Shown: one piece after another, positions 1 through 64,000 of the stretch
Layout: the number at the start of each line of letters is the position of its first letter
Position numbering within the stretch: position 1 is the first letter of the stretch
Virus record (IMG/VR): IMGVR_UViG_3300042544_001887
DNA length: 64,000 nt
Direction: 5' to 3' (one strand)
DNA from: a virus
Lineage: Duplodnaviria; Heunggongvirae; Uroviricota; Caudoviricetes
The notes under the pieces: generated by a model
What the model saw: only the letters and a program-made list of their open reading frames with translations
Database searches by the model: none
What the model was told of the DNA's origin: nothing
Made by a program: the position numbers and the translations under genes

Positions 1-96
1 TGCAGAACGTGTAGCAAATGGTTTCCGGCTGTTTGGTAAGTATTACCAATCGCTTTGGGACTAAAATACACATATAAAAACTTATAGGATTAAAAG

Positions 97-798
97 ATGC
101 AAAACATCGCAGTTAGCTGGGATATAATGTTTAATGAAGATACATCGAAAAATAAGAAAGAAGAAACAAAACTTATTACGTTTCATCACGATCCGTTAGC
201 CTTTACTATAAAAATGGACAGTGACGGGATGAGTTTAGGAGAGATTCACACTGCACTTTTGCTTGCTAATACCACCGAAGTTGAACAGTGTTTTATCGAT
301 GAAGCAAGTAAAATACGTAGCTTTTTCAACCACTCGATCCTTCTAAGACGTCTTAAAAATGAATTTATTAGTTCATTTATGGAAATTGTTGAAGCACTTA
401 ACAACAATGTATACGTTGTAGATGAATCACACCTAAAAGCATTGGTAAAATTACCCGACTTTTTTAAAGAGTCAACCGAAACTAACATGCTGTTTGCAGA
501 ACACGTATCTTTAAGTATTAACCAACCATCTGGCGATTTGTCTGATACATGGAATTTTGTTAAGAAAATAAAAAGATCAAGCAAACACGAAAATCAATAT
601 CGTTATTATTTTACCAATGACAAAAAGCAGTTGCTTAGTTTTTTTGTAAATGTTTCGGACAGATCTTTTCCTGTATGGAATTATATTGCAAGCAGCGGGC
701 CTGTTGGTATAAAAGGATATGCCTATCCTAATAAACAACCAGGGCACGACTTTATTTTTTACAAGATGAGTAACTATGAATTTTATCCCGTCCGTTGA
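97..798 (+). CDS. hypothetical protein
   Basis: 233-aa ORF, AGGA-like RBS upstream, no recognisable motif. Confidence 0.45.
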   Translation: MQNIAVSWDIMFNEDTSKNKKEETKLITFHHDPLAFTIKMDSDGMSLGEIHTALLLANTTEVEQCFIDEASKIRSFFNHSILLRRLKNEFISSFMEIVEALNNNVYVVDESHLKALVKLPDFFKESTETNMLFAEHVSLSINQPSGDLSDTWNFVKKIKRSSKHENQYRYYFTNDKKQLLSFFVNVSDRSFPVWNYIASSGPVGIKGYAYPNKQPGHDFIFYKMSNYEFYPVR

Positions 799-1018
799 AC
801 AACTTATAAGTTTAGCAAAAGAAGCAGAAATAACAGATCCGTTGAACTGGGACTTGATCAAGGTTGACAAAGAAACAGTTTATAGTATTATGGCTTCAAA
901 TGTGCTAGAACAGTTTGCATCTTTAAAAGATGAAGAAAAATTAGTTATAGCAATGGGAACTGTAACCAAGCTTTTGGTTGAAAATTTTTACTTACATATG
1001 AAAGAAAAACTAAAATGA
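776..1018 (+). CDS. hypothetical protein
   Basis: 80-aa ORF overlapping upstream ORF end. Confidence 0.3.
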   Translation: MNFIPSVEQLISLAKEAEITDPLNWDLIKVDKETVYSIMASNVLEQFASLKDEEKLVIAMGTVTKLLVENFYLHMKEKLK

Positions 1019-1422
1019 AAGTAGGATCTAGCCTTAGCCGGTGTGTGCGAGACATTTATGAAGGCACAGTTGACATTTATGATGTGCTAGTGATTGTTGC
1101 CCGTACAGATTTCGATCCCGAAGATGATCGTCATTGGAAATCGATCTGGAAAGGTTACGCTGGAGGCAACAGCACGGGCAGTCTGTATAGCCAGCCAGAA
1201 TGGAGTGTTATTCCTGCAGAAGACGAATCTAAGGTTAGAGACATCTGTGTTCAACTTAAGAAGCTAGGCAAGTTGCATCAGCCTCGACAGTACGGTGCTC
1301 ATCCTACAAGATTGAATCACTATTGGTATGATGTTATACTTACAGATGACGTTGTAAATACAAATCCCGCAGCTAAGAAAGCATGGGATAATTATAAGAC
1401 GATTGCTGGCCTTTCTAAATAA
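1015..1422 (+). CDS. hypothetical protein
   Basis: 135-aa ORF, ATGA start/stop overlap with upstream ORF. Confidence 0.4.
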   Translation: MKVGSSLSRCVRDIYEGTVDIYDVLVIVARTDFDPEDDRHWKSIWKGYAGGNSTGSLYSQPEWSVIPAEDESKVRDICVQLKKLGKLHQPRQYGAHPTRLNHYWYDVILTDDVVNTNPAAKKAWDNYKTIAGLSK

Positions 1423-1450
1423 TTTTTTCAAAAAAGATAAATAAAACTAG

Positions 1451-1479
1451 TTGACAGATAAATAAAGTTGTAGTAAGTT
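1451..1479 (+). promoter_or_regulatory. sigma70-like promoter (TTGACA, weak -10)
   Basis: TTGACA at 1451; -10 ambiguous (taagtt/tactat). Confidence 0.3.
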
Positions 1480-1640
1480 ACTACTATAAGTTTAAAACAA
1501 CATAAGAAAGACACATTGTAATGAAACTCGCATATGAACATAAGTTTATGATTAGAAGCATTGAAAAATGCCGCGAGTATCGCTATGGCGTCTCGGAGGG
1601 TTCAGCTGTATGATGTGATTAACACACATATAGATTTACA

Positions 1641-1674
1641 AACCCTCCAGTAGCAATACTAGGAGGGTTTTTCA
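1641..1674 (+). terminator. intrinsic terminator
   Basis: aaccctcc...ggagggtt stem followed by TTTTT. Confidence 0.6.
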
Positions 1675-1873
1675 TTATGTGCATATAGGAAACGAGGTCC
1701 TACTCAAAGCACTTTAAAAAACAGAGAAACGGGCGGGCTAGTGGATGAAATGACCGGAGATAACGGCAGAGTAAAATACTAGCAGGTAATAGTAAAGCAC
1801 ACTCGTTCTGCCGGGCTGCGAACCCGGAATTGGACTGCATAGCGGAGAGTGTGTTTCACTATTACAAATAATT

Positions 1874-1960
1874 GGTCGGTGGCCCGGATGGTAAGGGGAT
1901 GGACTGCAACTCCATAGCACTGCACGACAGTAATCAGTTCGATTCTGATACCGACCTCCA
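1874..1960 (+). tRNA. tRNA with long variable arm, apparent anticodon GCA (atypical; Cys-like anticodon on type II body)
   Basis: 7-bp acceptor ggtcggt/accgacc, T-arm atcag-ttcgatt-ctgat, encoded CCA, anticodon loop ctGCAac. Confidence 0.45.
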
Positions 1961-1965
1961 CAATT

Positions 1966-2042
1966 GGTGCCGTAACTCAGTTGGTCAGAGTGCATCGCTC
2001 ATAACGATGAAGTCGGTGGTTCAAATCCACCCGGCACCACCA
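1966..2042 (+). tRNA. tRNA-Met (CAT)
   Basis: acceptor ggtgccg/cggcacc, loop ctCATaa, T-loop ttcaaat, CCA. Confidence 0.75.
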
Positions 2043-2047
2043 AAATT

Positions 2048-2124
2048 GGGACATTGGACTTCTTGGCGAAGGTCGCCGCCCTTTCAAGGCGGAGAAACGG
2101 GTTCGAAACCCGTATGTCCTACCA
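2048..2124 (+). tRNA. tRNA-Glu (TTC)
   Basis: acceptor gggacat/atgtcct, anticodon stem ccgcc/ggcgg loop ctTTCaa, CCA. Confidence 0.7.
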
Positions 2125-2165
2125 AAATAGATCAAGCCTAGTCGATCTCGAAAATCACTAGGCCC

Positions 2166-2231
2166 GCTCCTGAGGATCAAGCCATCGGAAGGTTCGAGAC
2201 TTCCTTTGCAGGGTCGTCACCTGCCAGGAGT
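2166..2231 (+). ncRNA. non-canonical tRNA-like RNA (8-nt loop gttcgaga in anticodon position)
   Basis: acceptor-like stem gctcctg/caggagt enclosing two 5-bp hairpins; no CCA, no TTC T-loop. Confidence 0.25.
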
Positions 2232-2240
2232 AACATACAT

Positions 2241-2325
2241 GGGAGAGACGCCTCAAGGTGAGGCAGTGGATTGTAAATCCATCGCGGCAACGCACGGACG
2301 GGTTCGATTCCCTCCTCTCCCACCA
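2241..2325 (+). tRNA. tRNA-Tyr (GTA), type II
   Basis: acceptor gggagag/ctctccc, loop ttGTAaa, long variable arm, T-loop ttcgatt, CCA. Confidence 0.65.
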
Positions 2326-2331
2326 AAATTA

Positions 2332-2407
2332 GGGTCTCTGGTATAGCTGGTGCGTACGGCTGCCTGAAGAGCAGTAGGACACGGTTCGATTCCGTGGGGA
2401 CCCGCCA
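2332..2407 (+). tRNA. tRNA-Phe (GAA)
   Basis: acceptor gggtctc/gggaccc, loop ctGAAga, T-arm cacgg-ttcgatt-ccgtg, CCA. Confidence 0.7.
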
Positions 2408-2616
2408 AGAATTATACTACCATAAACACGAAAGAAAATAAAATGAAACTTGATCCGGAAGAAAGAATCTTCTTGACTGAAGAAGAATTGAAGCGTATAC
2501 ATGATGCTTGTGCTAATCCACCGGAACCAACAGACTATGTAAGACGCTATATTAACGCATATAGGAGAAAAAATGAAACGAAAACGTAACGCAGAAGATT
2601 ATGACAAACGCAACAT

Positions 2617-2692
2617 GGACCGGTAGCTGAGGTGGTTTTAGCACCCGACTTTTAATCGGAGTACGTGGGTTCGAGTCCCACCCGGTCCACCA
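2617..2692 (+). tRNA. tRNA-Lys (TTT)
   Basis: acceptor ggaccgg/ccggtcc, loop ctTTTaa, T-arm gtggg-ttcgagt-cccac, CCA. Confidence 0.7.
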
Positions 2693-2702
2693 TAGTTTTG
2701 AT

Positions 2703-2794
2703 GATACACTGACGCCGCGTGGTTACGGCTATACAACTAGGCTTATCGCAACCTAATAACCATAGAGGGTTGAGTCGAGGTTGAGCAGTGTATC
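2703..2794 (+). ncRNA. structured spacer RNA closed by 9-bp stem (gatacactg/cagtgtatc)
   Basis: perfect long-range inverted repeat with internal hairpins between tRNAs. Confidence 0.35.
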
Positions 2795-2811
2795 TTTTAA
2801 ACTATGAATAT

Positions 2812-2887
2812 TGTTCCATAGCACAACTGGTTAGTGCAGGCGACTGATAATCGTCAGATCTGAGTTCGAGTCTCGGTGGAACAACCA
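2812..2887 (+). tRNA. tRNA-Ile (GAT)
   Basis: acceptor tgttcca/tggaaca, loop ctGATaa, T-loop ttcgagt, CCA. Confidence 0.7.
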
Positions 2888-3100
2888 AAATTAGTAGGAA
2901 GACAGCCAGTGGAAGAACAGGAATATTACGCACCGTGGGAATGGCAGCCGATCGAATTCATGCCTAACGGATGTAATGATGTTGTTGTAAGAGACCGTGA
3001 AGGCAACACTCGAGAATTGTGTTCATGCGATTACTGGTGGTTGTCAGCAGAAGATAAAAAGATTTACACATCTTTTAGATTTGTGTAATTTTAACATAAT

Positions 3101-3175
3101 GCCGTGCTTGGTGTAAGGGTAGCATACCGCACTGTGACTGCGTTGGAATAGGTTCAAATCCTATACACGGTACCA
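3101..3175 (+). tRNA. tRNA-His (GTG)
   Basis: loop ctGTGac, T-arm atagg-ttcaaat-cctat, CCA; acceptor has G1-U72 wobble. Confidence 0.6.
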
Positions 3176-3187
3176 ATACAAATTTAA

Positions 3188-3781
3188 TTATTGTACTTTT
3201 TTACTTAATACTCTGTATATGTCGTTATAGTTATTTTTATATTTCGACTCATTGACAATTTCGTAGTTATATAATTGGTTTAATACCTTTAAACCATGTA
3301 TTCCATCTTTAGTATCTAATTGATTGCATGTACCTATTACATGATCTGACAATGACAAACTATAATCAAATAGTTCTTCCCAAGTATTATTATATGGATA
3401 CAGTTCTATAATTACCATTTGATGTTTTTTAGTGTAATTAAAAAAATCACATTTCATAGCTGTGATGTTTGGGTAGTTGTGCATTGTGTTAAACAGTGCT
3501 AGGGTGTTTTGTTTTTTTAAAAACTTATCCGCACAAGTCATCTTATGAAGATCACGCAACTCTTCGTATGTTTCAATATAGTGAAACGTATCTATTGCAG
3601 TAACATGTGTCTTTGGAAATGAACGACAAATTGCCGCAGCAACTCTGCCGCCAAATGTGCCAGCACACAAAACGTCACGTATATCATTGTTTGATATATG
3701 ATCGCAAATATTAACTATTTCCTCGTATCCAGTCCAATTTGGAAAGTCCATTAGTATATTATATTTGCTTTTATATGACAT
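3188..3781 (-). CDS. hypothetical protein (possible SAM-dependent methyltransferase-like; VLCAGTFGG)
   Basis: 197-aa ORF, only - strand gene nearby; glycine-rich motif I-like stretch. Confidence 0.4.
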   Translation of the reverse strand: MSYKSKYNILMDFPNWTGYEEIVNICDHISNNDIRDVLCAGTFGGRVAAAICRSFPKTHVTAIDTFHYIETYEELRDLHKMTCADKFLKKQNTLALFNTMHNYPNITAMKCDFFNYTKKHQMVIIELYPYNNTWEELFDYSLSLSDHVIGTCNQLDTKDGIHGLKVLNQLYNYEIVNESKYKNNYNDIYRVLSKKVQ

Positions 3782-3837
3782 GTGATATTCCTTGTATAAC
3801 TAAAACGTATTTATAAAACTTAAAATAAGAGAGATAA

Positions 3838-4269
3838 ATGATGAGCAAATATGACACATATAACAGATTAACCGAACCTGTAAAATCATTTGATGAACTA
3901 CGCGGCCGTGCGTTAACTCGTGTTGAAAAAATCGGAAACGACGAATTGCGTTTCTACTTAACAGATGAACATTATGTTCGTATGCATCACAATCAAGATT
4001 GTTGCGAATCAGTAACAATCGAGGATATTGTTGGTGATTTAGACGATTTAGTCGGAACTCCGTTGCTGGTTGTCGAAGAACGTGTTTCTCGTAACGATGG
4101 CGGTACAGATGAACTGTATTGTGATTCATACACTTGGACATACTACAGTTTTCGCACTATCAAAGGTAGTGTAGATATTCGTTGGTATGGAAGTAGCAAT
4201 GGATACTATTCAGAAGGTGTTGACATTGACATTGTAACACCCGATGCAGAAAATCAAGTAGAAATCTAA
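3838..4269 (+). CDS. hypothetical protein
   Basis: 143-aa ORF. Confidence 0.45.
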   Translation: MMSKYDTYNRLTEPVKSFDELRGRALTRVEKIGNDELRFYLTDEHYVRMHHNQDCCESVTIEDIVGDLDDLVGTPLLVVEERVSRNDGGTDELYCDSYTWTYYSFRTIKGSVDIRWYGSSNGYYSEGVDIDIVTPDAENQVEI

Positions 4270-4338
4270 GGCCAAAGGCTTAGATCACATCAAGTTAAAC
4301 TGTATTATTTCTATATACTGTCATTTTATAAATATTTT

Positions 4339-4851
4339 ATGAGGGTATTACTAATAATAACGCTATTATTATCTCTTTCTGCTTGTGCTGATTTTAAGAA
4401 AATTCTTCGACCCGAACCTACACCAGAACCGATAAAAACAGCAATAGAAAAAGTAGGTTGGAACGAGCATCAAGACCGCAGAGAAATAAGAGAATTTACT
4501 GGTGTAGATCCAGTAAGTACACAATGGTGTGCTGCGTTTGTAAACGCAGTTCTTGAAGAAAATGGGTTACCTGGATCGGAGTTCTATAACGAAAATCCAC
4601 TGTTAGCAAGAAGTTTTCTGTCCTGGGGTGTAGAGGTAGAAGAGCCCGAATACGGCGATATTGTAGTATTTGCTCGAGGCAATGAAGCTTGGAAGGGTCA
4701 TGTTGGGTTTTATGTAACTTCGACATATTTAGAAGGTCAAAAACACTACTTAGTTCTTGGCGGAAATCAAAACAACAGTGTCACATACAAAGCATATCCT
4801 ACTCGTAGACTGCTTTCTGTAAGACGACTTACAACAGAAGATACTGAATAA
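4339..4851 (+). CDS. lipoprotein, NlpC/P60-CHAP-like peptidoglycan hydrolase (TIGR02594-like)
   Basis: lipobox LSAC after signal peptide; motif WCAAFV...GHVGFY typical of phage CHAP/TIGR02594 proteins. Confidence 0.55.
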   Translation: MRVLLIITLLLSLSACADFKKILRPEPTPEPIKTAIEKVGWNEHQDRREIREFTGVDPVSTQWCAAFVNAVLEENGLPGSEFYNENPLLARSFLSWGVEVEEPEYGDIVVFARGNEAWKGHVGFYVTSTYLEGQKHYLVLGGNQNNSVTYKAYPTRRLLSVRRLTTEDTE

Positions 4852-4864
4852 AATTTAGTTTAAT

Positions 4865-4941
4865 GCTCTCGTAGCTCAATGGATTAGAGCGTCGGTCTAC
4901 GAAACCGAAGGTTAGAGGTTCGAGTCCTCTCGAGAGTGCCA
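4865..4941 (+). tRNA. tRNA-Arg (ACG)
   Basis: acceptor gctctcg/cgagagt, loop ctACGaa, T-loop ttcgagt, CCA. Confidence 0.7.
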
Positions 4942-4950
4942 AAATACTAG

Positions 4951-4979
4951 TTGACACTGGCATAGACAAGTGTTATTGT
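4951..4979 (+). promoter_or_regulatory. sigma70-like promoter
   Basis: TTGACA-N17-TATTGT with TGt extended -10. Confidence 0.45.
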
Positions 4980-5004
4980 GAGTGCAACAAGAAAGGAAAT
5001 ACAC

Positions 5005-5301
5005 ATGAATAAAATTCTAATTTCTGCACTTTTTGCCTTTGTTTCTACTGCTGCTACTGCAAAAACAGTTTATTACCCCGAAGCTGCATGTAACGAAATT
5101 CTCAGCAGCGAATACAGCACTGGTGGGGGTGATTCCAGCTGGGAGATGTACGAAATTCTTTGCCGTGACGCTAATGGAAAATACACTACCTTTGTTACCA
5201 GCTGGATGAGTGTTGCAGGGTTCTTTGGTATGGGTCGAGTTGCATACGAAGAAACGATTGACCTTGTACCCTACAACGGTACTACATTGAAGGCTGAATA
5301 A
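5005..5301 (+). CDS. small secreted protein (signal peptide)
   Basis: MNKILISALFAFVSTAATA signal; AAGGAAA RBS before internal ATG. Confidence 0.45.
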   Translation: MNKILISALFAFVSTAATAKTVYYPEAACNEILSSEYSTGGGDSSWEMYEILCRDANGKYTTFVTSWMSVAGFFGMGRVAYEETIDLVPYNGTTLKAE

Positions 5302-5302
5302 A

Positions 5303-5746
5303 ATGAAAATCGAATATCGTAAAGGCAACATGTTTGAAACTGACATCCTGCATATTGCACATGGCTGCAATGCACAAGGTGTTATGGGATCTGGCGTTGC
5401 TAAGATTGTAAAAGAAGATTACTTTGATGCATATCGTTTCTACGCAGAACAGTACGACGAGCATGGACTTAAATTAGGAGATGTGCAGTTTGTTCCTGCA
5501 AACGGCAAAGTAATCATCAATGCTGTTACGCAGAATCTGTACGGCAAAGACGGTCGTCGTTTTGTTAATTACGAAGCAGTTGCAGAGTGCATGAGAACTA
5601 TTAATAGTGTACTTAAGCAAAGTGGCGAAACTCATGTTGCTATGCCGCAAATTGGTGCCGGCCTTGGTGGCGGCGATTGGCGTGTGATTGAAGCAATCAT
5701 TGAAAGCGAAATGACAGACATTCAACCTGTGGTGTATGTACTGTGA
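5303..5746 (+). CDS. macro domain protein (ADP-ribose binding/processing)
   Basis: 147 aa; NAAN-like and glycine-rich GVMGSGVA motifs of macro domains. Confidence 0.65.
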   Translation: MKIEYRKGNMFETDILHIAHGCNAQGVMGSGVAKIVKEDYFDAYRFYAEQYDEHGLKLGDVQFVPANGKVIINAVTQNLYGKDGRRFVNYEAVAECMRTINSVLKQSGETHVAMPQIGAGLGGGDWRVIEAIIESEMTDIQPVVYVL

Positions 5747-5919
5747 CAACACCCTTAGCAGATCAGAAGATATTCTCACTCAATGATCTCATTGAAATGG
5801 GTCTTATTACACGTAAACAGTTAGAAGATCACATCCGATACATGGAAGCAAAACAGTTAGTAAAAGAACTGTTTCCAGGAATGTTTTAAAAATAAAGAAT
5901 AGGTAGCCGCGACTACCTT

Positions 5920-6047
5920 GGCTAGGAGACTATTTGCATTGTGCATCGTGGGGCCTTTGTGTAGTAGACTGTTTCGTCTAACGGAGAGGACGCCGGTGGA
6001 GATCCGGAGATACAGGTTCGAGTCCTGTAGCAGTTTTGCTCCTAGCC
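5920..6047 (+). ncRNA. tRNA-like small RNA (128 nt, 9-bp terminal stem, internal T-arm-like hairpin)
   Basis: ggctaggag/ctcctagcc stem; acagg-ttcgagt-cctgt hairpin; does not fit cloverleaf, no CCA. Confidence 0.3.
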
Positions 6048-6058
6048 AAAATAATTTA

Positions 6059-6134
6059 GCCTTCGTAGCTCAACTGGAAGAGCAAGGGATTTCTACTCCC
6101 TAGGTTGTGGGTTCGACTCCTGCCGGGGGCACCA
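6059..6134 (+). tRNA. tRNA-Arg (TCT)
   Basis: acceptor gccttcg/cgggggc (2 GU), loop ttTCTac, T-loop ttcgact, CCA. Confidence 0.65.
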
Positions 6135-6143
6135 AAAAAGCTG

Positions 6144-6172
6144 TTGACACAGACTTGGCACTATGCTACAAC
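6144..6172 (+). promoter_or_regulatory. sigma70-like promoter
   Basis: TTGACA-N17-TGcTACAAC. Confidence 0.4.
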
Positions 6173-6204
6173 AAGTTATTGAATAACACATGAGGAACAC
6201 TGAG

Positions 6205-6594
6205 ATGAAGACTGCTTACAAGAACCGTGACGGCGAATGGGTTGTGGCCGAGCAGATCAAGATGAGCCGGTATGACCTTGAAGGTTCGGTAGATTCGATT
6301 AAGGCTGCACTGGACGAGGTTCGCGACCGTGCTACCGCAATGGGTATGGTGGGTGAAGGCACTGTTGACATCAGCCTGAACCGCGGCTTCTACTCGGACG
6401 ACTACGAAATAGAAGTGGAATACTCCTTCACTCGGTATGAATACCCTGTGGAGATGGAGCGGCGTTTGGAGCGTGAGGCCAAGGATAAGGCTGCGGCTGC
6501 TGCCAAGCGTAAGGAAGCCGCCCAGAAGCGGAAACTCAAGAACGATCCTGAGTATGTGGAGTTTGAACGGCTCCGGGCCAAGTTTGGTGGTTGA
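6205..6594 (+). CDS. hypothetical protein (GC-rich cassette 1)
   Basis: GAGGA RBS; local GC well above window average. Confidence 0.45.
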   Translation: MKTAYKNRDGEWVVAEQIKMSRYDLEGSVDSIKAALDEVRDRATAMGMVGEGTVDISLNRGFYSDDYEIEVEYSFTRYEYPVEMERRLEREAKDKAAAAAKRKEAAQKRKLKNDPEYVEFERLRAKFGG

Positions 6595-6619
6595 CAACAC
6601 TCTCCTGCTGTGCTATAAC
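6591..6619 (+). promoter_or_regulatory. sigma70-like promoter
   Basis: TTGACA-N17-TGcTATAAC. Confidence 0.5.
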
Positions 6620-6650
6620 AACAGCATAGGGCAACACGAGGAGAAATCAA

Positions 6651-6998
6651 ATGCCTTGTAGAGTCAACGACGAAGACTGGAAACCGCGTAAAGAAACCCG
6701 CCACGGGATGGATATCGAATCTTTCGAAGCTACACTTTGCGGCGTCTTCACTGCTGCAGAGGAAGGCGCCTTTGCGCCTACGGTTGTTGGCGGAGTTGAT
6801 GGCTTGCTGGATGTGATCGACTGGAAAGAAGCCGGAGTGAAACGCAAGACCGTTGAAGCATGGTGGAAGCGGCATAAGGCAGAAGATGCTGCCCGCCTTG
6901 CTCGCGAATCTGCTGAACGGCGTAAGGCTGAACTCAAGCGGATTGCGATCGGCAAACTCACTGCAGAAGAACTGGAAGTGTTGGGGATCAAACTCTAA
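6651..6998 (+). CDS. hypothetical protein (GC-rich cassette 2)
   Basis: AGGAGA RBS; 115 aa. Confidence 0.45.
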   Translation: MPCRVNDEDWKPRKETRHGMDIESFEATLCGVFTAAEEGAFAPTVVGGVDGLLDVIDWKEAGVKRKTVEAWWKRHKAEDAARLARESAERRKAELKRIAIGKLTAEELEVLGIKL

Positions 6999-7008
6999 CA
7001 CTTTCTGG

Positions 7009-7037
7009 TTGACATCCTACCTACACCGTGCTATGTA
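7009..7037 (+). promoter_or_regulatory. sigma70-like promoter
   Basis: TTGACA-N17-TGcTATGTA. Confidence 0.45.
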
Positions 7038-7069
7038 TATTGTATAGGGCAACAAGAGGACAACCACAG

Positions 7070-7321
7070 ATGCCGAATCCTGCTACTGCTCCCCGTGACG
7101 AATTGAACGAGTTTACTCGCTCTGTATGGCTGCTTGGTAACAGCAACTGGGGTAATCACGGTGTACGTCTTCGGAACGGGTTGATTGTCAAACCGATCTA
7201 CAAGCCCGCAGAAGACGAGACCAGTGAAGATGCATTCTTCACCGAAGACTATGAATACTGCTGGAACCTGGACGGCACTTCGGTAACCCGCAGGGACTTT
7301 GATATGATGGAGATCGTGTGA
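7070..7321 (+). CDS. hypothetical protein (GC-rich cassette 3)
   Basis: AGAGGA RBS before ATG at 7070. Confidence 0.4.
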   Translation: MPNPATAPRDELNEFTRSVWLLGNSNWGNHGVRLRNGLIVKPIYKPAEDETSEDAFFTEDYEYCWNLDGTSVTRRDFDMMEIV

Positions 7322-7322
7322 T

Positions 7323-7730
7323 ATGATCAGAGACCTATTCGTTCCTGTGGCTGAACTGCTGTTCTGGTTCACCGGCGGAGAACTACTGCTGAATACCTGG
7401 TGGTTCTTTGTGTGGGTTGTTGGTGGTGCGTTCCTTGTAACCTTGCCGCTGTGGTTAGGTATGCGTCTGGCCAGACGTGGTAGTAACCTCAAGTGGATAC
7501 CTGGCACACTCTTCCTAGTCGGCTTCTTCCCTGCCTTACTGCTGATCACCAGCCCAGGCATCATCCAAGCCGACTTGATGGAAGAATGCCTACCCGTCCA
7601 GACCGTAACAGTGGATACCGCACAGGTCAAAGGTATTGAAGTTCGAGTTCGCCAGTGTCGCTTCAAGGCCAACTACTATGACAAAAATTATGGTGAATGG
7701 CAAGCCTGGGCGGTTGACCGGCACCAATAA
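7323..7730 (+). CDS. membrane protein, 3-4 predicted TM helices
   Basis: hydrophobic segments; ATG overlaps upstream stop. Confidence 0.45.
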   Translation: MIRDLFVPVAELLFWFTGGELLLNTWWFFVWVVGGAFLVTLPLWLGMRLARRGSNLKWIPGTLFLVGFFPALLLITSPGIIQADLMEECLPVQTVTVDTAQVKGIEVRVRQCRFKANYYDKNYGEWQAWAVDRHQ

Positions 7731-8015
7731 CTGTATTATAAGCTGCATAAGGAGAGACCGGCAACTTGTGTAGTGCATGTAGTGACGACTTGCGGATAAC
7801 AGGTGGGATCGTGACATGTTGTAAATCTTTATGTAAGGGGTCGACACTTTATATAGAGAGAACGCTGCATACGCTGTGGGACCTCGGCGTATCATTAAGG
7901 TGATCAAATCACGCAGGGGTAAAAGCCCTAATGAGGGGTCCTAGGAATTAAAGGAAATACTGTGAGATATAGAAAGTTTTACGACGACTTCTAGGCTATA
8001 ACCTAGGAGAATCAA

Positions 8016-8222
8016 ATGGCAAAATCACCTGTTTACGGCAGAGGCCGTAATCGTAAACATAGAGGGCACCGCGGCCCTGTTCACGCTGCGGCTGCTAACA
8101 TCAATATGCGTGGCAAAAAAAGCAAACCTGACCACTGCTGGTGCTGTATTTGTATTGACATGCGTGAAGATATCTTGTATCGTATACACAAGAAGGAGAT
8201 GAGAGATGAAAGAGACACGTAA
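8016..8222 (+). CDS. small basic Cys-rich protein
   Basis: 68 aa, GAGAATCAAATG RBS, CWCCICI motif. Confidence 0.35.
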   Translation: MAKSPVYGRGRNRKHRGHRGPVHAAAANINMRGKKSKPDHCWCCICIDMREDILYRIHKKEMRDERDT

Positions 8223-8730
8223 GTATCTAGTATTTTTAGACATTGACGGCGTTTTTACTAGCTCTCGTGTTCACTTTGCACACGCTGCTGCTTATGAAAT
8301 GTGGCACAGATTTGATCCTGTAGCAGTTGATTTTATGAACAAGATTCATGACAGATATCCTGTGGAGTTTGTGATCATGAGTACTTGGAAGGACAACCTT
8401 CGCAGTGACGATAACAACGTAAAACACTGGGTTCATGCTGCGTTTGGCAACAGTGGCTTTCGTGGGCAACTTGCTACACCTTGGAAAACAGATCCTGACA
8501 ACGTCATCTGGCAGCGTAAAGGTGCAAATGATCGTGCCTACGAAGTAAAAGAATATTTAGAACTATACGCAACAGATATAAAAGATTACATTTTGTTTGA
8601 TGATAATCGCTATCAATTCAAAGAAGTGCTAGGCGTTAATCGCCTAGTTCATACAGATCACGAAAATGGTCTGTTATACAAGCATATGCTAAATGCTCAT
8701 AGTTTGATGGGACAGTGGCACGAGCGGTGA
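8206..8730 (+). CDS. HAD-superfamily hydrolase-like protein
   Basis: motif I FLDIDGV, C-terminal FDDN motif; paralog of 14923 and 20422 ORFs. Confidence 0.5.
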   Translation: MKETRKYLVFLDIDGVFTSSRVHFAHAAAYEMWHRFDPVAVDFMNKIHDRYPVEFVIMSTWKDNLRSDDNNVKHWVHAAFGNSGFRGQLATPWKTDPDNVIWQRKGANDRAYEVKEYLELYATDIKDYILFDDNRYQFKEVLGVNRLVHTDHENGLLYKHMLNAHSLMGQWHER

Positions 8731-8762
8731 CATCGCTCGGAATAATAACAAAGGAAACAGAG

Positions 8763-8972
8763 ATGACTAAAGAACAAGTTTTAAAATCGCTACCCACGTT
8801 TAAATTGCTGGCATGGGGAGAAACCGCAGAAACCAGCGGCAATGGAAAATATGTGCATTTTGATGCAAAAGAATCTAGTACACGTATCTTTACTATTGAA
8901 GCAATTCTTGCAGAACTAGATAAGCGTGACGACAATCCTAACCGAGATTCTAGAAAAAAGAAGAAAAAATGA
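8763..8972 (+). CDS. hypothetical protein
   Basis: AAGGAAACAG RBS. Confidence 0.35.
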   Translation: MTKEQVLKSLPTFKLLAWGETAETSGNGKYVHFDAKESSTRIFTIEAILAELDKRDDNPNRDSRKKKKK

Positions 8973-9055
8973 TTAAGTTGCATATTGCTAATTTGGTTAA
9001 TATTTTGTTATCCAAATTGCAAGAGATATTGTATAATAGATTAATAAATTAAAGT

Positions 9056-9628
9056 ATGTGTAAGTTAGTTTTTGTTTATAGTTCTATGAATTCCGGTAAA
9101 AGCCTAGCTGTTCTTACCAAAAATTATATGTTAAAAGAAAAAGGTTTTAAGACTGTGCTCATGAAGCCGGCAGTTGATACTAGGACTGCGGCAACTGTGG
9201 CTACACGCTTAGGCTTAGAAGAGCCCTGTGTTGTACTAGGAACAACTGATTTGCCTAGTCATACTATACTAAAATCAGCACACGACAAGCCTGATTTTAT
9301 TATTGTTGACGAAGCACAGTTTTTAACAAGCGAACAAGTTTGGGACCTAGCTGGCTTAGTCGACAACTGGGGCATAAACGTGTATTGCTATGGTCTACGA
9401 CTTAACTGGCAAGGAGAGTTTTTTACAGGATCGGAAGCACTGATGAAAATTGCTGATGTGCTAGAACCAATCGAAAACTTCTGTCAAATAAATAAAGGAG
9501 CACTAGCATTCTTTCATATTAAAAAAGCAGGTGGCGATAATCCTGTAGAAGTTGGAATGGAAGACATGTATGACACTGCGTCTAGAAAAGCCTGGAAGCA
9601 GTGGTATGACACAAAAAGGCCTCTGTAG
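9056..9628 (+). CDS. tdk: thymidine kinase
   Basis: P-loop VYSSMNSGKS and TK architecture; 190 aa; TAG stop lies inside following tRNA. Confidence 0.85.
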   Translation: MCKLVFVYSSMNSGKSLAVLTKNYMLKEKGFKTVLMKPAVDTRTAATVATRLGLEEPCVVLGTTDLPSHTILKSAHDKPDFIIVDEAQFLTSEQVWDLAGLVDNWGINVYCYGLRLNWQGEFFTGSEALMKIADVLEPIENFCQINKGALAFFHIKKAGGDNPVEVGMEDMYDTASRKAWKQWYDTKRPL

Positions 9629-9694
9629 CTCAATGGATAGAGCAGCAGACTTCGAATCTGTAGGTTGGGCGTTCGAGTCGCTCCAGGGGTACCA
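9619..9694 (+). tRNA. tRNA-Arg (TCG)
   Basis: acceptor gcctctg/caggggt (2 GU), loop ctTCGaa, T-loop ttcgagt, CCA. Confidence 0.6.
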
Positions 9695-9756
9695 AAATAA
9701 CACTTGATCTCTTACTTTGCATAGTGTAAGCTGTAAGTATAGTAAAGGAGAATCAA

Positions 9757-9936
9757 ATGTGGAAACTTTATATTATGGAATCTGAACGCGGTTGGGGTCA
9801 ACGAGTTGACGAAATACTAAAGTTCGACACGTATGAAGAGGCCGATAAATACAAAAAAGAATTTAACAGTAAAAACAATCTTCCTGAAGTGCCTGATTGG
9901 TACATGTATGCAGATGGACCTGTTAAAGTAGATTAA
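9757..9936 (+). CDS. small hypothetical protein (59 aa)
   Basis: strong RBS AAAGGAGAATCAAATG; below ORF-track cutoff. Confidence 0.4.
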   Translation: MWKLYIMESERGWGQRVDEILKFDTYEEADKYKKEFNSKNNLPEVPDWYMYADGPVKVD

Positions 9937-10020
9937 GTCGCTGTGGTGTAATGGTAGCCACGACAGCTTGAGGTGCTGTTGCCGCAAGGCGTGGGAGTTC
10001 GAATCTCCCCAGCGACACCA
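9937..10020 (+). tRNA. tRNA-Leu (GAG), type II
   Basis: acceptor gtcgctg/cagcgac, loop ttGAGgt, long variable arm, T-loop ttcgaat, CCA. Confidence 0.7.
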
Positions 10021-10036
10021 ATTTTAAGGAATAAAA

Positions 10037-10687
10037 ATGGCTCTAACTAGATTAATTGGCGACATTCATGGAATGGTAAATGACTACAAGGCCTATTCTA
10101 TTGGGGATTTTAGTGGTCCTACAATTCAACTTGGCGACTTTGGAGTTGGGTTCGGTCAAAATGATTACTGGTATGAAAGCATTAATTCTTTTCATAAAGC
10201 AGGCAACCATCGGTTTATTCGTGGTAATCATGATAATCCTGCTCTGTGCAAAACTATGGACGGATACATTACAGACGGTAGCATTGAGAATGATGTAATG
10301 TTTATTGGTGGTGCTTGGAGCATCGATAATCCTAATGCACCTCCGGGTTGGTATAAGCGTACAAAGGACTATGACTGGTGGGAGGAAGAAGAACTCAGCA
10401 GTGACGAACTTGAACGTATGATTGATATCTATGCTGTAGTTAAACCACGTGTGATGATTACACATGATTGTCCTAACATTATCAGCAGACAGATGTTTTT
10501 CAACAGTGGATTTCTAAAAGGTCCTGAATACCCCAACCGTACAAGTGCTGCGTTTACTCGTATGTTGGATATTCATCAACCCGACGAATGGTACTTTGGA
10601 CACTGGCATTTTACAATGCAATACAAATACGGACGCACACTATTTCACTGTCTTGGTGAACTAGATTACGTAGACGTAGAACTTTAA
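10037..10687 (+). CDS. calcineurin-like metallophosphoesterase
   Basis: GDIHG, GNHDNP, GHxH motifs. Confidence 0.7.
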   Translation: MALTRLIGDIHGMVNDYKAYSIGDFSGPTIQLGDFGVGFGQNDYWYESINSFHKAGNHRFIRGNHDNPALCKTMDGYITDGSIENDVMFIGGAWSIDNPNAPPGWYKRTKDYDWWEEEELSSDELERMIDIYAVVKPRVMITHDCPNIISRQMFFNSGFLKGPEYPNRTSAAFTRMLDIHQPDEWYFGHWHFTMQYKYGRTLFHCLGELDYVDVEL

Positions 10688-10689
10688 GG

Positions 10690-10718
10690 TTGATGTTCTG
10701 TTGTGTACTTGCTATAAT
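10690..10718 (+). promoter_or_regulatory. sigma70-like promoter
   Basis: TTGATG-N17-TGcTATAAT. Confidence 0.55.
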
Positions 10719-10752
10719 GCAAGTCACAACAGCACATTGAAAGAATCTTAAA

Positions 10753-11076
10753 ATGTCGGAAACTACGTATAAATTTACTATCGGAGATGAAGGCATGGTT
10801 ATTTCGGCTAGCTACGATACTGGTTGGAATGACAGTCTCAATTGTGGCGGCGTTGGCGGCTGGTCCGGAGTTATTAATAGTAACAGCGGAACATACGAAT
10901 TTTACATGAAAAGTATTAAAAGTCTAAACGGCCTTGCTGTAAAAAGTAATGGAAAGGACTTTTGGACCGAGTATTACAATTCTAGCAGAGGTGTAGATGG
11001 ATACACCGTGACTATCGAAGATAACACTATTACTGTTATTGCAAATGAACCTCAATCTTTTCCATGGTGGAAATAA
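10753..11076 (+). CDS. hypothetical protein
   Basis: 107-aa ORF. Confidence 0.45.
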   Translation: MSETTYKFTIGDEGMVISASYDTGWNDSLNCGGVGGWSGVINSNSGTYEFYMKSIKSLNGLAVKSNGKDFWTEYYNSSRGVDGYTVTIEDNTITVIANEPQSFPWWK

Positions 11077-11088
11077 AGGAAAAACAAA

Positions 11089-11325
11089 ATGACTTATATG
11101 GCTACATTGTGGTATGCTGGTGCTGTGGTTATGCAACTAGGTTCGGAAGGACAAAATCTTAATGATTGTGAAATGTTAAAAACTATGATGATCACTGACA
11201 TTGAACAAACATATTCCGATCCTAGTAAAATTGATGAACTTTCTAAATCAATTTTTCCTACAAACCAGTTTGAAGTAACCTGTGAAACACAGTTGCTTGC
11301 AGTTGATGAGAAATACAAAAAATGA
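11089..11325 (+). CDS. hypothetical protein
   Basis: 78-aa ORF. Confidence 0.4.
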   Translation: MTYMATLWYAGAVVMQLGSEGQNLNDCEMLKTMMITDIEQTYSDPSKIDELSKSIFPTNQFEVTCETQLLAVDEKYKK

Positions 11326-11714
11326 CATCTAAACTTTATATTGTTATGCGGCGTGATCTGTGGGATATGAACCCAGGCAAGGCTATGGCACAGGCTGCTC
11401 ATGCTCAAGCAGACTTTGACCTGTATATGTTTGCTGATCCTAAAGCTGCAAAAAGCAAAGAAATTGCAGATGCTGTAATAGCATGGCGTGAAGATAGGCA
11501 TTTTGGCACTACGCTAGTGCTGCACGAACCAGTGGATACATTTGACAAGATTTCAATGAATGTAGCACATTGGGGCTACGTTACTGATCCTACATATCCG
11601 TACCGTAACTATTACGGTGAAGTGTTTCTTCGTAGCGAAGTTACCTGTATGTGGGTATTTGCCTACACTGAAGCAGAACTAAAATATATGAGTCAATTTG
11701 ATCTTCACCGTTGA
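11322..11714 (+). CDS. PTH2-family peptidyl-tRNA hydrolase-like protein
   Basis: YIVMRRDL...GKAMAQAAHA resembles PTH2 signature (VVRxDLxMxxGKxAAQxxHA). Confidence 0.5.
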   Translation: MTSKLYIVMRRDLWDMNPGKAMAQAAHAQADFDLYMFADPKAAKSKEIADAVIAWREDRHFGTTLVLHEPVDTFDKISMNVAHWGYVTDPTYPYRNYYGEVFLRSEVTCMWVFAYTEAELKYMSQFDLHR

Positions 11715-11739
11715 CCTTAGGTCAGCTTGATGCTATGTT
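11711..11739 (+). promoter_or_regulatory. sigma70-like promoter
   Basis: TTGACC-N17-TGcTATGTT. Confidence 0.45.
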
Positions 11740-11771
11740 ACATACACAGAGAAACAACTTAGGCACAAAAC

Positions 11772-13910
11772 ATGATTATTAATTCAACTCCGGACAATAT
11801 TGCAACTCTTGGCAACATTGATCAAGTCAGCGAATTTAAAATTCGCAACAGTGCAAAGGCATTTGGCATTCTTTCGAGTGGGCTTTATGCAAACAAAATT
11901 CGAGCAATCATTCGAGAACTAAGCTGCAATGCTGTTGATAGCCATGTTGCAGCTGGCATTCCTGATATTACTTTTGACGTGCATCTTCCTACTCCGCTTC
12001 GTCCGTACTTTTCTATTCGCGACTACGGAACCGGTTTGAGCCACGATCAAGTCCTCAATATCTACACCACTTACTTCGAAAGCACCAAAACTAACAGCAA
12101 CGACTTTATCGGTGCATTGGGTCTTGGATCAAAAAGTCCTTTTAGCTATACTGACAATTTTACTGTCATTGCAATTAAAGATGGCAAAAAAGGTGTTTAC
12201 AGTGCATTTATCAACGACAACGGTGTTCCTGCTGTTGCTGTGATGGGCCAAGGAGATACCGAAGAACCTGCTGGTGTTGAAGTTAAATTTGCAGTTACTG
12301 ACAGCGACGACTTTCACAAGTTTAAGTACGAAGCAGAACAAGTTTATCGTTATTTTGCACTTAAGCCTAATTTTACTGGTGCAGAAGTTAAACTTACTGC
12401 CGTTGAGTACTCTGTTGAAAACGTTATTAATAATGTTCATCAACGTGCAGATGTTGACTATCGTAGCGGTCGTACAAATCGTGCAATTATGGGCAATATT
12501 GAGTATCCTATCGAGCTTCCACGTAAAAATACAGAACTCGGAGAACTAAGCCACATTGATAACAATAGTCTTGATCTGTTTTTTGAAATCGGTGATTTGG
12601 ATTTCCAAGCAAGCCGCGAAGGGTTGCAGTATACTGAAAAGACTATTGCATCTATTTTGGCAAAATATCGCGAAATTTCAGATGTTCTTGCAGAAAAGTT
12701 TGCCAAGGAAACCGCAGGCATTAAAAATAAATGGGAACTTGCAAGGTTTGTAGTCAATCAATGCAATAGCCAATTGTGGTCTACTGCTGCAAGACAGTAT
12801 GTTAGCAAACATAAAGTTCCGTTTGTTCACTGCTATTCACACGGTCACGCATATCTAACTGCTGCCGATGTATCAATCAAGGTCATCGAAGAACAGTTCA
12901 ATATTTCTGTACGAGCTTTCACAGTCGACGACGGATACAGCGTAGATCGTACTTCTAGTGAAGTTAAGCCTAGCTATAGTCAGACTTTCTCAGTTTGCCC
13001 AAGCCAAAACATGAAATTTGTAAAAAACCCTGAGAATAAAAAAATCTGGGAACAAAGTAAGTATCACTTCAAGACGCAGACTGAGGGTAAACATCTTGTG
13101 TGGGTATTGTATGCCAAGGATCCTGCTAAGCCTGTGCTGTTTGACAAGTTTTTTAAGTTCATTTACGATCCTCCCGAAAACAGTATTTTTGAAGTAGAGA
13201 ATCTTGTTAAGAAAGAAGTTAAACAACGGCAAAAACAAAACAGAAAGATTTCTACTCTGCGTCTTGCTTATCGTCAAAGTAGTTATAAGGACGAGTGTGT
13301 TTGGGAGCCTTATGTTCTCGATCAGACCCAACAACAGACTGAAACCAACTATTATGTTCCGATCAAAGGTTACCAGGCGTTTGACCGTAATAATCAACCT
13401 ATTGACATCAAGCAGTATTATATGCAACTGATGAAAAGTAAGAAAAAGGAATTTCACAAGCTTCGAGTGTTTGGTGTTCGCCAGGACGACATTCCTGTTG
13501 TCGAAAGCCAAAGTAATTGGATTTTGCTGGATGACTTTCTTGCAGTTGAACTTGGACGGGTTACTAAAGAAGATTTCTTTGGAATGATTGTTGCTTCGGT
13601 TGACAAGAATAATTCAAGAATGTATACTTCAGAAAGGATCATGAAAAACTTAGATCCTAGCAGTCCGTTTGTACTGTTTGGTTCTAAGGCAACTACGGCA
13701 GAAAATAACACACTTCATTATCTTGCTGACTTGTGTAAAATTTATGCACCTGCGGTAGACGTAGAAAATCTTAAAAATGAGGCAAAAGCTGAAATGGAAA
13801 AGATTCAAACACGCTATCCTATGTTAAAACTTCTCCGCAACGGTTATTACGACGACCCGGCTGTGGTAGAATATATCCAATTCGTCGATCAACACAAAGG
13901 ATTGAACTAA
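11772..13910 (+). CDS. rIIA: rIIA-like protein (GHKL ATPase N-domain)
   Basis: 712 aa; Bergerat N-box ELSCNAVDSH and G1 box DYGTGLS; size and pairing with downstream ORF as in T4 rIIA/rIIB. Confidence 0.55.
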   Translation: MIINSTPDNIATLGNIDQVSEFKIRNSAKAFGILSSGLYANKIRAIIRELSCNAVDSHVAAGIPDITFDVHLPTPLRPYFSIRDYGTGLSHDQVLNIYTTYFESTKTNSNDFIGALGLGSKSPFSYTDNFTVIAIKDGKKGVYSAFINDNGVPAVAVMGQGDTEEPAGVEVKFAVTDSDDFHKFKYEAEQVYRYFALKPNFTGAEVKLTAVEYSVENVINNVHQRADVDYRSGRTNRAIMGNIEYPIELPRKNTELGELSHIDNNSLDLFFEIGDLDFQASREGLQYTEKTIASILAKYREISDVLAEKFAKETAGIKNKWELARFVVNQCNSQLWSTAARQYVSKHKVPFVHCYSHGHAYLTAADVSIKVIEEQFNISVRAFTVDDGYSVDRTSSEVKPSYSQTFSVCPSQNMKFVKNPENKKIWEQSKYHFKTQTEGKHLVWVLYAKDPAKPVLFDKFFKFIYDPPENSIFEVENLVKKEVKQRQKQNRKISTLRLAYRQSSYKDECVWEPYVLDQTQQQTETNYYVPIKGYQAFDRNNQPIDIKQYYMQLMKSKKKEFHKLRVFGVRQDDIPVVESQSNWILLDDFLAVELGRVTKEDFFGMIVASVDKNNSRMYTSERIMKNLDPSSPFVLFGSKATTAENNTLHYLADLCKIYAPAVDVENLKNEAKAEMEKIQTRYPMLKLLRNGYYDDPAVVEYIQFVDQHKGLN

Positions 13911-14740
13911 TGTTTCCGTATATGATTCAAGGCAATAACATTGTTGTAGTTATCGGTACTCAACCGCATACTATCAACAAAACCCATGTTGCATACGAAA
14001 AGGTCAAAAACGCTATTCGTAATAACGACTGGGATACCGTAAAGAAAATTATCGACCCTGAGAAGGTTGTTCTCGATTATGGCAGCGGTCGTGTTGCTGT
14101 GCAAGGAGACAAGCTGTTCTGGGACGGTGTTGAAATGCACAACGCTCTGTCACGCCGCATGATTCAAATGCTGCAAGAAGACTTCCCGATTGAGCCGCTG
14201 GTTAAGTTTATGGAAAACCTCCACGAAAACCCGAGCTTCCGTGCAGTTAACGAACTGTATGGCTTCCTTGAAAAGAACAGCCTGCCGATTACTCCGGACG
14301 GTCACTTCCTTGCTTACAAGAAGGTGCGTGACGACTTTATGGACGTACACTCGGGCACTGTGTCTAACAAGCCTGCTTATGCGTTTACGGACGAAGAAAA
14401 AGCTGCTATGCCGTTAACTTCGGGTAAGAAAAAAGAAGTTTCTGTTGCACTCGAAAATGGTGTAACTGTTATCTCGATGCCGCGTAACATGGTCAATGAC
14501 GATAAGAATCAGACTTGCAGCGAAGGTTTGCACTTCTGCTCTAAAGAGTACTTGGGTCACTTCGGTGGTGAACGAATCGTGATCCTTAAAATTAACCCGC
14601 GTGATGTTGTTAGTATTCCTTCGGATTACAACAACAGCAAGGGTCGTGCTTGCCGTTACGAGATTGCTGGCGAACTTGGCGTTGATCCTGATACTGCATT
14701 TACTGCTGCTGTACAGGAAAATGCTAACACAGAAGCATAA
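13910..14740 (+). CDS. rIIB: rIIB-like protein
   Basis: 276 aa, start overlaps rIIA-like stop; position/size only. Confidence 0.4.
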   Translation: MFPYMIQGNNIVVVIGTQPHTINKTHVAYEKVKNAIRNNDWDTVKKIIDPEKVVLDYGSGRVAVQGDKLFWDGVEMHNALSRRMIQMLQEDFPIEPLVKFMENLHENPSFRAVNELYGFLEKNSLPITPDGHFLAYKKVRDDFMDVHSGTVSNKPAYAFTDEEKAAMPLTSGKKKEVSVALENGVTVISMPRNMVNDDKNQTCSEGLHFCSKEYLGHFGGERIVILKINPRDVVSIPSDYNNSKGRACRYEIAGELGVDPDTAFTAAVQENANTEA

Positions 14741-14864
14741 TATGAAATTAGCTATTGTAATGATAGTCTCGTACATCCCGTTTTTTTACGGGATGTACAA
14801 AATGTATAAAGAAGAACAAGCCGAAAAAAATAGCCATCGTCCTAAGTCTTCTTCTAAAAATACT

Positions 14865-14893
14865 TGACAAGCTTATTGTAGTTATATAGTGTA
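14865..14893 (+). promoter_or_regulatory. possible sigma70 promoter
   Basis: TTGACA with ambiguous -10 (tatata/tgtataaac). Confidence 0.3.
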
Positions 14894-14922
14894 TAAACAA
14901 CGTAACACATAGAGGATTTAAA

Positions 14923-15366
14923 ATGTTAATCGTATTTGATATTGATGGAACACTGGCTAACATCGAGCATCGTTTGGACTATGTTCGTAGCAAGCCCAAG
15001 AACTGGGCTGCGTTTGATGCTGGCATTCCGAATGATAAAGTAAACGAGCCTGTAGCAGAAGCATTCCGCTCGCTGTCTGCATTTAACACTATCATTCTTG
15101 CGAGTGGGCGGAATGAGCGTAGTCGCTCTGCTACTGAAAAGTGGCTACAGAGCAATGGGTTTTATGAATACGAAAAACTCTACATGCGTAAGGCAGACGA
15201 CTTTCGCGGTGACGACATTGTGAAGCAGGAAATCCTGGATCAAATCGTTGCTGACTACGGTAAGAAGCCGGACATGGTGTTCGACGACAGGCCTCGCGTG
15301 GTTCGCATGTGGCGTGATAACGGTATCTTTGTGTTTAACGTATACCAAGGTGAGGAGGACTTCTAA
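14923..15366 (+). CDS. HAD-family phosphatase (PNK-phosphatase/5'-nucleotidase-like)
   Basis: motif I FDIDGT, SGR, MVFDDRP. Confidence 0.55.
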   Translation: MLIVFDIDGTLANIEHRLDYVRSKPKNWAAFDAGIPNDKVNEPVAEAFRSLSAFNTIILASGRNERSRSATEKWLQSNGFYEYEKLYMRKADDFRGDDIVKQEILDQIVADYGKKPDMVFDDRPRVVRMWRDNGIFVFNVYQGEEDF

Positions 15367-15663
15367 ATGACCGAAAAAACTGTAGATGAACGTATTCGTC
15401 AGCATTACCAAGTAAATAAAGGCGAATGGCTTGTTGAAAAAGGCAAAGTGAAAGAGGCAAAGCTGCTGAAAGAAGCTTGCGAAACAATTGAACGTCTGCG
15501 TAATCAAGCTGCTAATTCTGAGCGTCTTTATTGGGAAATGCTTAGAAAAACAGAGGCAAAACAGTCTGAGCTTTCAAAGCGTGAAAAGGATATTGCAGAG
15601 CGTGAAGAAAAGTTTGAGGCTCGCAAGGCTTCTTTCATTCGAGATTTTGAAAAATGGGTGTAA
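15367..15663 (+). CDS. hypothetical coiled-coil protein
   Basis: 98 aa, charged heptads. Confidence 0.45.
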   Translation: MTEKTVDERIRQHYQVNKGEWLVEKGKVKEAKLLKEACETIERLRNQAANSERLYWEMLRKTEAKQSELSKREKDIAEREEKFEARKASFIRDFEKWV

Positions 15664-15705
15664 GCTAAAGCATATACTATGATTGCATAGCATTAATGCT
15701 ATTTT

Positions 15706-15738
15706 AAAGCCTGGTTAAACTCCAGGCTTTTCTTTTGG
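15706..15738. terminator. intrinsic terminator (possibly bidirectional)
   Basis: aagcctgg/ccaggctt stem then TTCTTTT; lies between convergent genes. Confidence 0.6.
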
Positions 15739-16446
15739 TTCTAGCGTGGTTTGTTGAGGCGGCGGAGCAGGTTGTTGTGCTGCTCGGTCTCTTGAACGAT
15801 TTCTTGCTTGTAGTTCGTTATCAATCCATGCTTGTGCAGTAGGATTCTTAACTGGTGTATTAAGCCATCTGCGTATAGGACGTTCGACTCTATTAAAATT
15901 AGGCTGTTCGCCGTTGTTATCTACTACAAAAAATCTATCGCCGAATAAAGTTTTTAATTGTTCAGCACCTTGCTGTATTCTATCATATGTCGTTTTTATG
16001 AAATTGTGATCTATTTCTCTACCGTAGTCCGGACCAGGCACTTGAGCTCTTCTTTCAGCTCGTTCGATACTGGTTTCTAGTGTAACATCAACAAACACCA
16101 TTATGGTTTCGTAACCTCTAGACTCTAATGTTTCTTTGATTTCCTTAATTACATTTGGATTTTTTGCTGTTCCGTTAACGATTAAGCCCATTCTACCTTT
16201 TTGTGATAATTCGTCTTCTTTTCTATAATGCTGCCAAAATTTTTCGTAATCTTGTGGTTGGCCTTTTTTCTGGTAAAGTGTCCAAAATTTATCTACATTT
16301 AGTTCTTTTAAGCCACTGCCTCTAAATAAACGACTAACTACTGTGCTTTTACCTGCGCCGGGAGCACCGGCCATAAAAACAGCCTTGAAAATGTTAGGAT
16401 CGTACACGCCCTCTTTTGTAATTTGGGTGATTTCGTTAATCTTCAT
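15715..16446 (-). CDS. P-loop kinase (zeta-toxin/PNK-like NTPase)
   Basis: Walker A GAPGAGKST; IVNGT motif; 243 aa; rare minus-strand gene. Confidence 0.5.
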   Translation of the reverse strand: MKINEITQITKEGVYDPNIFKAVFMAGAPGAGKSTVVSRLFRGSGLKELNVDKFWTLYQKKGQPQDYEKFWQHYRKEDELSQKGRMGLIVNGTAKNPNVIKEIKETLESRGYETIMVFVDVTLETSIERAERRAQVPGPDYGREIDHNFIKTTYDRIQQGAEQLKTLFGDRFFVVDNNGEQPNFNRVERPIRRWLNTPVKNPTAQAWIDNELQARNRSRDRAAQQPAPPPQQTTLEPKEKPGV

Positions 16447-16475
16447 ACTATATTTATGTTTGAAATAAATATAAT

Positions 16476-19400
16476 ATGAGATTAAGAAACCTTTTTGAAG
16501 TACAAGTGCAACCAGGTGAACGCAGAGGATTTTCGCTGCGGTTGAAGCGTCTTGAAGATTTGCAAGTAAAAATTGCAGAAATACAAAATACTATAAGCGA
16601 ACTTGGTAATGTTAGCGTTCCAGAAAACTTAAAAAAACAAATGGAAGATCTTATCGATGCTGCTAAAATAGAAAAAGAAAAAATCTATGCAGAAGTATCT
16701 GACGCAGAAGTAAAAAATCCAAGAATTCAAGGAATACCTGGATCTGTCATGAAGTTACTTAGAGGCATAGAAAAAAATGCTTCAACTATAATGAACGCAT
16801 ACAGAAAAACTGGAAAATATCTCTATAGAGGAATCAAATCTTCCGAAGACGCACTTTATGGAAAACCTTTTGACATCAGAAAAGCCAAGGATAGTAATGT
16901 AGATTTAAGTAATGCATTAAATCAATCCTTAGCAGACCAAGGATTTAATGCTAGAAGAGACAACACTACTTTTACTTCTGGTTCTTATAATCAGGCTAGT
17001 AATTACGGTACTGTGTATATAATATTTCCTAGAGATGGGTTCTCATTCCATTACAGTAAAAAGATAAGAGACCTTGTTTTAGATACCGGCAAGATTGATA
17101 TGTTACTGGATCCCGAAATAACAGGTTATATCGAAAGTGCTATACGTTCTAACTGGAGCAATCTCAAAAACTATTTTTCTTATAAATTTAGTGGAGATAA
17201 ATTCTTTACAGGTTATGAATATCAAAAAGATTTAGATGGGTTACAACGTGCAGTAGCAGACGGTGTGCTTCCACAAGAATTTGCAAAATATAAGACTTTT
17301 TATGATCTAGTTGATCCTGCAAAAGTTATAGCTAATTTTCAATACAATCAAACTGATCTCGACAGTGCTATAACTTCCGAACATGAAGTCATGATTACAG
17401 GACCGTATTATGCTGTTAAAACAGAGTCCTTTCAAGATTATATTGACAAATATATTAAAATGACAGCAAATGGTGAATTTGATGTCACTCCAGATAACAA
17501 AAAAGAAAAAACTACTTTAAATCAAAAAATACAATCTATAGTAGGCGGTTCCGCGCCTGAGTTTGCAATAGGAGATTGGGTGCAGCATAAGTACGAAGGA
17601 TTTAAAGGTGAAGTTGTTGACTATTACCATACCAATGACTTTGTTCAAATTAAAGATTATGCCGGAAAACTAAAATTAGTCAATAAGAAAAATATTGATA
17701 AAATTAAAACTCCTGAGATGCCCGACTACCAGCCCGGCGATAAAGTTTATCTAAGAACAAAAGACACAGAATGGGAATATTATAATAATAAAAAATACAA
17801 GGTAGTAGACTCTGATAAGTTTACCGTAACAGTTCAAAAAGGCAGTTACGACACCACAATTACATTACCTAAATTGTTAACCGAACCTGCTCCTAAATTT
17901 GATACCAAAGATCCAAGTGTAGGAGACACAGTTCATGTTACCAAGGGCGATTTTGAAAACATGTACGGAACTATTACATATGTTTCTAGTTACAGTAAAG
18001 ATATTGATGTTGACTTCGGAGACAGCGATTCGCACACTGTTCAAAAAGGATCTTACGAAGTTATTGATCCTGCAACAAAACCTGCAGATGCAAACTCTAT
18101 TGCATCAAAGTTTAAAGAAGGTGATTACGTTAGAATCTCTGACGACGGGTTTGATTACAGTGGTCTTGTAGCGGTAATTAATAAACCTGGTTTATCAAAA
18201 TCAAGAGTATATCCGTTCGGCGAAAAAAGTTATGCTTTAAGTATAAAAAATTCTAGATTAAAAGCTATTGATGAAGATGAATTTAAAAAACAATCGTTTA
18301 GCATAACAGATCAAGTAGTTGTATCTGGCGGCAAGCATGATGGAAAGAGTGGAAAACTTAATTATGTAAGCTTTGATGGAACTATGGAAATAGTTGTCAG
18401 TAGTGGTAACACCATAGAAGTACCCGGAAAATATGTTTTTAATCAAAACGTAAATGGTTCTCCTGAAAATAACGAGAATAAAGAAACAATTAAAAAAGGT
18501 GATTTTGTAAAAATCTCAGACGACTCGGACTTGTTCCCAGGTTCTGTAGCAAAAGTAGTTGTAAAGAATTCCGGCGAAAAATCTACAATATTAGTAAACA
18601 ACGACAACAATCTCGATTATATTATTGATACAAAATATCTAACCAAGATTGATGAAAATGAATTTAACAATAAAAAGCTGTCAACCGGCGACGAAGTCAA
18701 TGTCACAGACGGATATTATAAAGGAAAAACTGGAAAAATAAAATCGTTTGGGACTGATGGTCCTGTAAGAGTTGATATAACTTCGCCGTCCACAGGGGAT
18801 ACATTTACAATTAAGGTACTTCCACAATACTTGGAAAAAATAAATCAAAGCAGTGACGACTTAATTGATTTAATGGATCTTGAGTTTGAACCGATGGACG
18901 AGCCTACTGATTTTAAAAATAATGAAACTAAAAAATTTAAAGTCGGCGACAGCGTAAAAGTAATTAATGGTAAACACAAAGGAAAAACTGGAAAAATAAA
19001 TTACCTATATACGTATACAAAAGAAGCGTATGTTGACTTCGACGGTGAATATCACGACATTGAGTTAAAAGACTTAGAGTTAGACAAAGAAGAATCAAAA
19101 ACTGATAGCAATTTTAACAAAGACGAATTAAAAAAGCTAATCAGTCAAGGAAAAGAAAAAGGTTTTATAACCTATAATCAACTAAACGATGTAGTGCCTT
19201 CGGACAAAGTTACTTCTGAAGAAATTGAAGATATAATGGATATGTTAAATGAATTAGGAATCAATTTAGTTGATGCTGAAAAAGACTCGGCTCCATCAGG
19301 TGAAACTCCACAGGAATTACAAGCAAGAATAAACGATCCAGATACAAAAGCGTTCCTTAAACAAGCATTTGCAGATCCTGATGTAAAAGAACTAGTGAGT

Positions 19401-27351: not shown

Positions 27352-27932
27352 TGAGCGATATTTGGGTTATCTCGGATACCCATTTCAATCATGCTAACAT
27401 CTTAACTTTTAAGGACGGCGCCACGGGTAAACTTGTCCGTGGCGATCGTTTTTCGTCTGTAAAAGAAATGGACGAATTTATGATTGAAAGGTGGAATAGC
27501 GTTGTAAAGCCTGGAGACAAAGTTTACCATCTTGGTGATGTTATGTTTGGTGACAGAGAATACTTCCAAAAACTATGGCCTAAACTGCACGGACAAAAGC
27601 GTCTAATTGTTGGTAATCACGACGACATTAAATATTTGAGCAGCGGCGGCTTTTTTGCTAAAGTTCACATGTGGCGTATGTTTCCTGAATTTGGTTTGGT
27701 GTTTAGCCATGTTCCTTTGCACAAAAGTTCACTAAAACGTCACTGGATTAGAAAAGAAGATCATACATTTCTTGGCTACTGGTGGAACCGATATAAAGTA
27801 AGAAATAAGACTATGTTAAATGTGCATGGGCATATTCATCAGAATCCAAGTCCCTGTGGTCCCTATCGTAATATGAGTGTAGAAGCAATTGACTATACTC
27901 CTGTTAATATTGAAGATTTGAGAATCATCTAG
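27351..27932 (+). CDS. calcineurin-like metallophosphoesterase
   Basis: SDTHFNH, GNHDD, GHIH motifs. Confidence 0.65.
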   Translation: MSDIWVISDTHFNHANILTFKDGATGKLVRGDRFSSVKEMDEFMIERWNSVVKPGDKVYHLGDVMFGDREYFQKLWPKLHGQKRLIVGNHDDIKYLSSGGFFAKVHMWRMFPEFGLVFSHVPLHKSSLKRHWIRKEDHTFLGYWWNRYKVRNKTMLNVHGHIHQNPSPCGPYRNMSVEAIDYTPVNIEDLRII

Positions 27933-27954
27933 TATAGAATCAACAAATAAAATC

Positions 27955-27983
27955 TTGACAGATAAAACGTTTTATAGTATAAA
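27955..27983 (+). promoter_or_regulatory. sigma70-like promoter
   Basis: TTGACA-N17-TATAAA. Confidence 0.5.
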
Positions 27984-28036
27984 TACTGTGTAAGCCAGAG
28001 AGGCTCACACTTAACCGCAAAAGGAGTTTTTGCAAA

Positions 28037-29113
28037 ATGAAATATGACGCTCTAGTCTTTATCGGCCGGTTCCAGCCGTTTCACAATGGACACAAGGCAA
28101 TTGTTGATGCCGCCCTTGAACGAGCAAAAGAAGTAATCATTGTAGTTGGTTCTAGCTTTTCTTCAAGGAATATCCGAAATCCTTTTACATTTGATGAACG
28201 CAGACAGATGATTAAAGCTGTGTTCCCGCAGGAGAACGTTAAAGTCGTTCCTGTTAGCGATTACCCGTATGATGATAATAAATGGGTTCATGCTGTGCAA
28301 AACGTAGTTCGCGGTGCGATGCGTTGGAGTGCTGATCCGATTCGAGTTGGCCTTATCGGCCATGAAAAGGACGGATCTAGCTACTACTTGAAAATCTTCA
28401 AGCCGCTAGGTTGGGGTAACGTTAGCGTAAACAACGTCGACGGCGTTAATGCAACAGACATTCGCAATATGTTGTTTGCATCTGCTCCGGATAGTTCAAC
28501 TATTCTTCCAACTATTGTCCATAAAATTTATGAACAATTTGTTCATAAAACTATGAATAAACAGGCAGTAGAAACTATGCACTCACTGATTATAAAAGAT
28601 GGAGTTGTATCACCATGGTTTGAAACGCTGTTCCAAGAATACCAAATGATCAAGAAGTACAAGGAAGCATGGAAAGCTGCTCCATTCCCTCCTACTTTCA
28701 TGACTGTTGATGCTGTTGTTGTTCAAAGCGGACACATCCTTCTTGTGAAACGTGGCGACATGCCTGGTAAAGGTCTTTGGGCTTTGCCCGGTGGGTTCCT
28801 TAATCAAGGTGAAACAATGCTTGACGGTGCCATTCGTGAACTCAAAGAAGAAACTAAAATCAAAGTTGCTGTGCCTGTACTAAAGGGTTCTATTAAAGCG
28901 TTTAACACTTTTGATGCACCTAACCGCAGCCAGCGTGGACGTACTATTACACAGGCGTTCTACATTGACCTTGGCTTTGCAGAAGAACTTCCTAAAGTAA
29001 AAGGCAGCGACGATGCAGAAAAAGCGTTTTGGGTTCCGTTTCACAAAGTGAAACAAGAACTTATGTTCGAAGATCACTTTCATATTATCGACCATTTTGT
29101 TAACATTGGGTAA
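28037..29113 (+). CDS. nadM: bifunctional NMN adenylyltransferase / Nudix hydrolase (NadM-Nudix type)
   Basis: N-terminal GRFQPFHNGH (HxGH) nucleotidyltransferase motif; C-terminal Nudix box GGFLNQGETMLDGAIRELKEETKI. Confidence 0.85.
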   Translation: MKYDALVFIGRFQPFHNGHKAIVDAALERAKEVIIVVGSSFSSRNIRNPFTFDERRQMIKAVFPQENVKVVPVSDYPYDDNKWVHAVQNVVRGAMRWSADPIRVGLIGHEKDGSSYYLKIFKPLGWGNVSVNNVDGVNATDIRNMLFASAPDSSTILPTIVHKIYEQFVHKTMNKQAVETMHSLIIKDGVVSPWFETLFQEYQMIKKYKEAWKAAPFPPTFMTVDAVVVQSGHILLVKRGDMPGKGLWALPGGFLNQGETMLDGAIRELKEETKIKVAVPVLKGSIKAFNTFDAPNRSQRGRTITQAFYIDLGFAEELPKVKGSDDAEKAFWVPFHKVKQELMFEDHFHIIDHFVNIG

Positions 29114-29117
29114 AACT

Positions 29118-29411
29118 ATGAGAATTATTGAACCTGGTAAAGTCGGCAAAACGTGGACCATTAAACACCGTTGCACCGGTTGGGGGAATAGCGACAATGG
29201 TTGCGAAGCACTTCTTGAACTGGAATTCGACGATCTTAGATTTTACGAAGGTCAAGAATTTCCTTGGCGAGTTAGCGAACCTGCTGTATGTTTTAAGTGT
29301 CCGTGCTGCGGAAAAATTACTGACCTTGGGCTAAATGATTGGCCCACAGGTTACCGAAATCTTGAACGGTGGTCTAGTGAATGGTGTGATGCCAGACCTG
29401 ACGCTGCTTAA
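29118..29411 (+). CDS. Zn-ribbon hypothetical protein
   Basis: HRCTGWGNSDNGC ... CFKCPCCG. Confidence 0.4.
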   Translation: MRIIEPGKVGKTWTIKHRCTGWGNSDNGCEALLELEFDDLRFYEGQEFPWRVSEPAVCFKCPCCGKITDLGLNDWPTGYRNLERWSSEWCDARPDAA

Positions 29412-29463
29412 GAAAAAGTCCAACTCAGAGAGAGTTGGCATTAACGTTTAGAGGAGTTCTAAA

Positions 29464-30918
29464 ATGACAAACGTACTAAATCTACTAACTGCTATTATTC
29501 GCACTGACAGCTATAAGCTGAGCCAGTGGCTACAATATCCAAAGGACACTGTCCGTATTAGTTCATACATCGAAAGTCGTGGTGGCGAAGACGAATCGGT
29601 ATTCTTTGGTCTACAAGCGTTCATTAAACAGTATATGATGACACCGATTACTGTAGCAGATATCAATCGTGCTGAACTTATTGTAAAAGCACACGGACTG
29701 CCTTTCAACAGAGAAGGTTGGGAAATCATCGTCAAAGAATACGGCGGCATTCTGCCGTTGGAAATCGAAGCTGTTCCTGAAGGTACCGTTATGGAGACCC
29801 ATAACGTGCAAGTGCAGATTGTTAATACCGATCCACGCTTGTTCTGGTTGACCTCATATGTTGAAACTGCAATGCTTCGCGGCATTTGGTATCCTTCAAC
29901 TGTTGCTACAAAGAGCCGTAAAATGAAGAAACTCATTGCTGCTGCTCTTGAACTAACTAGCGACGTTCCTGTTAACGATCAAATCATGTTCAAGCTACAC
30001 GACTTTGGTGCTCGTGGTGCAAGTTCTTCTGAAACTGCAATGCTTGGTGGTATGGGTCACCTTGTTAACTTTATGGGTACTGACACTGTGGAAGCACTTG
30101 TTGGTGCAATGGAATATTACAACACAGACTCTGTACCTGGGTTTAGTATTCCTGCTAGTGAACACTCAACAATCACTAGCTGGGGTGGTCCTGCTGGAGA
30201 AGTTGTAGCATTTGAAAACATGATCAATACATTTGCCGGTCCCGGTAAACTGTATGCTTGTGTTAGCGACAGCTACGACATTTACTCTGCCGCACGTGAC
30301 TTGTGGGGCGGCGTTCTAAAAGAAAAAGTCATTGCTGCCGGCGGCACCTTGGTGGTACGTCCGGACTCAGGTGATCCTACTACAGTTCCGATTGAAGTTA
30401 TTGGCATCCTTATGGATCGCTTTGGATACACTGTTAACAGCAAAGGCTACCGAGTACTTCCTCCTTACATCCGTCTAATCCAAGGAGATGGTATCAACGA
30501 AAAAACTTTGCCTAAGATCTTGTCAAACATGGTTGAAGCAGGTTACAGCATTGATAACATTGCATTTGGTATGGGCGGTGGCTTGCTACAAGCGTGGAAC
30601 CGTGATACACTCAAGTATGCTATGAAAGCTAGTGCTAGACAGGATACTGAGGGTGTATGGCACGATGTCTTTAAAGATCCGATCTCAGACCGCGGCAAAG
30701 TGTCTAAAAAAGGTCGTCTTGGATTAGTTTATGAGTGCGGGATTGGAAACTGCGGTTATAGAACTCTTCCAAAGTCGGTTGCTGACAAAAAAGGCAACCT
30801 ACTGAGAACTGTATATCGCAACGGTGAACTCTTAATTGAGGACACTTTTGAAAATATTCGCAATCGTGCAAAACTTAAAGTGGAGGAATACACTCATGAT
30901 GTCGTTGAAAGATATTGA
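29464..30918 (+). CDS. nadV: nicotinamide phosphoribosyltransferase (NAMPT/NadV)
   Basis: N-terminal TDSYK motif, 484 aa, NAPRTase-family signatures. Confidence 0.9.
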   Translation: MTNVLNLLTAIIRTDSYKLSQWLQYPKDTVRISSYIESRGGEDESVFFGLQAFIKQYMMTPITVADINRAELIVKAHGLPFNREGWEIIVKEYGGILPLEIEAVPEGTVMETHNVQVQIVNTDPRLFWLTSYVETAMLRGIWYPSTVATKSRKMKKLIAAALELTSDVPVNDQIMFKLHDFGARGASSSETAMLGGMGHLVNFMGTDTVEALVGAMEYYNTDSVPGFSIPASEHSTITSWGGPAGEVVAFENMINTFAGPGKLYACVSDSYDIYSAARDLWGGVLKEKVIAAGGTLVVRPDSGDPTTVPIEVIGILMDRFGYTVNSKGYRVLPPYIRLIQGDGINEKTLPKILSNMVEAGYSIDNIAFGMGGGLLQAWNRDTLKYAMKASARQDTEGVWHDVFKDPISDRGKVSKKGRLGLVYECGIGNCGYRTLPKSVADKKGNLLRTVYRNGELLIEDTFENIRNRAKLKVEEYTHDVVERY

Positions 30919-31045
30919 AATTGTCCAAATGATGGCAATGGCGTGGAAAATGAACGATGAGCGTAACAAACGCTTAGAAGCAGAAAAACGCCTCAATAAC
31001 ACAGACTATCGTGTTAAAATCATCGACGATGCAGTACAAGAATAA
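30896..31045 (+). CDS. small hypothetical protein (49 aa)
   Basis: GGAGGA RBS; immediately followed by terminator. Confidence 0.35.
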   Translation: MMSLKDIEIVQMMAMAWKMNDERNKRLEAEKRLNNTDYRVKIIDDAVQE

Positions 31046-31069
31046 AAAGGGCCTTCGGGCCCTTTTTTA
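31044..31069 (+). terminator. intrinsic terminator
   Basis: aagggcc-ttcg-ggccctt then TTTTTT. Confidence 0.7.
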
Positions 31070-31073
31070 CTGG

Positions 31074-31102
31074 TTGACTCTGCTCTCAAGAGTCGCTATA
31101 TT
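31074..31102 (+). promoter_or_regulatory. sigma70-like promoter
   Basis: TTGACT-N17-TATATT. Confidence 0.55.
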
Positions 31103-31128
31103 CTAATACATAGAGCAAGGAGATACAA

Positions 31129-31278
31129 ATGCTTGATATTCTAGTTTACTACGTACTTCCTAACGTTGCTATGTTTGGCGGACTTTATCTTATTGCCAAA
31201 TACATTGAAAACTCTGCTTGGTATTTTATTGAAAACTACGAAGAGATTCAACAAAAGCTTAAATCTTATCTTAACTAA
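31129..31278 (+). CDS. small membrane protein (49 aa)
   Basis: AAGGAGATACAAATG RBS; hydrophobic core. Confidence 0.45.
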   Translation: MLDILVYYVLPNVAMFGGLYLIAKYIENSAWYFIENYEEIQQKLKSYLN

Positions 31279-31300
31279 ACCGTAACAAAAGGAGAAATAT

Positions 31301-32719
31301 ATGTTCGGTATTTTTGTAGGAGTTCTACTTCTGCTTGGTGCATCTGCACTAATGTTTGTTCCTCTAGATCCAGCACTTAGTAAATTGAAGATGATTGGTT
31401 CTACAGTGATGATTGTTCTAGCTGGTATTTTTAGCCTCGGTGGTGCCGTTGGTTATAACGATGCTGGCTTCTGCCAACACGTTCGTACTATCTTTGGTAA
31501 TGAAACTGCAACCTGTGAGACCGGTTGGTATTTTGCCGGTTGGGGAACCAGCACTGCATGGCCGCACTATATCACTGTAGCACACACACTTGATGCAACT
31601 GGTGAAAATGCAGGCACTGTGTTCCAGGGATCGATTGCAGAACCTTACCGTGTTCGACTTGCAGACAACTGGACCGGTGATGTAACTCAAACTACTCGCT
31701 TTGGTATTCCGCAAGATACTGCACAGTTTCTTGAAATGGCACGAACTTTCCGCACACCTGAGCGACTGATCAATACTACTCTAAAGCCTGCTGTTACTGC
31801 TAGTCTTGACTCAGTGAGTAACATGTTTACTATGGAAGAATACTACAGTGGCGGTAAGCGTGACCAATTCAAGAGCGAGTTTAAGGATGCTATTGAAAAA
31901 GGTCGTGCCCAAGTTCGCCAAATTAGCCTTAACCAAGCAGGTGGCGTAATTCGAAATCGTGTTGCTGCTAGTGATAGTGATGCTGCACAAGACACCAGTG
32001 AAGTCGGTGACACTGAAGTTCGCAAAGTGCTAATGGAAAAAATTACAGATGCCAGTGGCAATGATGTTCGCACACCGCATGACTTTACTGAAATTGGCGT
32101 TACTGTAGCAAGTGCTATTCTTGAAAACATCGATCCCGATGACGAATACGAACGTCAAATCGGCGAACGTAAAAAAGCCGCAAGCCGTCGAGTTGTAGCA
32201 CGTGAACAGCGACTTGAACAGGAAGAACAGCGTCTACTTGCTATCCAACAAGGTGAAACCGACATTGCCAAGCGTCAAGCAGAAGCAAAGGTTAACCAAA
32301 TTGAACAAACTACCAATGCCGAAACAACCAAGAAACTGGCTCTGATTGAAGCAGAACGTGTAAAGGAAGAAGCTGAAATTGCTCGCCAGACTGCCGCAAT
32401 TAACCTTGAACGAGCTCGTATTGATGCTGAGGCTGTAACTGTTGCTGCTGATGCTGAAGCCTACGCAAAAGAAGCAATTCTTACTGCTGACGGTGCTCTT
32501 GCACAGAAGCTAGAAGCGTGGGTTGCTGCACAACGAGTTTGGGCTGATGCTGCAAGTAAGATCAATGTTCCTGCTACTGTGATTGCAGGCGGTGGTGACG
32601 GTGGTACTGCTGGTAATGCTCTTGGCACTGTAGACCAGTTCATGCAGATGCTGATGATCAAGACTGCAAAAGATCTGCAAGTTGATCCAACTATTGCTGC
32701 TACTCCTGTAAAGCAGTAA
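31301..32719 (+). CDS. SPFH/band-7 (HflK/C-stomatin-like) membrane protein
   Basis: N-terminal TM segments, central SPFH-like region, long Ala/Glu-rich coiled coil; AAGGAGAAATATATG RBS. Confidence 0.5.
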   Translation: MFGIFVGVLLLLGASALMFVPLDPALSKLKMIGSTVMIVLAGIFSLGGAVGYNDAGFCQHVRTIFGNETATCETGWYFAGWGTSTAWPHYITVAHTLDATGENAGTVFQGSIAEPYRVRLADNWTGDVTQTTRFGIPQDTAQFLEMARTFRTPERLINTTLKPAVTASLDSVSNMFTMEEYYSGGKRDQFKSEFKDAIEKGRAQVRQISLNQAGGVIRNRVAASDSDAAQDTSEVGDTEVRKVLMEKITDASGNDVRTPHDFTEIGVTVASAILENIDPDDEYERQIGERKKAASRRVVAREQRLEQEEQRLLAIQQGETDIAKRQAEAKVNQIEQTTNAETTKKLALIEAERVKEEAEIARQTAAINLERARIDAEAVTVAADAEAYAKEAILTADGALAQKLEAWVAAQRVWADAASKINVPATVIAGGGDGGTAGNALGTVDQFMQMLMIKTAKDLQVDPTIAATPVKQ

Positions 32720-32730
32720 AACGAAACATT

Positions 32731-32754
32731 AAAAGGGCCCATTGGGCCCTTTTA
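32731..32754 (+). terminator. intrinsic terminator
   Basis: aagggccc-att-gggccctt then TTTT. Confidence 0.65.
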
Positions 32755-32756
32755 GT

Positions 32757-32785
32757 TTGACTACTCAAGCCAAGTATGCTACAGT
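32757..32785 (+). promoter_or_regulatory. sigma70-like promoter
   Basis: TTGACT-N17-TGcTACAGT. Confidence 0.4.
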
Positions 32786-32803
32786 TAATTATAGGAGGAT
32801 GCT

Positions 32804-33157
32804 ATGGCTAAAAGAAGACTTATTATTAGAGAATCAGACTTTGAAAAGTTTTCAAAGTCTTTAAAAAAAGACTATCAGTCTGTTTCTTTTACTCCATTGA
32901 CTAAACAATATTTTGAAAAAAGAGCAACATACTTTGCACTAAAGTCTAAACAGTATCTTGCAGATCAGTATGCACATTACGAATATCCTGCAAATATGCT
33001 AGGAAGGCTAACTGGATTTAATTTGCATAACAGACAATACCCTTTTTGGCTGGTCAAATACAATGAAGCAGGACACATGGTTATACGTGCAGGACTTAGA
33101 CAGCCAGAATCGAACCTTGGATTTGTTACGCTTGTTGATAAAGAGAAAAGTAAATGA
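32804..33157 (+). CDS. hypothetical protein
   Basis: AGGAGGATG RBS. Confidence 0.45.
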   Translation: MAKRRLIIRESDFEKFSKSLKKDYQSVSFTPLTKQYFEKRATYFALKSKQYLADQYAHYEYPANMLGRLTGFNLHNRQYPFWLVKYNEAGHMVIRAGLRQPESNLGFVTLVDKEKSK

Positions 33158-33378
33158 GAGAATACAGACTTAGGAAATTTCAAGCAACAGATGATGAAAC
33201 GCAATCTCGTATGGTTTTTTCTAAGTTTTATAAAGCAACAGAGATTGCTATGAAAGTAGCACAAGAAGATGCCGGAAACGATACTGTTTTGCAATGGACA
33301 GAAACTTCAAAAGATTTTCTCGAAAGCCAAACAACTTCTACTACATACGATATAAAAACTATTACACTTGAGGAATGA
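33154..33378 (+). CDS. hypothetical protein
   Basis: 74 aa. Confidence 0.4.
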   Translation: MREYRLRKFQATDDETQSRMVFSKFYKATEIAMKVAQEDAGNDTVLQWTETSKDFLESQTTSTTYDIKTITLEE

Positions 33379-33766
33379 CATGAAATTTTCTTCTGAACTA
33401 ATCTACTCTGCTGTTAACTTTGTGCAAATTGCTAACAAGGAACTTGGCAACATTGCAGATGAAAAGATCGAAGCAATGTTTGATGCGTTTGACCCTGCAC
33501 TGCGTAGGCAGATTCTTATGCACATGATCAAAGGAGATATTACAGGTCCTATCAGTATTCGTTTTGATCATTCAGCTAAAATGCCAAACAAGATTCAAGC
33601 AATCAAAGCAGTTCGTTGGATTTCGGGCATGGGACTCAAAGAAGCTAAAGAGTTTGTCGAAGAAGCAGAAGCCGGAAAGGTTGCTACTATTGTTGGTAAC
33701 TTCGATGTTAAACAACGTAGGCAGTTTTCTCTTGAACTTGCTAACACAGGCTACGAGGTAGTATGA
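33368..33766 (+). CDS. hypothetical protein
   Basis: 132 aa. Confidence 0.45.
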   Translation: MRNDMKFSSELIYSAVNFVQIANKELGNIADEKIEAMFDAFDPALRRQILMHMIKGDITGPISIRFDHSAKMPNKIQAIKAVRWISGMGLKEAKEFVEEAEAGKVATIVGNFDVKQRRQFSLELANTGYEVV

Positions 33767-34005
33767 GTATGAAGTGGAAAACCAAGCACGAACCGAGACA
33801 ATGGGAAAAACGCATAGTAACATACTTTGCATTTCTTCCTACTAAACTAGACGACGGTTATACTGTGTGGCTACAATCGTATTGGGCAGTTGAGTCATGG
33901 GATGATGGCACTACCAGCATAGGGTTTGGATACTGGAAAACAAAGCACACTAGTTCAACACACCCTGACCGACCTAACACTGGCTCACCTGTAAGACGAC
34001 CATAA
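33763..34005 (+). CDS. hypothetical Trp-rich protein
   Basis: 80 aa. Confidence 0.4.
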   Translation: MSMKWKTKHEPRQWEKRIVTYFAFLPTKLDDGYTVWLQSYWAVESWDDGTTSIGFGYWKTKHTSSTHPDRPNTGSPVRRP

Positions 34006-34043
34006 AATGATTAAACTACAAATTCAAACAAAGGAAAAAAGAA

Positions 34044-34241
34044 TTGTCTGAACAAACTATGAGCGAATTAGAAGAAATGATCGTGGAAGACATGCGTGAA
34101 TGGGTAACTGTTAAGTTACTAAACGGTGAAGACATGTTTGTACACCTTGACGAAATTAGTATTAACGAAGGCGAAGATGCCTATCAAAAAAAACTAAAAG
34201 AATTTACCGATATTTACTGGCGTGATCATTTGTGGCCATAA
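34044..34241 (+). CDS. small acidic protein
   Basis: 65 aa. Confidence 0.4.
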   Translation: MSEQTMSELEEMIVEDMREWVTVKLLNGEDMFVHLDEISINEGEDAYQKKLKEFTDIYWRDHLWP

Positions 34242-34250
34242 ATATCAGAC

Positions 34251-34340
34251 GGAGAGTTGGTTGAGCGGCCGATAACACTCGTCTACTAAACGAGCAGGGG
34301 GTAATGCCCCTCGTGGGTTCGAATCCCACACTCTCCGCCA
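34251..34340 (+). tRNA. tRNA-Ser, type II, apparent anticodon ACT (A34)
   Basis: acceptor ggagagt/actctcc, anticodon stem ctcgt/acgag with loop ctACTaa, long variable arm, T-loop ttcgaat, CCA. Confidence 0.6.
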
Positions 34341-34357
34341 AAAATATAAATACTTAC

Positions 34358-34729
34358 ATGCTAATAAATGAAATTTTTACCGGGTATACATTAAAAGACT
34401 GGACAACTGTTGAATTGCTGGAAAGTTCTGGTAATTGGATGACCACTCAAACGACTGCATATAAAAAAGGATTAAAATTCTATTCAAAAAATGCAGTCGT
34501 TATGAACAGTTTAAGTGAATTGCTTGGGTTTATACAGCAACATACGTCACCACCGCCAACTGATTCTTATCCTCCAAAATTTAATGTACACATGATTCCA
34601 AAACATAAATATTATTCCAGAGAACTTTGGTCACATCTAAAAGGACAAAATATTGGACTATTGTTTAGTGTTGAACCAGGAGTTATAAATTTAAGATGTA
34701 TAGGAACACATGACGGATGCGGTATTTAA
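34358..34729 (+). CDS. hypothetical protein
   Basis: track ORF start lies inside tRNA; first ATG after tRNA used. Confidence 0.4.
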   Translation: MLINEIFTGYTLKDWTTVELLESSGNWMTTQTTAYKKGLKFYSKNAVVMNSLSELLGFIQQHTSPPPTDSYPPKFNVHMIPKHKYYSRELWSHLKGQNIGLLFSVEPGVINLRCIGTHDGCGI

Positions 34730-34737
34730 AAAATATA

Positions 34738-34766
34738 TTGACACACATCTCTAACTATGTTACTAC
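34738..34766 (+). promoter_or_regulatory. possible sigma70 promoter
   Basis: TTGACA-N17-TACTAC. Confidence 0.3.
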
Positions 34767-34797
34767 AGTAATAACAAAACTAGTAGGAGCAAAGACA

Positions 34798-34917
34798 GTG
34801 TACAACGAAAGTGATATGACTAACATTGAAACTGTTCAATCGCTTGAAAAGCATCTCGAAGAAATTGCAGTTGAAAAACCAAAACCGAGACGCGGCAGAC
34901 CGAAAAAAGATAAATAA
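34798..34917 (+). CDS. small AT-hook-like DNA-binding protein
   Basis: GTG start after TAGGAG RBS; C-terminal PRRGRPKK. Confidence 0.3.
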   Translation: MYNESDMTNIETVQSLEKHLEEIAVEKPKPRRGRPKKDK

Positions 34918-35067
34918 AAGATAAATAAAATAAAGAGGAAAAGACTTTCTATGAACTTAACGAGTGCATCATCGCTAGTATGGACAAACGGATTACAAAA
35001 TCCGGGCAATGATCTATGCTCGGAGGGTTATGGAAACGGTTAACAATGAGTTAACAAAAAATTCCAA

Positions 35068-35103
35068 AAACCCTCCAAGCAAGAAGCTTAGGAGGGTTTT
35101 TTA
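35068..35103 (+). terminator. intrinsic terminator
   Basis: ccctcc...ggaggg stem then TTTTTT. Confidence 0.65.
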
Positions 35104-35105
35104 AT

Positions 35106-35240
35106 ATGAACACGAAAGTTTTAAGAGACTATAAGGCACTACTAAAAGACTACAACGAAGGCAAAATTAGTTACAAAGAATTTGTTGATCAAACACTTCC
35201 GCTGTGGAATAAATTAAACAACTTGTTCGAAAAAGATTAA
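35106..35240 (+). CDS. small hypothetical protein (44 aa)
   Basis: ATG 9 nt after the terminator 3' arm (TAGGAGGG) which doubles as RBS. Confidence 0.35.
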   Translation: MNTKVLRDYKALLKDYNEGKISYKEFVDQTLPLWNKLNNLFEKD

Positions 35241-35248
35241 AAAAGCAG

Positions 35249-35277
35249 TTGACATAGAGTAAAACATACACTATATT
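35249..35277 (+). promoter_or_regulatory. strong sigma70 consensus promoter (tRNA operon)
   Basis: TTGACA-N17-TATATT. Confidence 0.6.
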
Positions 35278-35316
35278 AACTAAACAAACAAAAAATAAAA
35301 CGTAACGCAAGTTACA

Positions 35317-35329
35317 CGCTCTTTGACAA
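35317..35329 (+). promoter_or_regulatory. boxA-like antitermination element
   Basis: CGCTCTTTGACAA vs E. coli rrn boxA TGCTCTTTAACAA. Confidence 0.45.
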
Positions 35330-35414
35330 TTTAGATTTGTTGTTTACATCGTAAGATGTAGTAAACAACGCTCACTTAGACGCAAGTCGATAATAGTGGG
35401 GGTAAGTAGAGAAT

Positions 35415-35466
35415 GACTCTACTTACACGTATTAACTGGTAGCTGGTTCGATTCCGGCGTAGAGTC
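35415..35466 (+). ncRNA. truncated tRNA-like hairpin RNA
   Basis: 7-bp acceptor-like stem gactcta/tagagtc plus ctgg-ttcgatt-ccgg T-arm, no D/anticodon arms. Confidence 0.25.
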
Positions 35467-35823
35467 TAGGTGACTATGAAAGGTTTGATTCCTTTGTACT
35501 ACTGGTGTAGCAAATTGGACGACAGTCCGCCAAGTTAGTACGTGTAAGTAGAGTCGAGCAATTGAATTATTCGATGCTGTGAAGTATTTCTAACAGCATT
35601 TGATGATTGTGCCATGTGGTAAAAAGATTGCTTACAGCTAGAAAAAAGCTGACTACAATAATACACGGTAATAGAAAAGACCAAATCTTTTTTAACATCG
35701 TGTATTTATAGAAAAAACTAGTGCAGGAGGATAACTCTGTAAGTCACAAGAACAACGGTGCCGCATGACTCAATTGCGGTTAAATTACCCGAGTAGTGCC
35801 GGGCAGAGCCAAACACACAATGT

Positions 35824-35899
35824 TCCTCGTTAGCTCAGTTGGTAGAGTATTTGACTGTTAATCAAAGTGTCGCTGGTTCGAGCCCAGCACGAGGAGCCA
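35824..35899 (+). tRNA. tRNA-Asn (GTT)
   Basis: acceptor tcctcgt/acgagga, loop ctGTTaa, CCA. Confidence 0.7.
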
Positions 35900-35966
35900 A
35901 AATTGAGAAGGGGATAAACACGGCAGTCTCATTGCGTAGCAACGGTGCCCTTTCTTTTAGAATAAT

Positions 35967-36043
35967 GCATCGGTATAGCTCAGCTGGTAGAGCAGCGGTC
36001 TCCAAAACCGCGTGTCCTGGGTTCGAATCCTAGTGCCGGTGCC
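35967..36043 (+). tRNA. tRNA-Trp (CCA)
   Basis: acceptor gcatcgg/ccggtgc, loop ctCCAaa, T-loop gttcgaatc; 3' CCA not encoded. Confidence 0.6.
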
Positions 36044-36051
36044 AAAAATAC

Positions 36052-36143
36052 GGATTGATGGGTGAGAGGCTTAAACCAGCAGATTGCTAATCTGTCGTAC
36101 CTTGTAAAGGGTACCGAGGGTTCGAATCCCTCTCGATCCGCCA
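36052..36143 (+). tRNA. tRNA-Ser (GCT), type II
   Basis: acceptor ggattga/tcgatcc, loop ttGCTaa, long variable arm, T-loop ttcgaat, CCA. Confidence 0.65.
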
Positions 36144-36154
36144 GAATAAGATAC

Positions 36155-36229
36155 GGGCTGTTGGTATAGTTGGGAACACAGTAGCTTTGCAAGCTTCAAT
36201 CACCGGTTCGAACCCGGTACGGTCCACCA
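36155..36229 (+). tRNA. tRNA-Ala (TGC)
   Basis: acceptor gggctgt/acggtcc with G3-U70 Ala identity pair, loop ttTGCaa, T-loop ttcgaac, CCA. Confidence 0.65.
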
Positions 36230-36236
36230 AAATAAT

Positions 36237-36280
36237 GCGGGATTAACTCAGTGGTAGATAAATACTTTAAATAGGAGATA
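36237..36280 (+). pseudogene. tRNA 5'-half remnant (duplicate of tRNA-Val 5' end)
   Basis: gcgggattaactcagtggtaga mirrors 5' end of tRNA at 36693; 3' half replaced by HNH gene RBS and ORF. Confidence 0.4.
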
Positions 36281-36288
36281 CTCTACCA

Positions 36289-36702
36289 ATGGCTAAAACG
36301 TTCAACTGTTTAAATTGTAGTAAAGAAAGTAAATGGAGTTATAGCAGCACTAACAAGTATTGCAGCGGCGATTGCTTTCAAGAACACAAATGGAAAACTG
36401 TAAAAAAACTTGAAGTAGAAGCAGGGTTAGTCAATGACGGAAGCCCTGCGTTAAAAAAATACCTTGTTGAAACAAAAGGTGAATGCTGTGAAGAGTGCAA
36501 AGTTGGCACTGTTTACAACGGAAAGCCATTAACACTAACTGTTGATCATATTGATGGTAATAGTGATAATAACTTTCCAGGCAACCTTAGACTTTTATGT
36601 CCTAATTGTCACAGTCAAACTGAAACATACAAAGGACGAAACAAAAAGAATAGTGCTCGTTCTCGATATATGAGAAAGTATAGAGATAATTTGCGGAATT
36701 AG
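36289..36702 (+). CDS. HNH homing endonuclease
   Basis: CxxC...CEECK...HIDGNSDNNFPGNLRLLCPNCH HNH motif; AGGAG RBS; embedded in tRNA cluster. Confidence 0.8.
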   Translation: MAKTFNCLNCSKESKWSYSSTNKYCSGDCFQEHKWKTVKKLEVEAGLVNDGSPALKKYLVETKGECCEECKVGTVYNGKPLTLTVDHIDGNSDNNFPGNLRLLCPNCHSQTETYKGRNKKNSARSRYMRKYRDNLRN

Positions 36703-36767
36703 CTCAGTGGTAGAGCAGGGGTTTTACACACCTCAGGCCGGGAGTTCGACCCTCTCATTCCGCACCA
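36693..36767 (+). tRNA. tRNA-Val (TAC)
   Basis: acceptor gcggaat/attccgc, loop ttTACac, T-loop ttcgacc, CCA; 5' end overlaps HNH stop. Confidence 0.7.
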
Positions 36768-36769
36768 AG

Positions 36770-36871
36770 TTTAGACTGGATATAATCACCCCTTGTGAGG
36801 GTGGCCCAAGGACTCAGTAACGAGATACAGCGAAGGGTTGTTGGTCAAGGCTGCAAACAGCCCAGTCTAAA
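36770..36871 (+). ncRNA. structured spacer RNA closed by 10-bp stem (tttagactgg/ccagtctaaa)
   Basis: perfect long-range stem with internal hairpins (cacccttgtgagggtg, ggctgcaaacagcc). Confidence 0.35.
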
Positions 36872-36878
36872 GCAATAC

Positions 36879-36967
36879 GGACACTTGGCAGAGATGGATT
36901 ATTGCACCGGTCTTGAAAACCGACGAACCGCAAGGTTCCCAGGGTTCGAATCCCTGAGTGTCCGCCA
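36879..36967 (+). tRNA. tRNA-Ser (TGA), type II
   Basis: acceptor ggacact/agtgtcc, loop ctTGAaa, long variable arm, T-loop ttcgaat, CCA. Confidence 0.65.
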
Positions 36968-37043
36968 TAAGCACACTAGCATCAGGCTAGTCCAGACCGT
37001 AAGGTTAACGGTGACAAGCGGGGAGAGACCCGCACAAAAATAC

Positions 37044-37120
37044 GGCCTGTTAGTCGAGTGGTTTAAGATGCCTGCCTGTCACGCAGGAGATGATGGGTTC
37101 AATTCCCATACAGGTCGCCA
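37044..37120 (+). tRNA. tRNA-Asp (GTC)
   Basis: acceptor ggcctgt/acaggtc, stem cctgc/gcagg loop ctGTCac, T-loop ttcaatt, CCA. Confidence 0.7.
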
Positions 37121-37135
37121 AATTGAAAGGAAGGC

Positions 37136-37233
37136 TCATAGTTTACGTTTAGCCCGTTACGACGGTTTGGGCGGAAAATGGTTGAGTCACGGCACGGGCG
37201 GGTCGGGGGCTGCGTGACGGCATTGAACTATGA
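37136..37233 (+). ncRNA. structured spacer RNA closed by 8-bp stem (tcatagtt/aactatga)
   Basis: long-range stem plus GC-rich hairpin gtcacg...cgtgac. Confidence 0.3.
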
Positions 37234-37272
37234 AGCAGTTGTCGGTCTGCGTTAACAAACACCGTCAAAATT

Positions 37273-37346
37273 GCGGGTATGGTGTAGCGGTAACATGCGA
37301 GCCTTCCAAGCTCTTGTCACGAGTTCGAATCTCGTTACCCGCTCCA
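37273..37346 (+). tRNA. tRNA-Gly (TCC)
   Basis: acceptor gcgggta/tacccgc, loop ctTCCaa, T-loop ttcgaat, CCA. Confidence 0.7.
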
Positions 37347-37371
37347 ATTTATCCGTATGTGAGAGGACAAT

Positions 37372-37638
37372 ATGAAAACAGAAGATGAAAAGAGAGAATT
37401 TTACGAGCGTTGCTCCTCTATGTTAGGAATAGCTCACGTTTACAACACGCCAGTTCCACGACGCAATAGATGGAACGCAAGACGACTGGGCAACGGACGT
37501 TATCCAGGATTTGGACTAATACAGTGCTACGGAAACGGAGCAAGAGTAGTTAGTCGACAAGGAACACGTATGTTTTATACATACGAAGCAGTTTATGAAT
37601 ATTTGCAGATTGTGCTTGACGCAACTGCAAAAGCGTAG
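37372..37638 (+). CDS. hypothetical protein inside tRNA cluster
   Basis: 88 aa, GAGAGGACAATATG RBS. Confidence 0.45.
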   Translation: MKTEDEKREFYERCSSMLGIAHVYNTPVPRRNRWNARRLGNGRYPGFGLIQCYGNGARVVSRQGTRMFYTYEAVYEYLQIVLDATAKA

Positions 37639-37653
37639 TATAAAAACTATAAC

Positions 37654-37729
37654 GCCCTTATAGCTCAGCTGGTAGAGCATCTGATTTGTAATCAGAGGGT
37701 CGGCGGTTCAAGTCCGTCTGGGGGCACCA
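37654..37729 (+). tRNA. tRNA-Thr (TGT)
   Basis: acceptor gccctta/tgggggc, stem tctga/tcaga loop ttTGTaa, T-loop ttcaagt, CCA. Confidence 0.7.
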
Positions 37730-37736
37730 AAATTAT

Positions 37737-37812
37737 GTCGCGTTAGCAAAAGGTTAATGCGTGTCCTGTGCAAAGGACAAGGACGGTGGTTAAACTCCCC
37801 GACGCGACTCCA
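37737..37812 (+). ncRNA. atypical tRNA-like gene (perfect acceptor+CCA, 8-nt anticodon-position loop, degenerate T-arm)
   Basis: acceptor gtcgcgt/acgcgac, D-stem gca/tgc, stem tgtcc/ggaca with loop tgtgcaaa, no TTC T-loop. Confidence 0.35.
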
Positions 37813-37818
37813 AATAAT

Positions 37819-37900
37819 GCGGATGTGGTGTAATGGTAGCCACGCTGGTCTTAGAAGCCAGTGCGTAAGCGTGAGAGTTCGAGTCTCTCCATCCGCACCA
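37819..37900 (+). tRNA. tRNA-Leu (TAG), type II
   Basis: acceptor gcggatg/catccgc, loop ctTAGaa, long variable arm, T-loop ttcgagt, CCA. Confidence 0.7.
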
Positions 37901-37944
37901 AAATATTTCTTATCTTAAAAAGTTTTAAATTTAGAAAGATTAAC

Positions 37945-38388
37945 ATGCAATTTTATGAAAAAGTAACTTTTTTACCAAGCATTCCAGAAGGTTTAATAAA
38001 ACCTTTAGATATAATCGAATCGATGCCGAATGTTTTTCCAGATCCGGATTACGCTCATACTTATGCCAGCTATAAGGCAAATGACGATTTACAAGCTTGG
38101 GCACAAAGTTATTTTGACTTTCCTGTACTTGCAAGATATCAGGTGATTAAACAACAATTGCCTATTCATGTTGACGTTGGAATTGTAGGAATAAAATATA
38201 ACTACCTTATTAGCAGGGGTGGTGACGATGTAAAAACAAGATGGTGGGATAGTGTAGAAAATCCTTCAAAAATACTTTTTGAAACTACTTCGCCATTACG
38301 TGTGTGGCACAGCTTAAACATCGAAGTGCCACACGATATAACAGAAATTAGTTATCCTAGAATTAGTGTAACTATAAGAAAAAAATAG
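37945..38388 (+). CDS. hypothetical protein
   Basis: first ATG after tRNA-Leu; track ORF start overlaps the tRNA. Confidence 0.4.
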   Translation: MQFYEKVTFLPSIPEGLIKPLDIIESMPNVFPDPDYAHTYASYKANDDLQAWAQSYFDFPVLARYQVIKQQLPIHVDVGIVGIKYNYLISRGGDDVKTRWWDSVENPSKILFETTSPLRVWHSLNIEVPHDITEISYPRISVTIRKK

Positions 38389-38416
38389 TAATAACTTTTT
38401 TAAAGAAAAATACTGT

Positions 38417-38492
38417 TGGGAAGTAGCTCAATTGGTAGAGTAGCGGACTTTGAATCCGTTGGTTGGTGGTTCGAATCCACCCTTCCCAGCCA
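38417..38492 (+). tRNA. tRNA-Gln (TTG)
   Basis: U1-A72 acceptor tgggaag/cttccca, loop ctTTGaa, T-arm ggtgg-ttcgaat-ccacc, CCA. Confidence 0.7.
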
Positions 38493-38498
38493 AGATAT

Positions 38499-38575
38499 CG
38501 GAGTATAGCACAGCCTGGTAGTGCGATGGTTTTGGGTACCATAGGTCGAGGGTTCGAATCCTTCTACTCCGACCA
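38499..38575 (+). tRNA. tRNA-Pro (TGG)
   Basis: C1-G72 acceptor cggagta/tactccg, stem atggt/accat loop ttTGGgt, T-loop ttcgaat, CCA. Confidence 0.7.
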
Positions 38576-38792
38576 CGATTAAACTGTTGATCTAACCTCG
38601 GACTCGAACAAATAGCCATAGGCTTAGGCAGGTAGTACGGCGGATTAGTGTTAGACAACATTCGGACCAAGTAATCCGTGAGGTCCAGCTATTAGTGATG
38701 GCGGGGACGAACAAGCGGCTGATTTGGTATCAGTCGTGAGGCGGTAAGCTGCACCATAGGTGTCGTAGGCCGGGACTTGTTCAATTTATTAT

Positions 38793-38870
38793 CTGGGTAT
38801 AGCTCAGTCTGTGAAGAGTGCTCGCCTTGGAAGCGAGAGGTCGCTGGTTCAAATCCAGTTACCCAGACCA
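38793..38870 (+). tRNA. tRNA with TGG-type anticodon loop (second Pro-like, identity uncertain)
   Basis: acceptor ctgggta/tacccag, stem ctcgc/gcgag loop ctTGGaa, T-loop ttcaaat, CCA. Confidence 0.5.
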
Positions 38871-38877
38871 AAATAAC

Positions 38878-38952
38878 GCGGTGTTGGACAAGATGGATTG
38901 TCAGAGGATTCTAAACCTTAGTAGGCAGGATCGTTACCTGTACGCCGCACCA
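38878..38952 (+). ncRNA. 75-nt tRNA-like gene with candidate CUA (amber-reading) anticodon and swapped A54/U58 T-loop
   Basis: perfect cloverleaf spacing 7/2/4/8/4/1/5/7/5/4/5/7/5/7+A+CCA; acceptor gcggtgt/acgccgc, D-arm gaca/tgtc, T-stem gcagg/cctgt loop atcgtta; anticodon stem weak (3 of 5 bp), loop ttCTAaa. Confidence 0.3.
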
Positions 38953-39065
38953 ATACACACATATGATGCCGTAGCCCGACGCTGGTATGTGTGAAACCTA
39001 AATATCGGGCATGTAATTTAATAAAGGAAAGAAAAATGTCGTAGATTGAATATGCTTGTAAAGAT

Positions 39066-39602
39066 GTGGTGTTCCACTTTAACAAAAAACACTTGGAAGA
39101 TGAAACTATTCCGATGTGGGTGATTAAGTTTCGAGGCGAAACCTATTATGTAAATCATGTCGAATGTAGTGTTCCGTGGAGTACAAAAGAAACGCCTGAT
39201 AACAATCACACTAAAGGCAGTATCAAAGTCAAGGATTGTTTAGTTATTATTGATGATGAGAACTGTGCTAACATTCGTGTGTTAACTCCAGCAGATCGTT
39301 TGCGTCTTACTAAAGAACAAACTGTAAGAGTTATTACCGAGCAAGGAGCAAAACTGCGTACTGCACTACAGAACATGGCACATGGTCCGATTAAGTTAGC
39401 AGGTGGAGGATGTGGCACTACTTGGTATATCACAGATATTCCCAGTAAGAAACATTTAACAATACTACAACTACAGATTCCTTATATTAGGCAATTGATG
39501 CCCAATGAGGATTATTACAAGAAATATGATCAAACATCTTCAGATACTGAATGGTTAGATGATGATGACGACTACGAGTGGGAAGACCTTTATGAAAATT
39601 GA
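39066..39602 (+). CDS. hypothetical protein
   Basis: 178 aa. Confidence 0.45.
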   Translation: MVFHFNKKHLEDETIPMWVIKFRGETYYVNHVECSVPWSTKETPDNNHTKGSIKVKDCLVIIDDENCANIRVLTPADRLRLTKEQTVRVITEQGAKLRTALQNMAHGPIKLAGGGCGTTWYITDIPSKKHLTILQLQIPYIRQLMPNEDYYKKYDQTSSDTEWLDDDDDYEWEDLYEN

Positions 39603-39771
39603 AGTGCCTCACTCGTTACTAAAAGAAGTCTGTGCTACAATTCGTCAATTCAAATTAAGGCACGGGCCATTCTACAAACTGTTAAATAGCTATAGGATAT
39701 ATTTGTATCCAAGTAGTAAATTAAGTTTGTTTTTGATTAAACATTCTAGCACTGTTACAGTGCTAGAATAA
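39592..39771 (+). CDS. small hypothetical protein (59 aa)
   Basis: ATG overlapping upstream stop. Confidence 0.3.
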   Translation: MKIEVPHSLLKEVCATIRQFKLRHGPFYKLLNSYRIYLYPSSKLSLFLIKHSSTVTVLE

Positions 39772-39772
39772 T

Positions 39773-39847
39773 GCGGGCGTAGCTCAGGGGTAGAGCGTCA
39801 CCTTGCCAAGGTGAATGTCGTGGGTTCGAATCCCATCGCCCGCTCCA
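39773..39847 (+). tRNA. tRNA-Gly (GCC)
   Basis: acceptor gcgggcg/cgcccgc, stem tcacc/ggtga loop ttGCCaa, T-loop ttcgaat, CCA; preceded by 10-bp hairpin 39745-39768. Confidence 0.7.
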
Positions 39848-39865
39848 ATTGTTGAAAGATATTGT

Positions 39866-40447
39866 ATGAGTAAAATAGAGCACTTTTATCATCTTCCGCA
39901 CTTCGAAGAAGAATGGTTTACATATTCGGCTTTATATTCTGATATGGTAGCTAAATTTCCATCCGGAAGTAAGTTTGTTGAAGTCGGTTGTTGGAAGGGA
40001 AGATCTGCTGCTTATATGTGTGTAGAAATTGCTAATTCAAAAAAAGACATTGATTTTTATTGTGTTGACTTTTGGCATGTATCAGCAGAGCATGAAATAG
40101 AAGAACCCCATCTAAAAAATTTGTATGAAATTTTTCTTTCTAATATGAAACCAGTTGAAGCTTTTTATAAGCCAATGAAAATACCGTCGTCTGATGCTGC
40201 AAAAAAATTTAAAGACGAAAGTTTAGATTTTGTTTTTATTGATGCTGGACATCAATACGATGAAGTAAAAGATGATATTCTTGCATGGTATCCAAAAATT
40301 AAAAAAGGTGGCATACTAGCAGGACATGATTTTTATCCAACTGAGCCAACTTGGGGAGATGTTTCTAAAGTAGTAAACGAACTTTTTCCAAATAATTATG
40401 AAGTTTTAATAGAACAAAGTTGCTTTCTAGTAAATAAGCCGGTATAG
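39866..40447 (+). CDS. class I SAM-dependent methyltransferase (CmcI/TylF-like)
   Basis: VEVGCWKGRSAAYM motif I-like, FIDAGHQYDEV, GGILAGHDF; stop overlaps next tRNA. Confidence 0.5.
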   Translation: MSKIEHFYHLPHFEEEWFTYSALYSDMVAKFPSGSKFVEVGCWKGRSAAYMCVEIANSKKDIDFYCVDFWHVSAEHEIEEPHLKNLYEIFLSNMKPVEAFYKPMKIPSSDAAKKFKDESLDFVFIDAGHQYDEVKDDILAWYPKIKKGGILAGHDFYPTEPTWGDVSKVVNELFPNNYEVLIEQSCFLVNKPV

Positions 40448-40511
40448 CTGAGTGGTTTAGCAGCTGATTAGTAATCAGCTGACGGGAGTTCGATTCTCTC
40501 TACCGGCACCA
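40438..40511 (+). tRNA. tRNA-Thr-like, apparent anticodon AGT (A34)
   Basis: acceptor gccggta/taccggc, stem gctga/tcagc loop ttAGTaa (part of 10-bp perfect palindrome), T-loop ttcgatt, CCA. Confidence 0.55.
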
Positions 40512-40546
40512 AATCTAAATTTTTTATTAATTAATAGGTATCCAAG

Positions 40547-41302
40547 TTGAAAATAGTCGACGAAAGAAAAGATCCAAATTTTGGAACAGTAATGAATTTT
40601 GAACATATTAGTTTGCCTCCTCAAGGGTATAACGGTAAACTGTTTTTAGATTTTTCTAAGTATGCTAATTTTGATTTTGAAAAAATGGATACAGAAATAT
40701 GTTTAGCATTATCAAAAATTGATTTAAATAAATATCCTATTGTTTCGGGGGTTATGCCTCCAAAATTAAAATACGGAATATTTGAAAATGAAGTAATGTA
40801 CAACTTTACTGGAGATAGAGAAAATTTAAAAAATCTTTCTCCAATGGAGATGCGTAAATTTTTGTTTTTTAAACACAAAACTCTTTTACCTTGGTTCTTT
40901 GTTGTAGACTTAAAACCGAGTCTCTTTTTTGAAAGATCGGAAGATAAACATCCGTGGAGCGAAGTTAGTAAACTTACTCCATATACAAGACAGTGCATTG
41001 AGAGTCTTCCTTTCAAATCAATAGGCAGAGTAGTTATATATGGATCTTGGCCACAAGCTGAAGTACCATGCCACAGAGATTGGATACCCGACGGTGTTTT
41101 CCATCATCATATAAATCTTAATCCTGGTGGATACAGACCAGTCTACATTTATGATCCTGAAACAGATACAAAGAATTATTTACCGGAAAGCTATAAGTTG
41201 TATGCTTATCAAACAACCGATTACCACGGCGTAGATGCTCTTACGCATTTTAGTTATACAATACGCATAGACGGAATTTATAATGACGACGTAGAATTGT
41301 AA
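40547..41302 (+). CDS. hypothetical protein (possible metal-binding HxD...H fold)
   Basis: 251 aa; PCHRDW and HHHINLN motifs only. Confidence 0.45.
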   Translation: MKIVDERKDPNFGTVMNFEHISLPPQGYNGKLFLDFSKYANFDFEKMDTEICLALSKIDLNKYPIVSGVMPPKLKYGIFENEVMYNFTGDRENLKNLSPMEMRKFLFFKHKTLLPWFFVVDLKPSLFFERSEDKHPWSEVSKLTPYTRQCIESLPFKSIGRVVIYGSWPQAEVPCHRDWIPDGVFHHHINLNPGGYRPVYIYDPETDTKNYLPESYKLYAYQTTDYHGVDALTHFSYTIRIDGIYNDDVEL

Positions 41303-41376
41303 TTTACAAATTTGAAAACGTTAAAAAACGATAATATAAATACTGTAAATTATTAACAAATAGTGAAATATATAAA

Positions 41377-42138
41377 ATGAATTATCACATAAAAAACTTT
41401 ATTATCCCTATACATGTCTTATTTTTAGTATCACTAATTGGTATGTATTTAAATATAATCGATTTTCATATTTGGTTATTTTTAATAGGGTGGACTTTGA
41501 TCTATGGGCTAGGTCTTGTTGTAGGATTTCATAAATTGTTATCCCATAGCTCTTTTAAAACAAACAAATACATATCTTATGTGTTAGCTTACTTAGGATG
41601 CTTAGGAATTAGCGGATCACCTATATGGTGGGCTGCTATACATAGAGGACATCATCATGCTCATACTGAGACTGAAAAAGACCTTCAAAGTCCACGTCGT
41701 GGATGGCTTACATCTTACATAGGTTGGCAGTTTGGTGAAGAAACAAGTAAAATAAGTTTAAAGTATGCATCTGATTTAATAAAAGATCCTTTTTATCTTT
41801 TTTTACACAAGAATTATAGATTAGTTGTTTGGAGTACAGTGATTATTGTTGGTATGTTGTCACCATCTGTTGCAGTTTCATTATTAATATTTCCGATGAT
41901 TGCAGCACACCATGGAGAAAATATTACCAATTCATTTGGTCATAGCAGGTTTGCTGGTTACAGAAATTTTAATACCAACGACGACACTATAAATAACCCA
42001 TTGTTAGCATTTATAACTTGGGGTCAGCTTTTGCATAACAATCATCATGCTAAGCCAAATAACGATAGTTTTGCCATTAAATGGTTTGAATTTGATCCAA
42101 CTTCTCCTTTTGTATGGATTTTAAAAAAACTAAAATAG
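41377..42138 (+). CDS. membrane fatty-acid desaturase (stearoyl-CoA desaturase-like)
   Basis: three His boxes HKLLSH, HRGHHHAH, HNNHHAKP plus TM helices. Confidence 0.75.
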   Translation: MNYHIKNFIIPIHVLFLVSLIGMYLNIIDFHIWLFLIGWTLIYGLGLVVGFHKLLSHSSFKTNKYISYVLAYLGCLGISGSPIWWAAIHRGHHHAHTETEKDLQSPRRGWLTSYIGWQFGEETSKISLKYASDLIKDPFYLFLHKNYRLVVWSTVIIVGMLSPSVAVSLLIFPMIAAHHGENITNSFGHSRFAGYRNFNTNDDTINNPLLAFITWGQLLHNNHHAKPNNDSFAIKWFEFDPTSPFVWILKKLK

Positions 42139-42195
42139 TTACAATATAAACATTTTTCTGTAACAGAAAAAAAATAAAAAAGTTGAAAAAAGTGG

Positions 42196-42224
42196 TTGAC
42201 CTTTGAGGCAACATGCACTATATT
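42196..42224 (+). promoter_or_regulatory. strong sigma70 consensus promoter
   Basis: TTGACC-N17-TATATT. Confidence 0.6.
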
Positions 42225-42255
42225 AACTACATAAGCAGCAAATGTGTTGCTTACA

Positions 42256-42268
42256 CGCTCTTTGAAAA
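42256..42268 (+). promoter_or_regulatory. boxA-like antitermination element
   Basis: CGCTCTTTGAAAA; same 22-nt leader as at 35308-35334. Confidence 0.45.
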
Positions 42269-42269
42269 T

Positions 42270-43370
42270 TTAGTAACTTAACTGCAATAATCAACAGTTT
42301 AGCGAAAGGCTAAAGATTGTGGTTGTGCTGAGTAATTAACAGTTTAAATCAGCAAGTGATGCGTGATTAGGTAAACTGTTGTTTATTGCAGTTTTTAAGA
42401 TGGGCGGCTTAGCGTCCACGTAAGGGTAAGTGCGGTAACGCACCCAAAGGCAGGTTTCCTATAAACTGCCGCCAGCAATGGTCCACCTAAGCAAGCCTGA
42501 ACTAAGGTTGACTCGGTTTAACCCGAAAGCAACCTCCGTCCTTAGGCGGGCGGTAGGCAGTAAGTTAGAGTTGTAGTCCGAAAGGATAGGCACAGAGCCG
42601 GTCGGTGAGTGCTAAGAGGCTGTGGTGGCTGAACTGCAACATACCAAACTAACGAATGCTGAAGGTTAACAGGTAGCTACACTGTCTGAGCCCGCAAGCA
42701 AAGGCATGGTAGCATCACAAGAGTGGAAGGGTTAGGCCCCGGATACTTGAAGTGACGTTGAGTAGCTCGCAAGGCAAAAGACAGTCGGTGTGTTGTATAC
42801 TGTATCTAACAAGGTATGGTGCAACTGGGACAGCACATCGAAGTAGGTTCGCAATATTGCATAACGGTAATGCAATCGTCTTATGAAACGATGGATTGTA
42901 GGTTCAACTCCTACTATTGAAACAAAAGCGAAAGACTGTCCCGGTACGTTGTGAAAGGTGGTTAATGCCACACTCGCAAGAGAATGTGGTCTACGGATGC
43001 TCGCAAGGCTGATGTAGTTGTTCGGAAAGATAGCGTAAGGGTTTAGCGACTCTGAACTGCTCGCAAGGCAGACGAAGGATAGAAGGACGAGTAGCAACGT
43101 GCGACGAGAGAAACGCCACTCTCCAAAAAAGGCACCACTGGGAGATACAGGATGACCGTAAAAGGCTTCTGTGGATAACGAGAGAACGTGGCTCGCAAGG
43201 CTAACGGTAATGCTCAAAGGCTCCTAACGCAAGGCATAATCTCAGCCTATGCAAAAGTTTAAGTTTTAACTAACTTAACTTGTTGAACAGTTTTCGAGTT
43301 CCGACCCACTTGGAAGTAGGCGACTACTCCATTTCCGAGACTGTTCAACTAGTTAAGTTTCTACTTTAAA
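42270..43370 (+). ncRNA. large structured non-coding RNA candidate (about 1.1 kb, ORF-free, GNRA-rich)
   Basis: no credible ORF on either strand; seven cgcaag motifs, four as GCTCGCAAGGC; many local and long-range stems; lies between boxA leader and tRNAs. Confidence 0.4.
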
Positions 43371-43371
43371 C

Positions 43372-43456
43372 AATACACAAGGCGTAGGCCACGCCGATGT
43401 TATGGTAACAGGTTTGCCTTGTGGCAGGCTCGGTGGTTCGATTCCACAGTGTATTG
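43372..43456 (+). ncRNA. tRNA-like RNA (acceptor, D-arm and T-arm present; anticodon arm aberrant)
   Basis: acceptor aatacac/gtgtatt, D-stem ggcg/cgcc, T-loop ttcgatt; no CCA. Confidence 0.3.
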
Positions 43457-43472
43457 TTTAAAATAGAATTAT

Positions 43473-43548
43473 TGCGGGGTAGAGAAGCGGCATCTCGTTT
43501 GGCTCATAACCAAAAGATCGTGGGTTCGAGTCCCACCCATCGCAACCA
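43473..43548 (+). tRNA. tRNA-Met/fMet-like (CAT)
   Basis: D-stem gaga/tctc, stem tttgg/ccaaa loop ctCATaa, T-arm gtggg-ttcgagt-cccac, 3' end cgcaacca like initiator tRNA; acceptor pairing imperfect. Confidence 0.55.
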
Positions 43549-43708
43549 AAATTTAGCTTAAGCTAAAATTTATATTATTTAAAGAAGTGAGATTTAAAAA
43601 CATTCTAGTTCTCACTATAGGCGTAAAAAGAAACACATAGTTGTTTGAAGGCAGCTGGGCCCGTTAAAGTTGTACTAGACAAATGCTGATGCCATCTTTA
43701 AATAATTT

Positions 43709-43792
43709 GCCCTAGTGGTGTAATGGTAGCCACGGAAGACTCAAAATCTTTTGCCGCAAGGCGTGGGGGTTCAAGTCCCTCCTGGGGCACCA
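43709..43792 (+). tRNA. tRNA-Leu (CAA), type II
   Basis: acceptor gccctag/ctggggc, loop ctCAAaa, long variable arm, T-loop ttcaagt, CCA. Confidence 0.7.
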
Positions 43793-43801
43793 ATTCTTTA
43801 T

Positions 43802-43885
43802 GCCCGCTTGGTGAAATTGGTAGCCGCGGCAGACTTAAAATTTGTTTCCTCTGGAGTGCCGGTTCGAGTCCGGCAGCGGGCACCA
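43802..43885 (+). tRNA. tRNA-Leu (TAA), type II
   Basis: acceptor gcccgct/agcgggc, loop ctTAAaa, long variable arm, T-loop ttcgagt, CCA. Confidence 0.7.
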
Positions 43886-43899
43886 ATAAAAAACAATCA

Positions 43900-43924
43900 A
43901 AAGGCACCCTAGGGTGCCTTTTCT
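43900..43924 (+). terminator. intrinsic terminator
   Basis: ggcaccc-ta-gggtgcc stem then TTTTCT. Confidence 0.6.
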
Positions 43925-43925
43925 C

Positions 43926-43955
43926 TTGACTAGGACTTGCAAACTGTTATACTAT
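43926..43955 (+). promoter_or_regulatory. sigma70-like promoter
   Basis: TTGACT-N18-TGtTATACT. Confidence 0.4.
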
Positions 43956-43975
43956 CTGCAATCAGAGGAGATACT

Positions 43976-45301
43976 ATGCGAACACAACCTGACTTTATTA
44001 TTCGTGATCTTGAAAATCACAATAGTCGCCTTGATAAAGAGGCAATTCTTGCTGACGCAGTTAAAGAAGGACTAAACGAGTTTTTTGATGGCGTTCGTAT
44101 GGCCCTCGACTCACTAGTTACATTTGGTGTAAAACAGGTGCCGATTAAAGAGAAGGATGAAGGACAAGGGTTGGCTTGGACGGTGTTTTTGCATCTTGCA
44201 AACGACCTTCAGTATCGTAATCTAACTGGTCATGCAGCACGTGATGCAATCAATCTTGCTATGGAGGTTGCTACACAACGTCAGTGGAACGATTGGTACC
44301 GTCGTATTCTTATTAAGGATCTACGCTGCGGTGTTTCAGAAAAAACTGTTAATAAAGTTTGCAAAAATCATCCGCAATATCAGGTTCCGGTTTTTGAATG
44401 TCAACTTGCACATGATAGTGCAAATCATGAAGACAAAATGAAGGGCAAAAAACAAATCGAAGTCAAGCTCGACGGCGTTCGTGTAATTACTGTGATCAAC
44501 GACATTCACGGCAAAAGCATCGAAATGTTTAGCCGCAACGGCAAACAGTTTCATAACTTTGATCACATCATTGAAGAAATTCGTGCTGTGCTCAAAGACA
44601 ATCCCACTCCATATCCGCTTGTTCTAGATGGCGAAATTATGAGTGCTACGTTTCAAGATCTTATGAAGCAAGTGCAGCGTAAGTCGAACGTAAACGCAAA
44701 AGATGCAGTGCTAAACTTGTTTGATATTATTCCACTTGGTTGTTTCAAGAATAAGAAGTGGGACAAGCCACAGAACTTCCGTAGTGAACTTGTTAATCAT
44801 TGGGTAGAAGACCATGCAGAGACGCTACAGCACGTTACAGCACTAGGTTGGGAAACTGTAGATCTAGACACAGCAGAAGGCTATCGACGCTTTGTAGAGC
44901 TTAATAAGACGGCTGTAGACGGTGGGTATGAGGGCGTTATGATCAAGGACGTGGATGCACCCTATGAATGTAAACGTAGCCATAGTTGGCTTAAAGCAAA
45001 ACCATTTATTGAAGTAACATTGGAGATTGTAGGAGTTGAAGAAGGAACAGGACGAAATGAAGGAAGACTCGGGGCTATGGTATGCTCTGGGCAAGATGAC
45101 GGGAAGGATATTAGGGTCAACGTTGGCAGTGGTTTTACAGATGATCAACGATCCCAATTTTGGAATGCTCGGGATGCTGCTATTGGTAATCTTGTTGAAG
45201 TTCGGGCAGATGCTGTAACACAGAATCAAGACGGCACTTACAGCCTACGATTTCCACGTTTTAAAACGTTCCGTGGTTTTGAGAAGGGTGAAAAACTATG
45301 A
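43976..45301 (+). CDS. ATP-dependent DNA ligase (T4-type)
   Basis: KxDGxR adenylation motif EVKLDGVRVI; AGAGGAGATACTATG RBS. Confidence 0.85.
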   Translation: MRTQPDFIIRDLENHNSRLDKEAILADAVKEGLNEFFDGVRMALDSLVTFGVKQVPIKEKDEGQGLAWTVFLHLANDLQYRNLTGHAARDAINLAMEVATQRQWNDWYRRILIKDLRCGVSEKTVNKVCKNHPQYQVPVFECQLAHDSANHEDKMKGKKQIEVKLDGVRVITVINDIHGKSIEMFSRNGKQFHNFDHIIEEIRAVLKDNPTPYPLVLDGEIMSATFQDLMKQVQRKSNVNAKDAVLNLFDIIPLGCFKNKKWDKPQNFRSELVNHWVEDHAETLQHVTALGWETVDLDTAEGYRRFVELNKTAVDGGYEGVMIKDVDAPYECKRSHSWLKAKPFIEVTLEIVGVEEGTGRNEGRLGAMVCSGQDDGKDIRVNVGSGFTDDQRSQFWNARDAAIGNLVEVRADAVTQNQDGTYSLRFPRFKTFRGFEKGEKL

Positions 45302-45573
45302 AAATTATTGCAACTACAACCAGCGGCTATATTTGCGAAATTTCTCGTAGAGAGGTATCTTTGCTTGGCGGCGGATCAAACATCGGTGATGAAGTTCCAC
45401 TTGACCGTGCGTTTGATACACTAGACAGTTTGCGTAGCATTAGTCGTACAAACTTAAATTACTTAGGTGATCAAATAAACAAACTACAAGCAAAGTACAA
45501 AGACGTAGAAGAAATGTACAACAAAACTATGATATTTGACTCGATTAAAAACAGCAAAAAAAATGATCTATAA
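45298..45573 (+). CDS. hypothetical protein
   Basis: 91 aa. Confidence 0.4.
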   Translation: MKIIATTTSGYICEISRREVSLLGGGSNIGDEVPLDRAFDTLDSLRSISRTNLNYLGDQINKLQAKYKDVEEMYNKTMIFDSIKNSKKNDL

Positions 45574-45832
45574 ACTTGGAAAAGTAATGGGACACCTCGG
45601 ACATGCTCCTCCTGAAGCAGAGCCTTGGGCTATTCTTAAAACGCTGGGGATTGATGTAGCACTAGCAAAACGAGCAGTAAAAAAACTCTATTTCGAACCT
45701 GTGACTGTAGTAGATAAGCTTGGCAGATCTGTGCCAAGCTACGAAACATATCACAATGTGTTTTTTATACCAAACGATACTAAGCACGGTAGTTTATTTG
45801 CTATGAAATACGGAACAAAGATTAATGGATGA
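45536..45832 (+). CDS. hypothetical protein
   Basis: 98 aa. Confidence 0.4.
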   Translation: MTRLKTAKKMIYKLGKVMGHLGHAPPEAEPWAILKTLGIDVALAKRAVKKLYFEPVTVVDKLGRSVPSYETYHNVFFIPNDTKHGSLFAMKYGTKING

Positions 45833-46205
45833 CGAACTAGAAAATTTTAAACAAAAATATCGTGCTCACGTTCAACCTGGACATAGACGCTATGCTGTAC
45901 CTAAACGTATAAGCATGGATCCGTTATCACCTGACAAAGATATGCCTTGGGATCTTAACTTTGAATACGAAAGCAGTGTTCAAATTGATATGAGCAAGCG
46001 TGACTTCGAAACACTAATCGGTATGGAAGCTTATTTTGAGTCTCAGCTAAAAGATCGTGACTGGGAGAATTTTAGTGGATACGCTAAATCGATCGTAGAT
46101 AAGTATGAACGTGAAGTTCGTATTCGAAACAACAATCCCGCGGCAAAACTTGCGTATGAAAAATATCAAACAGTATTACGCATGGTAGACAGTTACTATG
46201 ATTGA
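45825..46205 (+). CDS. hypothetical protein
   Basis: 126 aa. Confidence 0.45.
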   Translation: MDDELENFKQKYRAHVQPGHRRYAVPKRISMDPLSPDKDMPWDLNFEYESSVQIDMSKRDFETLIGMEAYFESQLKDRDWENFSGYAKSIVDKYEREVRIRNNNPAAKLAYEKYQTVLRMVDSYYD

Positions 46206-46431
46206 AGTTCCTTTTCAAATAGACAGGCACGATGCTGAAAGTTCTAACCCTTTGAGCACCTGGATTCAGCGTAACTGGGATATGCCTTGGCTAAACTATT
46301 TGCTAGAACACACTGACGGTATTGAAACAGAACATTTCTATGATCCACCTACTGATATGTACCGTGTGAATTTTAAGTTTAAATTGGACCCAAAAAAAGA
46401 AACATATTATCGGCTTAAATACGGTGCTTGA
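46198..46431 (+). CDS. hypothetical protein
   Basis: 77 aa. Confidence 0.4.
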   Translation: MIEVPFQIDRHDAESSNPLSTWIQRNWDMPWLNYLLEHTDGIETEHFYDPPTDMYRVNFKFKLDPKKETYYRLKYGA

Positions 46432-46456
46432 CAATCACAGTGATATGTCGTATAGT
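46428..46456 (+). promoter_or_regulatory. sigma70-like promoter
   Basis: TTGACA-N17-TATAGT. Confidence 0.5.
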
Positions 46457-46482
46457 TAATTGTAAAAACACAGAGGACCACT

Positions 46483-47673
46483 ATGGCTCGCACCGCAGTA
46501 CTTAAACCTAAAAAAAAAGCAACCGTTCGGGCAACTCGACGTCTTAGCGGATTTTCTCTTGCCCCGACTGATAGCTTTTGGAAAGCAAAACATTTTGTGC
46601 ATTACGAAATTGAAAGCAGAGAATGGGCCAGCAAGATTACAGATTATGTAAAGCGGTTTCTTCCTAAAACTGATGCTGCACACATTAATCGTTTGCCTGA
46701 TTGGAAAATATCTAACTACAGCCATTGGGCTATTACTGCTCATTGGCTACTAAATAACCTCGAACCTCCCGAAGATTATGTAAACGGCTTTAAGCGATAC
46801 CTTGATGGCCTTGTTGAAGAAGGCAAAGAACTTGCTAAAAAAGACAAAGTTGCGGAAAAAATTGCAAAGTCTGCGGCACCGGTTCCTACTATTCAAGAGC
46901 GTATTTCCGAACAAGCCGCAGAAGCAATGGAAGACATTGAAGAATGGCTCGAAGTTTTTGTCAAAGACAAAACTGCGTTTGATCCTAAAGGATTTGACTT
47001 TACAGCTCACTTTGCTAAGTTTAAAATTTCGCAGGCACACGCTCGTAAAATTATGTCTAACTATCAAAGCGAAATCGAAGAAGCACGTTTAATTCAAAAC
47101 TTGCCTACTCCGCAAAGTATTGCTAAGATCAAAGACGAACGTGAAAAAGACATGGCACAACAGCTACGCGAAGGTTATAGCCATCTCTCTAAAAAGGATG
47201 CAGCGGCATACCTTGCAGCACTAGAGACGTTACAAGGTGCTTGTATGCTAGTTATAGATTCAAGTAAAGCTAATCGCAAGCCTCGTGCTAAAAAAGCACC
47301 TAGCAAAGAAAAAATTGTTGCAGGACTGAAATATAAACTTGTTGACGACAAGTATCAAATTGCAAGTATTAATCCTCTTGAATTGTTACAAAGCACTGAA
47401 ATTTGGGTATTTAATACTAAAACTAGAAAACTTGGAAAATACGTAGCGGCTGCCGATGCTTCTATTATGACTGTCAAAGGTAATACACTTATTGGGTATG
47501 ATGAAACAAAGTCGGTACAGAAAACCTTGCGTAAACCCGAAGAAACATTAAAAGAATTCAAGTCTGCAGGAAAAATCAAGTTAAGAAAGTTTTTAGAGGA
47601 AATTAATACCACTGAAACTGTTCTTAGTGGAAGATTTAACACAGATATAGTCATTCTTAAAGCTGCTCATTAA
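46483..47673 (+). CDS. hypothetical protein (396 aa, basic N-terminus, acidic/coiled middle)
   Basis: GAGGACCACTATG RBS. Confidence 0.5.
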
Positions 47674-47675
47674 GA

Positions 47676-47704
47676 TTGACAAAGTAATAATAATAGCATA
47701 TAAT
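47676..47704 (+). promoter_or_regulatory. sigma70 consensus promoter
   Basis: TTGACA-N17-TATAAT. Confidence 0.6.
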
Positions 47705-47728
47705 AAGATTTATAAAGAAGGAAAAAAC

Positions 47729-48316
47729 ATGCCCTTAGTACCTATTGTAATTGAACAGGAATCTCGTGGAGAGAGGTCTTATGATATTTACAGCAGACTT
47801 TTAAAAGACAGGATTGTTATGTTAAATGGTCCTGTTGAAGATAATGGAGCAAACTTAATTGTTGCTCAGATGCTTTTCTTAGAATCTCAAGACTCTGAAA
47901 AACCTATTAAATTTTATATTAATAGTCCTGGTGGCGTTATTACTGCTGGCATGAGTATTTACGATACTATGCAGTTCATTAAACCTGAAGTACACACTAT
48001 TGTAATGGGCCAAGCGTGTAGTATGGGATCTTTCCTTGCACAAGCCGGTGCAAAAGGCAAACGCTATCTGTTGCCTAATGCAAGACACATGATTCACCAG
48101 CCGAGCGGCGGTGCAAGAGGTATGGCTAGCGACATTGAAATTTCTTATCGAGAAATTATGTACTGGAAAAAGCGTTTAACAGAACTGTATGTTCATCATA
48201 ACAGTGCAGAAAAAACGTACGAAGATTTCGAGCGTGACATGGATCGAGACACTTTCTTGAGTGCTAAAGAAGCAGTAGAATATGGTCTTGCTGATTCAAT
48301 AATCACTACTCGTTAA
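47729..48316 (+). CDS. clpP: ATP-dependent Clp protease proteolytic subunit ClpP
   Basis: Ser-His-Asp triad contexts [18 protein letters not shown]; 195 aa. Confidence 0.9.
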
Positions 48317-48356
48317 ATGTGTTTTTTAACGGAATCTACCCCTTTATAAATAATAT

Positions 48357-48647
48357 ATGAAAGAACATATTAATAATATAAAAAAACAAATAACAACATG
48401 GTTAAAATGGATAAATTTTATGCCAATTTTAATCATGTTGTTTGTTTTGACTGTTTATGTATTAGAATCATTAGGGTTAGATAGATTTGTTAACGTTGCA
48501 ATATTTACATGGGTTATTGCTATTTCAGCATGGTGGATTTGGGCATTAAGATGTATTATAAAATTAACTAAATTATTAAGTTTTACTGTAGATGAATTAG
48601 AAGACATTAAAACTGAAGTTGAGAAAATTAGAAAAGACATTATTTAA
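48357..48647 (+). CDS. small membrane protein
   Basis: two TM helices. Confidence 0.4.
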   Translation: MKEHINNIKKQITTWLKWINFMPILIMLFVLTVYVLESLGLDRFVNVAIFTWVIAISAWWIWALRCIIKLTKLLSFTVDELEDIKTEVEKIRKDII

Positions 48648-48729
48648 TTTTGTATAAGTAATGTTATAGAGGACTACAATGGGATCGCCCCTCTTTAAAT
48701 ATTCCGCACCCTCATAAAGCGAGGATGTA

Positions 48730-49203
48730 ATGGTTAAAAAGTATGTTAGCACAAAAGAATACAAAGAATTAGGACCGGTAGCTTATAGACAATGGAGAGC
48801 TGATTCTCATTGCAGACTGATACATGGTTATGCATTGTCATTTAAGTTTGAATTTGAAACAGATCATCTTGATGCAAGAAATTGGGCAATGGATTATGGT
48901 GGCTTAAAGCCGCTTAAAGCATTGCTAGAAGAGTGGTTTGATCATACACTTCTAGTTGCACAGGATGACCCTCAAAGAGATGAGTTGCTAAGACTCGGAG
49001 AACTTAAACTAGCAAAGATTACAGAAGTAGAAAAAACTGGATGCGAAGGTATTGCAGATTTTCTTTATGAATACGTGAATACAGTATTCTTAAAAGACTA
49101 CGGCGAACAAGACCGTCTATGGTGTAGTCGAGTTGAAGTTCGCGAAACCGGAGCAAACATGGCATATCGCCAAGGTCACAGAGAAGACGGTGAATTCTTA
49201 TAA
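48730..49203 (+). CDS. 6-pyruvoyl-tetrahydropterin synthase / QueD-like protein
   Basis: CRLIHGY (CxxxHGH-like) and PTPS fold motifs; 157 aa. Confidence 0.55.
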   Translation: MVKKYVSTKEYKELGPVAYRQWRADSHCRLIHGYALSFKFEFETDHLDARNWAMDYGGLKPLKALLEEWFDHTLLVAQDDPQRDELLRLGELKLAKITEVEKTGCEGIADFLYEYVNTVFLKDYGEQDRLWCSRVEVRETGANMAYRQGHREDGEFL

Positions 49204-50018
49204 TGAAAACATATCTGCCTAACGAAACTAAAGAAGGCAGAAAAGCAAGAAAGGCCCTCGAAAAGCAGGGCCTTTCTTCTGTCATAGTACCTGAAACAAA
49301 TCAAATTCCTAGTAAAGAAAATAAAAATTATGTTGTGTGCCTAAAGTGGGGTACAAAATATGGATCCGAATATGTGAATAAATTAAAATCTATGGTTTCT
49401 CGTAATTTAACTATAGATCATGAATTTATTTGCTTTACAGACAATCGTGCAGGTATAGATCCATCAATACGAGTTGAACCGTTGCCAAATATTCCTGTAT
49501 CGGGGTGGTGGTATAAAGTTTGGTTTTTGAGCAACGAACTTCCTATTCAAGGAACCTTGCTTTTTTTAGATCTTGATCTTATAGTATTTAAAAATATCGA
49601 TAATTTGTTCACCTATAAACCAGAAAAAAACTTTTGTATAATAAGAGATTTTAATAGAAATATTAGGCAAAGTTGGGATAGAATGAACAGCAGTGTTTTT
49701 AGAACAAAAATAGGACACTACAATAAAGAATATCAAATTTTTAAAAACGATCCGCAACAGTTTACAAGAAGATTACACGGCGATCAGGATTGGATGTTTA
49801 AATATGTAAAAGATTTTTCTTTTTGGCCAGACGAGTGGATTCAAAGTTATAAATGGGAAATGCGTAGCAGAAATGATTTAGGAGTTGTTAACGGTAAAAG
49901 AAACTTTAGACATCCTGGAACTCCTAAAATACTAGAACAGACAAGTATTGCAGTATTTCACGGAGAGCCTAACATTCCGGACTGCAATGACAAATGGCCA
50001 ATAGAAAACTGGGGTTGA
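49203..50018 (+). CDS. putative GT-A glycosyltransferase (DxD motif)
   Basis: FLDLDLIVF DxD-like motif; N-terminal 25 codons contain a strong hairpin. Confidence 0.4.
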   Translation: MKTYLPNETKEGRKARKALEKQGLSSVIVPETNQIPSKENKNYVVCLKWGTKYGSEYVNKLKSMVSRNLTIDHEFICFTDNRAGIDPSIRVEPLPNIPVSGWWYKVWFLSNELPIQGTLLFLDLDLIVFKNIDNLFTYKPEKNFCIIRDFNRNIRQSWDRMNSSVFRTKIGHYNKEYQIFKNDPQQFTRRLHGDQDWMFKYVKDFSFWPDEWIQSYKWEMRSRNDLGVVNGKRNFRHPGTPKILEQTSIAVFHGEPNIPDCNDKWPIENWG

Positions 50019-50043
50019 CCTGCTGGTATATTTTATGTATGTT
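50015..50043 (+). promoter_or_regulatory. sigma70-like promoter
   Basis: TTGACC-N17-TATGTT. Confidence 0.4.
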
Positions 50044-50049
50044 GTAAAC

Positions 50050-51084
50050 ATGACAAACAATCTTATCACCCAACGCATCGGCTTTGCCTGCAAATATCTT
50101 TATCGTGATCAGTCGCTGAAAAAGCGTATCCTCGAAGATTACGAGCGTCCTCTTAACACCCGTGCAACAACTGTTGCTTGGCTTAATAGGCAAAAACTTT
50201 CTGAAGCTGAAGATCGGCTTTGGGAGATTATGGTTCACAATATCAAATCTGTCGAAAGGTTAGTTGAATATGTTGGAAGTCTTCCTCCAGAATTACGTAT
50301 GGTACGTATTGGCAGTGATATCTTGCCTGTTTATACTGAGTCTAATTGGAGTTACTATTGGAAGAGACCGGATGTCGTCCAGTACTGCGAACGAGAATTT
50401 GCTCGAGTGGGTGATACTGCACGTAGGCTTGATGTTCGCTTGTCTTTTCACCCTGGCCAGTTTACCGTTTTGGCTTCCGATAGTGACGACATTGTAAGTC
50501 GCAGTATTGAGGAGTTTGAATATCATGTTGATATGGCAAGATGGATGGGCTACGGCAAGACATTCCAGGACTTTAAAATTAATGTCCACATATCGGGTCG
50601 TAGAGGTCCAGCCGGCATCCAAGCAGTTCTCCCAAGACTCTCGCCAGAGGCCCGCAACACCATTACCATCGAAAACGACGAAAACAGCTGGGGACTTGAC
50701 GCAAGTCTCGAACTTGAGAAAGACGTTGCCCTTGTACTCGACATACATCACCACTGGATTCGCACAGGAGAATACATTCAGCCCACAGATGATAGATATC
50801 GTCGTATAATTGACAGCTGGCGCGGTCAACGTCCTGTTATACATTACAGTCTTAGCAGAGAAGATGTGCTAGTCAATTTCAACCCTAATAAACTTCCTGT
50901 AATGGATGATCTTCTAACAGAAGGCTACAAGAAACAAAAACTTAGAGCACACAGTGACTACATGTGGAACCATACTGCAAACGAATGGGCACTGAGCTTT
51001 TTGCCCTATGCCGATATTATGGTAGAAAGCAAGATGAAAAATCTTGCTAGTATTAAGTTGTACGAACATGCTAGACGTGTATAA
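50050..51084 (+). CDS. uvdE: UV-damage endonuclease (UvdE/UvsE family)
   Basis: RLSFHPGQFTVLASD, INVHISG, ITIENDENSW, LVLDIHHHW match UvsE conserved blocks. Confidence 0.8.
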   Translation: MTNNLITQRIGFACKYLYRDQSLKKRILEDYERPLNTRATTVAWLNRQKLSEAEDRLWEIMVHNIKSVERLVEYVGSLPPELRMVRIGSDILPVYTESNWSYYWKRPDVVQYCEREFARVGDTARRLDVRLSFHPGQFTVLASDSDDIVSRSIEEFEYHVDMARWMGYGKTFQDFKINVHISGRRGPAGIQAVLPRLSPEARNTITIENDENSWGLDASLELEKDVALVLDIHHHWIRTGEYIQPTDDRYRRIIDSWRGQRPVIHYSLSREDVLVNFNPNKLPVMDDLLTEGYKKQKLRAHSDYMWNHTANEWALSFLPYADIMVESKMKNLASIKLYEHARRV

Positions 51085-51316
51085 CGAAAGAGAAGATCCT
51101 AGAGTTTACGGGGAAATAGATCTTGAACGTAGGGTAATTTACACTCGAGAAATAACGTGTTTAATTCCGTGGAAACGTTGCTGGGATTCGAAAAAAAGTT
51201 TGTTTTTGAAACAGTGTATACGTGTAACATGCGGATTAAACGGTCCTGGAGATACAATCATTACCAATTACTATTTTGAACCTAAACGATGGACACTAAG
51301 ACTTCTTAGAAAATAA
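51068..51316 (+). CDS. hypothetical protein
   Basis: start chosen after overlap with uvdE. Confidence 0.3.
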   Translation: MLDVYNEREDPRVYGEIDLERRVIYTREITCLIPWKRCWDSKKSLFLKQCIRVTCGLNGPGDTIITNYYFEPKRWTLRLLRK

Positions 51317-51323
51317 ATACTGT

Positions 51324-51605
51324 ATGAGTTATTTAAATCGTATGTATGGCGGTACAAGATCCGCCCCCGAATCAAACAAAAATACAAATCGTGTTCTCGG
51401 TGGTTTAAGAGGCCAAGGTGCAGATCATTATTCAGTACTCGGTGAAGACGGGGTTGAGCGTAATGTACCTACACAAAAGTATGTTCAAAGTCTTGAACAA
51501 AAATTAAGAGAACAGGATACAAGAATATCTGTATTAGAAAAAAAGTTGAGAAGTATGTCTACAGATCAGCGATTAATTTCGCAGGCTGTATCAAAAAAGT
51601 TATAA
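51324..51605 (+). CDS. hypothetical coiled-coil protein
   Basis: 93 aa. Confidence 0.4.
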   Translation: MSYLNRMYGGTRSAPESNKNTNRVLGGLRGQGADHYSVLGEDGVERNVPTQKYVQSLEQKLREQDTRISVLEKKLRSMSTDQRLISQAVSKKL

Positions 51606-51887
51606 CTTTCCTATACCTAAGTTAGAACTAGCACTCAAATTCCATACTTTTTTACGCTCAACGCCCTTGCGTTGGGCGAATTTTTTTGAGTTACAGTAAT
51701 CGCAAACATGAAAATAGTTATTGCTTAATCTTTTTGGATCCATTGATCCTCTTTCTCTATGGAATTCTTTAGAACAATTGTCACACCTAAAATGCACAAG
51801 TGTTTTTTTTCTAGTATAAGTATGCTCGATTCCGAGTTTACTTTTTCTCACGTGTGAAGTCTCTACTATGCTTTGTTTGATAAACAT
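51600..51887 (-). CDS. Zn-ribbon protein (CxxC...CxxC)
   Basis: CDNCSKEF...CDYCNSKKF; minus strand; contains + strand terminator hairpin in its 3' part. Confidence 0.3.
   Translation of the reverse strand: MFIKQSIVETSHVRKSKLGIEHTYTRKKTLVHFRCDNCSKEFHRERGSMDPKRLSNNYFHVCDYCNSKKFAQRKGVERKKVWNLSASSNLGIGKL
51661..51687 (+). terminator. intrinsic terminator
   Basis: cgccc-ttgcgtt-gggcg then AATTTTTTT. Confidence 0.55.
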
Positions 51888-51948
51888 ATATGTATTTAGT
51901 TACATTAAGATTATAAAAAATACCTATAAATATTAGAAAGGGAATATC

Positions 51949-52314
51949 ATGGAAGTTTGCACTCTTACAGAATCTGCTAAAAAACAAATAGATACTCTAT
52001 GTCAAGAAAACAATTGCTATGCAATTACATTAAATCTTCGAGGCGGCGGGTGTGCAGGATTTGAATACGATTGGGGAACAATCTCTCATCCGTCGGAATT
52101 AAATCCGGGAGATATTGTTGTAAAAACTGACAATGCAGGACGTTTTGTTATCGGAGCACATAGTCTTATGTTTTTGATAGGAACAGAAGTAGATTACATT
52201 CGCAGTTTAGTAGGTAGTAATTTTGAAATTCGTAACCCAAATGCAAAAAGCAGTTGTGGATGCGGAGTAAGTGTAAATTTTGATTTTGACGATTTAGCAT
52301 CGTCTCACATATAA
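51949..52314 (+). CDS. IscA/HesB-family Fe-S cluster carrier protein
   Basis: C-terminal SCGCGVSVNF signature and central Cys; AGGGAATATCATG RBS. Confidence 0.7.
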   Translation: MEVCTLTESAKKQIDTLCQENNCYAITLNLRGGGCAGFEYDWGTISHPSELNPGDIVVKTDNAGRFVIGAHSLMFLIGTEVDYIRSLVGSNFEIRNPNAKSSCGCGVSVNFDFDDLASSHI

Positions 52315-52329
52315 CGGAGTTTAAGTATA

Positions 52330-55300
52330 ATGGCACAACAGATAGTTAATATTGGCGTAGAAGGAAATGACGGTACTGGTGATAGTATTCGTGAATCCTT
52401 TCGTAAAGTTAATGAAAATCTCAACGAACTTTACGCAGTATTTGGACTTGGCGGCCAAATTAGCTTTACAACACTAGGCGATGTGCCACAAGAGTATGTT
52501 GTAGGACAAGATGAAAATAAAGTTTTACTTGTTAACAACGATGCATCTGGAATATCTTTCTATTCATTTGTTTCTGACGCTGGCACAAATGATCCACTAG
52601 ATCCTGCTAACACTGTTGCATTTTCTGTTGCTGATGGTAAATTAACAATTAGAACTGTTAACACTAAGTTAAGTCAAGATCCGGCACCTTTTACTATACA
52701 ACCTGTAAAACTAGGTGCAGCAATTGCATACGACAACACAACTCAAGCCAGATTGTTAGATACAGCAAGCATCAACTTGCTTATTAACGACTGGAATACT
52801 GTACACGGTTCAGGAAGTCCAATTTCCGCAGACAACTTACTTGTAAGTAAAGGTTATACTGATGCAAATTACTTACAGCCTTCTGGACCTATACGTGTTA
52901 GAGAAGAACCAACTAGCTTTGCAGAATATACAAAAACTATTGATAGTTTTACTAGCGGAAATGCTGTAATTACAGATCACGGATTTAACAGTGGTATTAA
53001 CGGAGTTGGATTTTTATACAACAGTACCGGTACCAATGCAACACCTTTATTAGAAAATGTTAATGCAGTTAGTTTTGTTTCCGGAAGAACATACGAAATT
53101 GTAACTGTAGGAGATACAAATTGGTCTGCTATAGGAGCATCGACATATGAAGTAGGAGATCGATTTGTTGCAACTGGTGTAGGTTCTGGGACCGGTGTTG
53201 CTGCGGCAGTTTACTTTGTAAGATATGTCAATTCTACTCAACTAAGTTTCCATTATACAATTGCAGATGCTAAATCAGGATCAAACAAGATTTCTCTTAG
53301 CGGCGGATCTGGAACACAAACTATAACCGATACCGGAATAAACAACTTACTAGATGGTTATTGGTTAGAAAACGAAGCAGTTCCAAGAAAAGCAACTGTT
53401 CGTCGTCAAGGGGATACAATGCAAGGTCCACTTTACCTTGCAGACCATCCATACCCTTTTAATGGTGTAGGTACTCCTAACACAGAATTTGACTTACAGG
53501 CTGCAACTAAGTTATATGTTGACTCTTCGTCATTTGCAAGTATTATTAACTTATTTGTAGCTACATCCGGGTCTGACGTTCAACCTAACACACCTCCAGG
53601 TAAAACTGGAAGATCGTTTAGCTATGCATACAGAACAATATCAGCCGCTTGTCAAAAAGCAGAAAGATTGCAATTAGCAAGTGAACCAGAATTAGGACCG
53701 TATGTACAAACTATAACTTTCGGAAGTGGTGCTACAAATGCAACAGTTAATAGTACTCCTGGATATAACACAGATGTTGATCAAGACCTAGTAGTTTCGA
53801 CTATAAATAGTCAAAAATCATCAATCATTGACGCAGCAATTGCAGCAGTTAACGCTGAATATCCTACATTTATTTTTGATGAAAATCAATGGAGAGATGA
53901 CTTAGAGTACATACTCGATGCTATTAACTTAGACATACAAGCAAGTGTATCTAGCGGAACTAAACACAACTATCTATCAAGATATGCAGGATTAAGATAT
54001 TTTAGAAATCCTACTACAGAAATAGCAGTTGATACAAATGGTCAGTATACTCAAACATCCTATGCTATTACACAAGCTCGTGCTGCAACAGTTGCAGAAT
54101 TAGTTTCTGCATCAATACTTGAAAGTACAGAATGGAACGATGCAGTCAAAGACTTGTTCGAGGTAGTACTTGATGTTATTAATCCAAGTGTTAGCGATCC
54201 GGCACTTGTTGAAAGTACAAACTATTATACATTTAGAATCAATAGCGGCCCAAGTAGTTACGTTGACCAAGCTATTTCAACTAATCCCGACATTTTTCCT
54301 GGAAAATTAATAAGAGGAAAAACATCAGGTGCAATAGGAAGAATTGTTACATATACTAGAGGTGAAGACATTGTTGGAACTCCTACTTATGACGAAGTAA
54401 CCATGCAACTTCTTGCACCTATAGAATTCAGTCTAACTGAAGAACTAGAATATGGCAACTTATCTAACATTCAACAAGTTACAATCAATGTTGAAACTGG
54501 TATTTACGAAGAGCATTTGCCAATACGTGTTCCTAACAATACATCTATCATAGGCGACGACTTTAGAAGAACTATTGTGAGACCAGCAGCTGGACCAAGC
54601 CAATCACCTTGGGCTGATATATGGTTTTATAGAGATGCTGACATTGACGGCAATATAACTGCTTCTGGAGGATTAGAAGGAAAGTACGGAAGCGATAGCA
54701 CATTAGTTGGCTATTATGGACATCACTATTTAACTGATCCAAGTAATGCTAATAGTACACCTAAAAACAATAACGAACTAGACATGTTTATGATGAACGA
54801 CGGTACTATTTTACGTAGTTTAACATTTCAGCGACATGGAGGATTCGGTGTTGTACTAGATCCCGAAGGACAAATACTTACACGATCACCATTTATACAA
54901 TCATGTTCGAGTTTTTCTAGAAGTAGAAATGCTAAAGCCTTTACCGGTGGTGCGTACATTGACGGGTATAGTGGAAACATGTCTGTTAGAGTAGTTGGAA
55001 AAAACGGAAACTTCGAAGTTGACGTTGAAACACCAACATATACAGCTCTAGGTATTCGTAGACCAACATTGCCAACTAGCTTTTTTATCGACGGAGTAAG
55101 ATATCAAGTTAATGCAATTAAAGATTATGAACCGTCTGCTGTAAGTGTCGACGGATCAACAACTGTTGCAAAAGCAACACTTATACTCGACGAAACCAGT
55201 AACGAAGGCAACGGGTTAACTGTTTCAGTTGTAACAAATAGCCAGTATTTTGATATCACATTATTAACAGGCGGTAATAAATCCGTTCTTGCAAACGACT

Positions 55301-58300
55301 TTACAAACTTAAATGACTTAGGATATGCCGTTGTAGCAAATAACAATGCTACCACCGAACTCGTTTCGGTATTTACATATTACTGTCATATAGGCTATTA
55401 TGCGTTAAACGGATCTCAAATTAGATCTTTAACAGGAAATAACAGCTACGGAACATTTGGTCTTGTAGCAGAAGGATCAGATCCTGACGAAAAAGCATCA
55501 ACTGTTATACTAACTCAAGACTTGGCTCAACCTGTAAAAATTTATAACGTTGATCAGATTGTTGAATTAACTGGTACTAGCCTTGGAATTTTAGATGGCG
55601 ACACGCTAACACAAGTTCAAGGTGCAATAAGTGTAACCGGTGTTGTTGCATACACAGAAGAAAGCGGCGGAAACACATTTGCATATTTACAAACATTAGT
55701 AAATGGTGCATTTAATGCTATTGACAGTGTAACTACATACGGAGTTCCAGAATCTGTAGACAACTTAGGATATACTGCAAACGAAGAAGACTCATCGTTA
55801 TTTGTTTTCGATCTAACATTTTATCCTATGAACGGTGCCGAGGTTGAAATATTACACTCAACTGGGTTGTATTATCCATATGGTGTTATATCGGCGTCAT
55901 CAACAGACATAGAAGTTCCTGTAGCATATTGCGACTCGACTAATACAGCAATAAGAAGAAAAGTTTGGAGACTAGATTTATCAAGCGGCGTTTCTGCAGG
56001 AGCATCGGGCGTACAAGTTAATACTACATTTGGTACTTTTGGAAATTACAGAGATAAACAGAGCTTCTTGCTTGATGGATTGCCTGCGTCACTGTCAACT
56101 AGACCTAGTACTGCATTGGTTTTTGATGAGCAACCTACACAAACTTACAGAACTATTTCGTTTGATAACACTATTGTTTCTGCCATTCCAACTCCTGCAG
56201 GAGTTAAAAGAATTGGTATTGATGCAAACTACGATGCTATTGATCTGACTGTTAGTAACCTTTATGCAGGAGATGCAAACTTAGATACCGCTATAGGAAC
56301 TATGGGTGCTAATGCCGGCGATACTATGATTGCTATAGAATTGCTTGATGCCGGTGATGTAAATAGAATCAACAACGGCAACATGATATTTACATGGGCA
56401 GGTGTAACTCACAGAATTACAGAATACGAAGTAGATTCAAGTGGAGCATACGGTGTAGTTAAGTTTACTGATTTATATAGTATTAACGATGCCTATACAA
56501 GTGGGCTTGCTTCGCGAGCTGATAATACTATAGGAAGTACAAACACACTTAAAGCTGTTTTAAGAGCAAATGAAACAGCAAATATTACTGTAAATATTTC
56601 TACAACTCGTGCAACCAGCCACGACTTCTTATACATTGGTACAGGCGGCTACAACAGTACAAATTATCCAAACAGAATTTATGGTGCACCGACTAGCGAT
56701 TGGGTATCAGACGAACAAGCAATTGACGAGAATGGTACTAGCAGTAAAGCACAAGTTCAAGAAAGATTAAAAGGACGTTGCTTCTTTTCAAGTACAGACC
56801 AAGATGGTTTCTTCCGTGTAGGACGTTTCTTTACAGTTGACCAAGGTACTGGCTCTGTTACTTTTAACGCTTCTCTTGTATTAACTAATATCGATGGTAT
56901 CGGTTTTAAACGTGGTGTTAGAGTTAACGAATTTAGTCCCGACGACAGTTTTACAGATGCAAAAGGCGATGCAGTACCAACAGAAACAGCAACCGAAGGC
57001 TATATTAACCGTCGCCTTGGCTGGAACCGTAATGGCACTAATCTCGATCCTGGCGATATAATAAGTAGTGGAGCACTTAGACTCGACGGCGGCAACTCCA
57101 TGGCTGGCGAATTAAACATGGGTTCCAACAAAATTACAAACGTTGCAACGCCAACAAACGGAACAGATGCTGTTAACAAAGATTATGTTGATGCAAATAA
57201 CGAATTGAGTGAACTTGTGGACGTTGCTATTGCTACACCAGTAGAAGGCCAAGTGTTAACATATGTAGGCGGAGCAACTAATAAATGGGTTAACGTACCT
57301 TTTGACACTAGTGCAGCTACTACAGACATTACATTTAGCTATACATCAGGTGAACTAAGAGCAGCAATTGCATCTGAAGTAATCATGGATGCAGATGTTA
57401 ATTTAAATGCTGGTATTCAACAACGCAAATTAAGTATGAATGCTGCAACTACTAGAGCAAATGCTACTGGTATTACACAGGCAGATTTAGGGCTTGCAAG
57501 TTTTAATAGCAGCGTGTTTACATCAACAGATGGATGGTTAACAGTTAGTACTAGCGGTATTACAAACGCAATGTTAGCAGGGTCTATTGCAAATAACAAA
57601 CTTTCAAATAGTTCTATAACATTCGGTGACGGTTCTACTACTAGTGCAGTATCGTTAGGTGGAACTTTAACAGTACAAGGTACAGCAAACGAAGTTGAAG
57701 TTGGATACAGTGCCGGCGTATTTACTGTAGGGTTACCATCTACTATAACAGCAACACTAAGTGGAAATGCATCGAGTGCTACAGTTGCAACTACGACAAC
57801 TATTACAGCAAAAAATACTGACGCAGCACCAAACTTTATTACTTTTGTTGCTAGTCAGTCTGGAAACTTGTCAACATTTACCGACAGCGGATTAACTTGG
57901 ACCCCTACTACTAACACTCTTGGATTTACAACTGGTTTAATTACAGGCCTAAATAAAGCTACATTTAGCGGTGCTACAACTGTTAATGAAATTATACTGC
58001 CTACAAATCTTTCAGATGCATTAACTATAAGAGATAACGCAGGTACAGCAGTTGACATTTTAGATATAACAACCACTACTGGTGCTCCGTCATTTAACGT
58101 TAAAACAAACATGACCATCACTGGTAATATACTTCCGGGTGCAAACAGTCCAACTGATAGTGGTCAAATGCTAGGTGGTAGTGGAAATCGATGGAATACT
58201 GTTTATGCAACTACCTTTAACGGTACTGCAACAGAAGCACTATACGCCGACTTAGCTGAAAACTATCTAGGAGATGCAGACTATGAACCAGGAACAGTTC

Positions 58301-58623
58301 TAGTATTTGGCGGAAATTGTGAAGTTACACTAACTAATGTAAAAGGTGATCGCAGAGTTGCCGGTGTTGTAACTACAAATCCTGCACACTTAATGAACAG
58401 TGCGTTAGAAGGTGATTTTGTAACTGGAATAGCACTACAAGGCCGTGTTCCTGTTAAGGTATTGGGTAGAGTACAAAAAGGTGATCTAGTTGTTACAAGT
58501 GCAATACCAGGGTATGGCATAGTTGATAATGACCCACGGGTTGGCACTGTTATAGGTAAAGCAGTTGCTGAAAAATTAGATGACGGTAAGGGCGTTGTCG
58601 AAGTAGTAGTAGGAAGAGTATAA
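52330..58623 (+). CDS. giant tail fibre protein (2097 aa) with C-terminal intramolecular-chaperone-like domain
   Basis: N-terminal NIGxxxNDGTGDxxRxxFxKxNxNxNELY module shared with downstream genes; Gly/Ser/Thr/Asn-rich repeats; C-terminal ALYADLAENY...GDLVV resembles S74 autoproteolytic chaperone. Confidence 0.6.
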   Translation: MAQQIVNIGVEGNDGTGDSIRESFRKVNENLNELYAVFGLGGQISFTTLGDVPQEYVVGQDENKVLLVNNDASGISFYSFVSDAGTNDPLDPANTVAFSVADGKLTIRTVNTKLSQDPAPFTIQPVKLGAAIAYDNTTQARLLDTASINLLINDWNTVHGSGSPISADNLLVSKGYTDANYLQPSGPIRVREEPTSFAEYTKTIDSFTSGNAVITDHGFNSGINGVGFLYNSTGTNATPLLENVNAVSFVSGRTYEIVTVGDTNWSAIGASTYEVGDRFVATGVGSGTGVAAAVYFVRYVNSTQLSFHYTIADAKSGSNKISLSGGSGTQTITDTGINNLLDGYWLENEAVPRKATVRRQGDTMQGPLYLADHPYPFNGVGTPNTEFDLQAATKLYVDSSSFASIINLFVATSGSDVQPNTPPGKTGRSFSYAYRTISAACQKAERLQLASEPELGPYVQTITFGSGATNATVNSTPGYNTDVDQDLVVSTINSQKSSIIDAAIAAVNAEYPTFIFDENQWRDDLEYILDAINLDIQASVSSGTKHNYLSRYAGLRYFRNPTTEIAVDTNGQYTQTSYAITQARAATVAELVSASILESTEWNDAVKDLFEVVLDVINPSVSDPALVESTNYYTFRINSGPSSYVDQAISTNPDIFPGKLIRGKTSGAIGRIVTYTRGEDIVGTPTYDEVTMQLLAPIEFSLTEELEYGNLSNIQQVTINVETGIYEEHLPIRVPNNTSIIGDDFRRTIVRPAAGPSQSPWADIWFYRDADIDGNITASGGLEGKYGSDSTLVGYYGHHYLTDPSNANSTPKNNNELDMFMMNDGTILRSLTFQRHGGFGVVLDPEGQILTRSPFIQSCSSFSRSRNAKAFTGGAYIDGYSGNMSVRVVGKNGNFEVDVETPTYTALGIRRPTLPTSFFIDGVRYQVNAIKDYEPSAVSVDGSTTVAKATLILDETSNEGNGLTVSVVTNSQYFDITLLTGGNKSVLANDFTNLNDLGYAVVANNNATTELVSVFTYYCHIGYYALNGSQIRSLTGNNSYGTFGLVAEGSDPDEKASTVILTQDLAQPVKIYNVDQIVELTGTSLGILDGDTLTQVQGAISVTGVVAYTEESGGNTFAYLQTLVNGAFNAIDSVTTYGVPESVDNLGYTANEEDSSLFVFDLTFYPMNGAEVEILHSTGLYYPYGVISASSTDIEVPVAYCDSTNTAIRRKVWRLDLSSGVSAGASGVQVNTTFGTFGNYRDKQSFLLDGLPASLSTRPSTALVFDEQPTQTYRTISFDNTIVSAIPTPAGVKRIGIDANYDAIDLTVSNLYAGDANLDTAIGTMGANAGDTMIAIELLDAGDVNRINNGNMIFTWAGVTHRITEYEVDSSGAYGVVKFTDLYSINDAYTSGLASRADNTIGSTNTLKAVLRANETANITVNISTTRATSHDFLYIGTGGYNSTNYPNRIYGAPTSDWVSDEQAIDENGTSSKAQVQERLKGRCFFSSTDQDGFFRVGRFFTVDQGTGSVTFNASLVLTNIDGIGFKRGVRVNEFSPDDSFTDAKGDAVPTETATEGYINRRLGWNRNGTNLDPGDIISSGALRLDGGNSMAGELNMGSNKITNVATPTNGTDAVNKDYVDANNELSELVDVAIATPVEGQVLTYVGGATNKWVNVPFDTSAATTDITFSYTSGELRAAIASEVIMDADVNLNAGIQQRKLSMNAATTRANATGITQADLGLASFNSSVFTSTDGWLTVSTSGITNAMLAGSIANNKLSNSSITFGDGSTTSAVSLGGTLTVQGTANEVEVGYSAGVFTVGLPSTITATLSGNASSATVATTTTITAKNTDAAPNFITFVASQSGNLSTFTDSGLTWTPTTNTLGFTTGLITGLNKATFSGATTVNEIILPTNLSDALTIRDNAGTAVDILDITTTTGAPSFNVKTNMTITGNILPGANSPTDSGQMLGGSGNRWNTVYATTFNGTATEALYADLAENYLGDADYEPGTVLVFGGNCEVTLTNVKGDRRVAGVVTTNPAHLMNSALEGDFVTGIALQGRVPVKVLGRVQKGDLVVTSAIPGYGIVDNDPRVGTVIGKAVAEKLDDGKGVVEVVVGRV

Positions 58624-58874
58624 TGACAAAACAAACTATTAACATAGGTAGCAGTCCTAACAAAGGCGACGGCGATCCGTTACGCACCGCTTTTACAAAA
58701 ATAAACAACAATTTTAACGAGTTGTATGTTGGACCACCTACATATTCACAGGAAGAAATAGATTTGTTAACACCAACGTTTGGAATGTTTTTATATAATT
58801 CTACCACTGGAAAATTTCAAGGATACGTTGCAGATTCGGGAGATAGCACACCTGGCTGGGTTGATTTGCACTAA
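58623..58874 (+). CDS. small tail-fibre-module protein
   Basis: same N-terminal INIGSSPNKGDGDPLRTAFTKINNNFNELY module. Confidence 0.45.
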   Translation: MTKQTINIGSSPNKGDGDPLRTAFTKINNNFNELYVGPPTYSQEEIDLLTPTFGMFLYNSTTGKFQGYVADSGDSTPGWVDLH

Positions 58875-58895
58875 ATATATAAAACGGAGAATAAT

Positions 58896-59606
58896 ATGTC
58901 AATTGTATCAATTAACGTAGGTAATGCAGCTAATGACGGCACTGGTGACGATCTTCGAGAAGCATTTATTAAAATAAATCAAAACTTCCAGCTTCTTGAT
59001 GGTATTGCAGAACAAGAAGGAAGTAACCTAGGGTCTTCTGGGGCAGAAGTTTATTCGAACACAGCTAATAATACACTTTATTTTAGAAGACTTGTCGCTG
59101 GCAACAACATGCAATTAACGCAACTAGATAATACAATTGTTGTTGAAAACACAATGCCTGAAAGCAGATTTACTATTGTTACAAATTCAGGTAGCTTAAT
59201 ATCCGGTGCCGGAATTAATTATAATATTTTAGGTGCAGATGCTATTACTGTAACTGCAAATGAAAATACAAAAACTATAACTATTACTGGAAGTTTATTA
59301 CAAGATACAACTCCAGAACTTGGCGGAAACTTAGTAGGCAACAATAGAAATATAACAGGAATTAATAACTTAACAGCTACTTCAATAACTGGAACAACTA
59401 TTAATGCAACAAACTTATTAACAACTAACATAGGCGGGGTTAATTATCAAGAAAGACTTGGTAGATACATTTCTGGGTTCGACTTAGGCGATATAGATCA
59501 ACCAGTGGAAAGTATTCTAGATTGGGTAATATTACAAGTAGGACTGGATTTTGGATCGTTTACTACACCAGCATCCGGGGATGTTGACTTTGGCAGCATC
59601 GTATAA
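58896..59606 (+). CDS. tail fibre protein
   Basis: N-terminal INVGNAANDGTGDDLREAFIKINQNF module; Thr/Asn-rich repeats. Confidence 0.5.
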   Translation: MSIVSINVGNAANDGTGDDLREAFIKINQNFQLLDGIAEQEGSNLGSSGAEVYSNTANNTLYFRRLVAGNNMQLTQLDNTIVVENTMPESRFTIVTNSGSLISGAGINYNILGADAITVTANENTKTITITGSLLQDTTPELGGNLVGNNRNITGINNLTATSITGTTINATNLLTTNIGGVNYQERLGRYISGFDLGDIDQPVESILDWVILQVGLDFGSFTTPASGDVDFGSIV

Positions 59607-59615
59607 GGGGATAAA

Positions 59616-62600
59616 ATGTTACCACAATGGACTGTTCCAACAAATACAACTCTTGCAAGAATTCCAGAAAATGCAATAGTTTACCTACCGTTGCCGTTGG
59701 ATCCTACCGTAGTTGCAACGACTTCTATAATTTCAGGATCTTTGCCACAAGGTCTAACATTAGCAAATAATATAATTACGGGATCACCATTTCCTGTAAA
59801 CGAAGTAACAGTAAATACATTTGTTGTACGAGCGTCGAATTCATCCGGAGTACTAGACAGAACCTTTTCTATATATATAGAAAACTATCCAACTTGGACT
59901 GCTGAAAATAATTATGACTTTGGAATATTTGAAGAAAGAAATACTATCGATATTCCGCTGCCTATATCTAATGTGCAAAGCTTAAGCACATCGGTTATTA
60001 GTGGATCATTGCCTCCGGGATTGAGATTGGTTGAAAATAGAATCAAAGGTACAATTTTAGAAGTTGCTCGAGATACAATATTTACTTTTGTAATTAGAGC
60101 AAACCTTGGTGGTGCAGTGTTAGATAGAACTTTTGTTATGACTGTTCAAGGACCTGATAACCCACAATGGGTTACTCCTGAAGGAAAATTACCAGTTGGT
60201 TCTAATGAAGCGTTATTTATTCTCGACAACAGTTTAATAAATTATCAGCTTGTTGCTACTGATACAGATTTGCCTGCGGGCGATTCTTTGCAGTATTATA
60301 TAGCAGACGGCGAAGGAGAATTGCCTCCTGGTATTAGTTTAACAACAGATGGACGTATAACAGGCATAGTAGATCCTATTTTAGCATTAGACATAAATGC
60401 CGACTCGGGCGGATACGATGTTGGGCAATATGGACTTTACCCATTTGATTTTGGAATTGTTAGTGGCAGTGGTTTAGATACCTATTATTATGACACTAAA
60501 GTTTATGACTATAGTGTTCCGACTAGAGCACCTAAAAAACTAAATAGAACTTATGAATTTATAGTAACTGTAACTGATAACGTTGCATTTGCAAAAAGAA
60601 AGTTTTCAATATATGTAGTTAGCGACGACTTCTTGAGAGCTGACAACACTATAATGAAAGCTGCCGACGGCGTCTTTACAGCAGACAATACATATTCTAG
60701 AGTTCCATTGTGGTTAACTCCTTCCGATCTAGGAATCAAACGTGCAAATAACTTTATTACAATATACTTAGATGTACTAGATACTTACACCCTAGAAGGC
60801 GACATACTCTTTTTTCAAGAGCCGGTTAATCCTGGAGTTTATAAATTAAAATCCACTGGAGAAATTATTGAAAATGGCAGTTATGAAATTGGTGGTGTTC
60901 TTCCATACTTTCCAAAATCTAACTATCAAACAACAAGTATTTTAGATTTTGAGGTTGTGTATCCGGAATCAGAAAGTAAATTTCCACCAGGTGTAACATT
61001 AGATTCAGAAACTGGAGAAATAGCCGGAATTGTTCCTTATCAACCAGCAGTTACAACAGATTATAGATTTACTGTTAGAGCCGATCGTTTTGACATTGGC
61101 GAAGGTTTTGTAAAAGTCTTTGGCACATACAACGCCGAAGTACTAAGTGGAAATACTAGATTTAGAATAGCAAAGCTTCCTAGAGGAACTCAAGACGGCA
61201 TTGACGACTTGCAATCGTTAATTGGAAAAGAAATACCAATTGAGCAACGATATTACACAGTTAAAAACGTGTTTGGCGATAACGAGTTTTGGGACGAGAT
61301 AGAAATTTCTGCTCCGTTGTCTCCTACTCCTGTAGCAACTCCGATCACAGTTAAAAAGTCTGCTACTACTAGTCAAAACTACATCTTTGCAAATACAATG
61401 CTAGAAGCAGACAAAAAGTTTTATATAGGAAAAAGTATAAGATATTCTGATTTAGAATACTATCCTATTACCGCAATATATCCTTATATAGAATACAAAG
61501 TATATCTTGACGATAGCACAGTTGGTATTGAGTTAGTTACAAATATAACTGGTCCGGTTGTTGGAACTATAGAAGAAACACTAGAGTCATTTTTAGGTTC
61601 TGCCGAGTTACCGGCGTATGTATCAAGTGTTTCAAATATTCACGGAATAGTTGAGTTAACATTGGTTATACCTGCTACTTCAACAAATAGAAATACTAAT
61701 TTTATCAAGAGCTTATTCCATACAGCAGATAGTTCTCCAATAATTCTTCAAGAAATAGATAACTATGATAGAATACAATTGTCTACACCGTTGTCAAGAT
61801 CTTATTCTCAAACTATTCAAATAAGTTTTGGAACATACACAGGTGGATCCTTTAATGTTACGTTTCCTAGAGCCGAAGTGGATGTTGCATCGAAGAAAAA
61901 AACATTTACTATTAAACTACTAGGCGAAGTTGATAGTACTATTACTTGGCTTACAGACTCAGACCTAGGAACACTCAATGCTAATAGAATAAGTACGCTT
62001 TTTGTTAAAGCAGAAACTACTGTTCCAAACGCTGTGCTAATTTATAATGTAGTTTCAGGAAAATTACCTTACGGTCTATCTTTAAAGAATGACGGAGAAA
62101 TTATTGGAAAAGTTCCTATAAACGGAACAGAGTCTTCTCCAGGATTAACTTTCTTTGATTCAGGAAACACAACATTTGACGGTGCAACTACTACAATGGA
62201 TAGAGTGTATAACTTTACAGTACTAGCTCGCGATCGCTTTGGGTTTAGTGCAGTTAGCAAAGAATTTACATTAGTTATAAGTGATGCAGACAACTTAACC
62301 TACAGCAACATCTATATGAAACCATTTTTACCAACAATTCAACGAGAATTATTTTTAAATTTAATGGACAATGCGAAGGTTATATCGCCTAAGTTAGTTT
62401 ATAGACCAAACGATCCTAGTTTTGGAATACAAAAAGATCTTAAATGCCTTGTGTTTTCTGGAATTGAAACACAAAACATTGAAAAATTTGTCGGGGCCGC
62501 AGCTAGAAATCATAAAAGAAAGCGTTACTTACTCGGAGATGTTAAAACTGCTATCGCTAAAAAAGAAGGAACAAATGAAGTTATATACGAGATTGTGTAT

Positions 62601-63176
62601 GTTGAACTAAAAGATCCTGCAAAACCAACATCAGGAAAAACTAGAACATTCTTTAATACACTTAATATGACTGGTAAGATAACTGCTGACAGCATTCGCT
62701 ACGAAGCAAACGACGACACGTTTAAAAATGATGATAAAAGTCCTTGGAGATTTAGACCAAACACAAATACTATAACTGCTGATAGCAACGCAGTTAATGT
62801 ATCTCAAAATAGAGATAGTAAAAAATATATTTCAAATATCGATAACATGCGAGATCGTATAAGAGAAATGGAAATTAACGAAGACGACAGTACAAACAGA
62901 CTTGCTAAAACAAGTAGAGACTTTTTACCTTTATGGATGAGAACTGCTCAGGGTAGTAGTTTTTCTGAAATAGATTATGTATTAGCACTACCGTTAGTTT
63001 ACTGTAAACCGGGTCAATCTGAGATCATAAAGGATAATATAATTAATTATATGTCAACTACAGGATTTTCGTTTACACAACTAGATTTTGACATTGATAG
63101 ATACATTATAGATACCACAACTGGCAACAGCCAAGAACAATATATTCTATTCGCAAATTATACATTTAACGTTTAA
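59616..63176 (+). CDS. large structural protein with cadherin-like/putative-Ig repeats
   Basis: repeated SGSLPxGLxLxxNxIxG motifs (at least 6). Confidence 0.5.
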   Translation: MLPQWTVPTNTTLARIPENAIVYLPLPLDPTVVATTSIISGSLPQGLTLANNIITGSPFPVNEVTVNTFVVRASNSSGVLDRTFSIYIENYPTWTAENNYDFGIFEERNTIDIPLPISNVQSLSTSVISGSLPPGLRLVENRIKGTILEVARDTIFTFVIRANLGGAVLDRTFVMTVQGPDNPQWVTPEGKLPVGSNEALFILDNSLINYQLVATDTDLPAGDSLQYYIADGEGELPPGISLTTDGRITGIVDPILALDINADSGGYDVGQYGLYPFDFGIVSGSGLDTYYYDTKVYDYSVPTRAPKKLNRTYEFIVTVTDNVAFAKRKFSIYVVSDDFLRADNTIMKAADGVFTADNTYSRVPLWLTPSDLGIKRANNFITIYLDVLDTYTLEGDILFFQEPVNPGVYKLKSTGEIIENGSYEIGGVLPYFPKSNYQTTSILDFEVVYPESESKFPPGVTLDSETGEIAGIVPYQPAVTTDYRFTVRADRFDIGEGFVKVFGTYNAEVLSGNTRFRIAKLPRGTQDGIDDLQSLIGKEIPIEQRYYTVKNVFGDNEFWDEIEISAPLSPTPVATPITVKKSATTSQNYIFANTMLEADKKFYIGKSIRYSDLEYYPITAIYPYIEYKVYLDDSTVGIELVTNITGPVVGTIEETLESFLGSAELPAYVSSVSNIHGIVELTLVIPATSTNRNTNFIKSLFHTADSSPIILQEIDNYDRIQLSTPLSRSYSQTIQISFGTYTGGSFNVTFPRAEVDVASKKKTFTIKLLGEVDSTITWLTDSDLGTLNANRISTLFVKAETTVPNAVLIYNVVSGKLPYGLSLKNDGEIIGKVPINGTESSPGLTFFDSGNTTFDGATTTMDRVYNFTVLARDRFGFSAVSKEFTLVISDADNLTYSNIYMKPFLPTIQRELFLNLMDNAKVISPKLVYRPNDPSFGIQKDLKCLVFSGIETQNIEKFVGAAARNHKRKRYLLGDVKTAIAKKEGTNEVIYEIVYVELKDPAKPTSGKTRTFFNTLNMTGKITADSIRYEANDDTFKNDDKSPWRFRPNTNTITADSNAVNVSQNRDSKKYISNIDNMRDRIREMEINEDDSTNRLAKTSRDFLPLWMRTAQGSSFSEIDYVLALPLVYCKPGQSEIIKDNIINYMSTTGFSFTQLDFDIDRYIIDTTTGNSQEQYILFANYTFNV

Positions 63177-63209
63177 CGACGATAAATAATACAAATTAAG
63201 GATTAAAAA

Positions 63210-63779
63210 ATGACTAGTGCAATTATTAGTACAACAATTGATGAAAATTTTCCAGTTGCTGGACAAGACAACGATAGCCAAGGGTTTAGAGATAATTTTA
63301 ACATTATTAAAACTGCGTTATCTGTAGCCAAAGAAGAAATAAGCGATCTTCAAGAAGGAGTTGCTAGAATCGATGGCGACAATAATTTTGATTATAATGC
63401 TATTATAAATGCTGAGTTTCGTGGGTGTGTTCAATTAGTCGAAGAAACTAATGCAACAGGAACAAGTGATAACGAAAATCTTGATTACAATCAAGGAAGT
63501 GTGTTTGTTGTAAAAGCAACCGGTAATATTTCTCTTAACTTCCAAAATTGGCCAAATGACGGATACGCACAAAGTAGAATTTTTTTAACAGCTGACGGAA
63601 CTGCACGAACTGTTTCGTTTATCAGTGAAAATAGCGGAACAGTAAAAACTGACGGCAACGTTGCTTGGTCAGGAGACACATTATCTGTTACTTCTGCTAC
63701 AAACGCAACTGTTGTCGAAGCATTTACATACGACAACGGAGTTACTGTATATCTAAGATATTTAGGAATTTTTAGCTAA
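63210..63779 (+). CDS. tail-fibre-module protein
   Basis: N-terminal DNDSQGFRDNFNIIKTAL variant of shared module. Confidence 0.45.
   Translation: MTSAIISTTIDENFPVAGQDNDSQGFRDNFNIIKTALSVAKEEISDLQEGVARIDGDNNFDYNAIINAEFRGCVQLVEETNATGTSDNENLDYNQGSVFVVKATGNISLNFQNWPNDGYAQSRIFLTADGTARTVSFISENSGTVKTDGNVAWSGDTLSVTSATNATVVEAFTYDNGVTVYLRYLGIFS

Positions 63780-64000: not shown

Follow-up and report, generated by a model that had tools for sequence, protein, structure and literature searches.

The stretch of DNA analysed here, referred to as the window, is 64,000 nucleotides in length and comes from a T4-like jumbo phage that has not been cultured. It contains rIIA and rIIB and 33 tRNAs; rIIB, TK and RNA ligase are annotated in a T4-like context, and rIIA shares 31-38% identity with Straboviridae. 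Exact proteins of the window recur on contigs up to 330 kb. The 64-kb window covers part of a genome of ~330 kb, and the composition ranks and motif counts given below for this phage refer to the window only. The genome is of the lytic, T4-like type and is not a prophage. In a region of tRNAs and small ORFs lies a GC-rich block of ~1.8 kb (6135 to ~7945) with four small genes and three predicted promoters, called the island in the following. Its features and landmarks are these:

6059..6134, plus strand: tRNA-Arg(TCT), the left landmark of the insertion (ARAGORN; Rfam 61.5 bits)
6144..6172, plus strand: predicted promoter P1, TTGACA, 17-nt spacer, TGcTACAAC (sequence match)
6205..6594, plus strand: ORF1, 129 aa, with an alpha/beta domain at the N-terminus and then a long, charged helical hairpin (AlphaFold pLDDT 82.6)
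6589..6643, plus strand: predicted promoter-leader element P2, GGTTGACA-N14-TGCTATAAC-N6-ATAGGGCAACA-cGAGGAG, fitting the consensus of 152 metagenomic copies
6651..6998, plus strand: ORF2, 115 aa, all-helical (model pLDDT 83.7)
6970..7010, plus strand: stem-loop across the 3' end of ORF2, abutting the P3 -35 (-19.1 kcal/mol, z = -3.5, 0/200 shuffles)
7007..7060, plus strand: predicted promoter-leader element P3, GGTTGACA-N14-TGCTATGTA-N6-ATAGGGCAACA-aGAGGA, a direct repeat with P2
7070..7321, plus strand: ORF3, 83 aa, of a broad small-protein family (NPAT..ELNxFT..VxLRNG..CWNLDGxS..DMMEI)
7323..7730, plus strand: ORF4, 135 aa, a two-pass inner-membrane protein as predicted by hydropathy
7731..7947, plus strand: non-coding tail of the inserted block, known only from contigs of the same phage, no Rfam match
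7948..8015, plus strand: right landmark, a conserved upstream segment in single copy (..GAGATATAGAAAGTTTTACGACGACTT..), at which the window again becomes similar to the phages L162 and L163

The island proteins had no usable match among the sequence profiles of Pfam, PHROGs, PADLOC, NCBIfam and PDB; PHROG matches at E ~0.01 and an ABC-F match at E = 0.076 were treated as noise. Homologues of ORF1 form 17 clusters (90% identity clustering) at 46-100% identity, and their alignment shows a conserved C-terminus, ...DPEYxEFERLKAKFGG. A generic ferredoxin-like fold (PII, Alba, CutA) was considered for ORF1 and not adopted, as the PDB fold matches had E > 0.1, and no function was assigned from them. 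ORF2 is represented by 51 clusters (90% identity clustering) whose members share 47-95% identity with it and lie on T4-like contigs of up to 356 kb; an MPC N-terminus, Cys30 and a C-terminal ...GKLTAEELEVLGIKL are invariant. The ORF2 model found no fold match in PDB or BFVD. The ORF3 family comprises 87 representative clusters (50% identity) at E <= 1e-3, with zero matches in Pfam, PHROGs and PDB. A weak match of ORF3 to a Listeria-Bacteroides repeat protein (E = 6e-4) was judged probably due to chance. Searches of GenBank phages, by megablast and blastn for the island, megablast for the flank and tblastn for ORF2 and ORF3, returned nothing.

ORF4 homologues form 23 clusters (90% identity clustering) at 52-94% identity. 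Its hydrophobic spans lie at about residues 27-47 and 59-81, and its C-terminal domain carries two Cys that are invariant in the alignment, C89 and C112. The stop codon of ORF3 (TGA, 7319-7321) is followed by the ATG of ORF4 at 7323 in the arrangement TGAtATG, with GGAG 10 nt upstream. A preliminary description of this DNA had named the fourth gene as a small membrane protein translationally coupled to the third, and this agrees with the junction and the two hydrophobic spans. In relatives, a small upstream gene overlaps ORF4 in every case, and these overlapping genes come from four unrelated families. ORF4 probably acts at the cell envelope, e.g. as an exclusion or lysis-timing factor, and ORF1 and ORF2 appear to be soluble proteins with charged helices. 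All four may serve dispensable host-interaction functions. The antisense ORFs at 6402-7001 and 7031-7672 on the minus strand were rejected as real genes, since the plus-strand ORFs have conserved metagenomic families, Shine-Dalgarno sequences and coding-type codon-position composition; the longer antisense ORFs are by-products of GC-rich sense codons.

The GC content is 0.514 in 6135-7740 versus a window mean of 0.397. The top GC peak of the 64 kb is a 1606-bp segment from 6071 (GC 0.520), and the runner-up peaks are 0.483 at 21.2 kb, in coding sequence, and ~0.467 at tRNA clusters. GC3 is 0.62, 0.51, 0.58 and 0.58 in ORF1-ORF4 (plus strand), compared to 0.24-0.37 in the neighbours. When codons were scored by the synonymous-codon log-likelihood under the usage of the 51 other window genes, ORF1-ORF4 gave z = -5.7, -4.2, -3.5 and -5.6, each below the worst background gene. 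The preliminary description was right that local GC is well above background and that codon usage diverges. It had also stated that similar GC elsewhere would speak against acquisition from outside, and in part this is seen, as the backbone at 21.2-22.8 kb reaches GC 0.48. Conserved-backbone genes with GC3 of 0.47-0.52 also exist (rIIB at 13910-14740, the gene at 14923-15366 and RNA ligase at 21523-22680), indicating that high GC alone is no proof of foreign origin.

It is unlikely, though worth serious consideration, that the four genes are native early genes in which GC-rich, C-ending codons are kept by selection rather than recently acquired; immediate-early proteins would then be translated with host tRNAs before the 33 tRNAs of the phage accumulate. 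Island homologues have a high GC3 in every phage examined (0.44-0.66), whatever the resident genome, as seen for ORF1 in L019 (0.59, at a locus GC of 0.405) and L062 (0.66) and for ORF4 in L093 (0.63). Selection on composition could explain these homologues as well as repeated transfer. In L022, 12 kb rich in the promoter-leader element have GC 0.48-0.52 and the adjoining core genes 0.36-0.42, and at 25 loci the genes driven by the element exceed distant sequence by 2.1 GC points (p = 0.012). The codons preferred in the island, TTC, ATC, AAC, GAC, CAC, ACC and CTG, are also in line with such selection. However, other window genes with sigma-70-type promoters have an ordinary GC3 (0.24 at 4339-4851, 0.37 at 5005-5301 and 0.37 at 8206-8730), and the genes are missing from the same slot in L161-L163 while occurring at other loci in relatives. 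Moreover, the non-optimal codons CGG, TCG, GCC and AAG are enriched too, as would be expected from a general GC shift more than from translational selection. The simple form of a transfer model, with L022 as a GC-richer donor phage, was rejected, as only its cassette array is GC-rich. The GC-rich cargo of these AT-rich, tRNA-rich genomes raises the question of whether early host-like codon selection or rapid gene flux is responsible.

All three predicted promoters fit a near-consensus sigma-70-like layout by sequence, with TTGACA, a 17-nt spacer and a TG-extended -10. P1 has its TTGACA at 6144-6149 and an extended -10 ending at 6172; in P2 the TTGACA is at 6591-6596 and TGcTATAAC ends at 6619; in P3 they are at 7009-7014 and, as TGcTATGTA, up to 7037. 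The preliminary description had given TTGACA-N17-TGcTAtaac before each of ORF1-ORF3. The -35 and the TG extension are present at all three sites; the -10 hexamers are TACAAC, TATAAC and TATGTA. All of them lack the final T of the consensus, which makes the predicted strength of P1-P3 doubtful. It had further placed the overlap with a preceding stop codon at the first promoter; it is the second that overlaps, the TGA of ORF1 (6592-6594) lying inside the -35 hexamer of P2. TTGACA-N14-TGNTAT (<=1 mismatch) occurs 15 times in the window versus 2.3 times expected, and a degenerate copy of the element is found at 31074.

A 36-nt repeat and, in addition, the -35 are common to P2 and P3. P1 lacks the conserved ATAGGGCAACA leader and has an A-tract upstream (AAAAAAGCTG). 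Within the window an A/T-rich tract upstream of the -35 is seen only at P1, as P2 and P3 abut coding sequence. The core of P2 folds at -10.1 kcal/mol (z = -2.1), the core stem of P3 is weak (z = -0.8), and folding found no significant stem-loop at P1. The hairpin at 6970-7010 gave z = -4.7 in a second folding test; no U-tract follows it and it is not kept downstream of ORF2 homologues at other loci. On the plus strand, 6000-8000 contains no terminator-like site and no U-tract terminators. The tail at 7731-7947 belongs to a 291-nt fold (z = -3.0), and Rfam detected two tRNAs and nothing else over 5700-8300.

P2 and P3 are members of a family of elements of ~55 nt, GGTTGACA-N14-TGCTATA-N8-ATAGGGCAACA-SD. 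In 152 unique copies the consensus is conserved even at positions that the search pattern left free, and it includes aAaaaA at -10 to -5. The leader ATAGGGCAACA is an almost invariant 11-nt initial transcribed sequence and forms the 3' arm of a stem, with the promoter spacer tending to pair with it around the -10 hexamer. In 200 unique copies the core had a mean MFE of -13.3 kcal/mol and a mean z of -3.5, with z < -2 in 55%, and z was near 0 in the flanks. Pairing is strongest in the proposed register, and two compensatory examples are found. A literature search for the leader sequence returned unrelated primer matches only.

Downstream of the element, 225 unique proteins fall into 101 clusters, with a median length of 78 aa; in related phages the element stands in front of ~100 different small-gene families. 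The paired leader could instead be read at the DNA level: ATAGGGCAACA and its inverted copy in the spacer would be an operator for a dimeric phage regulator, or a dedicated recombinase site, rather than forming a stem-loop in RNA or serving passively as homology. A dyad of >=9/11 bp centred on the -10 is present in 25 of the 200 copies, 18 of them perfect, and the pair counts are bimodal; Arbiol et al. speculated that the conserved stem of PeSL (promoter-early stem-loop) cassettes may be a protein target (PMC2839356). On the other hand, most copies retain only 5-6 proximal pairs, the full dyad is absent from the copies in the window, and the element has no regulator or recombinase candidate linked to it. 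At the loop-adjacent position, G is opposite T in 57% and A opposite T in 27% of copies, which is closer to what pairing in RNA or in a single strand would give than to a symmetric duplex site. We regard a DNA-level site as very unlikely.

The island occupies a slot between a Macro-domain gene (5303-5746) and a HAD gene. In L161 these two genes are separated by 18 nt and the slot is empty. In L162 and L163 the tRNA-Arg(TCT) is present and other genes then fill the slot; similarity to both ends exactly at the 3' end of this tRNA, with P1 beginning 10 nt past it. At the right landmark (7948-8015), which precedes the o68 and HAD genes in the window, an unrelated 184-aa gene follows in L162 and L163. 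Elsewhere, L019 is collinear with the window over 12.9-22.4 kb, yet an ORF1 homologue is located there between the homologues of 20422-20943 and 20990-21523, preceded by a P1-like promoter, TTGACT-N14-TGCTAT. The 3' end of ORF1 together with the element leads into three different next genes in the window, L019 and L062, and the similarity of the window to L019 breaks a few bases past the leader; in L022 and L024, ORF1 is coupled directly to the next gene. Homologues of ORF4 have other partners elsewhere in L024, L022 and L093. It can be seen that the homologues of ORF1, ORF2 and ORF4 occupy differing sites in related phages. Among the genomes compared, no close relative differs by the island alone, and the recombination event itself is therefore not caught.

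These findings suggest, with a probability of roughly 0.7, that a block of ~1.8 kb made up of PeSL-type accessory-gene cassettes entered the tRNA/early region at a hypervariable slot. PeSL cassettes have been described in the T4-type phages RB49/phi1, T4/PST and KVP40/nt-1 (PMC2839356; PMC4122927), with the stem-loop in five positional subclasses, one of them overlapping the -10 (PMC2839356). To judge from its sequence, the P2/P3 element is a predicted composite of promoter and stem-loop of this type. As in PeSL, a composite of ~50-100 bp is repeated, with a near-consensus sigma-70-like -35/N17/-10, a Shine-Dalgarno sequence and a start codon; at the level of the family, rather than at each window promoter, an A/T-rich tract and a stem-loop belong to it too. 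It lies between small ORFans of hyperplastic regions and at junctions of insertion, deletion or replacement between relatives, and the stem-loop over the -10 seen in the family corresponds to the described subclass. A stem-loop upstream of the -35, the classic PeSL layout, is not present at P1 or P2. Several differences exist. The element makes up a new sequence family, marked by the extended -10 TGCTATA and a near-invariant ATAGGGCAACA; it has no G-run/C-run stem, and within the window a clear core stem is seen only at P2. It spans many uncultured aquatic jumbo phages rather than one phage pair, and its cargo is GC-richer than the backbone. The island is a fresh example of known T4-like accessory-gene shuffling and no new kind of system.

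The ORFan-rich early and tRNA regions of T4-like phages offer a similar picture: numerous short early genes lie near a phage tRNA cluster, each behind its own strong sigma-70-type promoter, and most are non-essential and vary between relatives. T4 early promoters are of the GTTTAC/TATAAT type, whereas TTGACA, TGCTATA and a conserved leader are found here, and the island stands out from its backbone in GC to an unusual degree.

The preliminary description had seen in the island horizontally acquired morons or anti-defence cargo. Morons, a concept of Juhala and Hendrix, reportedly belong to lambdoid and other temperate phages. The island resembles them as extra genes with their own promoters and a composition unlike the surrounding genome, placed between genes that are adjacent in L161, and the neighbouring Macro-domain gene would suit a role in blocking host immunity. 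Host-takeover and anti-defence functions are known to come from small, fast-evolving early proteins encoded in the hyperplastic regions of T4-like phages. Internal proteins are discussed in PMC4122927. Nevertheless, classical morons, that is, autonomous promoter-gene-terminator units directed against host immunity, are a highly improbable description. The island has no terminator, ORF3 and ORF4 share one promoter, and several tandem cassettes use one promoter family; in a virulent-type, T4-like genome, prophage expression is inapplicable. Neither sequence comparison of ORF1-ORF4 with the profile libraries named above nor fold comparison of the ORF1 and ORF2 models revealed similarity to characterised anti-defence or defence proteins, or to other characterised proteins, and ORF2 and ORF3 are broad and conserved, which is not necessarily expected of a narrow arms-race factor. 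What stands of the earlier proposal is a set of self-promoted genes of atypical composition in a variable slot, with homologues elsewhere, and the island can fairly be called "horizontally exchanged, moron-like cargo".

If the PeSL-type insertion is accepted, expression and exchange can be outlined as follows. Host sigma-70 RNA polymerase would start at the three near-consensus -35/extended -10 promoters early in infection. As no intrinsic terminator lies between the units, nested early transcripts would be expected to span ORF1, ORF2 and ORF3 with ORF4, the last being translated by coupling to ORF3. P2 and P3 would be copies of a portable element of ~55 nt (A-tract, GGTTGACA, 14-nt spacer, TGCTATA, ATAGGGCAACA, Shine-Dalgarno), and such copies could offer enough homology for T4-type recombination, for which <50 bp is reported to be sufficient. 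We infer that recombination between copies may swap, insert or delete the intervening genes, and exchange of this kind would account for ORF1, ORF2 and ORF4 being found at different sites with different neighbours.

A bolder form of this proposal is that the element serves as the joint in an integron-like system of gene capture borne by phages, through which AT-rich aquatic T4-like jumbo phages share a pool of at least 100 small-gene families with GC ~0.5; the exchange site would itself carry the signals for transcription, attenuation and translation, possibly with a protein recognising the ATAGGGCAACA dyad. The likeness to integron cassettes, which is an analogy only, includes a big pool of unrelated small genes, a short and partly palindromic joint, and arrays. 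In contrast to integrons, an integrase or attC-type site was not identified, each cassette has its own promoter and the mechanism suggested above is general homologous recombination. This extension is considered distinctly improbable.

The result for the window itself is modest, as the island is an ordinary kind of accessory block. Its wider meaning is that PeSL-type modular shuffling would reach beyond three cultured T4-like pairs and take in a widespread clade of uncultured aquatic jumbo phages. The element, as TTGACA-N14-TGCTATA-N8-ATAGGGCAACA, is exact enough to be searched for and flags early accessory genes in metagenomes. With it, ~100 or more small early proteins can be collected as candidates for host takeover or anti-defence, and recombination joints can be located in huge phages. 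The exact element pattern, with its 20 specified bases, is matched by more than 120 metagenome stretches, and a scan of IMG/VR gave only 11 matches, mostly single. Density reaches 2.4 copies per kb in short metagenome contigs, and L022 carries at least 13 copies within ~10 kb; another count gave ~20 copies within 12 kb.

The GC-rich island, which extends from 6135 to about 7945 and carries ORF1 to ORF4 with promoters P1 to P3, is distinct in composition from the rest of the window. The GC content of 6135-7740 is 0.514 against 39.7% for the window, and the highest value in the whole 64 kb belongs to a 1606-bp interval beginning at 6071 (0.520). The next-highest coding peak, at 21.2 kb, reaches 0.483. 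Codon z is the score of a gene under the synonymous-codon usage of the 51 other window genes.

Genes and promoters of the island
6205-6594, plus strand: ORF1, 129 aa; GC3 0.62; codon z = -5.7
6651-6998, plus strand: ORF2, 115 aa; GC3 0.51; codon z = -4.2
7070-7321, plus strand: ORF3, 83 aa; GC3 0.58; codon z = -3.5
7323-7730, plus strand: ORF4, 135 aa; GC3 0.58; codon z = -5.6
6144-6172, plus strand: P1, TTGACA-N14-TGCTA...
6591-6619, plus strand: P2, TTGACA-N14-TGCTA...
7009-7037, plus strand: P3, TTGACA-N14-TGCTA...

The codon scores of all four genes lie below those of every one of the 51 background genes, and the neighbours have GC3 of only 0.24-0.37. The preliminary description of elevated GC and different codon usage is thus borne out, and the feature is real and correctly placed. 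The whole-window profile locates the GC maximum at the island; however, GC3 near 0.5 also occurs in some backbone genes (rIIB, 14923-15366 and RNA ligase). ORF1 to ORF4 are real genes: for every one of them, metagenomes hold a conserved family that could be aligned. Longer antisense ORFs were rejected as artefacts of the GC-rich sense codons.

As had been proposed, ORF1, ORF2 and ORF3 are each preceded by their own promoter, recognized by sequence match. All three have a consensus -35 and, after a spacer of 17 nt, a TG-extended -10 whose hexamer lacks the final T, and the -35 of P2 contains the ORF1 stop codon. The suggested coupling of a small membrane protein to the third gene also holds, with ORF4 starting one base past the ORF3 stop. 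A relative with an ORF4 homologue, L023, encodes a full-length sigma-70 of 485 aa (11242-12699; regions 1.2, non-essential, 2, 3 and 4); therefore, both host and phage sigma factors might read the consensus promoters of these phages.

The likeness of P2 and P3 extends past the hexamers, with the leader ATAGGGCAACA seven bases after the -10, then GAGGA and the start codon. This composite of about 55 nt (-35, N14, TGCTATA, conserved leader, SD), here called the element, is the main interest of the island, because the island reveals how widespread it is. Within the 64 kb, the leader occurs only at P2 and P3 and in one degenerate copy at 31074-31128 (TTGACT-N14-CGCTATATT-...-ATAGAGCAAGGA). That copy precedes a low-GC gene of 49 aa, and therefore the element family also has a member outside the GC-rich island. 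The element is much commoner in relatives. In L022, a 374-kb contig with ORF1, ORF2 and ORF4 homologues, it precedes almost every small gene across about 12 kb, and a scan of metagenome contigs with an exact pattern of 20 specified bases found it in at least 120 stretches. The consensus of 152 unique copies is aAaaaA..GGTTGACA-N14-(t)gTGCTATA.taaAtgtATAGGGCAACA.A..aaa.ggg, in which positions left free by the pattern are also strongly conserved. The proteins directly downstream (225 unique, median 78 aa) fall into 101 BLASTP clusters, so one putative promoter family would drive roughly 100 families of cargo genes.

The element is also predicted to contain a stem-loop. Over 200 unique copies, the folding energy of the 42-nt core from spacer to leader averages -13.3 kcal/mol, with a mean z of -3.5 versus shuffles (below -2 in 55%), and the 45-nt flanks on both sides have z near 0. 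Spacer positions 10-19 pair best with the leader in the proposed register. At least 9 of 11 pairs form in 25 copies, about 1 in 8, and two copies have compensatory changes on both arms that keep the pair. The well-paired copies, from L022 (6140-8680) and further metagenome loci, have a nearly perfect dyad of 11 bp (spacer TGTTGCCCTAT versus leader ATAGGGCAACA) centred on the -10 hexamer. In the window, the P2 core stem is moderate (z = -2.1), and P3 combines a weak core with a strong hairpin immediately before it (6970-7010; -19.1 kcal/mol, z = -3.5). Folding found neither structure at P1, and no U-tract terminator was found in the island.

Comparison of relatives suggests that the ORF1, ORF2 and ORF4 genes move between sites. 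L019 is collinear with the window over 12.9-22.4 kb, and it carries an ORF1 homologue between homologues of 20422-20943 and 20990-21523, which adjoin in the window. In L024, ORF1 adjoins the 20990 homologue, and an o48-83aa-ORF4 group lies between homologues of 22680 and 22925. In L093, a few kb separate ORF4 from genes homologous to those at 25.6-26.7 kb of the window. ORF2 homologues occur in very different T4-like contexts; the one in L018, for example, has UvsY/UvsW and nucleotide-metabolism genes nearby. Where the ORF1 3' end is joined to the element (…TTTGGTGGTTGACAAC…), the next gene is ORF2 in the window; L019 has an unrelated gene of 91 aa there, and L062 has one for a membrane protein. 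Window-L019 similarity stops a few bases past the leader. In L022 and L024, where ORF1 ends in …GGAGGTTAAnATG, the gene that follows is directly coupled to it. The two forms of this end are a few substitutions apart (window 6592-6596; L022 9165-9175, L024 6325-6335): GGTGGTTGACA places the stop within the -35 of the following promoter, and GGAGGTTAAnATG supplies an SD and stop. ORF4 homologues always overlap or abut a small upstream gene, with partners from four unrelated families in different phages, and no promoter of their own was found at these loci (window 7319-7325; L022 9828-10408; L023 2459-3105; L024 8519-9168; L093 4351-4955).

The block itself appears to be an insertion in a variable slot, bounded by a Macro-domain gene (5303-5746) on the left and a HAD gene (8206-8730) on the right.

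Content between the Macro-domain and HAD genes
L161: 18 nt only
L163 (382-kb contig): 80-aa gene, tRNA-Arg(TCT), tRNA-like stretch, 184-aa gene
L162: o48 homologue, 76-aa gene, tRNA-Arg(TCT), genes of 93, 184 and 63 aa
Window: o48, two tRNAs (the last tRNA-Arg(TCT)), island, 285 nt non-coding, o68

The similarity shared with L162 and L163 breaks off at 6134, precisely where tRNA-Arg(TCT) has its 3' end, and returns at about 7948 with the single-copy segment GAGATATAGAAAGTTTTACGACGACTT, upstream of their 184-aa gene. The non-coding 7731-8015 (285 nt, after ORF4) has a predicted fold with several hairpins that is more stable than those of shuffles (z = -3.0), and it matches no Rfam family. Its final 60 nt or so are conserved before the unrelated 184-aa gene in both relatives, and a hairpin in its end spans the SD of the gene that follows. 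Additionally, about 105 nt directly 3' of tRNA-Arg(TCT) in L163 (6750-6860) have tRNA-like acceptor and T arms. This stretch, called by neither ARAGORN nor Rfam, may be a tRNA that has decayed or that contains an intron.

The plus strand of the window encodes rIIA (31-38% identity to Straboviridae rIIA), rIIB, thymidine kinase and a T4-type RNA ligase. Metagenome contigs from JGI, NCBI and Logan, the longest reaching 330 kb, carry proteins identical to the island's own, and a nucleotide-level search of GenBank phages gave no match. The window therefore belongs to the genome of an uncultured T4-like jumbo phage. It carries 33 tRNA genes, and some tRNA calls are unusual: a 72-nt tRNA-Leu(GAG) that lacks the long variable arm (5966-6037), tRNA-Ser(ACT) (34251-34340), one with undetermined anticodon (37737-37812) and one with a 4-nt anticodon, TATG (42850-42923). 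A 1019-aa protein (16476-19535), for which precomputed Pfam gives Sigma70_r1_1 and faint KOW-type domains, is kept in L019 at 63% identity.

Promoter-early stem-loop cassettes (PeSLs) are repeated intergenic composites of the hyperplastic regions of T4-type phages (PMC2839356, Arbiol et al. 2010; PMC4122927, Comeau et al. 2014). In each of them, SD and start codon are preceded by an A/T-rich tract, a sigma-70-like promoter and a stem-loop, and the position of the stem-loop varies: upstream, between the boxes, or overlapping the -35 or -10 (PMC2839356, PMC4122927). PeSLs are found at insertion, deletion and replacement junctions, and their recombination yields mini-circles (PMC2839356, PMC4122927). 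Judged by sequence, the element as a family appears to share this layout of tract, promoter, stem-loop and SD, and also the location at junctions; the window's own copies show the stem-loop only in part. The earlier moron-like reading is essentially right, but the island is not a classical moron, because it lacks terminators and lies in a virulent-type T4-like genome. It seems better described as PeSL-type cassettes, a further case of an already known kind.

In L022 (1-20408), the element-rich small-gene array has a GC of 0.48-0.52 versus 0.36-0.42 for the adjacent DnaB and carbamoyltransferase core genes; therefore, the GC contrast of the window is a general property of these cassette arrays. 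One explanation for the GC-rich cargo is repeated exchange from a shared pool, which fits the shifting gene positions. The other is that selection favours host-like codons early in infection; this would agree with the contrast within L022 and with the high GC3 that persists in every lineage, but it is weakened because other window genes with sigma-70-type promoters have ordinary GC3.

Homology and fold searches assigned no function to ORF1-ORF4, and no match to a known anti-defence or defence family was found. Our working view is that they may be dispensable early host-interaction proteins, with ORF4 acting at the envelope. ORF1 is modelled as a small alpha/beta domain with a long charged helical hairpin, and ORF2 as all-helical; in the ORF2 alignment, the MPC N-terminus is invariant and the LTAEELEVLGI tail is conserved. 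ORF4, with two hydrophobic spans, is a predicted inner-membrane protein, and its C-terminal domain, which contains two invariant cysteines, is probably periplasmic according to the positive-inside rule.

Follow-up and report, generated by a model that had tools for sequence, protein, structure and literature searches.

In a 64,000-nucleotide stretch of viral DNA, referred to here as the window, we found a compact operon that is best read as a NARP2-type NAD+ reconstitution system, in which the genes for the two enzymes NadM-Nudix and NadV enclose a small gene for a four-cysteine protein (Cys4), likely an accessory partner of the Nudix domain. We place the probability of this reading as a whole at roughly 0.7. 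Taken alone, the two-enzyme kit is another member of the known NARP2 type; what is new is that one NARP2 lineage has a conserved third gene, NARP2 having so far been treated as a two-gene pathway. Re-reading of the sequence confirmed the three open reading frames at the positions given by the first-pass annotation, all on the + strand, and the locus comprises the following elements:

27955..27983, + strand: sigma-70-like promoter TTGACA-N17-TATAAA, with GTATAAATA as the -10 region
27988..28010, + strand: leader hairpin 1, a 9-bp stem with an invariant C-AGAGA-G loop closure
28017..28033, + strand: leader hairpin 2, GCAAAAGGAGTTTTTGC, located 3 nt ahead of the nadM ATG and exposing the Shine-Dalgarno GGAG in its loop
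28037..29113, + strand: nadM-nudix (natV-type), NMN adenylyltransferase plus ADP-ribose-type Nudix hydrolase, 358 aa, assigned by homology and motifs
29118..29411, + strand: Cys4 gene, encoding an acidic (pI 4.9) zinc-binding-type protein of 97 aa, from family alignment and AF2 model
29420..29438, + strand: small hairpin CCAACTC-AGA-GAGTTGG within the 52 nt that separate Cys4 from nadV, from sequence reading and scans
29464..30918, + strand: nadV, nicotinamide phosphoribosyltransferase, 484 aa, assigned by homology and motifs
30896..31045, + strand: possible 49-aa ORF overlapping the nadV 3' end and preceded by GGAGGAA, of uncertain coding status
31044..31067, no strand assigned: intrinsic-terminator-like hairpin AAAAAGGGCC-TTCG-GGCCCTTTTT, from hairpin scan and sequence reading

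Only 4 nt separate nadM from the Cys4 gene and 52 nt separate the latter from nadV, and from its layout we read the succession of promoter, co-varying leader hairpin, nadM-nudix, Cys4, nadV and terminator as one operon. A single promoter and structured leader would drive nadM-nudix, Cys4, nadV and possibly the 49-aa ORF, up to the terminator. The promoter is the single TTGACA-N16-18-TATAAA site in the 64 kb, against a chance expectation of 0.18 and at least one occurrence in 16 out of 100 shuffles. Its -10 block upstream of nadM is also kept in relatives, and transcription presumably starts downstream of it. The Cys4 reading frame likely begins at ATG 29118, 4 nt past the nadM stop codon, with TTG 29097 a less likely start. 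Homologues of the 49-aa ORF are absent from related loci and PADLOC returned no match for it. At the end of the operon, the scan places the terminator-like hairpin on the - strand, and a T-run follows the same stem on the + strand as well; because the stem is symmetrical, the terminator should be usable from both strands. Another promoter-like site follows it at 31074-31102.

The nadM leader is conserved as structure. Among 16 related leaders, two-sided changes occur in 8 of the 9 base pairs of hairpin 1, and its covariation score (0.391) exceeds that of shuffled alignments (0.128; 0/500 as high) and of slid controls (at most 0.096). Hairpin 2 occurs once in the 64-kb window and is unchanged in 15/16 relatives, the exception being a single compensatory change of A-U to U-A. 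Rfam searches over 27800-31300 returned neither an NAD+ riboswitch nor any other family, leaving hairpin 1 unmatched. AGAGAG-loop hairpins were also considered as a genome-wide motif and rejected, with 2 in the window compared to 0.8 in shuffles, in a scan that passed over the nadM leader hairpin itself, whose loop is AGAGA.

The first enzyme had been annotated as a NadM-Nudix on the strength of an HxGH motif and a Nudix box, and this identity held. The protein scores 424 bits on the NCBIfam equivalog NF003786 for bifunctional NMNAT/Nudix proteins (cutoff 397), matches Pfam CTP_transf_like (E 4e-13) and NUDIX (E 2e-20), and has intact motifs, with HxGH present as FHNGH (residues 15-19) and a full Nudix box (G253-x5-E259-x7-R267-E268-L-K-E271-E272) including the REUXEE glutamates. 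For both window enzymes the nearest solved structures are characterised NadM-Nudix and NAMPT enzymes. Those of NadM-Nudix are 2qjo (E 8e-82), aligned in two domain stretches (residues 2-149 and 196-356), and 2qjt (E 2e-62), aligned end to end, both of them bifunctional NMNAT/Nudix proteins. The window enzyme thus shares full-length homology and both motifs with Synechocystis slr0787 and Francisella tularensis NadM-Nudix (PDB 2qjo, 2qjt/2r5w); those are cellular enzymes, none with a described Cys4 partner, whereas this one is encoded by a phage. Its Nudix domain also scores 49 bits on the model for NrtR, the ADP-ribose-responsive Nudix-wHTH repressor of NAD genes. However, the window protein lacks the winged-helix domain and keeps its catalytic glutamates, and is therefore an enzyme rather than a regulator.

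NadV likewise proved to be the TDSYK-type NAMPT that had been proposed. It scores 588 bits on NF006629 (cutoff 405), contains Pfam NAMPT_N (PF18127) and NAPRTase (PF04095), and carries the TDSYK motif at residues 14-18. Its matches in PDB include a bacterial NAMPT (7yqo, E 2e-144) and human NAMPT (about E 1e-114 to 1e-117), and these solved NAMPTs score 485 and approximately 386 bits, as opposed to approximately 200 bits for another group of PDB entries. The active site is intact: Y17, F181, R184, D207, H234 and D269 align with human NAMPT Y18, F193, R196, D219, H247 and D279, and R299, D301, D342, G371-G372 and R380 with R311, D313, D354, G383-G384 and R392 (human numbering adjusted for the loop-deleted 6tac construct). 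We take these aligned residues to include the autophosphorylated His and the nicotinamide-selecting Asp.

Both enzymes are homologous to the experimentally tested pair of phage KVP40, at 36% identity over the full length with NatV (KVP40.0162, E 1e-64) and 44% with NadV (KVP40.0264, E 3e-122), and share with that pair both enzyme family and domain architecture (NAMPT_N + NAPRTase; NMNAT + Nudix). KVP40.0211, named 'nadR', was ruled out as NatV, being a true NadR. This homology, the intact catalytic motifs and a window in which no Adps/Prs gene was found bear out the earlier NARP2-type call. NARP1 and NARP2 were not observed together (Osterman et al., bioRxiv 10.1101/2024.02.11.579819), and we assign the cassette to NARP2 rather than NARP1 because no Prs- or Adps-type gene was found in the window, which is part of a genome: among the Pfam matches listed for its 62 ORFs, none was of that type. 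Next to nadV lie the Cys4 gene and nadM-nudix, in place of the Adps gene beside Namat that marks NARP1. NARP1 (Adps + Namat), its NARP1-AP form with the added macro-domain phosphatase Adpp, and NARP3 (PnuC + NadR) are also phage pathways that rebuild NAD+ against depletion defences, but they differ in that Adps/Prs-like, PnuC and NadR genes were not found in the window. NARP1-AP does offer a precedent for accessory genes joining a core two-gene pathway.

The chemistry of KVP40 NARP2 (nicotinamide + PRPP + ATP to NAD+) is expected for the window pair too, and the two enzymes very probably make NAD+ together, as judged from their sequences. NadV would convert nicotinamide and PRPP to NMN, which the N-terminal domain of NadM would combine with ATP to yield NAD+. 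Defensive NADases also release ADP-ribose, which the C-terminal Nudix domain (residues about 195-358) would split into AMP and ribose-5-phosphate; from the latter, host Prs could regenerate PRPP. The net effect would be to restore NAD+ after depletion by Thoeris, DSR, SIR2-HerA, SEFIR or aRES-type defences. The first-pass annotation had NAD+ rebuilt from nicotinamide and PRPP/ADP-ribose; nicotinamide and PRPP stand, but ADP-ribose would enter only indirectly, as NARP2 is defined by the substrates nicotinamide, PRPP and ATP (Osterman et al., bioRxiv 10.1101/2024.02.11.579819).

The source phage is large, tRNA-rich, previously unsequenced and without a close sequenced relative: a megablast search with the cassette as query gave no match among 50,697 phage records, and the window rIIA is 31-38% identical to those of Straboviridae. 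Further metabolic genes in the window encode a thymidine kinase, PTPS and a fatty-acid desaturase. Two additional genes had been grouped with the cassette as loci touching NAD/ADP-ribose chemistry, namely a macro domain protein (5303-5746; Pfam Macro, 39 bits) and an ADP-ribosylglycohydrolase (19551-20462; 246 bits). Both are real, their homology scores, like those of the cassette enzymes, being too high to arise by chance, but they resemble DarG (79 bits, PADLOC) and Tri1 (355 bits, NCBIfam), enzymes that strip ADP-ribose from modified DNA or protein. They lie 8-23 kb from the cassette, and membership in the salvage pathway is unsupported. In particular, the macro protein differs from the NARP1-AP phosphatase Adpp in being DarG-like and 23 kb away.

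By analogy with the KVP40 experiments, on which the anti-defence role rests (bioRxiv 10.1101/2024.02.11.579819), counter-defence is probably the selected role of the cassette. A less likely view, to which we give limited credence, is that it acts as a general metabolic booster, raising NAD+ in every infection for the NAD-consuming or redox processes of the phage itself. The thymidine kinase, PTPS and fatty-acid desaturase genes would fit such a role, and the KVP40 pathway was reportedly first described by Lee et al. (2017) as nucleotide-precursor metabolism expressed early in infection. NARP2 also raises NAD+ in cells free of any defence system (10.1101/2024.02.11.579819). On the other hand, the DNA ligase encoded in the window is of the ATP-dependent type (Pfam DNA_ligase_A_M, phrog_114), so one classic demand for NAD+ is missing, and the tested KVP40 pair cancels Thoeris, DSR2 and aRES defence while raising NAD+ (10.1101/2024.02.11.579819; 10.64898/2026.01.28.702374). 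The booster and counter-defence roles are compatible and do not exclude one another.

The window operon departs from KVP40 in its organization. In KVP40, 43 kb separate the two genes (natV at 94.5 kb, nadV at 138.2 kb), whereas here they are tightly packed into one operon that includes a conserved third gene and has a structured leader. The family profile, run over 100 kb of KVP40, detected no Cys4 gene, none lies beside natV, and KVP40.0163, the ORF following natV, was ruled out as a Cys4 homologue (hhalign probability 0.07%). The best matches among cultured phages are the roseophage-type nadM-x-nadV cassettes of DSS3_MAL1, MD18, DSS3P8 and RpAliso (NadV 57-60%, NadM 50% identity), which have the same gene order and an ORF of about 100 aa in the middle; that ORF, however, has a single cysteine and is unrelated to Cys4, the one in DSS3_MAL1 being ruled out as a homologue at E 1. 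In phages ACP17 and Cp1R7A-A1 the nadM-nadV slot contains no gene, and in DSS3_MAL1 and Synechococcus B23 it is occupied by unrelated ORFs. Because the KVP40 pair works without Cys4 and the slot is empty or differently filled in other phages, the Cys4 protein is dispensable for NARP2 chemistry.

The third gene is nevertheless more than the incidental Zn-ribbon ORF of a two-gene cassette that the first-pass annotation had seen: the ORF is real and encodes four cysteines as noted, but it is a conserved member of a Nudix-linked family and shows purifying selection. Its dN/dS (0.07-0.14, about 0.1) equals that of the flanking enzymes. C19, C29, C61 and C64, the sole invariant residues among 66 family members, form two knuckles (C19-x9-C29 and C61-x2-C64, the first with atypical spacing), and these four ligands most likely bind one zinc ion. 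Residues conserved less strictly include W13, W22, W75, W89 and TDL. The AF2 model is all-beta and confident (pLDDT 86), and structure comparison matched it to no known fold. The protein had no match in Pfam (E up to 0.01), PHROG, NCBIfam or PADLOC; its best PDB sequence match, a marginal one, is the TFIIE-alpha zinc ribbon (E 0.009).

The Cys4 family is large, with at least 537 sequence clusters, and previously undescribed. All close homologues with flanking sequence lie between NadM-Nudix and NadV while the genes outside the trio vary; within this clade the adjacency could partly stem from shared descent. Distant members were sampled solely by a degenerate DNA pattern for the first zinc knuckle, blind to neighbours. 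In this sample a Nudix gene was adjacent on either side or fused to Cys4 in 31 of 90 metagenome clusters, and immediately downstream or fused in 23 of the 74 with enough flank, with Nudix ORFs enriched approximately 18-fold within 1 kb downstream of Cys4 genes. Among bacterial MAGs, 32 of 53 Cys4 loci had an adjacent or fused Nudix. Cys4-Nudix fusions were found at five distinct places (P0168, L111, L125/L147, L218 and, marginally, P0132), and the Cys4 gene lies inside NAD islands at two further loci (L027, L019). The gene order at these other loci is Cys4 followed by Nudix, the reverse of that in the window. Ten partner Nudix proteins were typed: four resemble NrtR, and of the remaining six, five best match the Nudix half of NadM-Nudix or NrtR and one (at L128) a generic Nudix model; by sequence, the partners thus appear to be mostly of the NadM/NrtR (ADP-ribose) clade. 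NrtR-like genes (NUDIX + NrtR_WHD) lie directly downstream of Cys4 in small-genome Bacilli MAGs and several metagenome contigs.

This recurrent linkage leads us to favor the Cys4 protein as a functional partner of the Nudix domain, one that may tune its activity, specificity or assembly. The two may also be in physical contact; in the natural fusion P0168 a single-sequence AlphaFold model (pLDDT 37) is too low in confidence for the domain interface to be read. It is rather unlikely that Cys4 is instead an unrelated small gene, such as a zinc-ribbon transcription factor or a host-takeover protein, co-inherited in a permissive slot. The slot content does vary across phages; around 60% of metagenome clusters have no Nudix beside Cys4, nor do most distant Cys4 genes on jumbo-phage contigs, and no NAD or Nudix gene lies within about 3 ORFs of the Lacusarx homologue or of most of those in jumbo phages. 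The marginal TFIIE-alpha match would also fit, as would the unexplained TFIIE-like zinc ribbons of jumbo phages (Iyer et al. 2021, PMC7824862). Against this reading stand the fusions at several distinct places, the roughly 18-fold enrichment of Nudix right after Cys4 in a sample blind to neighbours, and the overlapping or near-adjacent pairs at those 32 of 53 MAG loci; the acidity of the window protein is, moreover, uncommon in DNA binders. Two divergent family members searched by tblastn against cultured phages gave no match.

A further reading, and a decidedly improbable one, holds that Cys4 and Nudix together destroy molecules derived from ADP-ribose, for instance immune signals or NAD-capped RNA, with NadV and the NMNAT domain as mere operon-mates. 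In CPR bacteria, Bacilli and many metagenome contigs, Cys4-Nudix pairs do occur in the absence of any NadV or NMNAT. E. coli NudC, a Nudix NAD(H)/NAD-cap hydrolase, has an internal Cys4 zinc motif beside its Nudix domain, and the directly N-terminal placement of this module on an enzyme of NAD-related dinucleotides offers an analogy to the Cys4-Nudix fusions. For the Nudix domain of KVP40 NatV, Lee et al. (2017) reportedly found activity toward ADP-ribose, NAD+ and NADH. No sequence or structure similarity was detected between the NudC module (Pfam zf-NADH-PPase) and the Cys4 protein, which is unmatched by that family at E up to 0.01 and whose first knuckle is C-x9-C, not CxxC. Returning to Cys4 as a Nudix partner, a stronger version would make it a zinc-binding subunit that is obligate and switches the function of ADP-ribose-type Nudix domains, for instance by blocking wasteful NAD+ hydrolysis yet allowing ADP-ribose cleavage, or by extending cleavage to ADP-ribose-derived immune signals. 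This we consider doubtful; if true, the operon would be a three-component NARP2 variant that both rebuilds NAD+ and removes defence signals, and Cys4 would be the missing partner of bacterial NrtR-type NAD regulators.

Depletion of NAD+ is among the commonest ways in which bacteria resist phages; three phage pathways are known to undo it, NARP2 among them. As NARP2 is reportedly costly or toxic, a built-in modulator could explain its tolerance in some phages. The co-varying leader hairpin offers a handle on the control of early-gene expression in these phages. More broadly, the repeated occurrence of the Cys4 family beside or fused to NadM- or NrtR-type Nudix proteins in phages, CPR bacteria and small-genome Bacilli suggests an unrecognised component of ADP-ribose/NAD+ metabolism, and recognition of this family would improve the annotation of anti-defence loci.

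Three co-directional ORFs were found where the first-pass annotation had placed an adjacent NadM-Nudix and NadV pair, and both enzymes were confirmed by domains, curated family scores and structure matches. The operon and its immediate surroundings are as follows.

27351-27932: calcineurin-like phosphoesterase (phrog_547), directly upstream of the operon
27955-27983, plus strand: promoter-like TTGACA-N17-TATAAA, the sole site of its kind in the window
28037-29113, plus strand: nadM-nudix, 358 aa, cytidylyltransferase-like and NUDIX domains
29118-29411, plus strand: Cys4 gene, from ATG 29118, 97-aa product, between nadM-nudix and nadV
29464-30918, plus strand: nadV, 484 aa, NAMPT_N and NAPRTase domains
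overlapping the 3' end of nadV: possible 49-aa ORF
31044-31067: GC-rich hairpin flanked by A and T runs, downstream of the 49-aa ORF and nadV
31301-32719: SPFH/Band-7 membrane protein gene, downstream of the cassette

The nadM-nudix product scored 424 bits against the curated cutoff of 397 for the NCBIfam equivalog bifunctional NMN adenylyltransferase/Nudix hydrolase, and its nearest solved structures are the characterised NadM-Nudix proteins of Synechocystis and Francisella. Similarly, NadV reached 588 bits against NF006629 (cutoff 405), matched bacterial (E 2e-144) and human (about 1e-114 to 1e-117) NAMPT structures and retains the residues aligning with human NAMPT F193, R196, D219, H247, D279, R311, D313, D354 and R392. 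The predicted FHNGH and TDSYK motifs were both found, as was the Nudix box, complete and including the catalytic glutamates. Osterman et al. based their definition of the phage NAD+ reconstitution pathway NARP2 on Nampt and Nmnat of KVP40, a pair that abolished defence by type I Thoeris and by DSR2 and raised NAD+ (10.1101/2024.02.11.579819); according to a later preprint, aRES defence is likewise cancelled by NARP2 (10.64898/2026.01.28.702374). Typing of the window pair as NARP2 was borne out: KVP40 NadV is 44% identical to its window counterpart (E 3e-122), KVP40 NatV is 36% identical to the window NadM-Nudix over full length (E 1e-64), and a Pfam scan covering another 53 ORFs of the window turned up no Prs/Adps-like protein, PnuC or NadR, so NARP1 and NARP3 are inapplicable within the window. 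Because both enzymes have KVP40 homologues and the window scan found no NARP1 or NARP3 marker gene, the enzymatic assignment is well supported; from homology, we infer a counter-defence role. The arrangement differs from KVP40: natV (94.5 kb) and nadV (138.2 kb) lie 43 kb apart there, whereas in the window the two genes share one operon. Their compact nadM-then-nadV order is frequent among other large phages. The KVP40 genome additionally has nadR and pnuC genes ~1 kb apart (113.6-116.2 kb; 13615-16215 of contig L039), a NARP3-like pair alongside NARP2 in one genome.

Only 4 nt separate the nadM stop from the next ATG, a 52-nt spacer precedes nadV, and the next promoter-like site starts right after the 31044-31067 hairpin. 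The leader, found once in the window (27988-28033), has an order common to relatives: a -10-like GTATAAATA, hairpin 1, then GCAAAAGGAGTTTTTGC, a second hairpin displaying the Shine-Dalgarno sequence in its loop. In hairpin 1 the C-AGAGA-G loop closure is invariant and the stem variable, with both-sided changes at 8 of 9 pairs across 16 leaders; its covariation score is 0.39 versus 0.13 in shuffles (0/500 reach 0.39) and ≤0.10 with the pairing slid. The leader/operon region matched no Rfam family. Related leaders were seen in contigs L003, L005, L007, L010-L014, L030, L099, L103, L104 and L019. Since relatives reuse it upstream of a few other genes, the leader is an expression module of the whole lineage, not one specific to NAD. 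Many relatives (L003, L005, L007, L011-L015, L030 and L056) keep a homologue of the upstream phosphoesterase a few kb or less from the cassette, on either side.

The window is part of a large phage genome. Among 98 simple ORF calls, 81 are on the plus strand, and 33 tRNA genes in two clusters (1874-10020 and 34251-43885) cover nearly every amino acid; two of the tRNAs (37737-37812, 42850-42923) have odd anticodon loops and were left unnamed by ARAGORN. When the cassette was compared by megablast with 50,697 deposited phage genomes, nothing closely related was found. Other genes include rIIA/rIIB, an ATP-dependent DNA ligase, tail-fibre genes and the following.

5303-5746: macro domain protein, most like the DarG antitoxin macro domain (PADLOC DarG 79 bits, NCBIfam NF048014 70 bits)
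19551-20462: ADP-ribosylglycohydrolase, resembling the ADP-ribosylarginine hydrolase Tri1 (355 bits, under the cutoff of 490)
21523-22680: RNA ligase, T4 Rnl1-type

The first two had been proposed previously and are real by Pfam; the DarG-like scores suggest that the macro protein may remove DNA ADP-ribosylation (anti-DarT) rather than serve NAD salvage. Directly preceding the glycohydrolase (region 16476-20462) is a 1019-aa protein with a weak match to a phage sigma-factor family, to which the Sigma70 region 1.1 match of the window-wide Pfam scan probably belongs. RNA-repair and cyclic-phosphate-processing domains are dense (T4 Rnl1-type ligase, PNKP phosphatase, HAD_SAK_2, cREC_REC), and ClpP, UvdE, thymidine kinase, fatty-acid desaturase, PTPS and proteins with L7/L12 C-terminal and KOW/SPT5-like domains are also encoded. 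Positions 6001-8000 have a GC content of 0.505 versus ~0.40 elsewhere, coincide with a pair of ORFs on the minus strand (6402-7001, 7031-7672) in otherwise plus-strand surroundings and may be a recent insertion.

The cassette had been described as two-gene with a Zn-ribbon ORF in between; this middle ORF is a conserved gene of a Nudix-tied family. Its product had no match in Pfam, NCBIfam, PHROGs or PADLOC. Direct comparison gave 49 database proteins with 50-82% identity, and a profile searched against 1.84 billion representatives extended the family to 537 clusters at E ≤0.001. With six relatives, dN/dS was 0.07-0.14 and equal to that of the flanking enzymes, these values being rough because dS is near saturation. 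The homologues, clusters and low dN/dS clearly point to a real gene. Among 66 divergent family sequences, on average 30% identical, nothing is invariant except C19, C29, C61 and C64, the signature of a predicted structural Zn(Cys)4 site. The family might include a TFIIE-like zinc ribbon that Iyer et al. 2021 (PMC7824862) noted, without an explanation, in jumbo siphoviruses.

All close homologues (>50% identity) with flanks, on ENA, Logan and IMG/VR contigs, are located between NadM-Nudix and NadV, with variable outer neighbours (ClpB-like, PIF1 helicase or SPFH). Across phages the slot varies: it is empty in ACP17 and Cp1R7A-A1 and holds ORFs unrelated to Cys4 in DSS3_MAL1 and Synechococcus B23. 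SPFH genes adjoin Cys4 genes in four otherwise unlike contigs (L009, L032, L034/L110, L091), and L032 has two Cys4 paralogues in tandem.

Distant members were sampled regardless of neighbours, using a degenerate DNA pattern for the first knuckle (C-T-G-x-G-N-G-G-x-G-C). In metagenomes, Cys4 was confirmed at 105/120 loci, representing 90 clusters. A same-strand Nudix ORF lay ≤1 kb downstream in 23 of the 74 clusters with enough flank (typical gap ~90 nt), and NadM-Nudix lay directly upstream in 4 more; overall, 31/90 clusters had an adjacent or fused Nudix, and NadV was also present in 6. As an internal control, 75 kb of downstream zones held 28 Nudix ORFs versus 9 in the remaining 426 kb, a ~18-fold enrichment. 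Species-representative genomes, chiefly MAGs from CPR bacteria and from Bacilli with small genomes, gave 53 confirmed loci out of 58, 32 of them with an adjacent or fused Nudix, and the pairs often overlap or sit within ~20 nt. Among IMG/VR distant members (13/15 loci confirmed) there was mostly no Nudix neighbour, the exceptions being L018, with a downstream Nudix, and L030, with the window layout. On jumbo-phage contigs most of the distant members, like Lacusarx, lack a Nudix/NAD neighbour; the Cys4-Nudix link is not universal. That Cys4 is a hitch-hiking small gene is nevertheless unlikely, given the fusions and enrichment.

Bacilli/Coprovivens MAGs (L175, L188, L190, L193, L195, L198, L205, L209) share a recurring trio of Cys4, NrtR-like Nudix-wHTH and a second Nudix (~175-190 aa), which look like cellular operons because the gaps are only 0-10 nt. 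Two phage NAD islands were also seen: NadV, NadR-like (NMNAT-kinase type), Cys4, NAD kinase, x, NADAR in L027 (=L057, 1-5019), where the kinase suggests that NADP+ is rebuilt too, and NadM-Nudix, NadV, x, Metallophos, Macro, Cys4 in L019. Ten Nudix partners were typed. Four are NUDIX plus NrtR_WHD (roughly 250 aa, one 430 aa) and would be NrtR-like ADP-ribose-responsive regulators; of the other six, four are standalone Nudix proteins of ~140 aa and two are fusions. For five of these six the best NCBIfam match was the Nudix half of NadM-Nudix or of NrtR, and for the L128 partner a generic Nudix model came first and NadM-Nudix second. Cys4-Nudix fusions occur in five distinct places (proteins P0168 and, marginally, P0132; loci L111, L125/L147 and L218), and Cys4 is also fused to an NTPase (P0143, L045).

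With nicotinamide, PRPP and ATP as inputs, NadV and NadM-Nudix would restore NAD+. The Nudix domain would clear ADP-ribose to AMP and ribose-5-phosphate, and host Prs would presumably return the latter to PRPP. The fusions, the close spacing and the enrichment by position, seen across unrelated lineages, make a functional partnership of the Cys4 protein with ADP-ribose-type Nudix domains the best reading (probability about 0.6). Cys4 is accessory and not a core catalyst, because the KVP40 pair functions without such a gene; it could activate the Nudix domain, curb NAD+ hydrolysis, alter specificity or aid assembly. A functional analogy is NudC, a Nudix enzyme that hydrolyses NAD(H) and contains its own Cys4 motif, but it has no detectable homology to the Cys4 protein. 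A separate role of the Cys4-Nudix pair in degrading signals or caps is improbable. General NAD+ boosting by the whole cassette, rather than counter-defence, is a somewhat doubtful alternative and compatible with the main reading. The NARP2 enzyme pair as such is already known; new here are the conserved third gene, its family-wide tie to NadM-/NrtR-type Nudix proteins, an association of which we found no description in the searchable literature, and the structured leader. The accessory Cys4 gene raises a specific, testable question in the NAD-centred conflict between phage and host.

Follow-up and report, generated by a model that had tools for sequence, protein, structure and literature searches.

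The stretch of caudovirus DNA analysed here (64,000 nt of IMG/VR record IMGVR_UViG_3300042544_001887, hereafter the window) contains two closely similar leader modules, each of which comprises a sigma-70-type promoter, a short hairpin and an extended boxA of the ribosomal RNA (rrn) type. Both modules are probably the leaders of long untranslated phage operons, on which the host RNA polymerase would be modified through NusB and NusE on boxA into a termination-resistant, RNA-chaperoning complex. BoxA is established in rrn operons and in the nut sites of phage lambda. For the first of the two sites, the first-pass annotation had proposed a host-type promoter followed by an rrn-type boxA in the leader of a tRNA operon. 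This core reading is supported by comparison, through the duplication of the module, its enrichment in viral contigs, its association with promoters and tRNAs, the identity with cellular rrn boxA, and a boxA variant that tracks host class.

The features of the two operons are summarized in Table 1. At site 1, the hexamers TTGACA (35249-35254) and TATATT (35272-35277) form the best sigma-70-type match found in a promoter scan of the region from 30 to 45 kb. The boxA core, GCTCTTTGACAA, begins 40 nt 3' of the -10 hexamer, which agrees with the earlier claim of an rrn-type boxA about 40 nt downstream, and, with 11 of 12 core positions equal, has a single difference from GCTCTTTAACAA, the boxA of E. 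coli rrn; the two are termed the G8 form and the A8 form, respectively. The core at 35318-35329 is the only exact copy of GCTCTTTGACAA in the 64-kb window. The boxA consensus of gamma-proteobacteria is GYTCTTTAANA and other phyla have variants; both GCTCTTTGACA and GCTCTTTGAAA agree with this gamma consensus at 10 of 11 positions.

In both leaders of the window, boxA is unpaired between two hairpins in MFE and centroid predictions. The hairpin at 35302-35315, also seen in the structure predictions of the site 1 leader, had been overlooked in the first-pass annotation, as had the whole second module at 42196-42273. A hairpin downstream of boxA had been likened to the boxB/boxC arrangement of rrn leaders. 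Such a hairpin is indeed present (35339-35369), but the equivalent of rrn boxB is the hairpin that precedes boxA, and no recognisable boxC element was found downstream of boxA in the window leaders. Nor do the relatives share any sequence at the position of the E. coli boxC, except for lineage-specific hairpins. The boundary at 35345, where the unit had been taken to end, cuts into the downstream hairpin.

Table 1. Features of the two boxA-led operons of the window (positions in nt of the window; a point in the strand column marks a palindromic element).
Feature	Position	Strand	Remarks
Terminator-like hairpin and U-run aaaaaccctccaagcaagaagcttaggagggtttttt	35067-35102	+	closes upstream unit; stem and U-run aligned; also listed in its reverse-strand version
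Sigma-70-type promoter TTGACA-N17-TATATT	35249-35277	+	11/12 match; predicted start near 35283-35285
BoxB-like hairpin GUAAC-GCAA-GUUAC	35302-35315	+	5 bp; ends 1 nt 5' of CGCUC
Extended boxA CGCUCUUUGACAAUUUAG = CGCTCTTTGACAATTTAG	35317-35334	+	core 35318-35329; predicted single-stranded
Hairpin P1, GUAA loop	35339-35369	+	structure predictions; hairpin named in the first-pass annotation
Conserved internal-loop hairpin CAC-UUA-[GAC GCAA GUC]-GAUAAUA-GUG	35373-35398	+	motif search and covariation
Strand-exchange leader domain	35402-35555	+	X1, X' with extension, X2; small hairpins enclosed
3' part of structured leader	35556-35823	+	blocks common to L013, L049 and L061; no Rfam match
16 tRNA genes and interspersed small ORFs	35824-40511	+	ARAGORN and Rfam agree on 16
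HNH endonuclease ORF	36289-36702		within tRNA array
Methyltransferase ORF	39815-40447		within tRNA array
Second promoter TTGACC-N17-TATATT (TATATTAACTA)	42196-42224	+	10/12 match
Second boxB-like hairpin UAAGCAGCA-AAUG-UGUUGCUUA	42232-42253	+	predicted fold; then "ca" before boxA
Second extended boxA CGCUCUUUGAAAAUUUAG = CGCTCTTTGAAAATTTAG	42256-42273	+	32 nt after -10
GOLLD RNA	42274-43248	+	variable 5' half, then conserved 3' domain 42785-43248
tRNA-like element embedded in GOLLD conserved domain	42850-42923
tRNA-Met, tRNA-Leu(CAA), tRNA-Leu(UAA)	43473-43885	+	close second non-coding operon
Palindromic intrinsic terminator AAAAGGCACCCTAGGGTGCCTTTT	43899-43922	.	next promoter follows

About 19 tRNAs had been claimed downstream of site 1; this number is too high, since 16 were counted there by ARAGORN and Rfam alike. 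The description of the run as interrupted by ORFs is correct, small ORFs being interspersed that include an HNH endonuclease and a methyltransferase. Site 2 is a near-replica of the site 1 module and heads GOLLD and three tRNAs, an operon of 1.7 kb without a translated gene. GOLLD was recognized as Rfam family RF02032 at 191.8 bits, above the gathering score of 150, and the full model (positions 1-416) is accommodated at 42785-43248. A search of both strands of the 64 kb for GYTCTTTRAMA gave exactly two matches, at 35318 and 42257, each of which follows one of the best promoters and precedes one of the two untranslated operons. Two matches are not rare by themselves, as observed in 17 of 100 shuffles, and matches with one mismatch are at chance level (18 versus 16.2 expected); the significance of the two sites thus derives from their shared context and from conservation elsewhere rather than from the number of matches. 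Promoters are present at the other tRNA cluster of the window (1874-10020), where no boxA was found. The sequence GCACTTTAAAA at 1709, considered as a weaker boxA before this cluster, was rejected as unconvincing.

The extended element was compared with cellular boxA sequences by scanning one genome per species for the 17-mer; many of the matches listed are chance or coding occurrences, and they are taxonomically mixed. Among the matches listed, the identical 17-mer is the boxA of the rrn leader, with the 16S start 200-250 nt downstream, in three Hyphomicrobiaceae MAGs (L062, L080 and L124) and in the Rhodobacteraceae MAG L158. It is also found, among the same matches, 51 nt before the 16S gene in an Omnitrophota MAG, and behind a promoter and directly before tRNA genes in a Zixibacteria MAG. 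The E. coli rrnB leader, read directly, consists of TTGACT-N16-TATTAT, 11 nt, the boxB hairpin GCCGCtgagaaaaagcgaaGCGGC, the dinucleotide "ac" and TGCTCTTTAACAATTTATCAG. Its extended boxA is TGCTCTTTAACAATTTAT, with which the window agrees at 15 of 17 positions over GCTCTTTAACAATTTAT. Judged from its sequence, the window element is a genuine form of boxA.

Conservation of the element in viral DNA was evident from an exact scan of IMG/VR with the 18-mer CGCTCTTTGAMAATTTAG, for which the reversed sequence was used as the control. The 18-mer is present in 49 contigs compared with 8 for the control, an enrichment of about sixfold, and 7 of the 8 control matches belong to one family (about two independent families). 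Dereplication left 38 sites, the two of the window included. A promoter matching at least 9 of 12 positions ends 12-51 nt upstream at 25 of these 38 sites, nearly all of the form TTGACA-N16/17, and a hairpin of at least 5 bp ends within 3 nt of CGCTC at 21 of 38, versus 8-13 when the position was shifted as a control. The upstream hairpin recurs at the same register in 21 of 22 selected leaders, with 16 distinct stems in which pairing is kept (examples are GTAAC/GTTAC, GAAGAT/GTCTTC, GGATAT/ATATCC, GTAGCAAG/CTTGCTAC and GTTCC/GGAAC). Same-strand tRNAs follow within 1.5 kb at 28 of the 34 sites that have at least 1 kb of downstream sequence; the tRNA density around the 18-mer is 2.59 per kb downstream versus 0.59 upstream, with none on the opposite strand. 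Metagenome contigs contributed at least 107 dereplicated sites. Among the metagenome matches listed, tRNAs are located downstream at 25 of 33 sites with a promoter versus 4 of 31 without one, and three sites precede a 16S gene. The A8 form in IMG/VR occurs mostly at nut-like positions of 40-60 kb prophages and precedes tRNAs at 5 of 62 sites. The rarity of tRNAs after the A8 form indicates that the tRNA link of the G8 form is not trivial for any boxA.

The two forms are also found in cultured phages. A short BLAST query located the G8 form, so far unannotated, in the roseophages DSS3P8, vB_RpoS-V10 and DSS3_MAL1, whose host is Ruegeria pomeroyi, and the form is also present in Phaeobacter phage MD18. 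In DSS3P8, V10, MAL1 and MD18, GCTCTTTGACAATTTGG is situated ahead of tRNAs, GOLLD and tmRNA; the order in DSS3P8 is gcaCGCTCTTTGACAATTTGG, then, on the same strand, tRNA-like elements, tRNAs, GOLLD and a permuted tmRNA. The A8 form as query matched 1044 records of cultured phages, and the genera named in the top ten of the 1044 (Vibrio, Escherichia, Salmonella, Klebsiella, Pseudomonas, Yersinia and Proteus) are all gamma-proteobacterial hosts. T5-like phages of Vibrio and Proteus contain TTGACA-N17-GATACT, the hairpin GTTCCcaagGGAAC, a single "a" and CGCTCTTTAACAATTTGG, and here the A8 element precedes the pre-early A2/A1 genes. With G8 in roseophages and A8 in phages of gamma-proteobacteria, the boxA variant tracks host class in cultured phages. 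The window itself has no DNA match to cultured phages, and its NAMPT, rIIA and a structural protein show only 28-60% identity to proteins of phages of mixed hosts.

Of 15 related loci scanned with Rfam, 6 contain GOLLD, in every case 3' of boxA and on the same strand. In the set of eight GOLLD loci formed by these six, the window and MD18, five (the window, L017, L008, L036 and L033) have a boxA at 528-613 nt 5' of the conserved 3' domain, a distance that fits the variable 5' half of GOLLD. The separation is 1061 nt in L029 and 2.1-2.4 kb in the roseophages, where tRNAs lie between the two. The two-module layout of the window is also observed in L017, L036 and the 3-kb contig L061. In Sinorhizobium phage Phosso no boxA lies within 3 kb of GOLLD, so that the link between the two is not universal.

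The roughly 0.5 kb after the boxA of site 1 had been described as structured RNA. This region contains no ORF worth the name and is strongly folded, with an MFE z of -7.8 relative to shuffles, so that the description is borne out. A search of 35000-36000 against Rfam with E up to 10 gave tRNA and nothing else, which places the structured leader in no curated family. The base of the P1 stem, GUUGUUU/AAACAAC, is kept in the nearest relatives (L014, L009 and L013), while the same position is occupied by a different hairpin in L016, L017 and L049 and by none in L018 and L020. The internal-loop hairpin that follows is associated with boxA: 12 of 17 matches to its motif in viral loci are located 21-54 nt 3' of a boxA, and covariation is observed in both the outer and the inner stem that flank its asymmetric internal loop. 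This GNRA hairpin was found neither in the GOLLD leader of site 2 nor in many other boxA-tRNA leaders.

Downstream of the internal-loop hairpin, the leader has two alternative pairings. X1, GUAAGUAGAG (35402-35411), is able to pair locally with X', CUCUACUUAC (35417-35426). On the other hand, the 22 nt of X' and its extension (35415-35436) are the complement of 35534-35555, a segment that terminates in a second copy of X (X2). The resulting long helix begins about 100 nt 3' of boxA and encloses small hairpins, including the T-loop-like GGUUCGAUUCC. Across ten relatives, 99.5% of the cells of this helix are paired, compared with 21-43% for slid controls, and 7 of 19 pairs are changed on both sides. 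The covariation score is 0.387 versus 0.106 in shuffles, and none of 500 shuffles scored as high; because an artificial GAAA loop was used to connect the strands, this test bears on the helix only. The strand-exchange architecture is kept in other phage lineages with different X sequences. We also considered a tRNA-like acceptor stem at 35415-35466, which gives a weak tRNA-Sec match; its pairing is lost in L061, and therefore only the T-loop hairpin is conserved. In our interpretation, the pairing of a leader strand with a distant downstream strand may be regarded as similar to the leader-trailer helices of rrn operons.

Among known systems, the module resembles the E. coli rrn P2 leader, with which it shares the order promoter, hairpin and boxA, the spacing of about 40 nt from -10 to boxA and the 15 of 17 boxA positions. 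The hairpin is separated from boxA by 2 nt in rrnB P2 and by 1-2 nt in the window, before CGCTCTTTGA(C/A)AATTTAG. The rrn boxB hairpin upstream of boxA is present but not required, and the rrn complex is composed of NusA, NusB, NusE, NusG, SuhB and S4. Both systems produce a long structured untranslated transcript with tRNAs and a long-range helix after boxA. In contrast to rrn, the window leaders have no recognisable boxC and no second, spacer boxA, the products are tRNAs and GOLLD rather than rRNA, and the setting is a phage genome.

Phage use of boxA is known in principle from T7. According to a passage in PMC3709561, which cites Savalia et al. 2010, the T7 boxA downstream of promoters A1-A3 confers antitermination on the host polymerase, and boxA mutations make Gp2 dispensable. 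T7 is among the A8 matches: downstream of its promoter A3 come aagaCGCTCTTTAACAATCTGG, the R0.3 hairpin and gene 0.3. Similar to the window, this virulent phage has a strong sigma-70 promoter (TTGACA...TACGAT), then CGCTCTTTAACAATCTGG and processing hairpins (the R0.3 RNase III site). In T7, boxA matches the host class. What follows the T7 boxA is a translated early operon (genes 0.3-1.3), whereas the window module heads operons of RNA genes, is of the G8 variant, has a hairpin directly before boxA and is used twice. A functional likeness is found in the leaders of CRISPR arrays, to which boxA was recruited independently and where it keeps Rho from prematurely terminating a long, untranslated array of repeats (Stringer et al. 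2020, PMC7665894). These are cellular loci, with CRISPR repeats in place of the tRNA genes and GOLLD found downstream of boxA here, and no conserved flanking hairpins have been reported for them. BoxA is also established in the 5' UTR of suhB. As far as found, what appears to be new is the boxA context of operons of tRNA arrays, GOLLD and tmRNA in roseophages and in large phages from the environment, the G8 variant as a non-gamma form, and the flanking conserved RNA elements. No publication was found that connects boxA to tRNA arrays of phages, to tRNA operons or to GOLLD, which is weak evidence because few subscription journals were covered, and in what was searchable nothing was found on how phages secure the expression of untranslated arrays.

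A different phage precedent is provided by nutL and nutR of lambda, which also combine boxA (CGCTCTTA) and Nus factors with a GNRA-type hairpin after boxA. If site 1 were a nut site of this type, boxA would work only with a phage-encoded N-like protein that recognises the GNRA hairpin at 35373-35398. The order of boxA and hairpin is that of lambda, and the nut-like positions of most A8-form matches in viral contigs are in line with such an arrangement. The close linkage of the internal-loop hairpin to boxA in many lineages, together with its covariation, leaves room for a phage-encoded partner. Among the proteins of the phage is also one of 1019 aa that combines KOW motifs of the NusG/Spt5 type with a sigma-70 region 1.1 domain; a single-sequence query detected no relatives of it in IMG/VR. 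However, lambda depends on the binding of N to boxB and its boxA is shortened, whereas the window has a full, extended boxA identical to cellular rrn boxA and an upstream hairpin; no small arginine-rich or N-like ORF was found after or near either site. This explanation, which we regard as unlikely, is weakened by the T7 precedent, which needs no N protein, and by the lack of the GNRA hairpin both in the phage's own GOLLD leader and in many further leaders of the boxA-tRNA type.

The remaining alternatives retain boxA in other roles or dispense with it. Abundant boxA transcripts could act as a decoy that titrates NusB/NusE off the host rrn operons, resulting in host shut-off, with any effect on their own transcript being secondary. 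Near-consensus promoters, two copies per genome and a boxA exposed as a single strand would suit a decoy, yet a mere decoy would not need the position-specific placement of the element at the same-strand 5' end of tRNA and GOLLD operons; we regard this role as very improbable. Even slighter is the likelihood of a DNA-level or chance feature, that is, a fortuitous match, the -35 hexamer of a second promoter in tandem, or an operator to which a phage regulator binds. Two matches to GYTCTTTRAMA in 64 kb are, as noted, not rare, the -35-like TTGACA is contained in GCTCTTTGACAA, and at site 2 the promoter scan gave TTGAAA-N18-AATAAT overlapping boxA. The reading of this TTGACA as part of a second promoter was rejected, because no -10 follows at 16-18 nt from the hexamer at site 1 and because the A8 form lacks TTGACA within the same module. 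Conservation moreover reaches beyond the hexamer, by 7 nt upstream and 5 nt downstream, and chance is opposed by the enrichment, the tRNA strand bias and the identity to rrn boxA. Finally, boxA could mediate repression as in the suhB 5' UTR, where Nus factors lower downstream expression, a mode that exists in E. coli and Salmonella. The suhB boxA is near the start codon and acts on a translated gene, whereas at least the first 1 kb here consists of untranslated RNA genes, and the strong promoters and long arrays argue for high output; repression is the reading to which we give the least credence.

In the mechanism that we favour, with boxA as an antitermination and chaperoning element of the leader, the transcription start, the binding of Nus factors and the effect on termination or folding are what we infer. 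The sigma-70 RNA polymerase of the host would start at both consensus promoters and, about 35-40 nt into the transcript, would produce a short hairpin and then the single-stranded boxA CGCUCUUUGAMAAUUUAG. By analogy with the rrn leaders and the T7 early leader, boxA would be bound by the host NusB-NusE(S10) dimer. Together with NusA, NusG, and SuhB and S4 where present, the boxA complex would stay tethered to the elongating polymerase. The polymerase thus modified would resist Rho-dependent termination, elongate faster and keep the 5' leader near the RNA exit, and long-range helices and large folds would form more readily. The expected outcome is full-length synthesis as well as correct co-transcriptional folding and processing of RNAs without ribosome protection, namely the 0.5-kb structured leader with 16 tRNAs from site 1 and the GOLLD RNA of about 1 kb with three tRNAs from site 2.

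The relative importance of these effects may differ from what the term antitermination implies. The transcripts are rich in G and heavily structured; windows of the rut-like composition, C-rich and G-poor, are lacking in unit 1 and scarce in unit 2, and strong Rho sensitivity is for this reason not claimed. The window transcripts may be poor Rho substrates, as is rRNA, which has been reported to be rather Rho-resistant (PMC4807359), and antitermination proper may not be the main benefit. Given the G-rich transcripts and the reported resistance of rRNA, speed and chaperoning may matter as much. One proposal is that Nus factors promote the leader-trailer helix step by looping boxA to the polymerase (PMC4807359); the covarying long-range helix of 22 bp is consistent with such a looping or chaperone role. 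That no boxA was found at the first tRNA cluster of the window or at the Phosso GOLLD locus argues against its necessity.

The common elements can be combined into a broader reading, which we put forward tentatively as a possibility. Large environmental phages may carry a portable mimic of the rrn operon leader, a cassette composed of the promoter, the boxB-like hairpin, a host-matched boxA, the internal-loop hairpin and the strand-exchange leader in which X1:X' is replaced by the 22-bp X':X2. Such a cassette would recruit the host antitermination/chaperone complex specifically for the co-transcriptional folding and processing of GOLLD and tRNA arrays. Cultured systems suited to testing are roseophage DSS3P8 on Ruegeria and the T5-like Vibrio phages.

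Phage tRNA arrays and GOLLD are long, untranslated RNAs of the class that Rho is expected to cut short. To our knowledge, the function of GOLLD is not known despite recent cryo-EM structures. A host-matched boxA at the 5' end of the operon offers a testable mechanism for GOLLD, defines the likely 5' ends and operon boundaries, and would tie the biogenesis of GOLLD to the chaperoning machinery of rRNA folding. The boxA variant may in addition serve as a simple host-class marker for uncultured phages. If the cassette reading is true, boxA would be part of the missing biology of GOLLD.

Several boxA-headed leaders share a conserved hairpin of the form S1-UUA-(short stem plus GNRA loop)-GAURAUA-S1', which is situated 21-54 nt 3' of boxA. 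The tRNA and GOLLD leaders further possess a strand-exchange architecture, in which the X' segment forms a local hairpin with X1 or, alternatively, pairs together with its extension with the downstream X2. The latter helix of ~20 bp is covarying and surrounds a small multi-hairpin domain that includes T-loop-like hairpins, and the X sequences differ between lineages. No Rfam family corresponds to this leader, and it is therefore possibly a new structured RNA or a processing scaffold. We also note that tRNA-Asn(GUU) is the first tRNA 3' of the boxA leader in most relatives (35824 in the window and about 20 related loci). The positions of these and the other features are summarized in the table.

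Features of the window and of related loci (L-numbers); window positions unless a locus is named
Feature	Position	Strand	Match
Second tRNA cluster, 12-13 genes	1874-10020
Helix-enclosed minidomain	about 1795-1860
1019-aa protein, sigma-70 region 1.1 domain and several NusG/Spt5-type KOW motifs	16476-19535	+
RNA-repair gene set: HAD_SAK_2 domain, kinase-like P-loop protein, RNA ligase	20422-22680
Phage-encoded homolog of ribosomal protein L7/L12 C-terminal domain	33368-33766	+	PF00542, 37.3 bits
S1-UUA...GAURAUA-S1' hairpin	35373-35398; also L007, L009, L016, L017, L018, L020, L023, L028, L039
Strand-exchange leader	35402-35555; also L007, L015, L028, L004, L001, L033, L061
HNH endonuclease ORF within tRNA array	36289-36702
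tRNA-like gene	37737-37812
Fatty-acid desaturase gene, between both non-coding operons	41377-42138
GOLLD RNA	42785-43248; full RNA about 42274-43248		RF02032, 191.8 bits
tRNA-like element embedded in GOLLD	42850-42923
Helix-enclosed domain with T-loop, 3' of GOLLD	43250-43470
T5-like phage module	L171 (Vibrio phage VspSw_1) 3446-3522; also L172 (Hades), L379 (Proteus phage PM135)
Non-coding region, all same-strand	L170 (Roseobacter phage DSS3P8) 3501-6641 = KT870145 6317-9457

Three tRNAs are also located 3' of GOLLD in the window. Abnormal anticodon loops are observed in the tRNA-like gene of the array and in the tRNA-like element inside GOLLD; ARAGORN gives '???' for them and anticodons of 2 nt and 4 nt. 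L061 (JBIKJV010000260.1), a 3.1-kb contig from Lake Mendota, combines the tRNA-leader module of the phage with its GOLLD-leader module and also contains tRNAs. Its bin is a Phycisphaerales MAG, and the contig looks like a piece of a related phage mis-binned into a bacterial MAG.

In the T5-like module of cultured phages, a promoter and then a hairpin precede the gamma-type boxA CGCTCTTTAACAATTTGG. This module carries no annotation in the records and is situated in the terminal repeat, 5' of the pre-early A2/A1 genes. The non-coding region of DSS3P8 contains boxA, two tRNA-like elements, tRNAs, GOLLD and a tmRNA of the permuted alphaproteobacterial type, of which only the tRNAs are annotated in the record. 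GOLLD scores 150.7 bits here, and the tmRNA 109 bits.

The second tRNA cluster of the window possesses several sigma-70-like promoters, and a helix-enclosed minidomain sits 5' of its tRNA-Cys. boxA is absent from this cluster, the only trace being a degenerate GCACTTTAAAA at 1709.

The sigma-70 region 1.1 domain of the 1019-aa protein spans residues 881-943 (Pfam, 72.9 bits), and its top PDB matches are RpoD. A single-sequence search of IMG/VR found no close relatives of the protein. This KOW/sigma-1.1 protein is a possible interaction partner of RNA polymerase, NusE or Rho.

Follow-up and report, generated by a model that had tools for sequence, protein, structure and literature searches.

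A conserved, modular leader RNA of a phage tRNA operon in which one strand is predicted to pair with either of two partners

The region that we analyzed, part of a 64,000-nt stretch of DNA from an uncultured phage (the window), is the non-coding 5′ leader of a tRNA operon, with a sigma-70-type promoter and a boxA element, and the 0.5 kb that runs from the promoter and boxA to the first tRNA is a chain of conserved folded RNA modules. Within it, one strand (the arm) and both of its alternative partners covary in our alignments, a pattern that points to an explicit three-strand device. With confidence somewhat better than even, we read the region as an rrn-like leader whose long-range stalk would deliver small stable RNAs and, if they are processed as the analogy suggests, release them. 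The layout is common to dozens of related phage contigs, and we found no matching Rfam family or paper.

An earlier note on this DNA, taken as a whole, was confirmed in part as an observation and supported in part as an interpretation. Its picture of a highly structured, non-coding leader RNA held up (the 547-nt leader has a fold z-score of −6.3 versus shuffles), as did its placement between boxA (35318-35329) and the first tRNA, a tRNA-Asn (35824-35899).

Anatomy of the leader

The features are as follows.

35249-35277, plus strand: sigma-70-type promoter (TTGACA, 17 nt, TATATT), 11/12, top match in 33500-44500
35302-35315, plus strand: boxB-like hairpin GTAAC-GCAA-GTTAC adjoining the 5′ side of boxA, from the minimum-energy fold
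35314-35335, plus strand: boxA block ACACGCTCTTTGACAATTTAGA, invariant in alignment A1
35318-35329, plus strand: boxA core GCTCTTTGACAA, ~35 nt past the predicted start
35339-35369, plus strand: variable hairpin between boxA and the internal-loop element, predicted fold
35371-35400, plus strand: conserved hairpin with an asymmetric internal loop (CAC-UUA / GAC-GCAA-GUC / GAUAAU-A-GUG), C-box/K-turn-like
35402-35426, plus strand: hairpin H1, with copy 1 (GUAAGUAGAG, 35402-35411), loop AAUGA and the arm (CUCUACUUAC, 35417-35426), −12.0 kcal/mol
35415-35439, plus strand: 5′ strand of stalk P1, GA + arm CUCUACUUAC + ACGUAUUAACUGG, in the minimum-energy and centroid folds
35530-35555, plus strand: 3′ strand of stalk P1, CCAAGUUAGUACGU + copy 2 (GUAAGUAGAG, 35544-35553) + UC
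35442-35528, plus strand: cassette RNA inside the stalk, five hairpins, fold z-score −5.9
35442-35458, plus strand: T-arm 1, GCTGG-TTCGATT-CCGGC
35463-35475, plus strand: GG-loop hairpin after T-arm 1
35479-35495, plus strand: T-arm 2, AAAGG-TTTGATT-CCTTT
35499-35510, plus strand: GG-loop hairpin after T-arm 2
35517-35528, plus strand: GGAC-GACA-GUCC hairpin
35554-35716, plus strand: module C, ~160 nt, three or four predicted hairpins (including 35573-35600 and 35661-35705)
35717-35810, plus strand: module D, ~95 nt, ending 13 nt before tRNA-Asn
35824-35899, plus strand: tRNA-Asn (GTT), first in the operon (ARAGORN; Rfam tRNA, 66.9 bits)
36289-36702: HNH endonuclease gene in the tRNA array

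The TTGACA hexamer and the −10 region of the promoter are conserved among relatives, and transcription probably starts near 35284. boxA is invariant or nearly so in relatives, and its core is identical at 11 of 12 positions to the boxA of the Escherichia coli rrn operons, GCTCTTTAACAA; a comparable GTAAG..GTTTAC hairpin occupies the boxB-like position in relatives. The variable hairpin that follows is present, absent or different from one relative to the next. The outer stem of the internal-loop hairpin covaries (GTTC/GAAC, CTCC/GGAG, AGCT/AGCT, GGCT/AGCC, CAC/GTG), its apical loop alternates between GNRA and UUCG, and its loop bases YUA and GAU-RA-U are nearly invariant. Kink-turns of the C/D-box type consist of a three-nucleotide bulge followed by tandem sheared G.A and A.G pairs between a canonical and a non-canonical stem. 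The layout of the internal-loop hairpin would fit a K-turn, with a GAC/GUC stem, then GAU, then RA-U facing YUA; against this, every sequence has U at position 2n, and 7 of the 24 distinct sequences, that of the window included, have A in place of the key G1b. This hairpin and the GG-loop hairpins were read by hand, as MAFFT and RNAalifold did not recover them because indels shift the register.

Coding potential was rejected because the open reading frames are short (at most 49 amino acids on either strand), no ribosome-binding site was seen upstream of them and the modules vary by indels. Those on the plus strand, which start with GTG, TTG or ATG, comprise 22, 34, 22 and 21 amino acids, with no Shine-Dalgarno sequence seen upstream of them, in agreement with the earlier statement that the region holds no long frame with a ribosome-binding site. 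An intrinsic terminator or attenuator, that is, a G+C-rich hairpin plus a U tract, was likewise rejected: no terminator-like site was reported on the plus strand in 35340-35823, and H1 is followed by ACGUAUUAAC. An operator reading was considered and rejected, and the search for a riboswitch or T-box leader returned no relevant Rfam cis-regulatory match at E ≤ 10.

Relatives of the leader

We collected 35 distinct related leaders from viral and metagenome contigs. None is from a GenBank phage, and blastn of the leader against 50,697 GenBank phage records gave no match. A scan with the exact boxA block hit 12 viral contigs; 8 of the 35 leaders were found through this block alone, and in all eight both the arm and copy 2 are exact. 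Part of the invariance of the 10-mer nevertheless reflects ascertainment, because most members were retrieved with the motif as the search key; motif-independent retrieval comprised only the boxA-block scan and a search with boxA plus the internal-loop element. Scans of genome and metagenome contigs with hairpin patterns returned mostly chance matches (145 of 198 loci were without both boxA and the second copy), and of the "genome" matches only two were real, both of them 3-kb contigs in metagenome-assembled genome (MAG) bins that are probably phage DNA.

Rfam searches found only tRNAs and GOLLD, both in the window (at gathering score) and in 35200-35900 (at E ≤ 10), and likewise on 15 related loci. 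Full-text literature searches with the 10-mer gave only unrelated primer and sequence matches, and searches on T4 stable RNAs and on boxA in phage tRNA operons turned up nothing pertinent. The phage carries T4-like rIIA/rIIB and Rnl1 genes; tblastn with rIIA found relatives at ≤38.5% identity only.

One strand, two partners

A perfect inverted repeat of 10 bp, GTAAGTAGAG-AATGA-CTCTACTTAC, lies at 35402-35426. The earlier note had recorded it, as a hairpin of 9 bp, and had rightly recognized a second copy of the motif, which it put at 35555, 11 nt from its actual position at 35544-35553. A perfect 10-bp hairpin is not in itself unusual here (about 9 in the window versus 0.6 expected in shuffles); the exact 10-mer GTAAGTAGAG is absent from the 64-kb window beyond its two plus-strand copies. 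The claim that the repeated motif and the T-arm-like hairpins are not noise was borne out, in that the hairpin, copy 2 and both T-arms recur in 35 distinct contigs. What the note had missed is that the two plus-strand copies are alternative partners for a single complementary strand.

The arm, CUCUACUUAC, can pair with the upstream copy to give H1 or, together with ~13 further bases, with the downstream copy, which lies 117 nt beyond it. The second pairing closes a long-range stalk of 25 bp (35415-35439 / 35530-35555), which encloses a five-hairpin RNA of 87 nt. The check for covariation and conservation in relatives that had been proposed was carried out and revealed compensatory changes in the stalk, the H1 inner stem and the modules. 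In alignment A2 (29 sequences), 95.3% of stalk cells were paired, versus 23-43% when the 3′ partner was slid by 1-3 columns, and 98 cells had changed on both sides, versus 34.5 ± 4.2 in shuffles, none of 500 of which reached 98. In the same 29 sequences, seven pairs of the stalk extension showed 2-5 pair types each. Relatives usually have a 2 × 2 internal loop (C.U/A.G) in the stalk; the window is fully paired there, so the loop cannot be essential.

Distant lineages, found only by means of boxA and the internal-loop element, keep the three-part arrangement of copy 1, arm and copy 2 with different sequences: GAAAACAGAG/CUCUGUUUUC/GAAAACAGAG, GGAAAUAGA/CUCUAUUUUC/GUAAAUAGAG and AAAAGUA/UACUUUU/GAAAAGUAG. 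Both pairings were 92-96% paired in these lineages, and each included 4 pairs in which both sides had changed. Here copy 1 was placed in register by eye, in an anchored manual extraction (automatic search was too noisy); because the lineages are few, the three-way covariation represents few independent events.

When we folded 35395-35560, the minimum-energy structure used the stalk (−65.6 kcal/mol), compared with −54.5 kcal/mol when H1 was enforced. H1 folded in every 5′ prefix that ended before copy 2, and the predicted order is thus H1 first and the stalk after copy 2 has been transcribed. With H1 enforced the extension helix still formed, which implies that only the 10-bp part toggles. In most relatives an additional stem of 8-9 bp, capped by an ACCAA loop, lies within the H1 loop (alignment A3), and five pairs of this inner stem show compensatory changes; the inner stem and its loop are lost in the window and in two relatives (L001 and L003). 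A role of H1 as a guard hairpin explains, on its own, neither the conservation of the inner stem nor its loss in these three.

An alternative that we regard as unlikely is that the two registers form a switch that gates processing, with a binding factor regulating release of the cassettes and of the tRNA. G-strands in the array always outnumber C-strands by one, which leaves a single copy without a partner. If each copy i paired with arm i (the left register), nothing longer than short hairpins and cassette stems of 9-13 bp would form; if each arm i paired with copy i+1 (the right register), all cassette stems would be lengthened to at least 20 bp and become RNase III substrates, and the last copy, beside the tRNA, would be sequestered. 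The factor would bind copy 1, the internal-loop hairpin or the tRNA-proximal copy. Conservation and covariation of both pairings, confinement of the toggle to 10 bp, alternation of G- and C-strands in multi-cassette leaders (L037, L048, L021, L146 and L198) and the nearly invariant internal-loop hairpin directly 5′ of copy 1 are all in keeping with such a switch. However, the stalk is favored by ~11 kcal/mol in the window, so that a regulated equilibrium would need an additional factor, the ligand or protein partner is hypothetical, and a one-way folding pathway explains the data equally.

Exchange of modules at the repeats

Modules differ among relatives, and the changes fall exactly at the repeats. 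One relative (L146) has the same first cassette as the window plus an extra one, absent from the window, between copies 2 and 3, and other relatives carry unrelated cassettes between the same repeats. We concluded that phages can exchange cassettes at the repeats. The first tRNA lies 5 nt 3′ of the stalk in about half of the relatives; in the window, modules C and D intervene. Module C is 76-93% identical in L146, L001, L092, L012 and L116, and support for its structure is weak because the consensus fold (alignment A6) draws on 5 sequences, with just 4 pairs showing compensatory change. Module D consists of a hairpin, GUGC-GGAG..CUCU-GUCAC, and a CGG/GCC-closed junction with the stems CCGCA...TGCGG (35761-35779) and CCCG...CGGG (35788-35803), both of which had been picked out earlier and were found again here. 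Compensatory changes occur in 9 of its 21 predicted pairs (8 distinct sequences, alignment A5), and it also occurs between two tRNAs in L211, away from any leader.

Could the repeats instead act as DNA, as recombination or target sites for cassette gain and loss, the RNA pairings being a by-product? We consider this very unlikely. Otherwise similar leaders do differ in cassette content exactly at the repeats, the difference between the window and L146 amounts to one whole cassette bounded by copies 2 and 3, and the HNH endonuclease gene lies within the same tRNA array. Yet the extension beside each repeat is cassette specific and covaries as a helix, and recombination needs no three-way compensatory change. 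On the transcribed strand, moreover, G-U pairs are used (G-U outnumber A-C pairs 17 to 7), and the degenerate arms of second modules (UCUAUUUUCAC) pair through G-U and only as RNA. No recombinase was found adjoining the leader. The indels may still have arisen by deletion between repeats, even if this is not what the repeats are for.

The T-arm cassette

The T-arm of a tRNA has a 4-5-bp stem closed by G53-C61 and a 7-nt loop, U54-U55-C56-R57-A58-N-N. Both cassette T-arms are of this tRNA type, and their stems covary in homologues; the second is the T-arm-like hairpin AAAGG-TTTGATT-CCTTT of the earlier note, confirmed at 35479-35495. T-arm 2 has U at position 56, where L143 has C, and compensatory changes occur in T-arm 2 and in the GACA hairpin (alignment A4). 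The cassette is near-identical in L143 and L146, and homologous modules with three T-arms occur in L003, L005, L015, L064 and L112. On the plus strand of the 64-kb window, tRNA-type T-arms outside called tRNAs comprise the two in the leader and one at 43433-43447, with one further weak match (4 bp, TTTGAAA) at 21145-21159. A 19-56-like tertiary pair between T-loop 2 and the next GG loop is possible (C..G in L143, U..G in the window, U..A in L146) and hints at real elbow formation.

The acceptor-plus-T-arm mini-tRNA that had been proposed at 35415-35466 did not survive comparison. Its 8-bp complementarity, GACTCTAC/GTAGAGTC, is present in the window and pairs there only; in the two closest homologues of the module (L143, GTAAAGTC; L146, GTTGAGTC) both strands carry uncompensated changes, and the bases 5′ of CTCTAC differ too. 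The 5′ strand of the supposed acceptor is, moreover, the arm used by H1 and the stalk, and the pairing competes with both conserved ones. The Rfam tRNA-Sec match scores just 17.1 bits (E = 1.7; gathering score, 47) and spans only the acceptor-like stem and the T-arm. A tRNA cloverleaf was also rejected, as ARAGORN made no call in 35340-35823 and RF00005 had no match in 35200-35900 at E ≤ 10.

It is highly improbable, in our estimation, that the T-arms are functionless remnants of decayed tRNA genes heading a fast-evolving array and that the leader is a mere spacer. Phage tRNA arrays gain and lose genes, the T-arms fit the tRNA T-arm consensus and the weak tRNA-Sec-like match would suit such an origin, but the T-arm stems stay paired through compensatory changes across divergent contigs, a GG-loop hairpin follows each T-arm, the whole module sits inside a conserved, covarying stalk, its fold is far more stable than those of shuffles (z-score, −5.9) and cassettes without T-arms occupy the same slot.

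Least probable of all is that the stalked cassette is a Y-RNA-like tRNA mimic of the YrlA type, its long stem binding a Ro60 orthologue and its tRNA-like head recruiting an exonuclease or tRNA enzymes: known Y RNAs combine a long terminal stem with a T-arm/D-arm-like domain in 80-130 nt and include phage examples (PMC4201824), and cassette plus stalk span ~140 nt and have T-arms and GG loops, but Rfam models of Y RNA and YrlA gave no match at E ≤ 10 (we rejected Y RNA identity on this covariance-model test), the stalk forms a plain helix that lacks the bulge to which Ro binds, diverse cassettes occupy the slot, and no TROVE/Ro60 domain appeared in the 30 larger window ORFs scanned against Pfam, which represent part of a genome that extends beyond the window. 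The three window ORFs of 450-490 amino acids are, by Pfam, NAMPT, an SPFH protein and a DNA ligase.

Comparison with known systems

Transient non-native hairpins, as Wong, Sosnick and Pan reportedly described in 2007, hold the upstream strand of long-range helices in RNase P RNA, SRP RNA and tmRNA. In the phage leader, too, a local hairpin would keep the 5′ strand until the distal partner is made, judging from prefix folding. Unlike those hairpins, the phage decoy exactly repeats the final partner, and the two covary from lineage to lineage, which, if folding proceeds as modeled, makes for a much more explicit, hard-wired design.

The T4 tRNA gene cluster encodes the stable small RNAs species 1 and 2 (rnaD and rnaC), which are co-transcribed with the cluster, are processed from it and have no known function. 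The phage leader would resemble them in placing a small stable non-tRNA RNA, here a predicted one, beside a phage tRNA cluster; we know of no sequence relation between the two, nor of any account in which the T4 RNAs are interchangeable cassettes of a shared stalk bounded by repeats.

GOLLD and ROOL share the phage tRNA-island neighborhood. In the window, GOLLD lies 7 kb downstream (42785-43248, 191.8 bits) with its own promoter and boxA, the latter a second copy at 42257, and it is also present in relatives L003, L008, L012 and L021. The suggestion that the leader is a second unit of a large non-coding RNA family was not upheld: 35200-35900 has no match at E ≤ 10 to the model of the conserved 3′ domain of GOLLD (RF02032) or to any other such Rfam family, and we rejected a GOLLD identity for the leader. 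Unlike GOLLD, to which it has no sequence or structure match, the leader consists of small, separate modules.

Y RNAs (YrlA) are tRNA mimics, some of them phage encoded (PMC4201824). Like them, the cassette is small, has its ends joined in a long stem and carries T-arm-like and GG-loop hairpins; unlike them, it has two or three T-arms per RNA, where a Y RNA has one T/D pair, and it sits in a tRNA-operon leader, without an Rfam match and without Ro60 among the 30 window ORFs scanned.

The closest parallel that we see is with rRNA operons. According to one review, boxA remains fixed on the elongation complex, and the leader strand that enters the 16S RNase III stem is thereby "delivered" to the complementary strand downstream (PMC8632103); by analogy this logic of a boxA-tethered leader strand would apply directly to the phage leader. 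The review also lists the 2007 paper of Wong and colleagues (PMID 17986617). As in rrn, the promoter, a hairpin, boxA 3′ of the promoter and the 5′ strand of a helix of at least 20 bp follow one another in the same order, the 3′ strand of this long-range helix lies beyond the enclosed structured RNA, and tRNA lies downstream. In contrast to rrn, which encloses a 1.5-kb rRNA, the enclosed RNA is 44-150 nt and varies between phages, copy 1 offers the 5′ strand another partner upstream, and the element heads a phage tRNA array, where Nus binding and RNase III cleavage are putative.

Proposed mechanism

On the basis of the sequence features, their conservation, the two pairings and the modular variation, all of which are observed, we infer a pathway of Nus-dependent antitermination, ordered folding in vivo and cleavage. 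Transcription would start at the strong sigma-70-type promoter, and the boxB-like hairpin and boxA would recruit the host NusB/NusE antitermination complex, as in rrn. The conserved internal-loop hairpin would come next and then the device of copy 1, arm and copy 2. During RNA synthesis, copy 1 would hold the arm in the local hairpin H1; once copy 2 emerged, the arm and the ~13 bases after it would switch to copy 2 and the bases preceding it, forming the ~25-bp stalk around the 87-nt five-hairpin RNA with its two tRNA-type T-arms. As a presumed counterpart of the rRNA processing stem, the stalk would join the cassette ends, would be the likely site at which RNase III or end-trimming enzymes free a stable small RNA and would also set the 5′ side of the downstream RNA.

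RNase III cleavage and Nus dependence of the leader are put forward here as analogies. The suggestion in the earlier note of a processed stable RNA plausibly fits the anatomy, since a covarying 25-bp long-range stalk 3′ of boxA recalls rRNA operons. The model assigns no role to the cassette RNAs, and any that they had after release would be a further inference; for the T-arm module, the other earlier suggestion, a decoy for tRNA-processing enzymes, may apply.

Implications

Enigmatic large RNAs (GOLLD and ROOL) are already known in phage tRNA islands. To these the leader adds a family of small structured RNAs without an Rfam match, with structural support for at least four modules (weak for module C, strong for the stalk and module D), and what appears to be an explicit device of three strands, namely a strand and its two alternative partners, that covary. 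The conserved repeats GTAAGTAGAG ... CTCTACTTAC offer a simple means of tracing such cassettes in metagenomic data. Should the analogy with rrn hold, the leader would be a compact, tractable model for boxA-tethered delivery of a leader strand to a distal partner and could show how transient decoy hairpins guide long-range RNA folding.

A broader and rather doubtful reading is that of an RNA cassette array, in which a register-shifting stalk accepts exchangeable small RNAs and gates their release, the cassettes forming an accessory arsenal. The stalk would be universal, with n+1 G-strands per n C-strands, and tethered to the polymerase through boxA, and RNAs with several T-arms would each present two or three mimics of the tRNA elbow and so titrate those host factors that bind the elbow or the T-arm, among them tRNA-targeting defense nucleases, RNase P, TruB and TrmA. 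Should the cassettes be functional, the T-arm RNAs especially, they would be relevant to the question of why tRNA arrays exist in phages and to how RNA might interfere with the tRNA enzymes or defenses of the host.

Setting of the leader

The leader, a noncoding RNA of about 0.5 kb, opens the second tRNA cluster of the window, a phage-like genome piece that carries 33 tRNA calls (ARAGORN), rIIA/rIIB, an Rnl1-type RNA ligase, NAD-salvage genes and a GOLLD RNA (42785-43248). It is preceded by the following elements.

35249-35277, + strand: sigma-70-type promoter, TTGACA/17 nt/TATATT (11/12; top match within the surrounding 11 kb)
35302-35315, + strand: small hairpin between promoter and boxA
35318-35329, + strand: boxA, GCTCTTTGACAA, downstream of the small hairpin

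This boxA is identical at 11 of 12 positions to the E. coli rrn boxA core. A second promoter and boxA (42196-42275; promoter, 42196-42224; boxA block, 42253-42275) precede GOLLD, and directly 3' of that block a long-range helix of ~20 bp (42276-42296 with 42376-42396) encloses an ~80-nt element (fold z-score, -4.0). As modeled, 42196-42396 has the same layout as the leader, a stalked cassette after boxA, in unrelated sequence. Between the leader promoter and a terminator-like hairpin (~35068-35100) is an ORF of 44 aa (35106-35240), with GGAGG 8 nt 5' of it and no match in a PHROG search. Elsewhere, a 1019-aa ORF (16476-19535) has KOW motifs (NusG/Spt5-like), sigma-70 region 1.1 and weak PHROG matches to antiterminator and MotB-like regulators; it is possibly a phage transcription factor, perhaps relevant to boxA-led units.

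A conserved repeat and a long-range stalk

The earlier note had described a 9-bp hairpin in the leader, with a second copy of its 5' strand at 35555. Both are present, the hairpin (H1) as a perfect 10-bp inverted repeat, GTAAGTAGAG-AATGA-CTCTACTTAC (35402-35426; copy 1, 35402-35411; arm, 35417-35426), and copy 2 on the + strand at 35544-35553, 11 nt from the position claimed; the exact 10-mer occurs at no further place in the 64-kb window. Folding of the 547-nt leader gives -172.4 kcal/mol, whereas shuffles give -126.5 +/- 7.3 (z = -6.3). As had been noted, the leader has no long ORF led by a ribosome-binding site (ORFs, <=49 aa; no such site seen upstream). A 10-bp hairpin alone is unexceptional in the window (~9 found versus 0.6 expected); the case for the leader rests on conservation.

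GenBank phages yielded nothing similar, and even with the cutoff relaxed to E <= 10 no Rfam family covered any part of the leader. Relatives came from exact-pattern scans of IMG/VR keyed on the hairpin, on the boxA block or on the hairpin with variable loop length, and from pattern scans of metagenome and genome collections; after chance matches were filtered out, 47 loci remained, representing 35 distinct leaders. Eight distinct leaders were retrieved via boxA alone, and all eight have the exact arm and second copy. Several relatives also contain GOLLD, and the only two matches from "genome" collections are 3-kb contigs in MAG bins. The leader is conserved and modular, met here only in uncultured phage-like contigs, and our literature search found no description of it.

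In every leader, the 8-13 bases 3' of the arm CUCUACUUAC are complementary to the bases just 5' of the next GUAAGUAGAG. The resulting stalk is chosen in the window by minimum-energy and centroid folds alike.

35415-35439 with 35530-35555, + strand: stalk, 25 bp with one bulge and one G-U pair

Of the cells in an ungapped alignment (29 distinct leaders; arm plus 11 bases, linker, 11 bases plus copy), 95.3% are paired; sliding the 3' partner by 1-3 columns leaves 23-43%. Both sides have changed in 98 cells, compared with 34.5 +/- 4.2 after shuffling (0 of 500 shuffles reach 98). Each of seven extension pairs occurs as two to five pair types; the 10-bp core does not vary, partly because of the way the set was collected. 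H1 is real too: in most relatives, its loop contains an extra stem of 8-9 bp that shows compensatory changes and is capped by a conserved ACCAA loop. In the window and in the related contigs L001 and L003, which lack the inner stem, the loop has only 5 nt.

Copy 1 is immediately preceded by a hairpin whose internal loop is asymmetric and nearly invariant (YUA opposite GAU-RA-U); its outer stem covaries, and its apical loop alternates between GNRA and UUCG. It resembles a C/D-box kink-turn but is not filed as one, because 7 of 24 sequences, that of the window included, have A in place of the critical G. A scan keyed only on boxA and this hairpin reached more distant lineages, which keep the three-part layout in different sequences.

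Examples of distant triads (copy 1 / arm / copy 2)
GAAAACAGAA / CUCUGUUUUC / GAAAACAGAG
GGAAAUAGA / CUCUAUUUUC / GUAAAUAGAG
AAAAGUA / UACUUUU / GAAAAGUAG

Across 11 aligned triads, copy 1 and arm are 91.8% paired and arm and copy 2 are 95.5% paired (slid controls, <=58%), with both-side changes at four pairs in each helix. Both pairings appear to be selected, on the strength of few independent events and a copy 1 register set by eye. When 5' prefixes of 35395-35560 were folded (ViennaRNA), H1 was kept up to 35543, after which the arm moved to copy 2; with the stalk, the full segment folds at -65.6 kcal/mol, 11 kcal/mol below the -54.5 kcal/mol obtained with H1 enforced. The extension helix still forms with H1 enforced, so that only the 10-bp part changes partner. 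A regulated register switch between the two arm pairings is an unlikely reading.

G-U pairs outnumber A-C pairs on the transcribed strand by 17 to 7, and second cassettes have degenerate arms (UCUAUUUUCAC) that pair via G-U with the copy after them; both observations favor a structure in RNA over one in DNA. That the leader repeats act through DNA recombination is improbable, given that the stalk extension covaries and uses G-U pairs.

Exchangeable cassettes and downstream modules

The RNA enclosed by the window stalk has 87 nt and five hairpins (fold z = -5.9).

Hairpins of the window cassette, 5' to 3'
1: T-arm 1
2: UAGGU loop
3: T-arm 2
4: UGGU loop
5: GGAC-GACA-GUCC

The T-arm-like hairpins had been recognized before, and a tRNA-type T-arm motif scan places them at 35442-35458 and 35479-35495; outside called tRNAs on the + strand, it otherwise matched 43433-43447 and, weakly, 21145-21159 (4 bp, TTTGAAA). 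The acceptor-plus-T-arm "mini-tRNA" proposed with them is rejected, because its acceptor stem (GACTCTAC/GTAGAGTC) is broken without compensation in the related contigs L143 and L146. Both contigs contain the five-hairpin module; a longer version in five others (L003, L005, L015, L064 and L112) has a third T-arm adjoining the stalk 3' strand. Compensatory changes fall in T-arm 2 and the last hairpin. A possible tertiary pair, matching G19-C56 of the tRNA elbow but judged from a single event, would join position 56 of T-loop 2 to the second purine of the next loop: L143 has C..G, the window U..G and L146 U..A. That the T-arms are decayed tRNA genes is very improbable, their stems being compensated, and a Y-RNA-like mimic (PMC4201824) is more doubtful still: no Ro60 domain was found in 30 window ORFs scanned against Pfam, and no Y RNA model matched the leader in an Rfam search.

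Between the same repeats, other relatives have unrelated RNAs of 44-150 nt, and some leaders have two or three cassettes in series, with a copy at the end of each. In L146, the window's cassette is followed by an extra one between copies 2 and 3 and then by the window's downstream sequence (93% identity), so that the two differ by one whole cassette. The cassettes are exchangeable. Only UUUAU separates the last copy from the first tRNA, usually Asn, in 18 of the 35 leaders (tRNA called by ARAGORN on those leaders where checked).

The window has further modules downstream of the stalk.

35554-35716, + strand: module C, conserved in L146, L001, L092, L012 and L116
35717-35810, + strand: module D, eight distinct sequences

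Module C shows little covariation among its five sequences. Module D has compensatory changes at 9 of 21 predicted pairs, including those of the two downstream stems rightly seen by the earlier note (35761-35779 and 35788-35803). In the related contig L211 (~1890-2000), it lies between two tRNAs in midarray, far from any leader, and ends ~9 nt before the next tRNA; because of this location, and because it ends 13 nt before tRNA-Asn in the window, module D is read as an independent element preceding tRNAs.

Other elements of the window

A 14-bp helix (UUUAAACAAUACAC / GUGUAUUGUUUAAA) closes an element of four hairpins at 43365-43462 (fold z-score, -5.6), called as a tRNA by neither ARAGORN nor Rfam; its last hairpin, the T-arm at 43433-43447, adjoins the 3' strand and lies 10 nt upstream of tRNA-Met. 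Within the GOLLD match is a tRNA-like element (42850-42923; odd, 4-base ARAGORN anticodon; Rfam tRNA, 44.8 bits), as reported for some GOLLD loci. Inside the tRNA array, an HNH endonuclease ORF (36289-36702) follows what looks like a tRNA 5' half (36237-36258, GCGGGATTAACTCAGTGGTAGA), and 36237-36702 is possibly a tRNA gene that is interrupted or bears an intron; in L010 and L202, too, ORFs come after similar tRNA 5' parts. An RNA-repair gene set (20422-22680 and 8206-8730), consistent with repair of cleaved tRNAs, comprises the Rnl1-type ligase, two HAD_SAK_2 proteins and an AAA_33 kinase-like protein. A 132-aa ORF (33368-33766) matches the ribosomal protein L7/L12 C-terminal domain (E = 3.5e-9), and NAD salvage (28037-30918) comprises an NMNAT-Nudix fusion (28037-29113) and NAMPT (29464-30918).

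A leader with an rrn-like layout

The leader is real and more organized than first described. Its order of promoter, hairpin, boxA, 5' strand of a long-range helix, structured RNA, 3' strand and tRNA is that of an rrn operon, from whose leader it differs in having a duplicated partner strand and exchangeable cargo. Wong et al. (2007) reportedly described transient non-native hairpins that keep the upstream strand of a long-range helix occupied while transcription proceeds, and H1 would be their hard-wired counterpart. In rRNA operons, boxA anchors the leader to the elongation complex, and the leader strand of the 16S RNase III stem is thereby carried to its complement downstream (PMC8632103). 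Since the layout is that of an rRNA operon with boxA delivery, we read the stalk, with moderate confidence, as the stem that would join the ends of small stable RNAs and serve in their processing. We infer transcription, Nus dependence, cleavage and function of the leader RNAs; by analogy, the leader would act much as an rrn leader does, with its partner strand duplicated and its cargo exchangeable.
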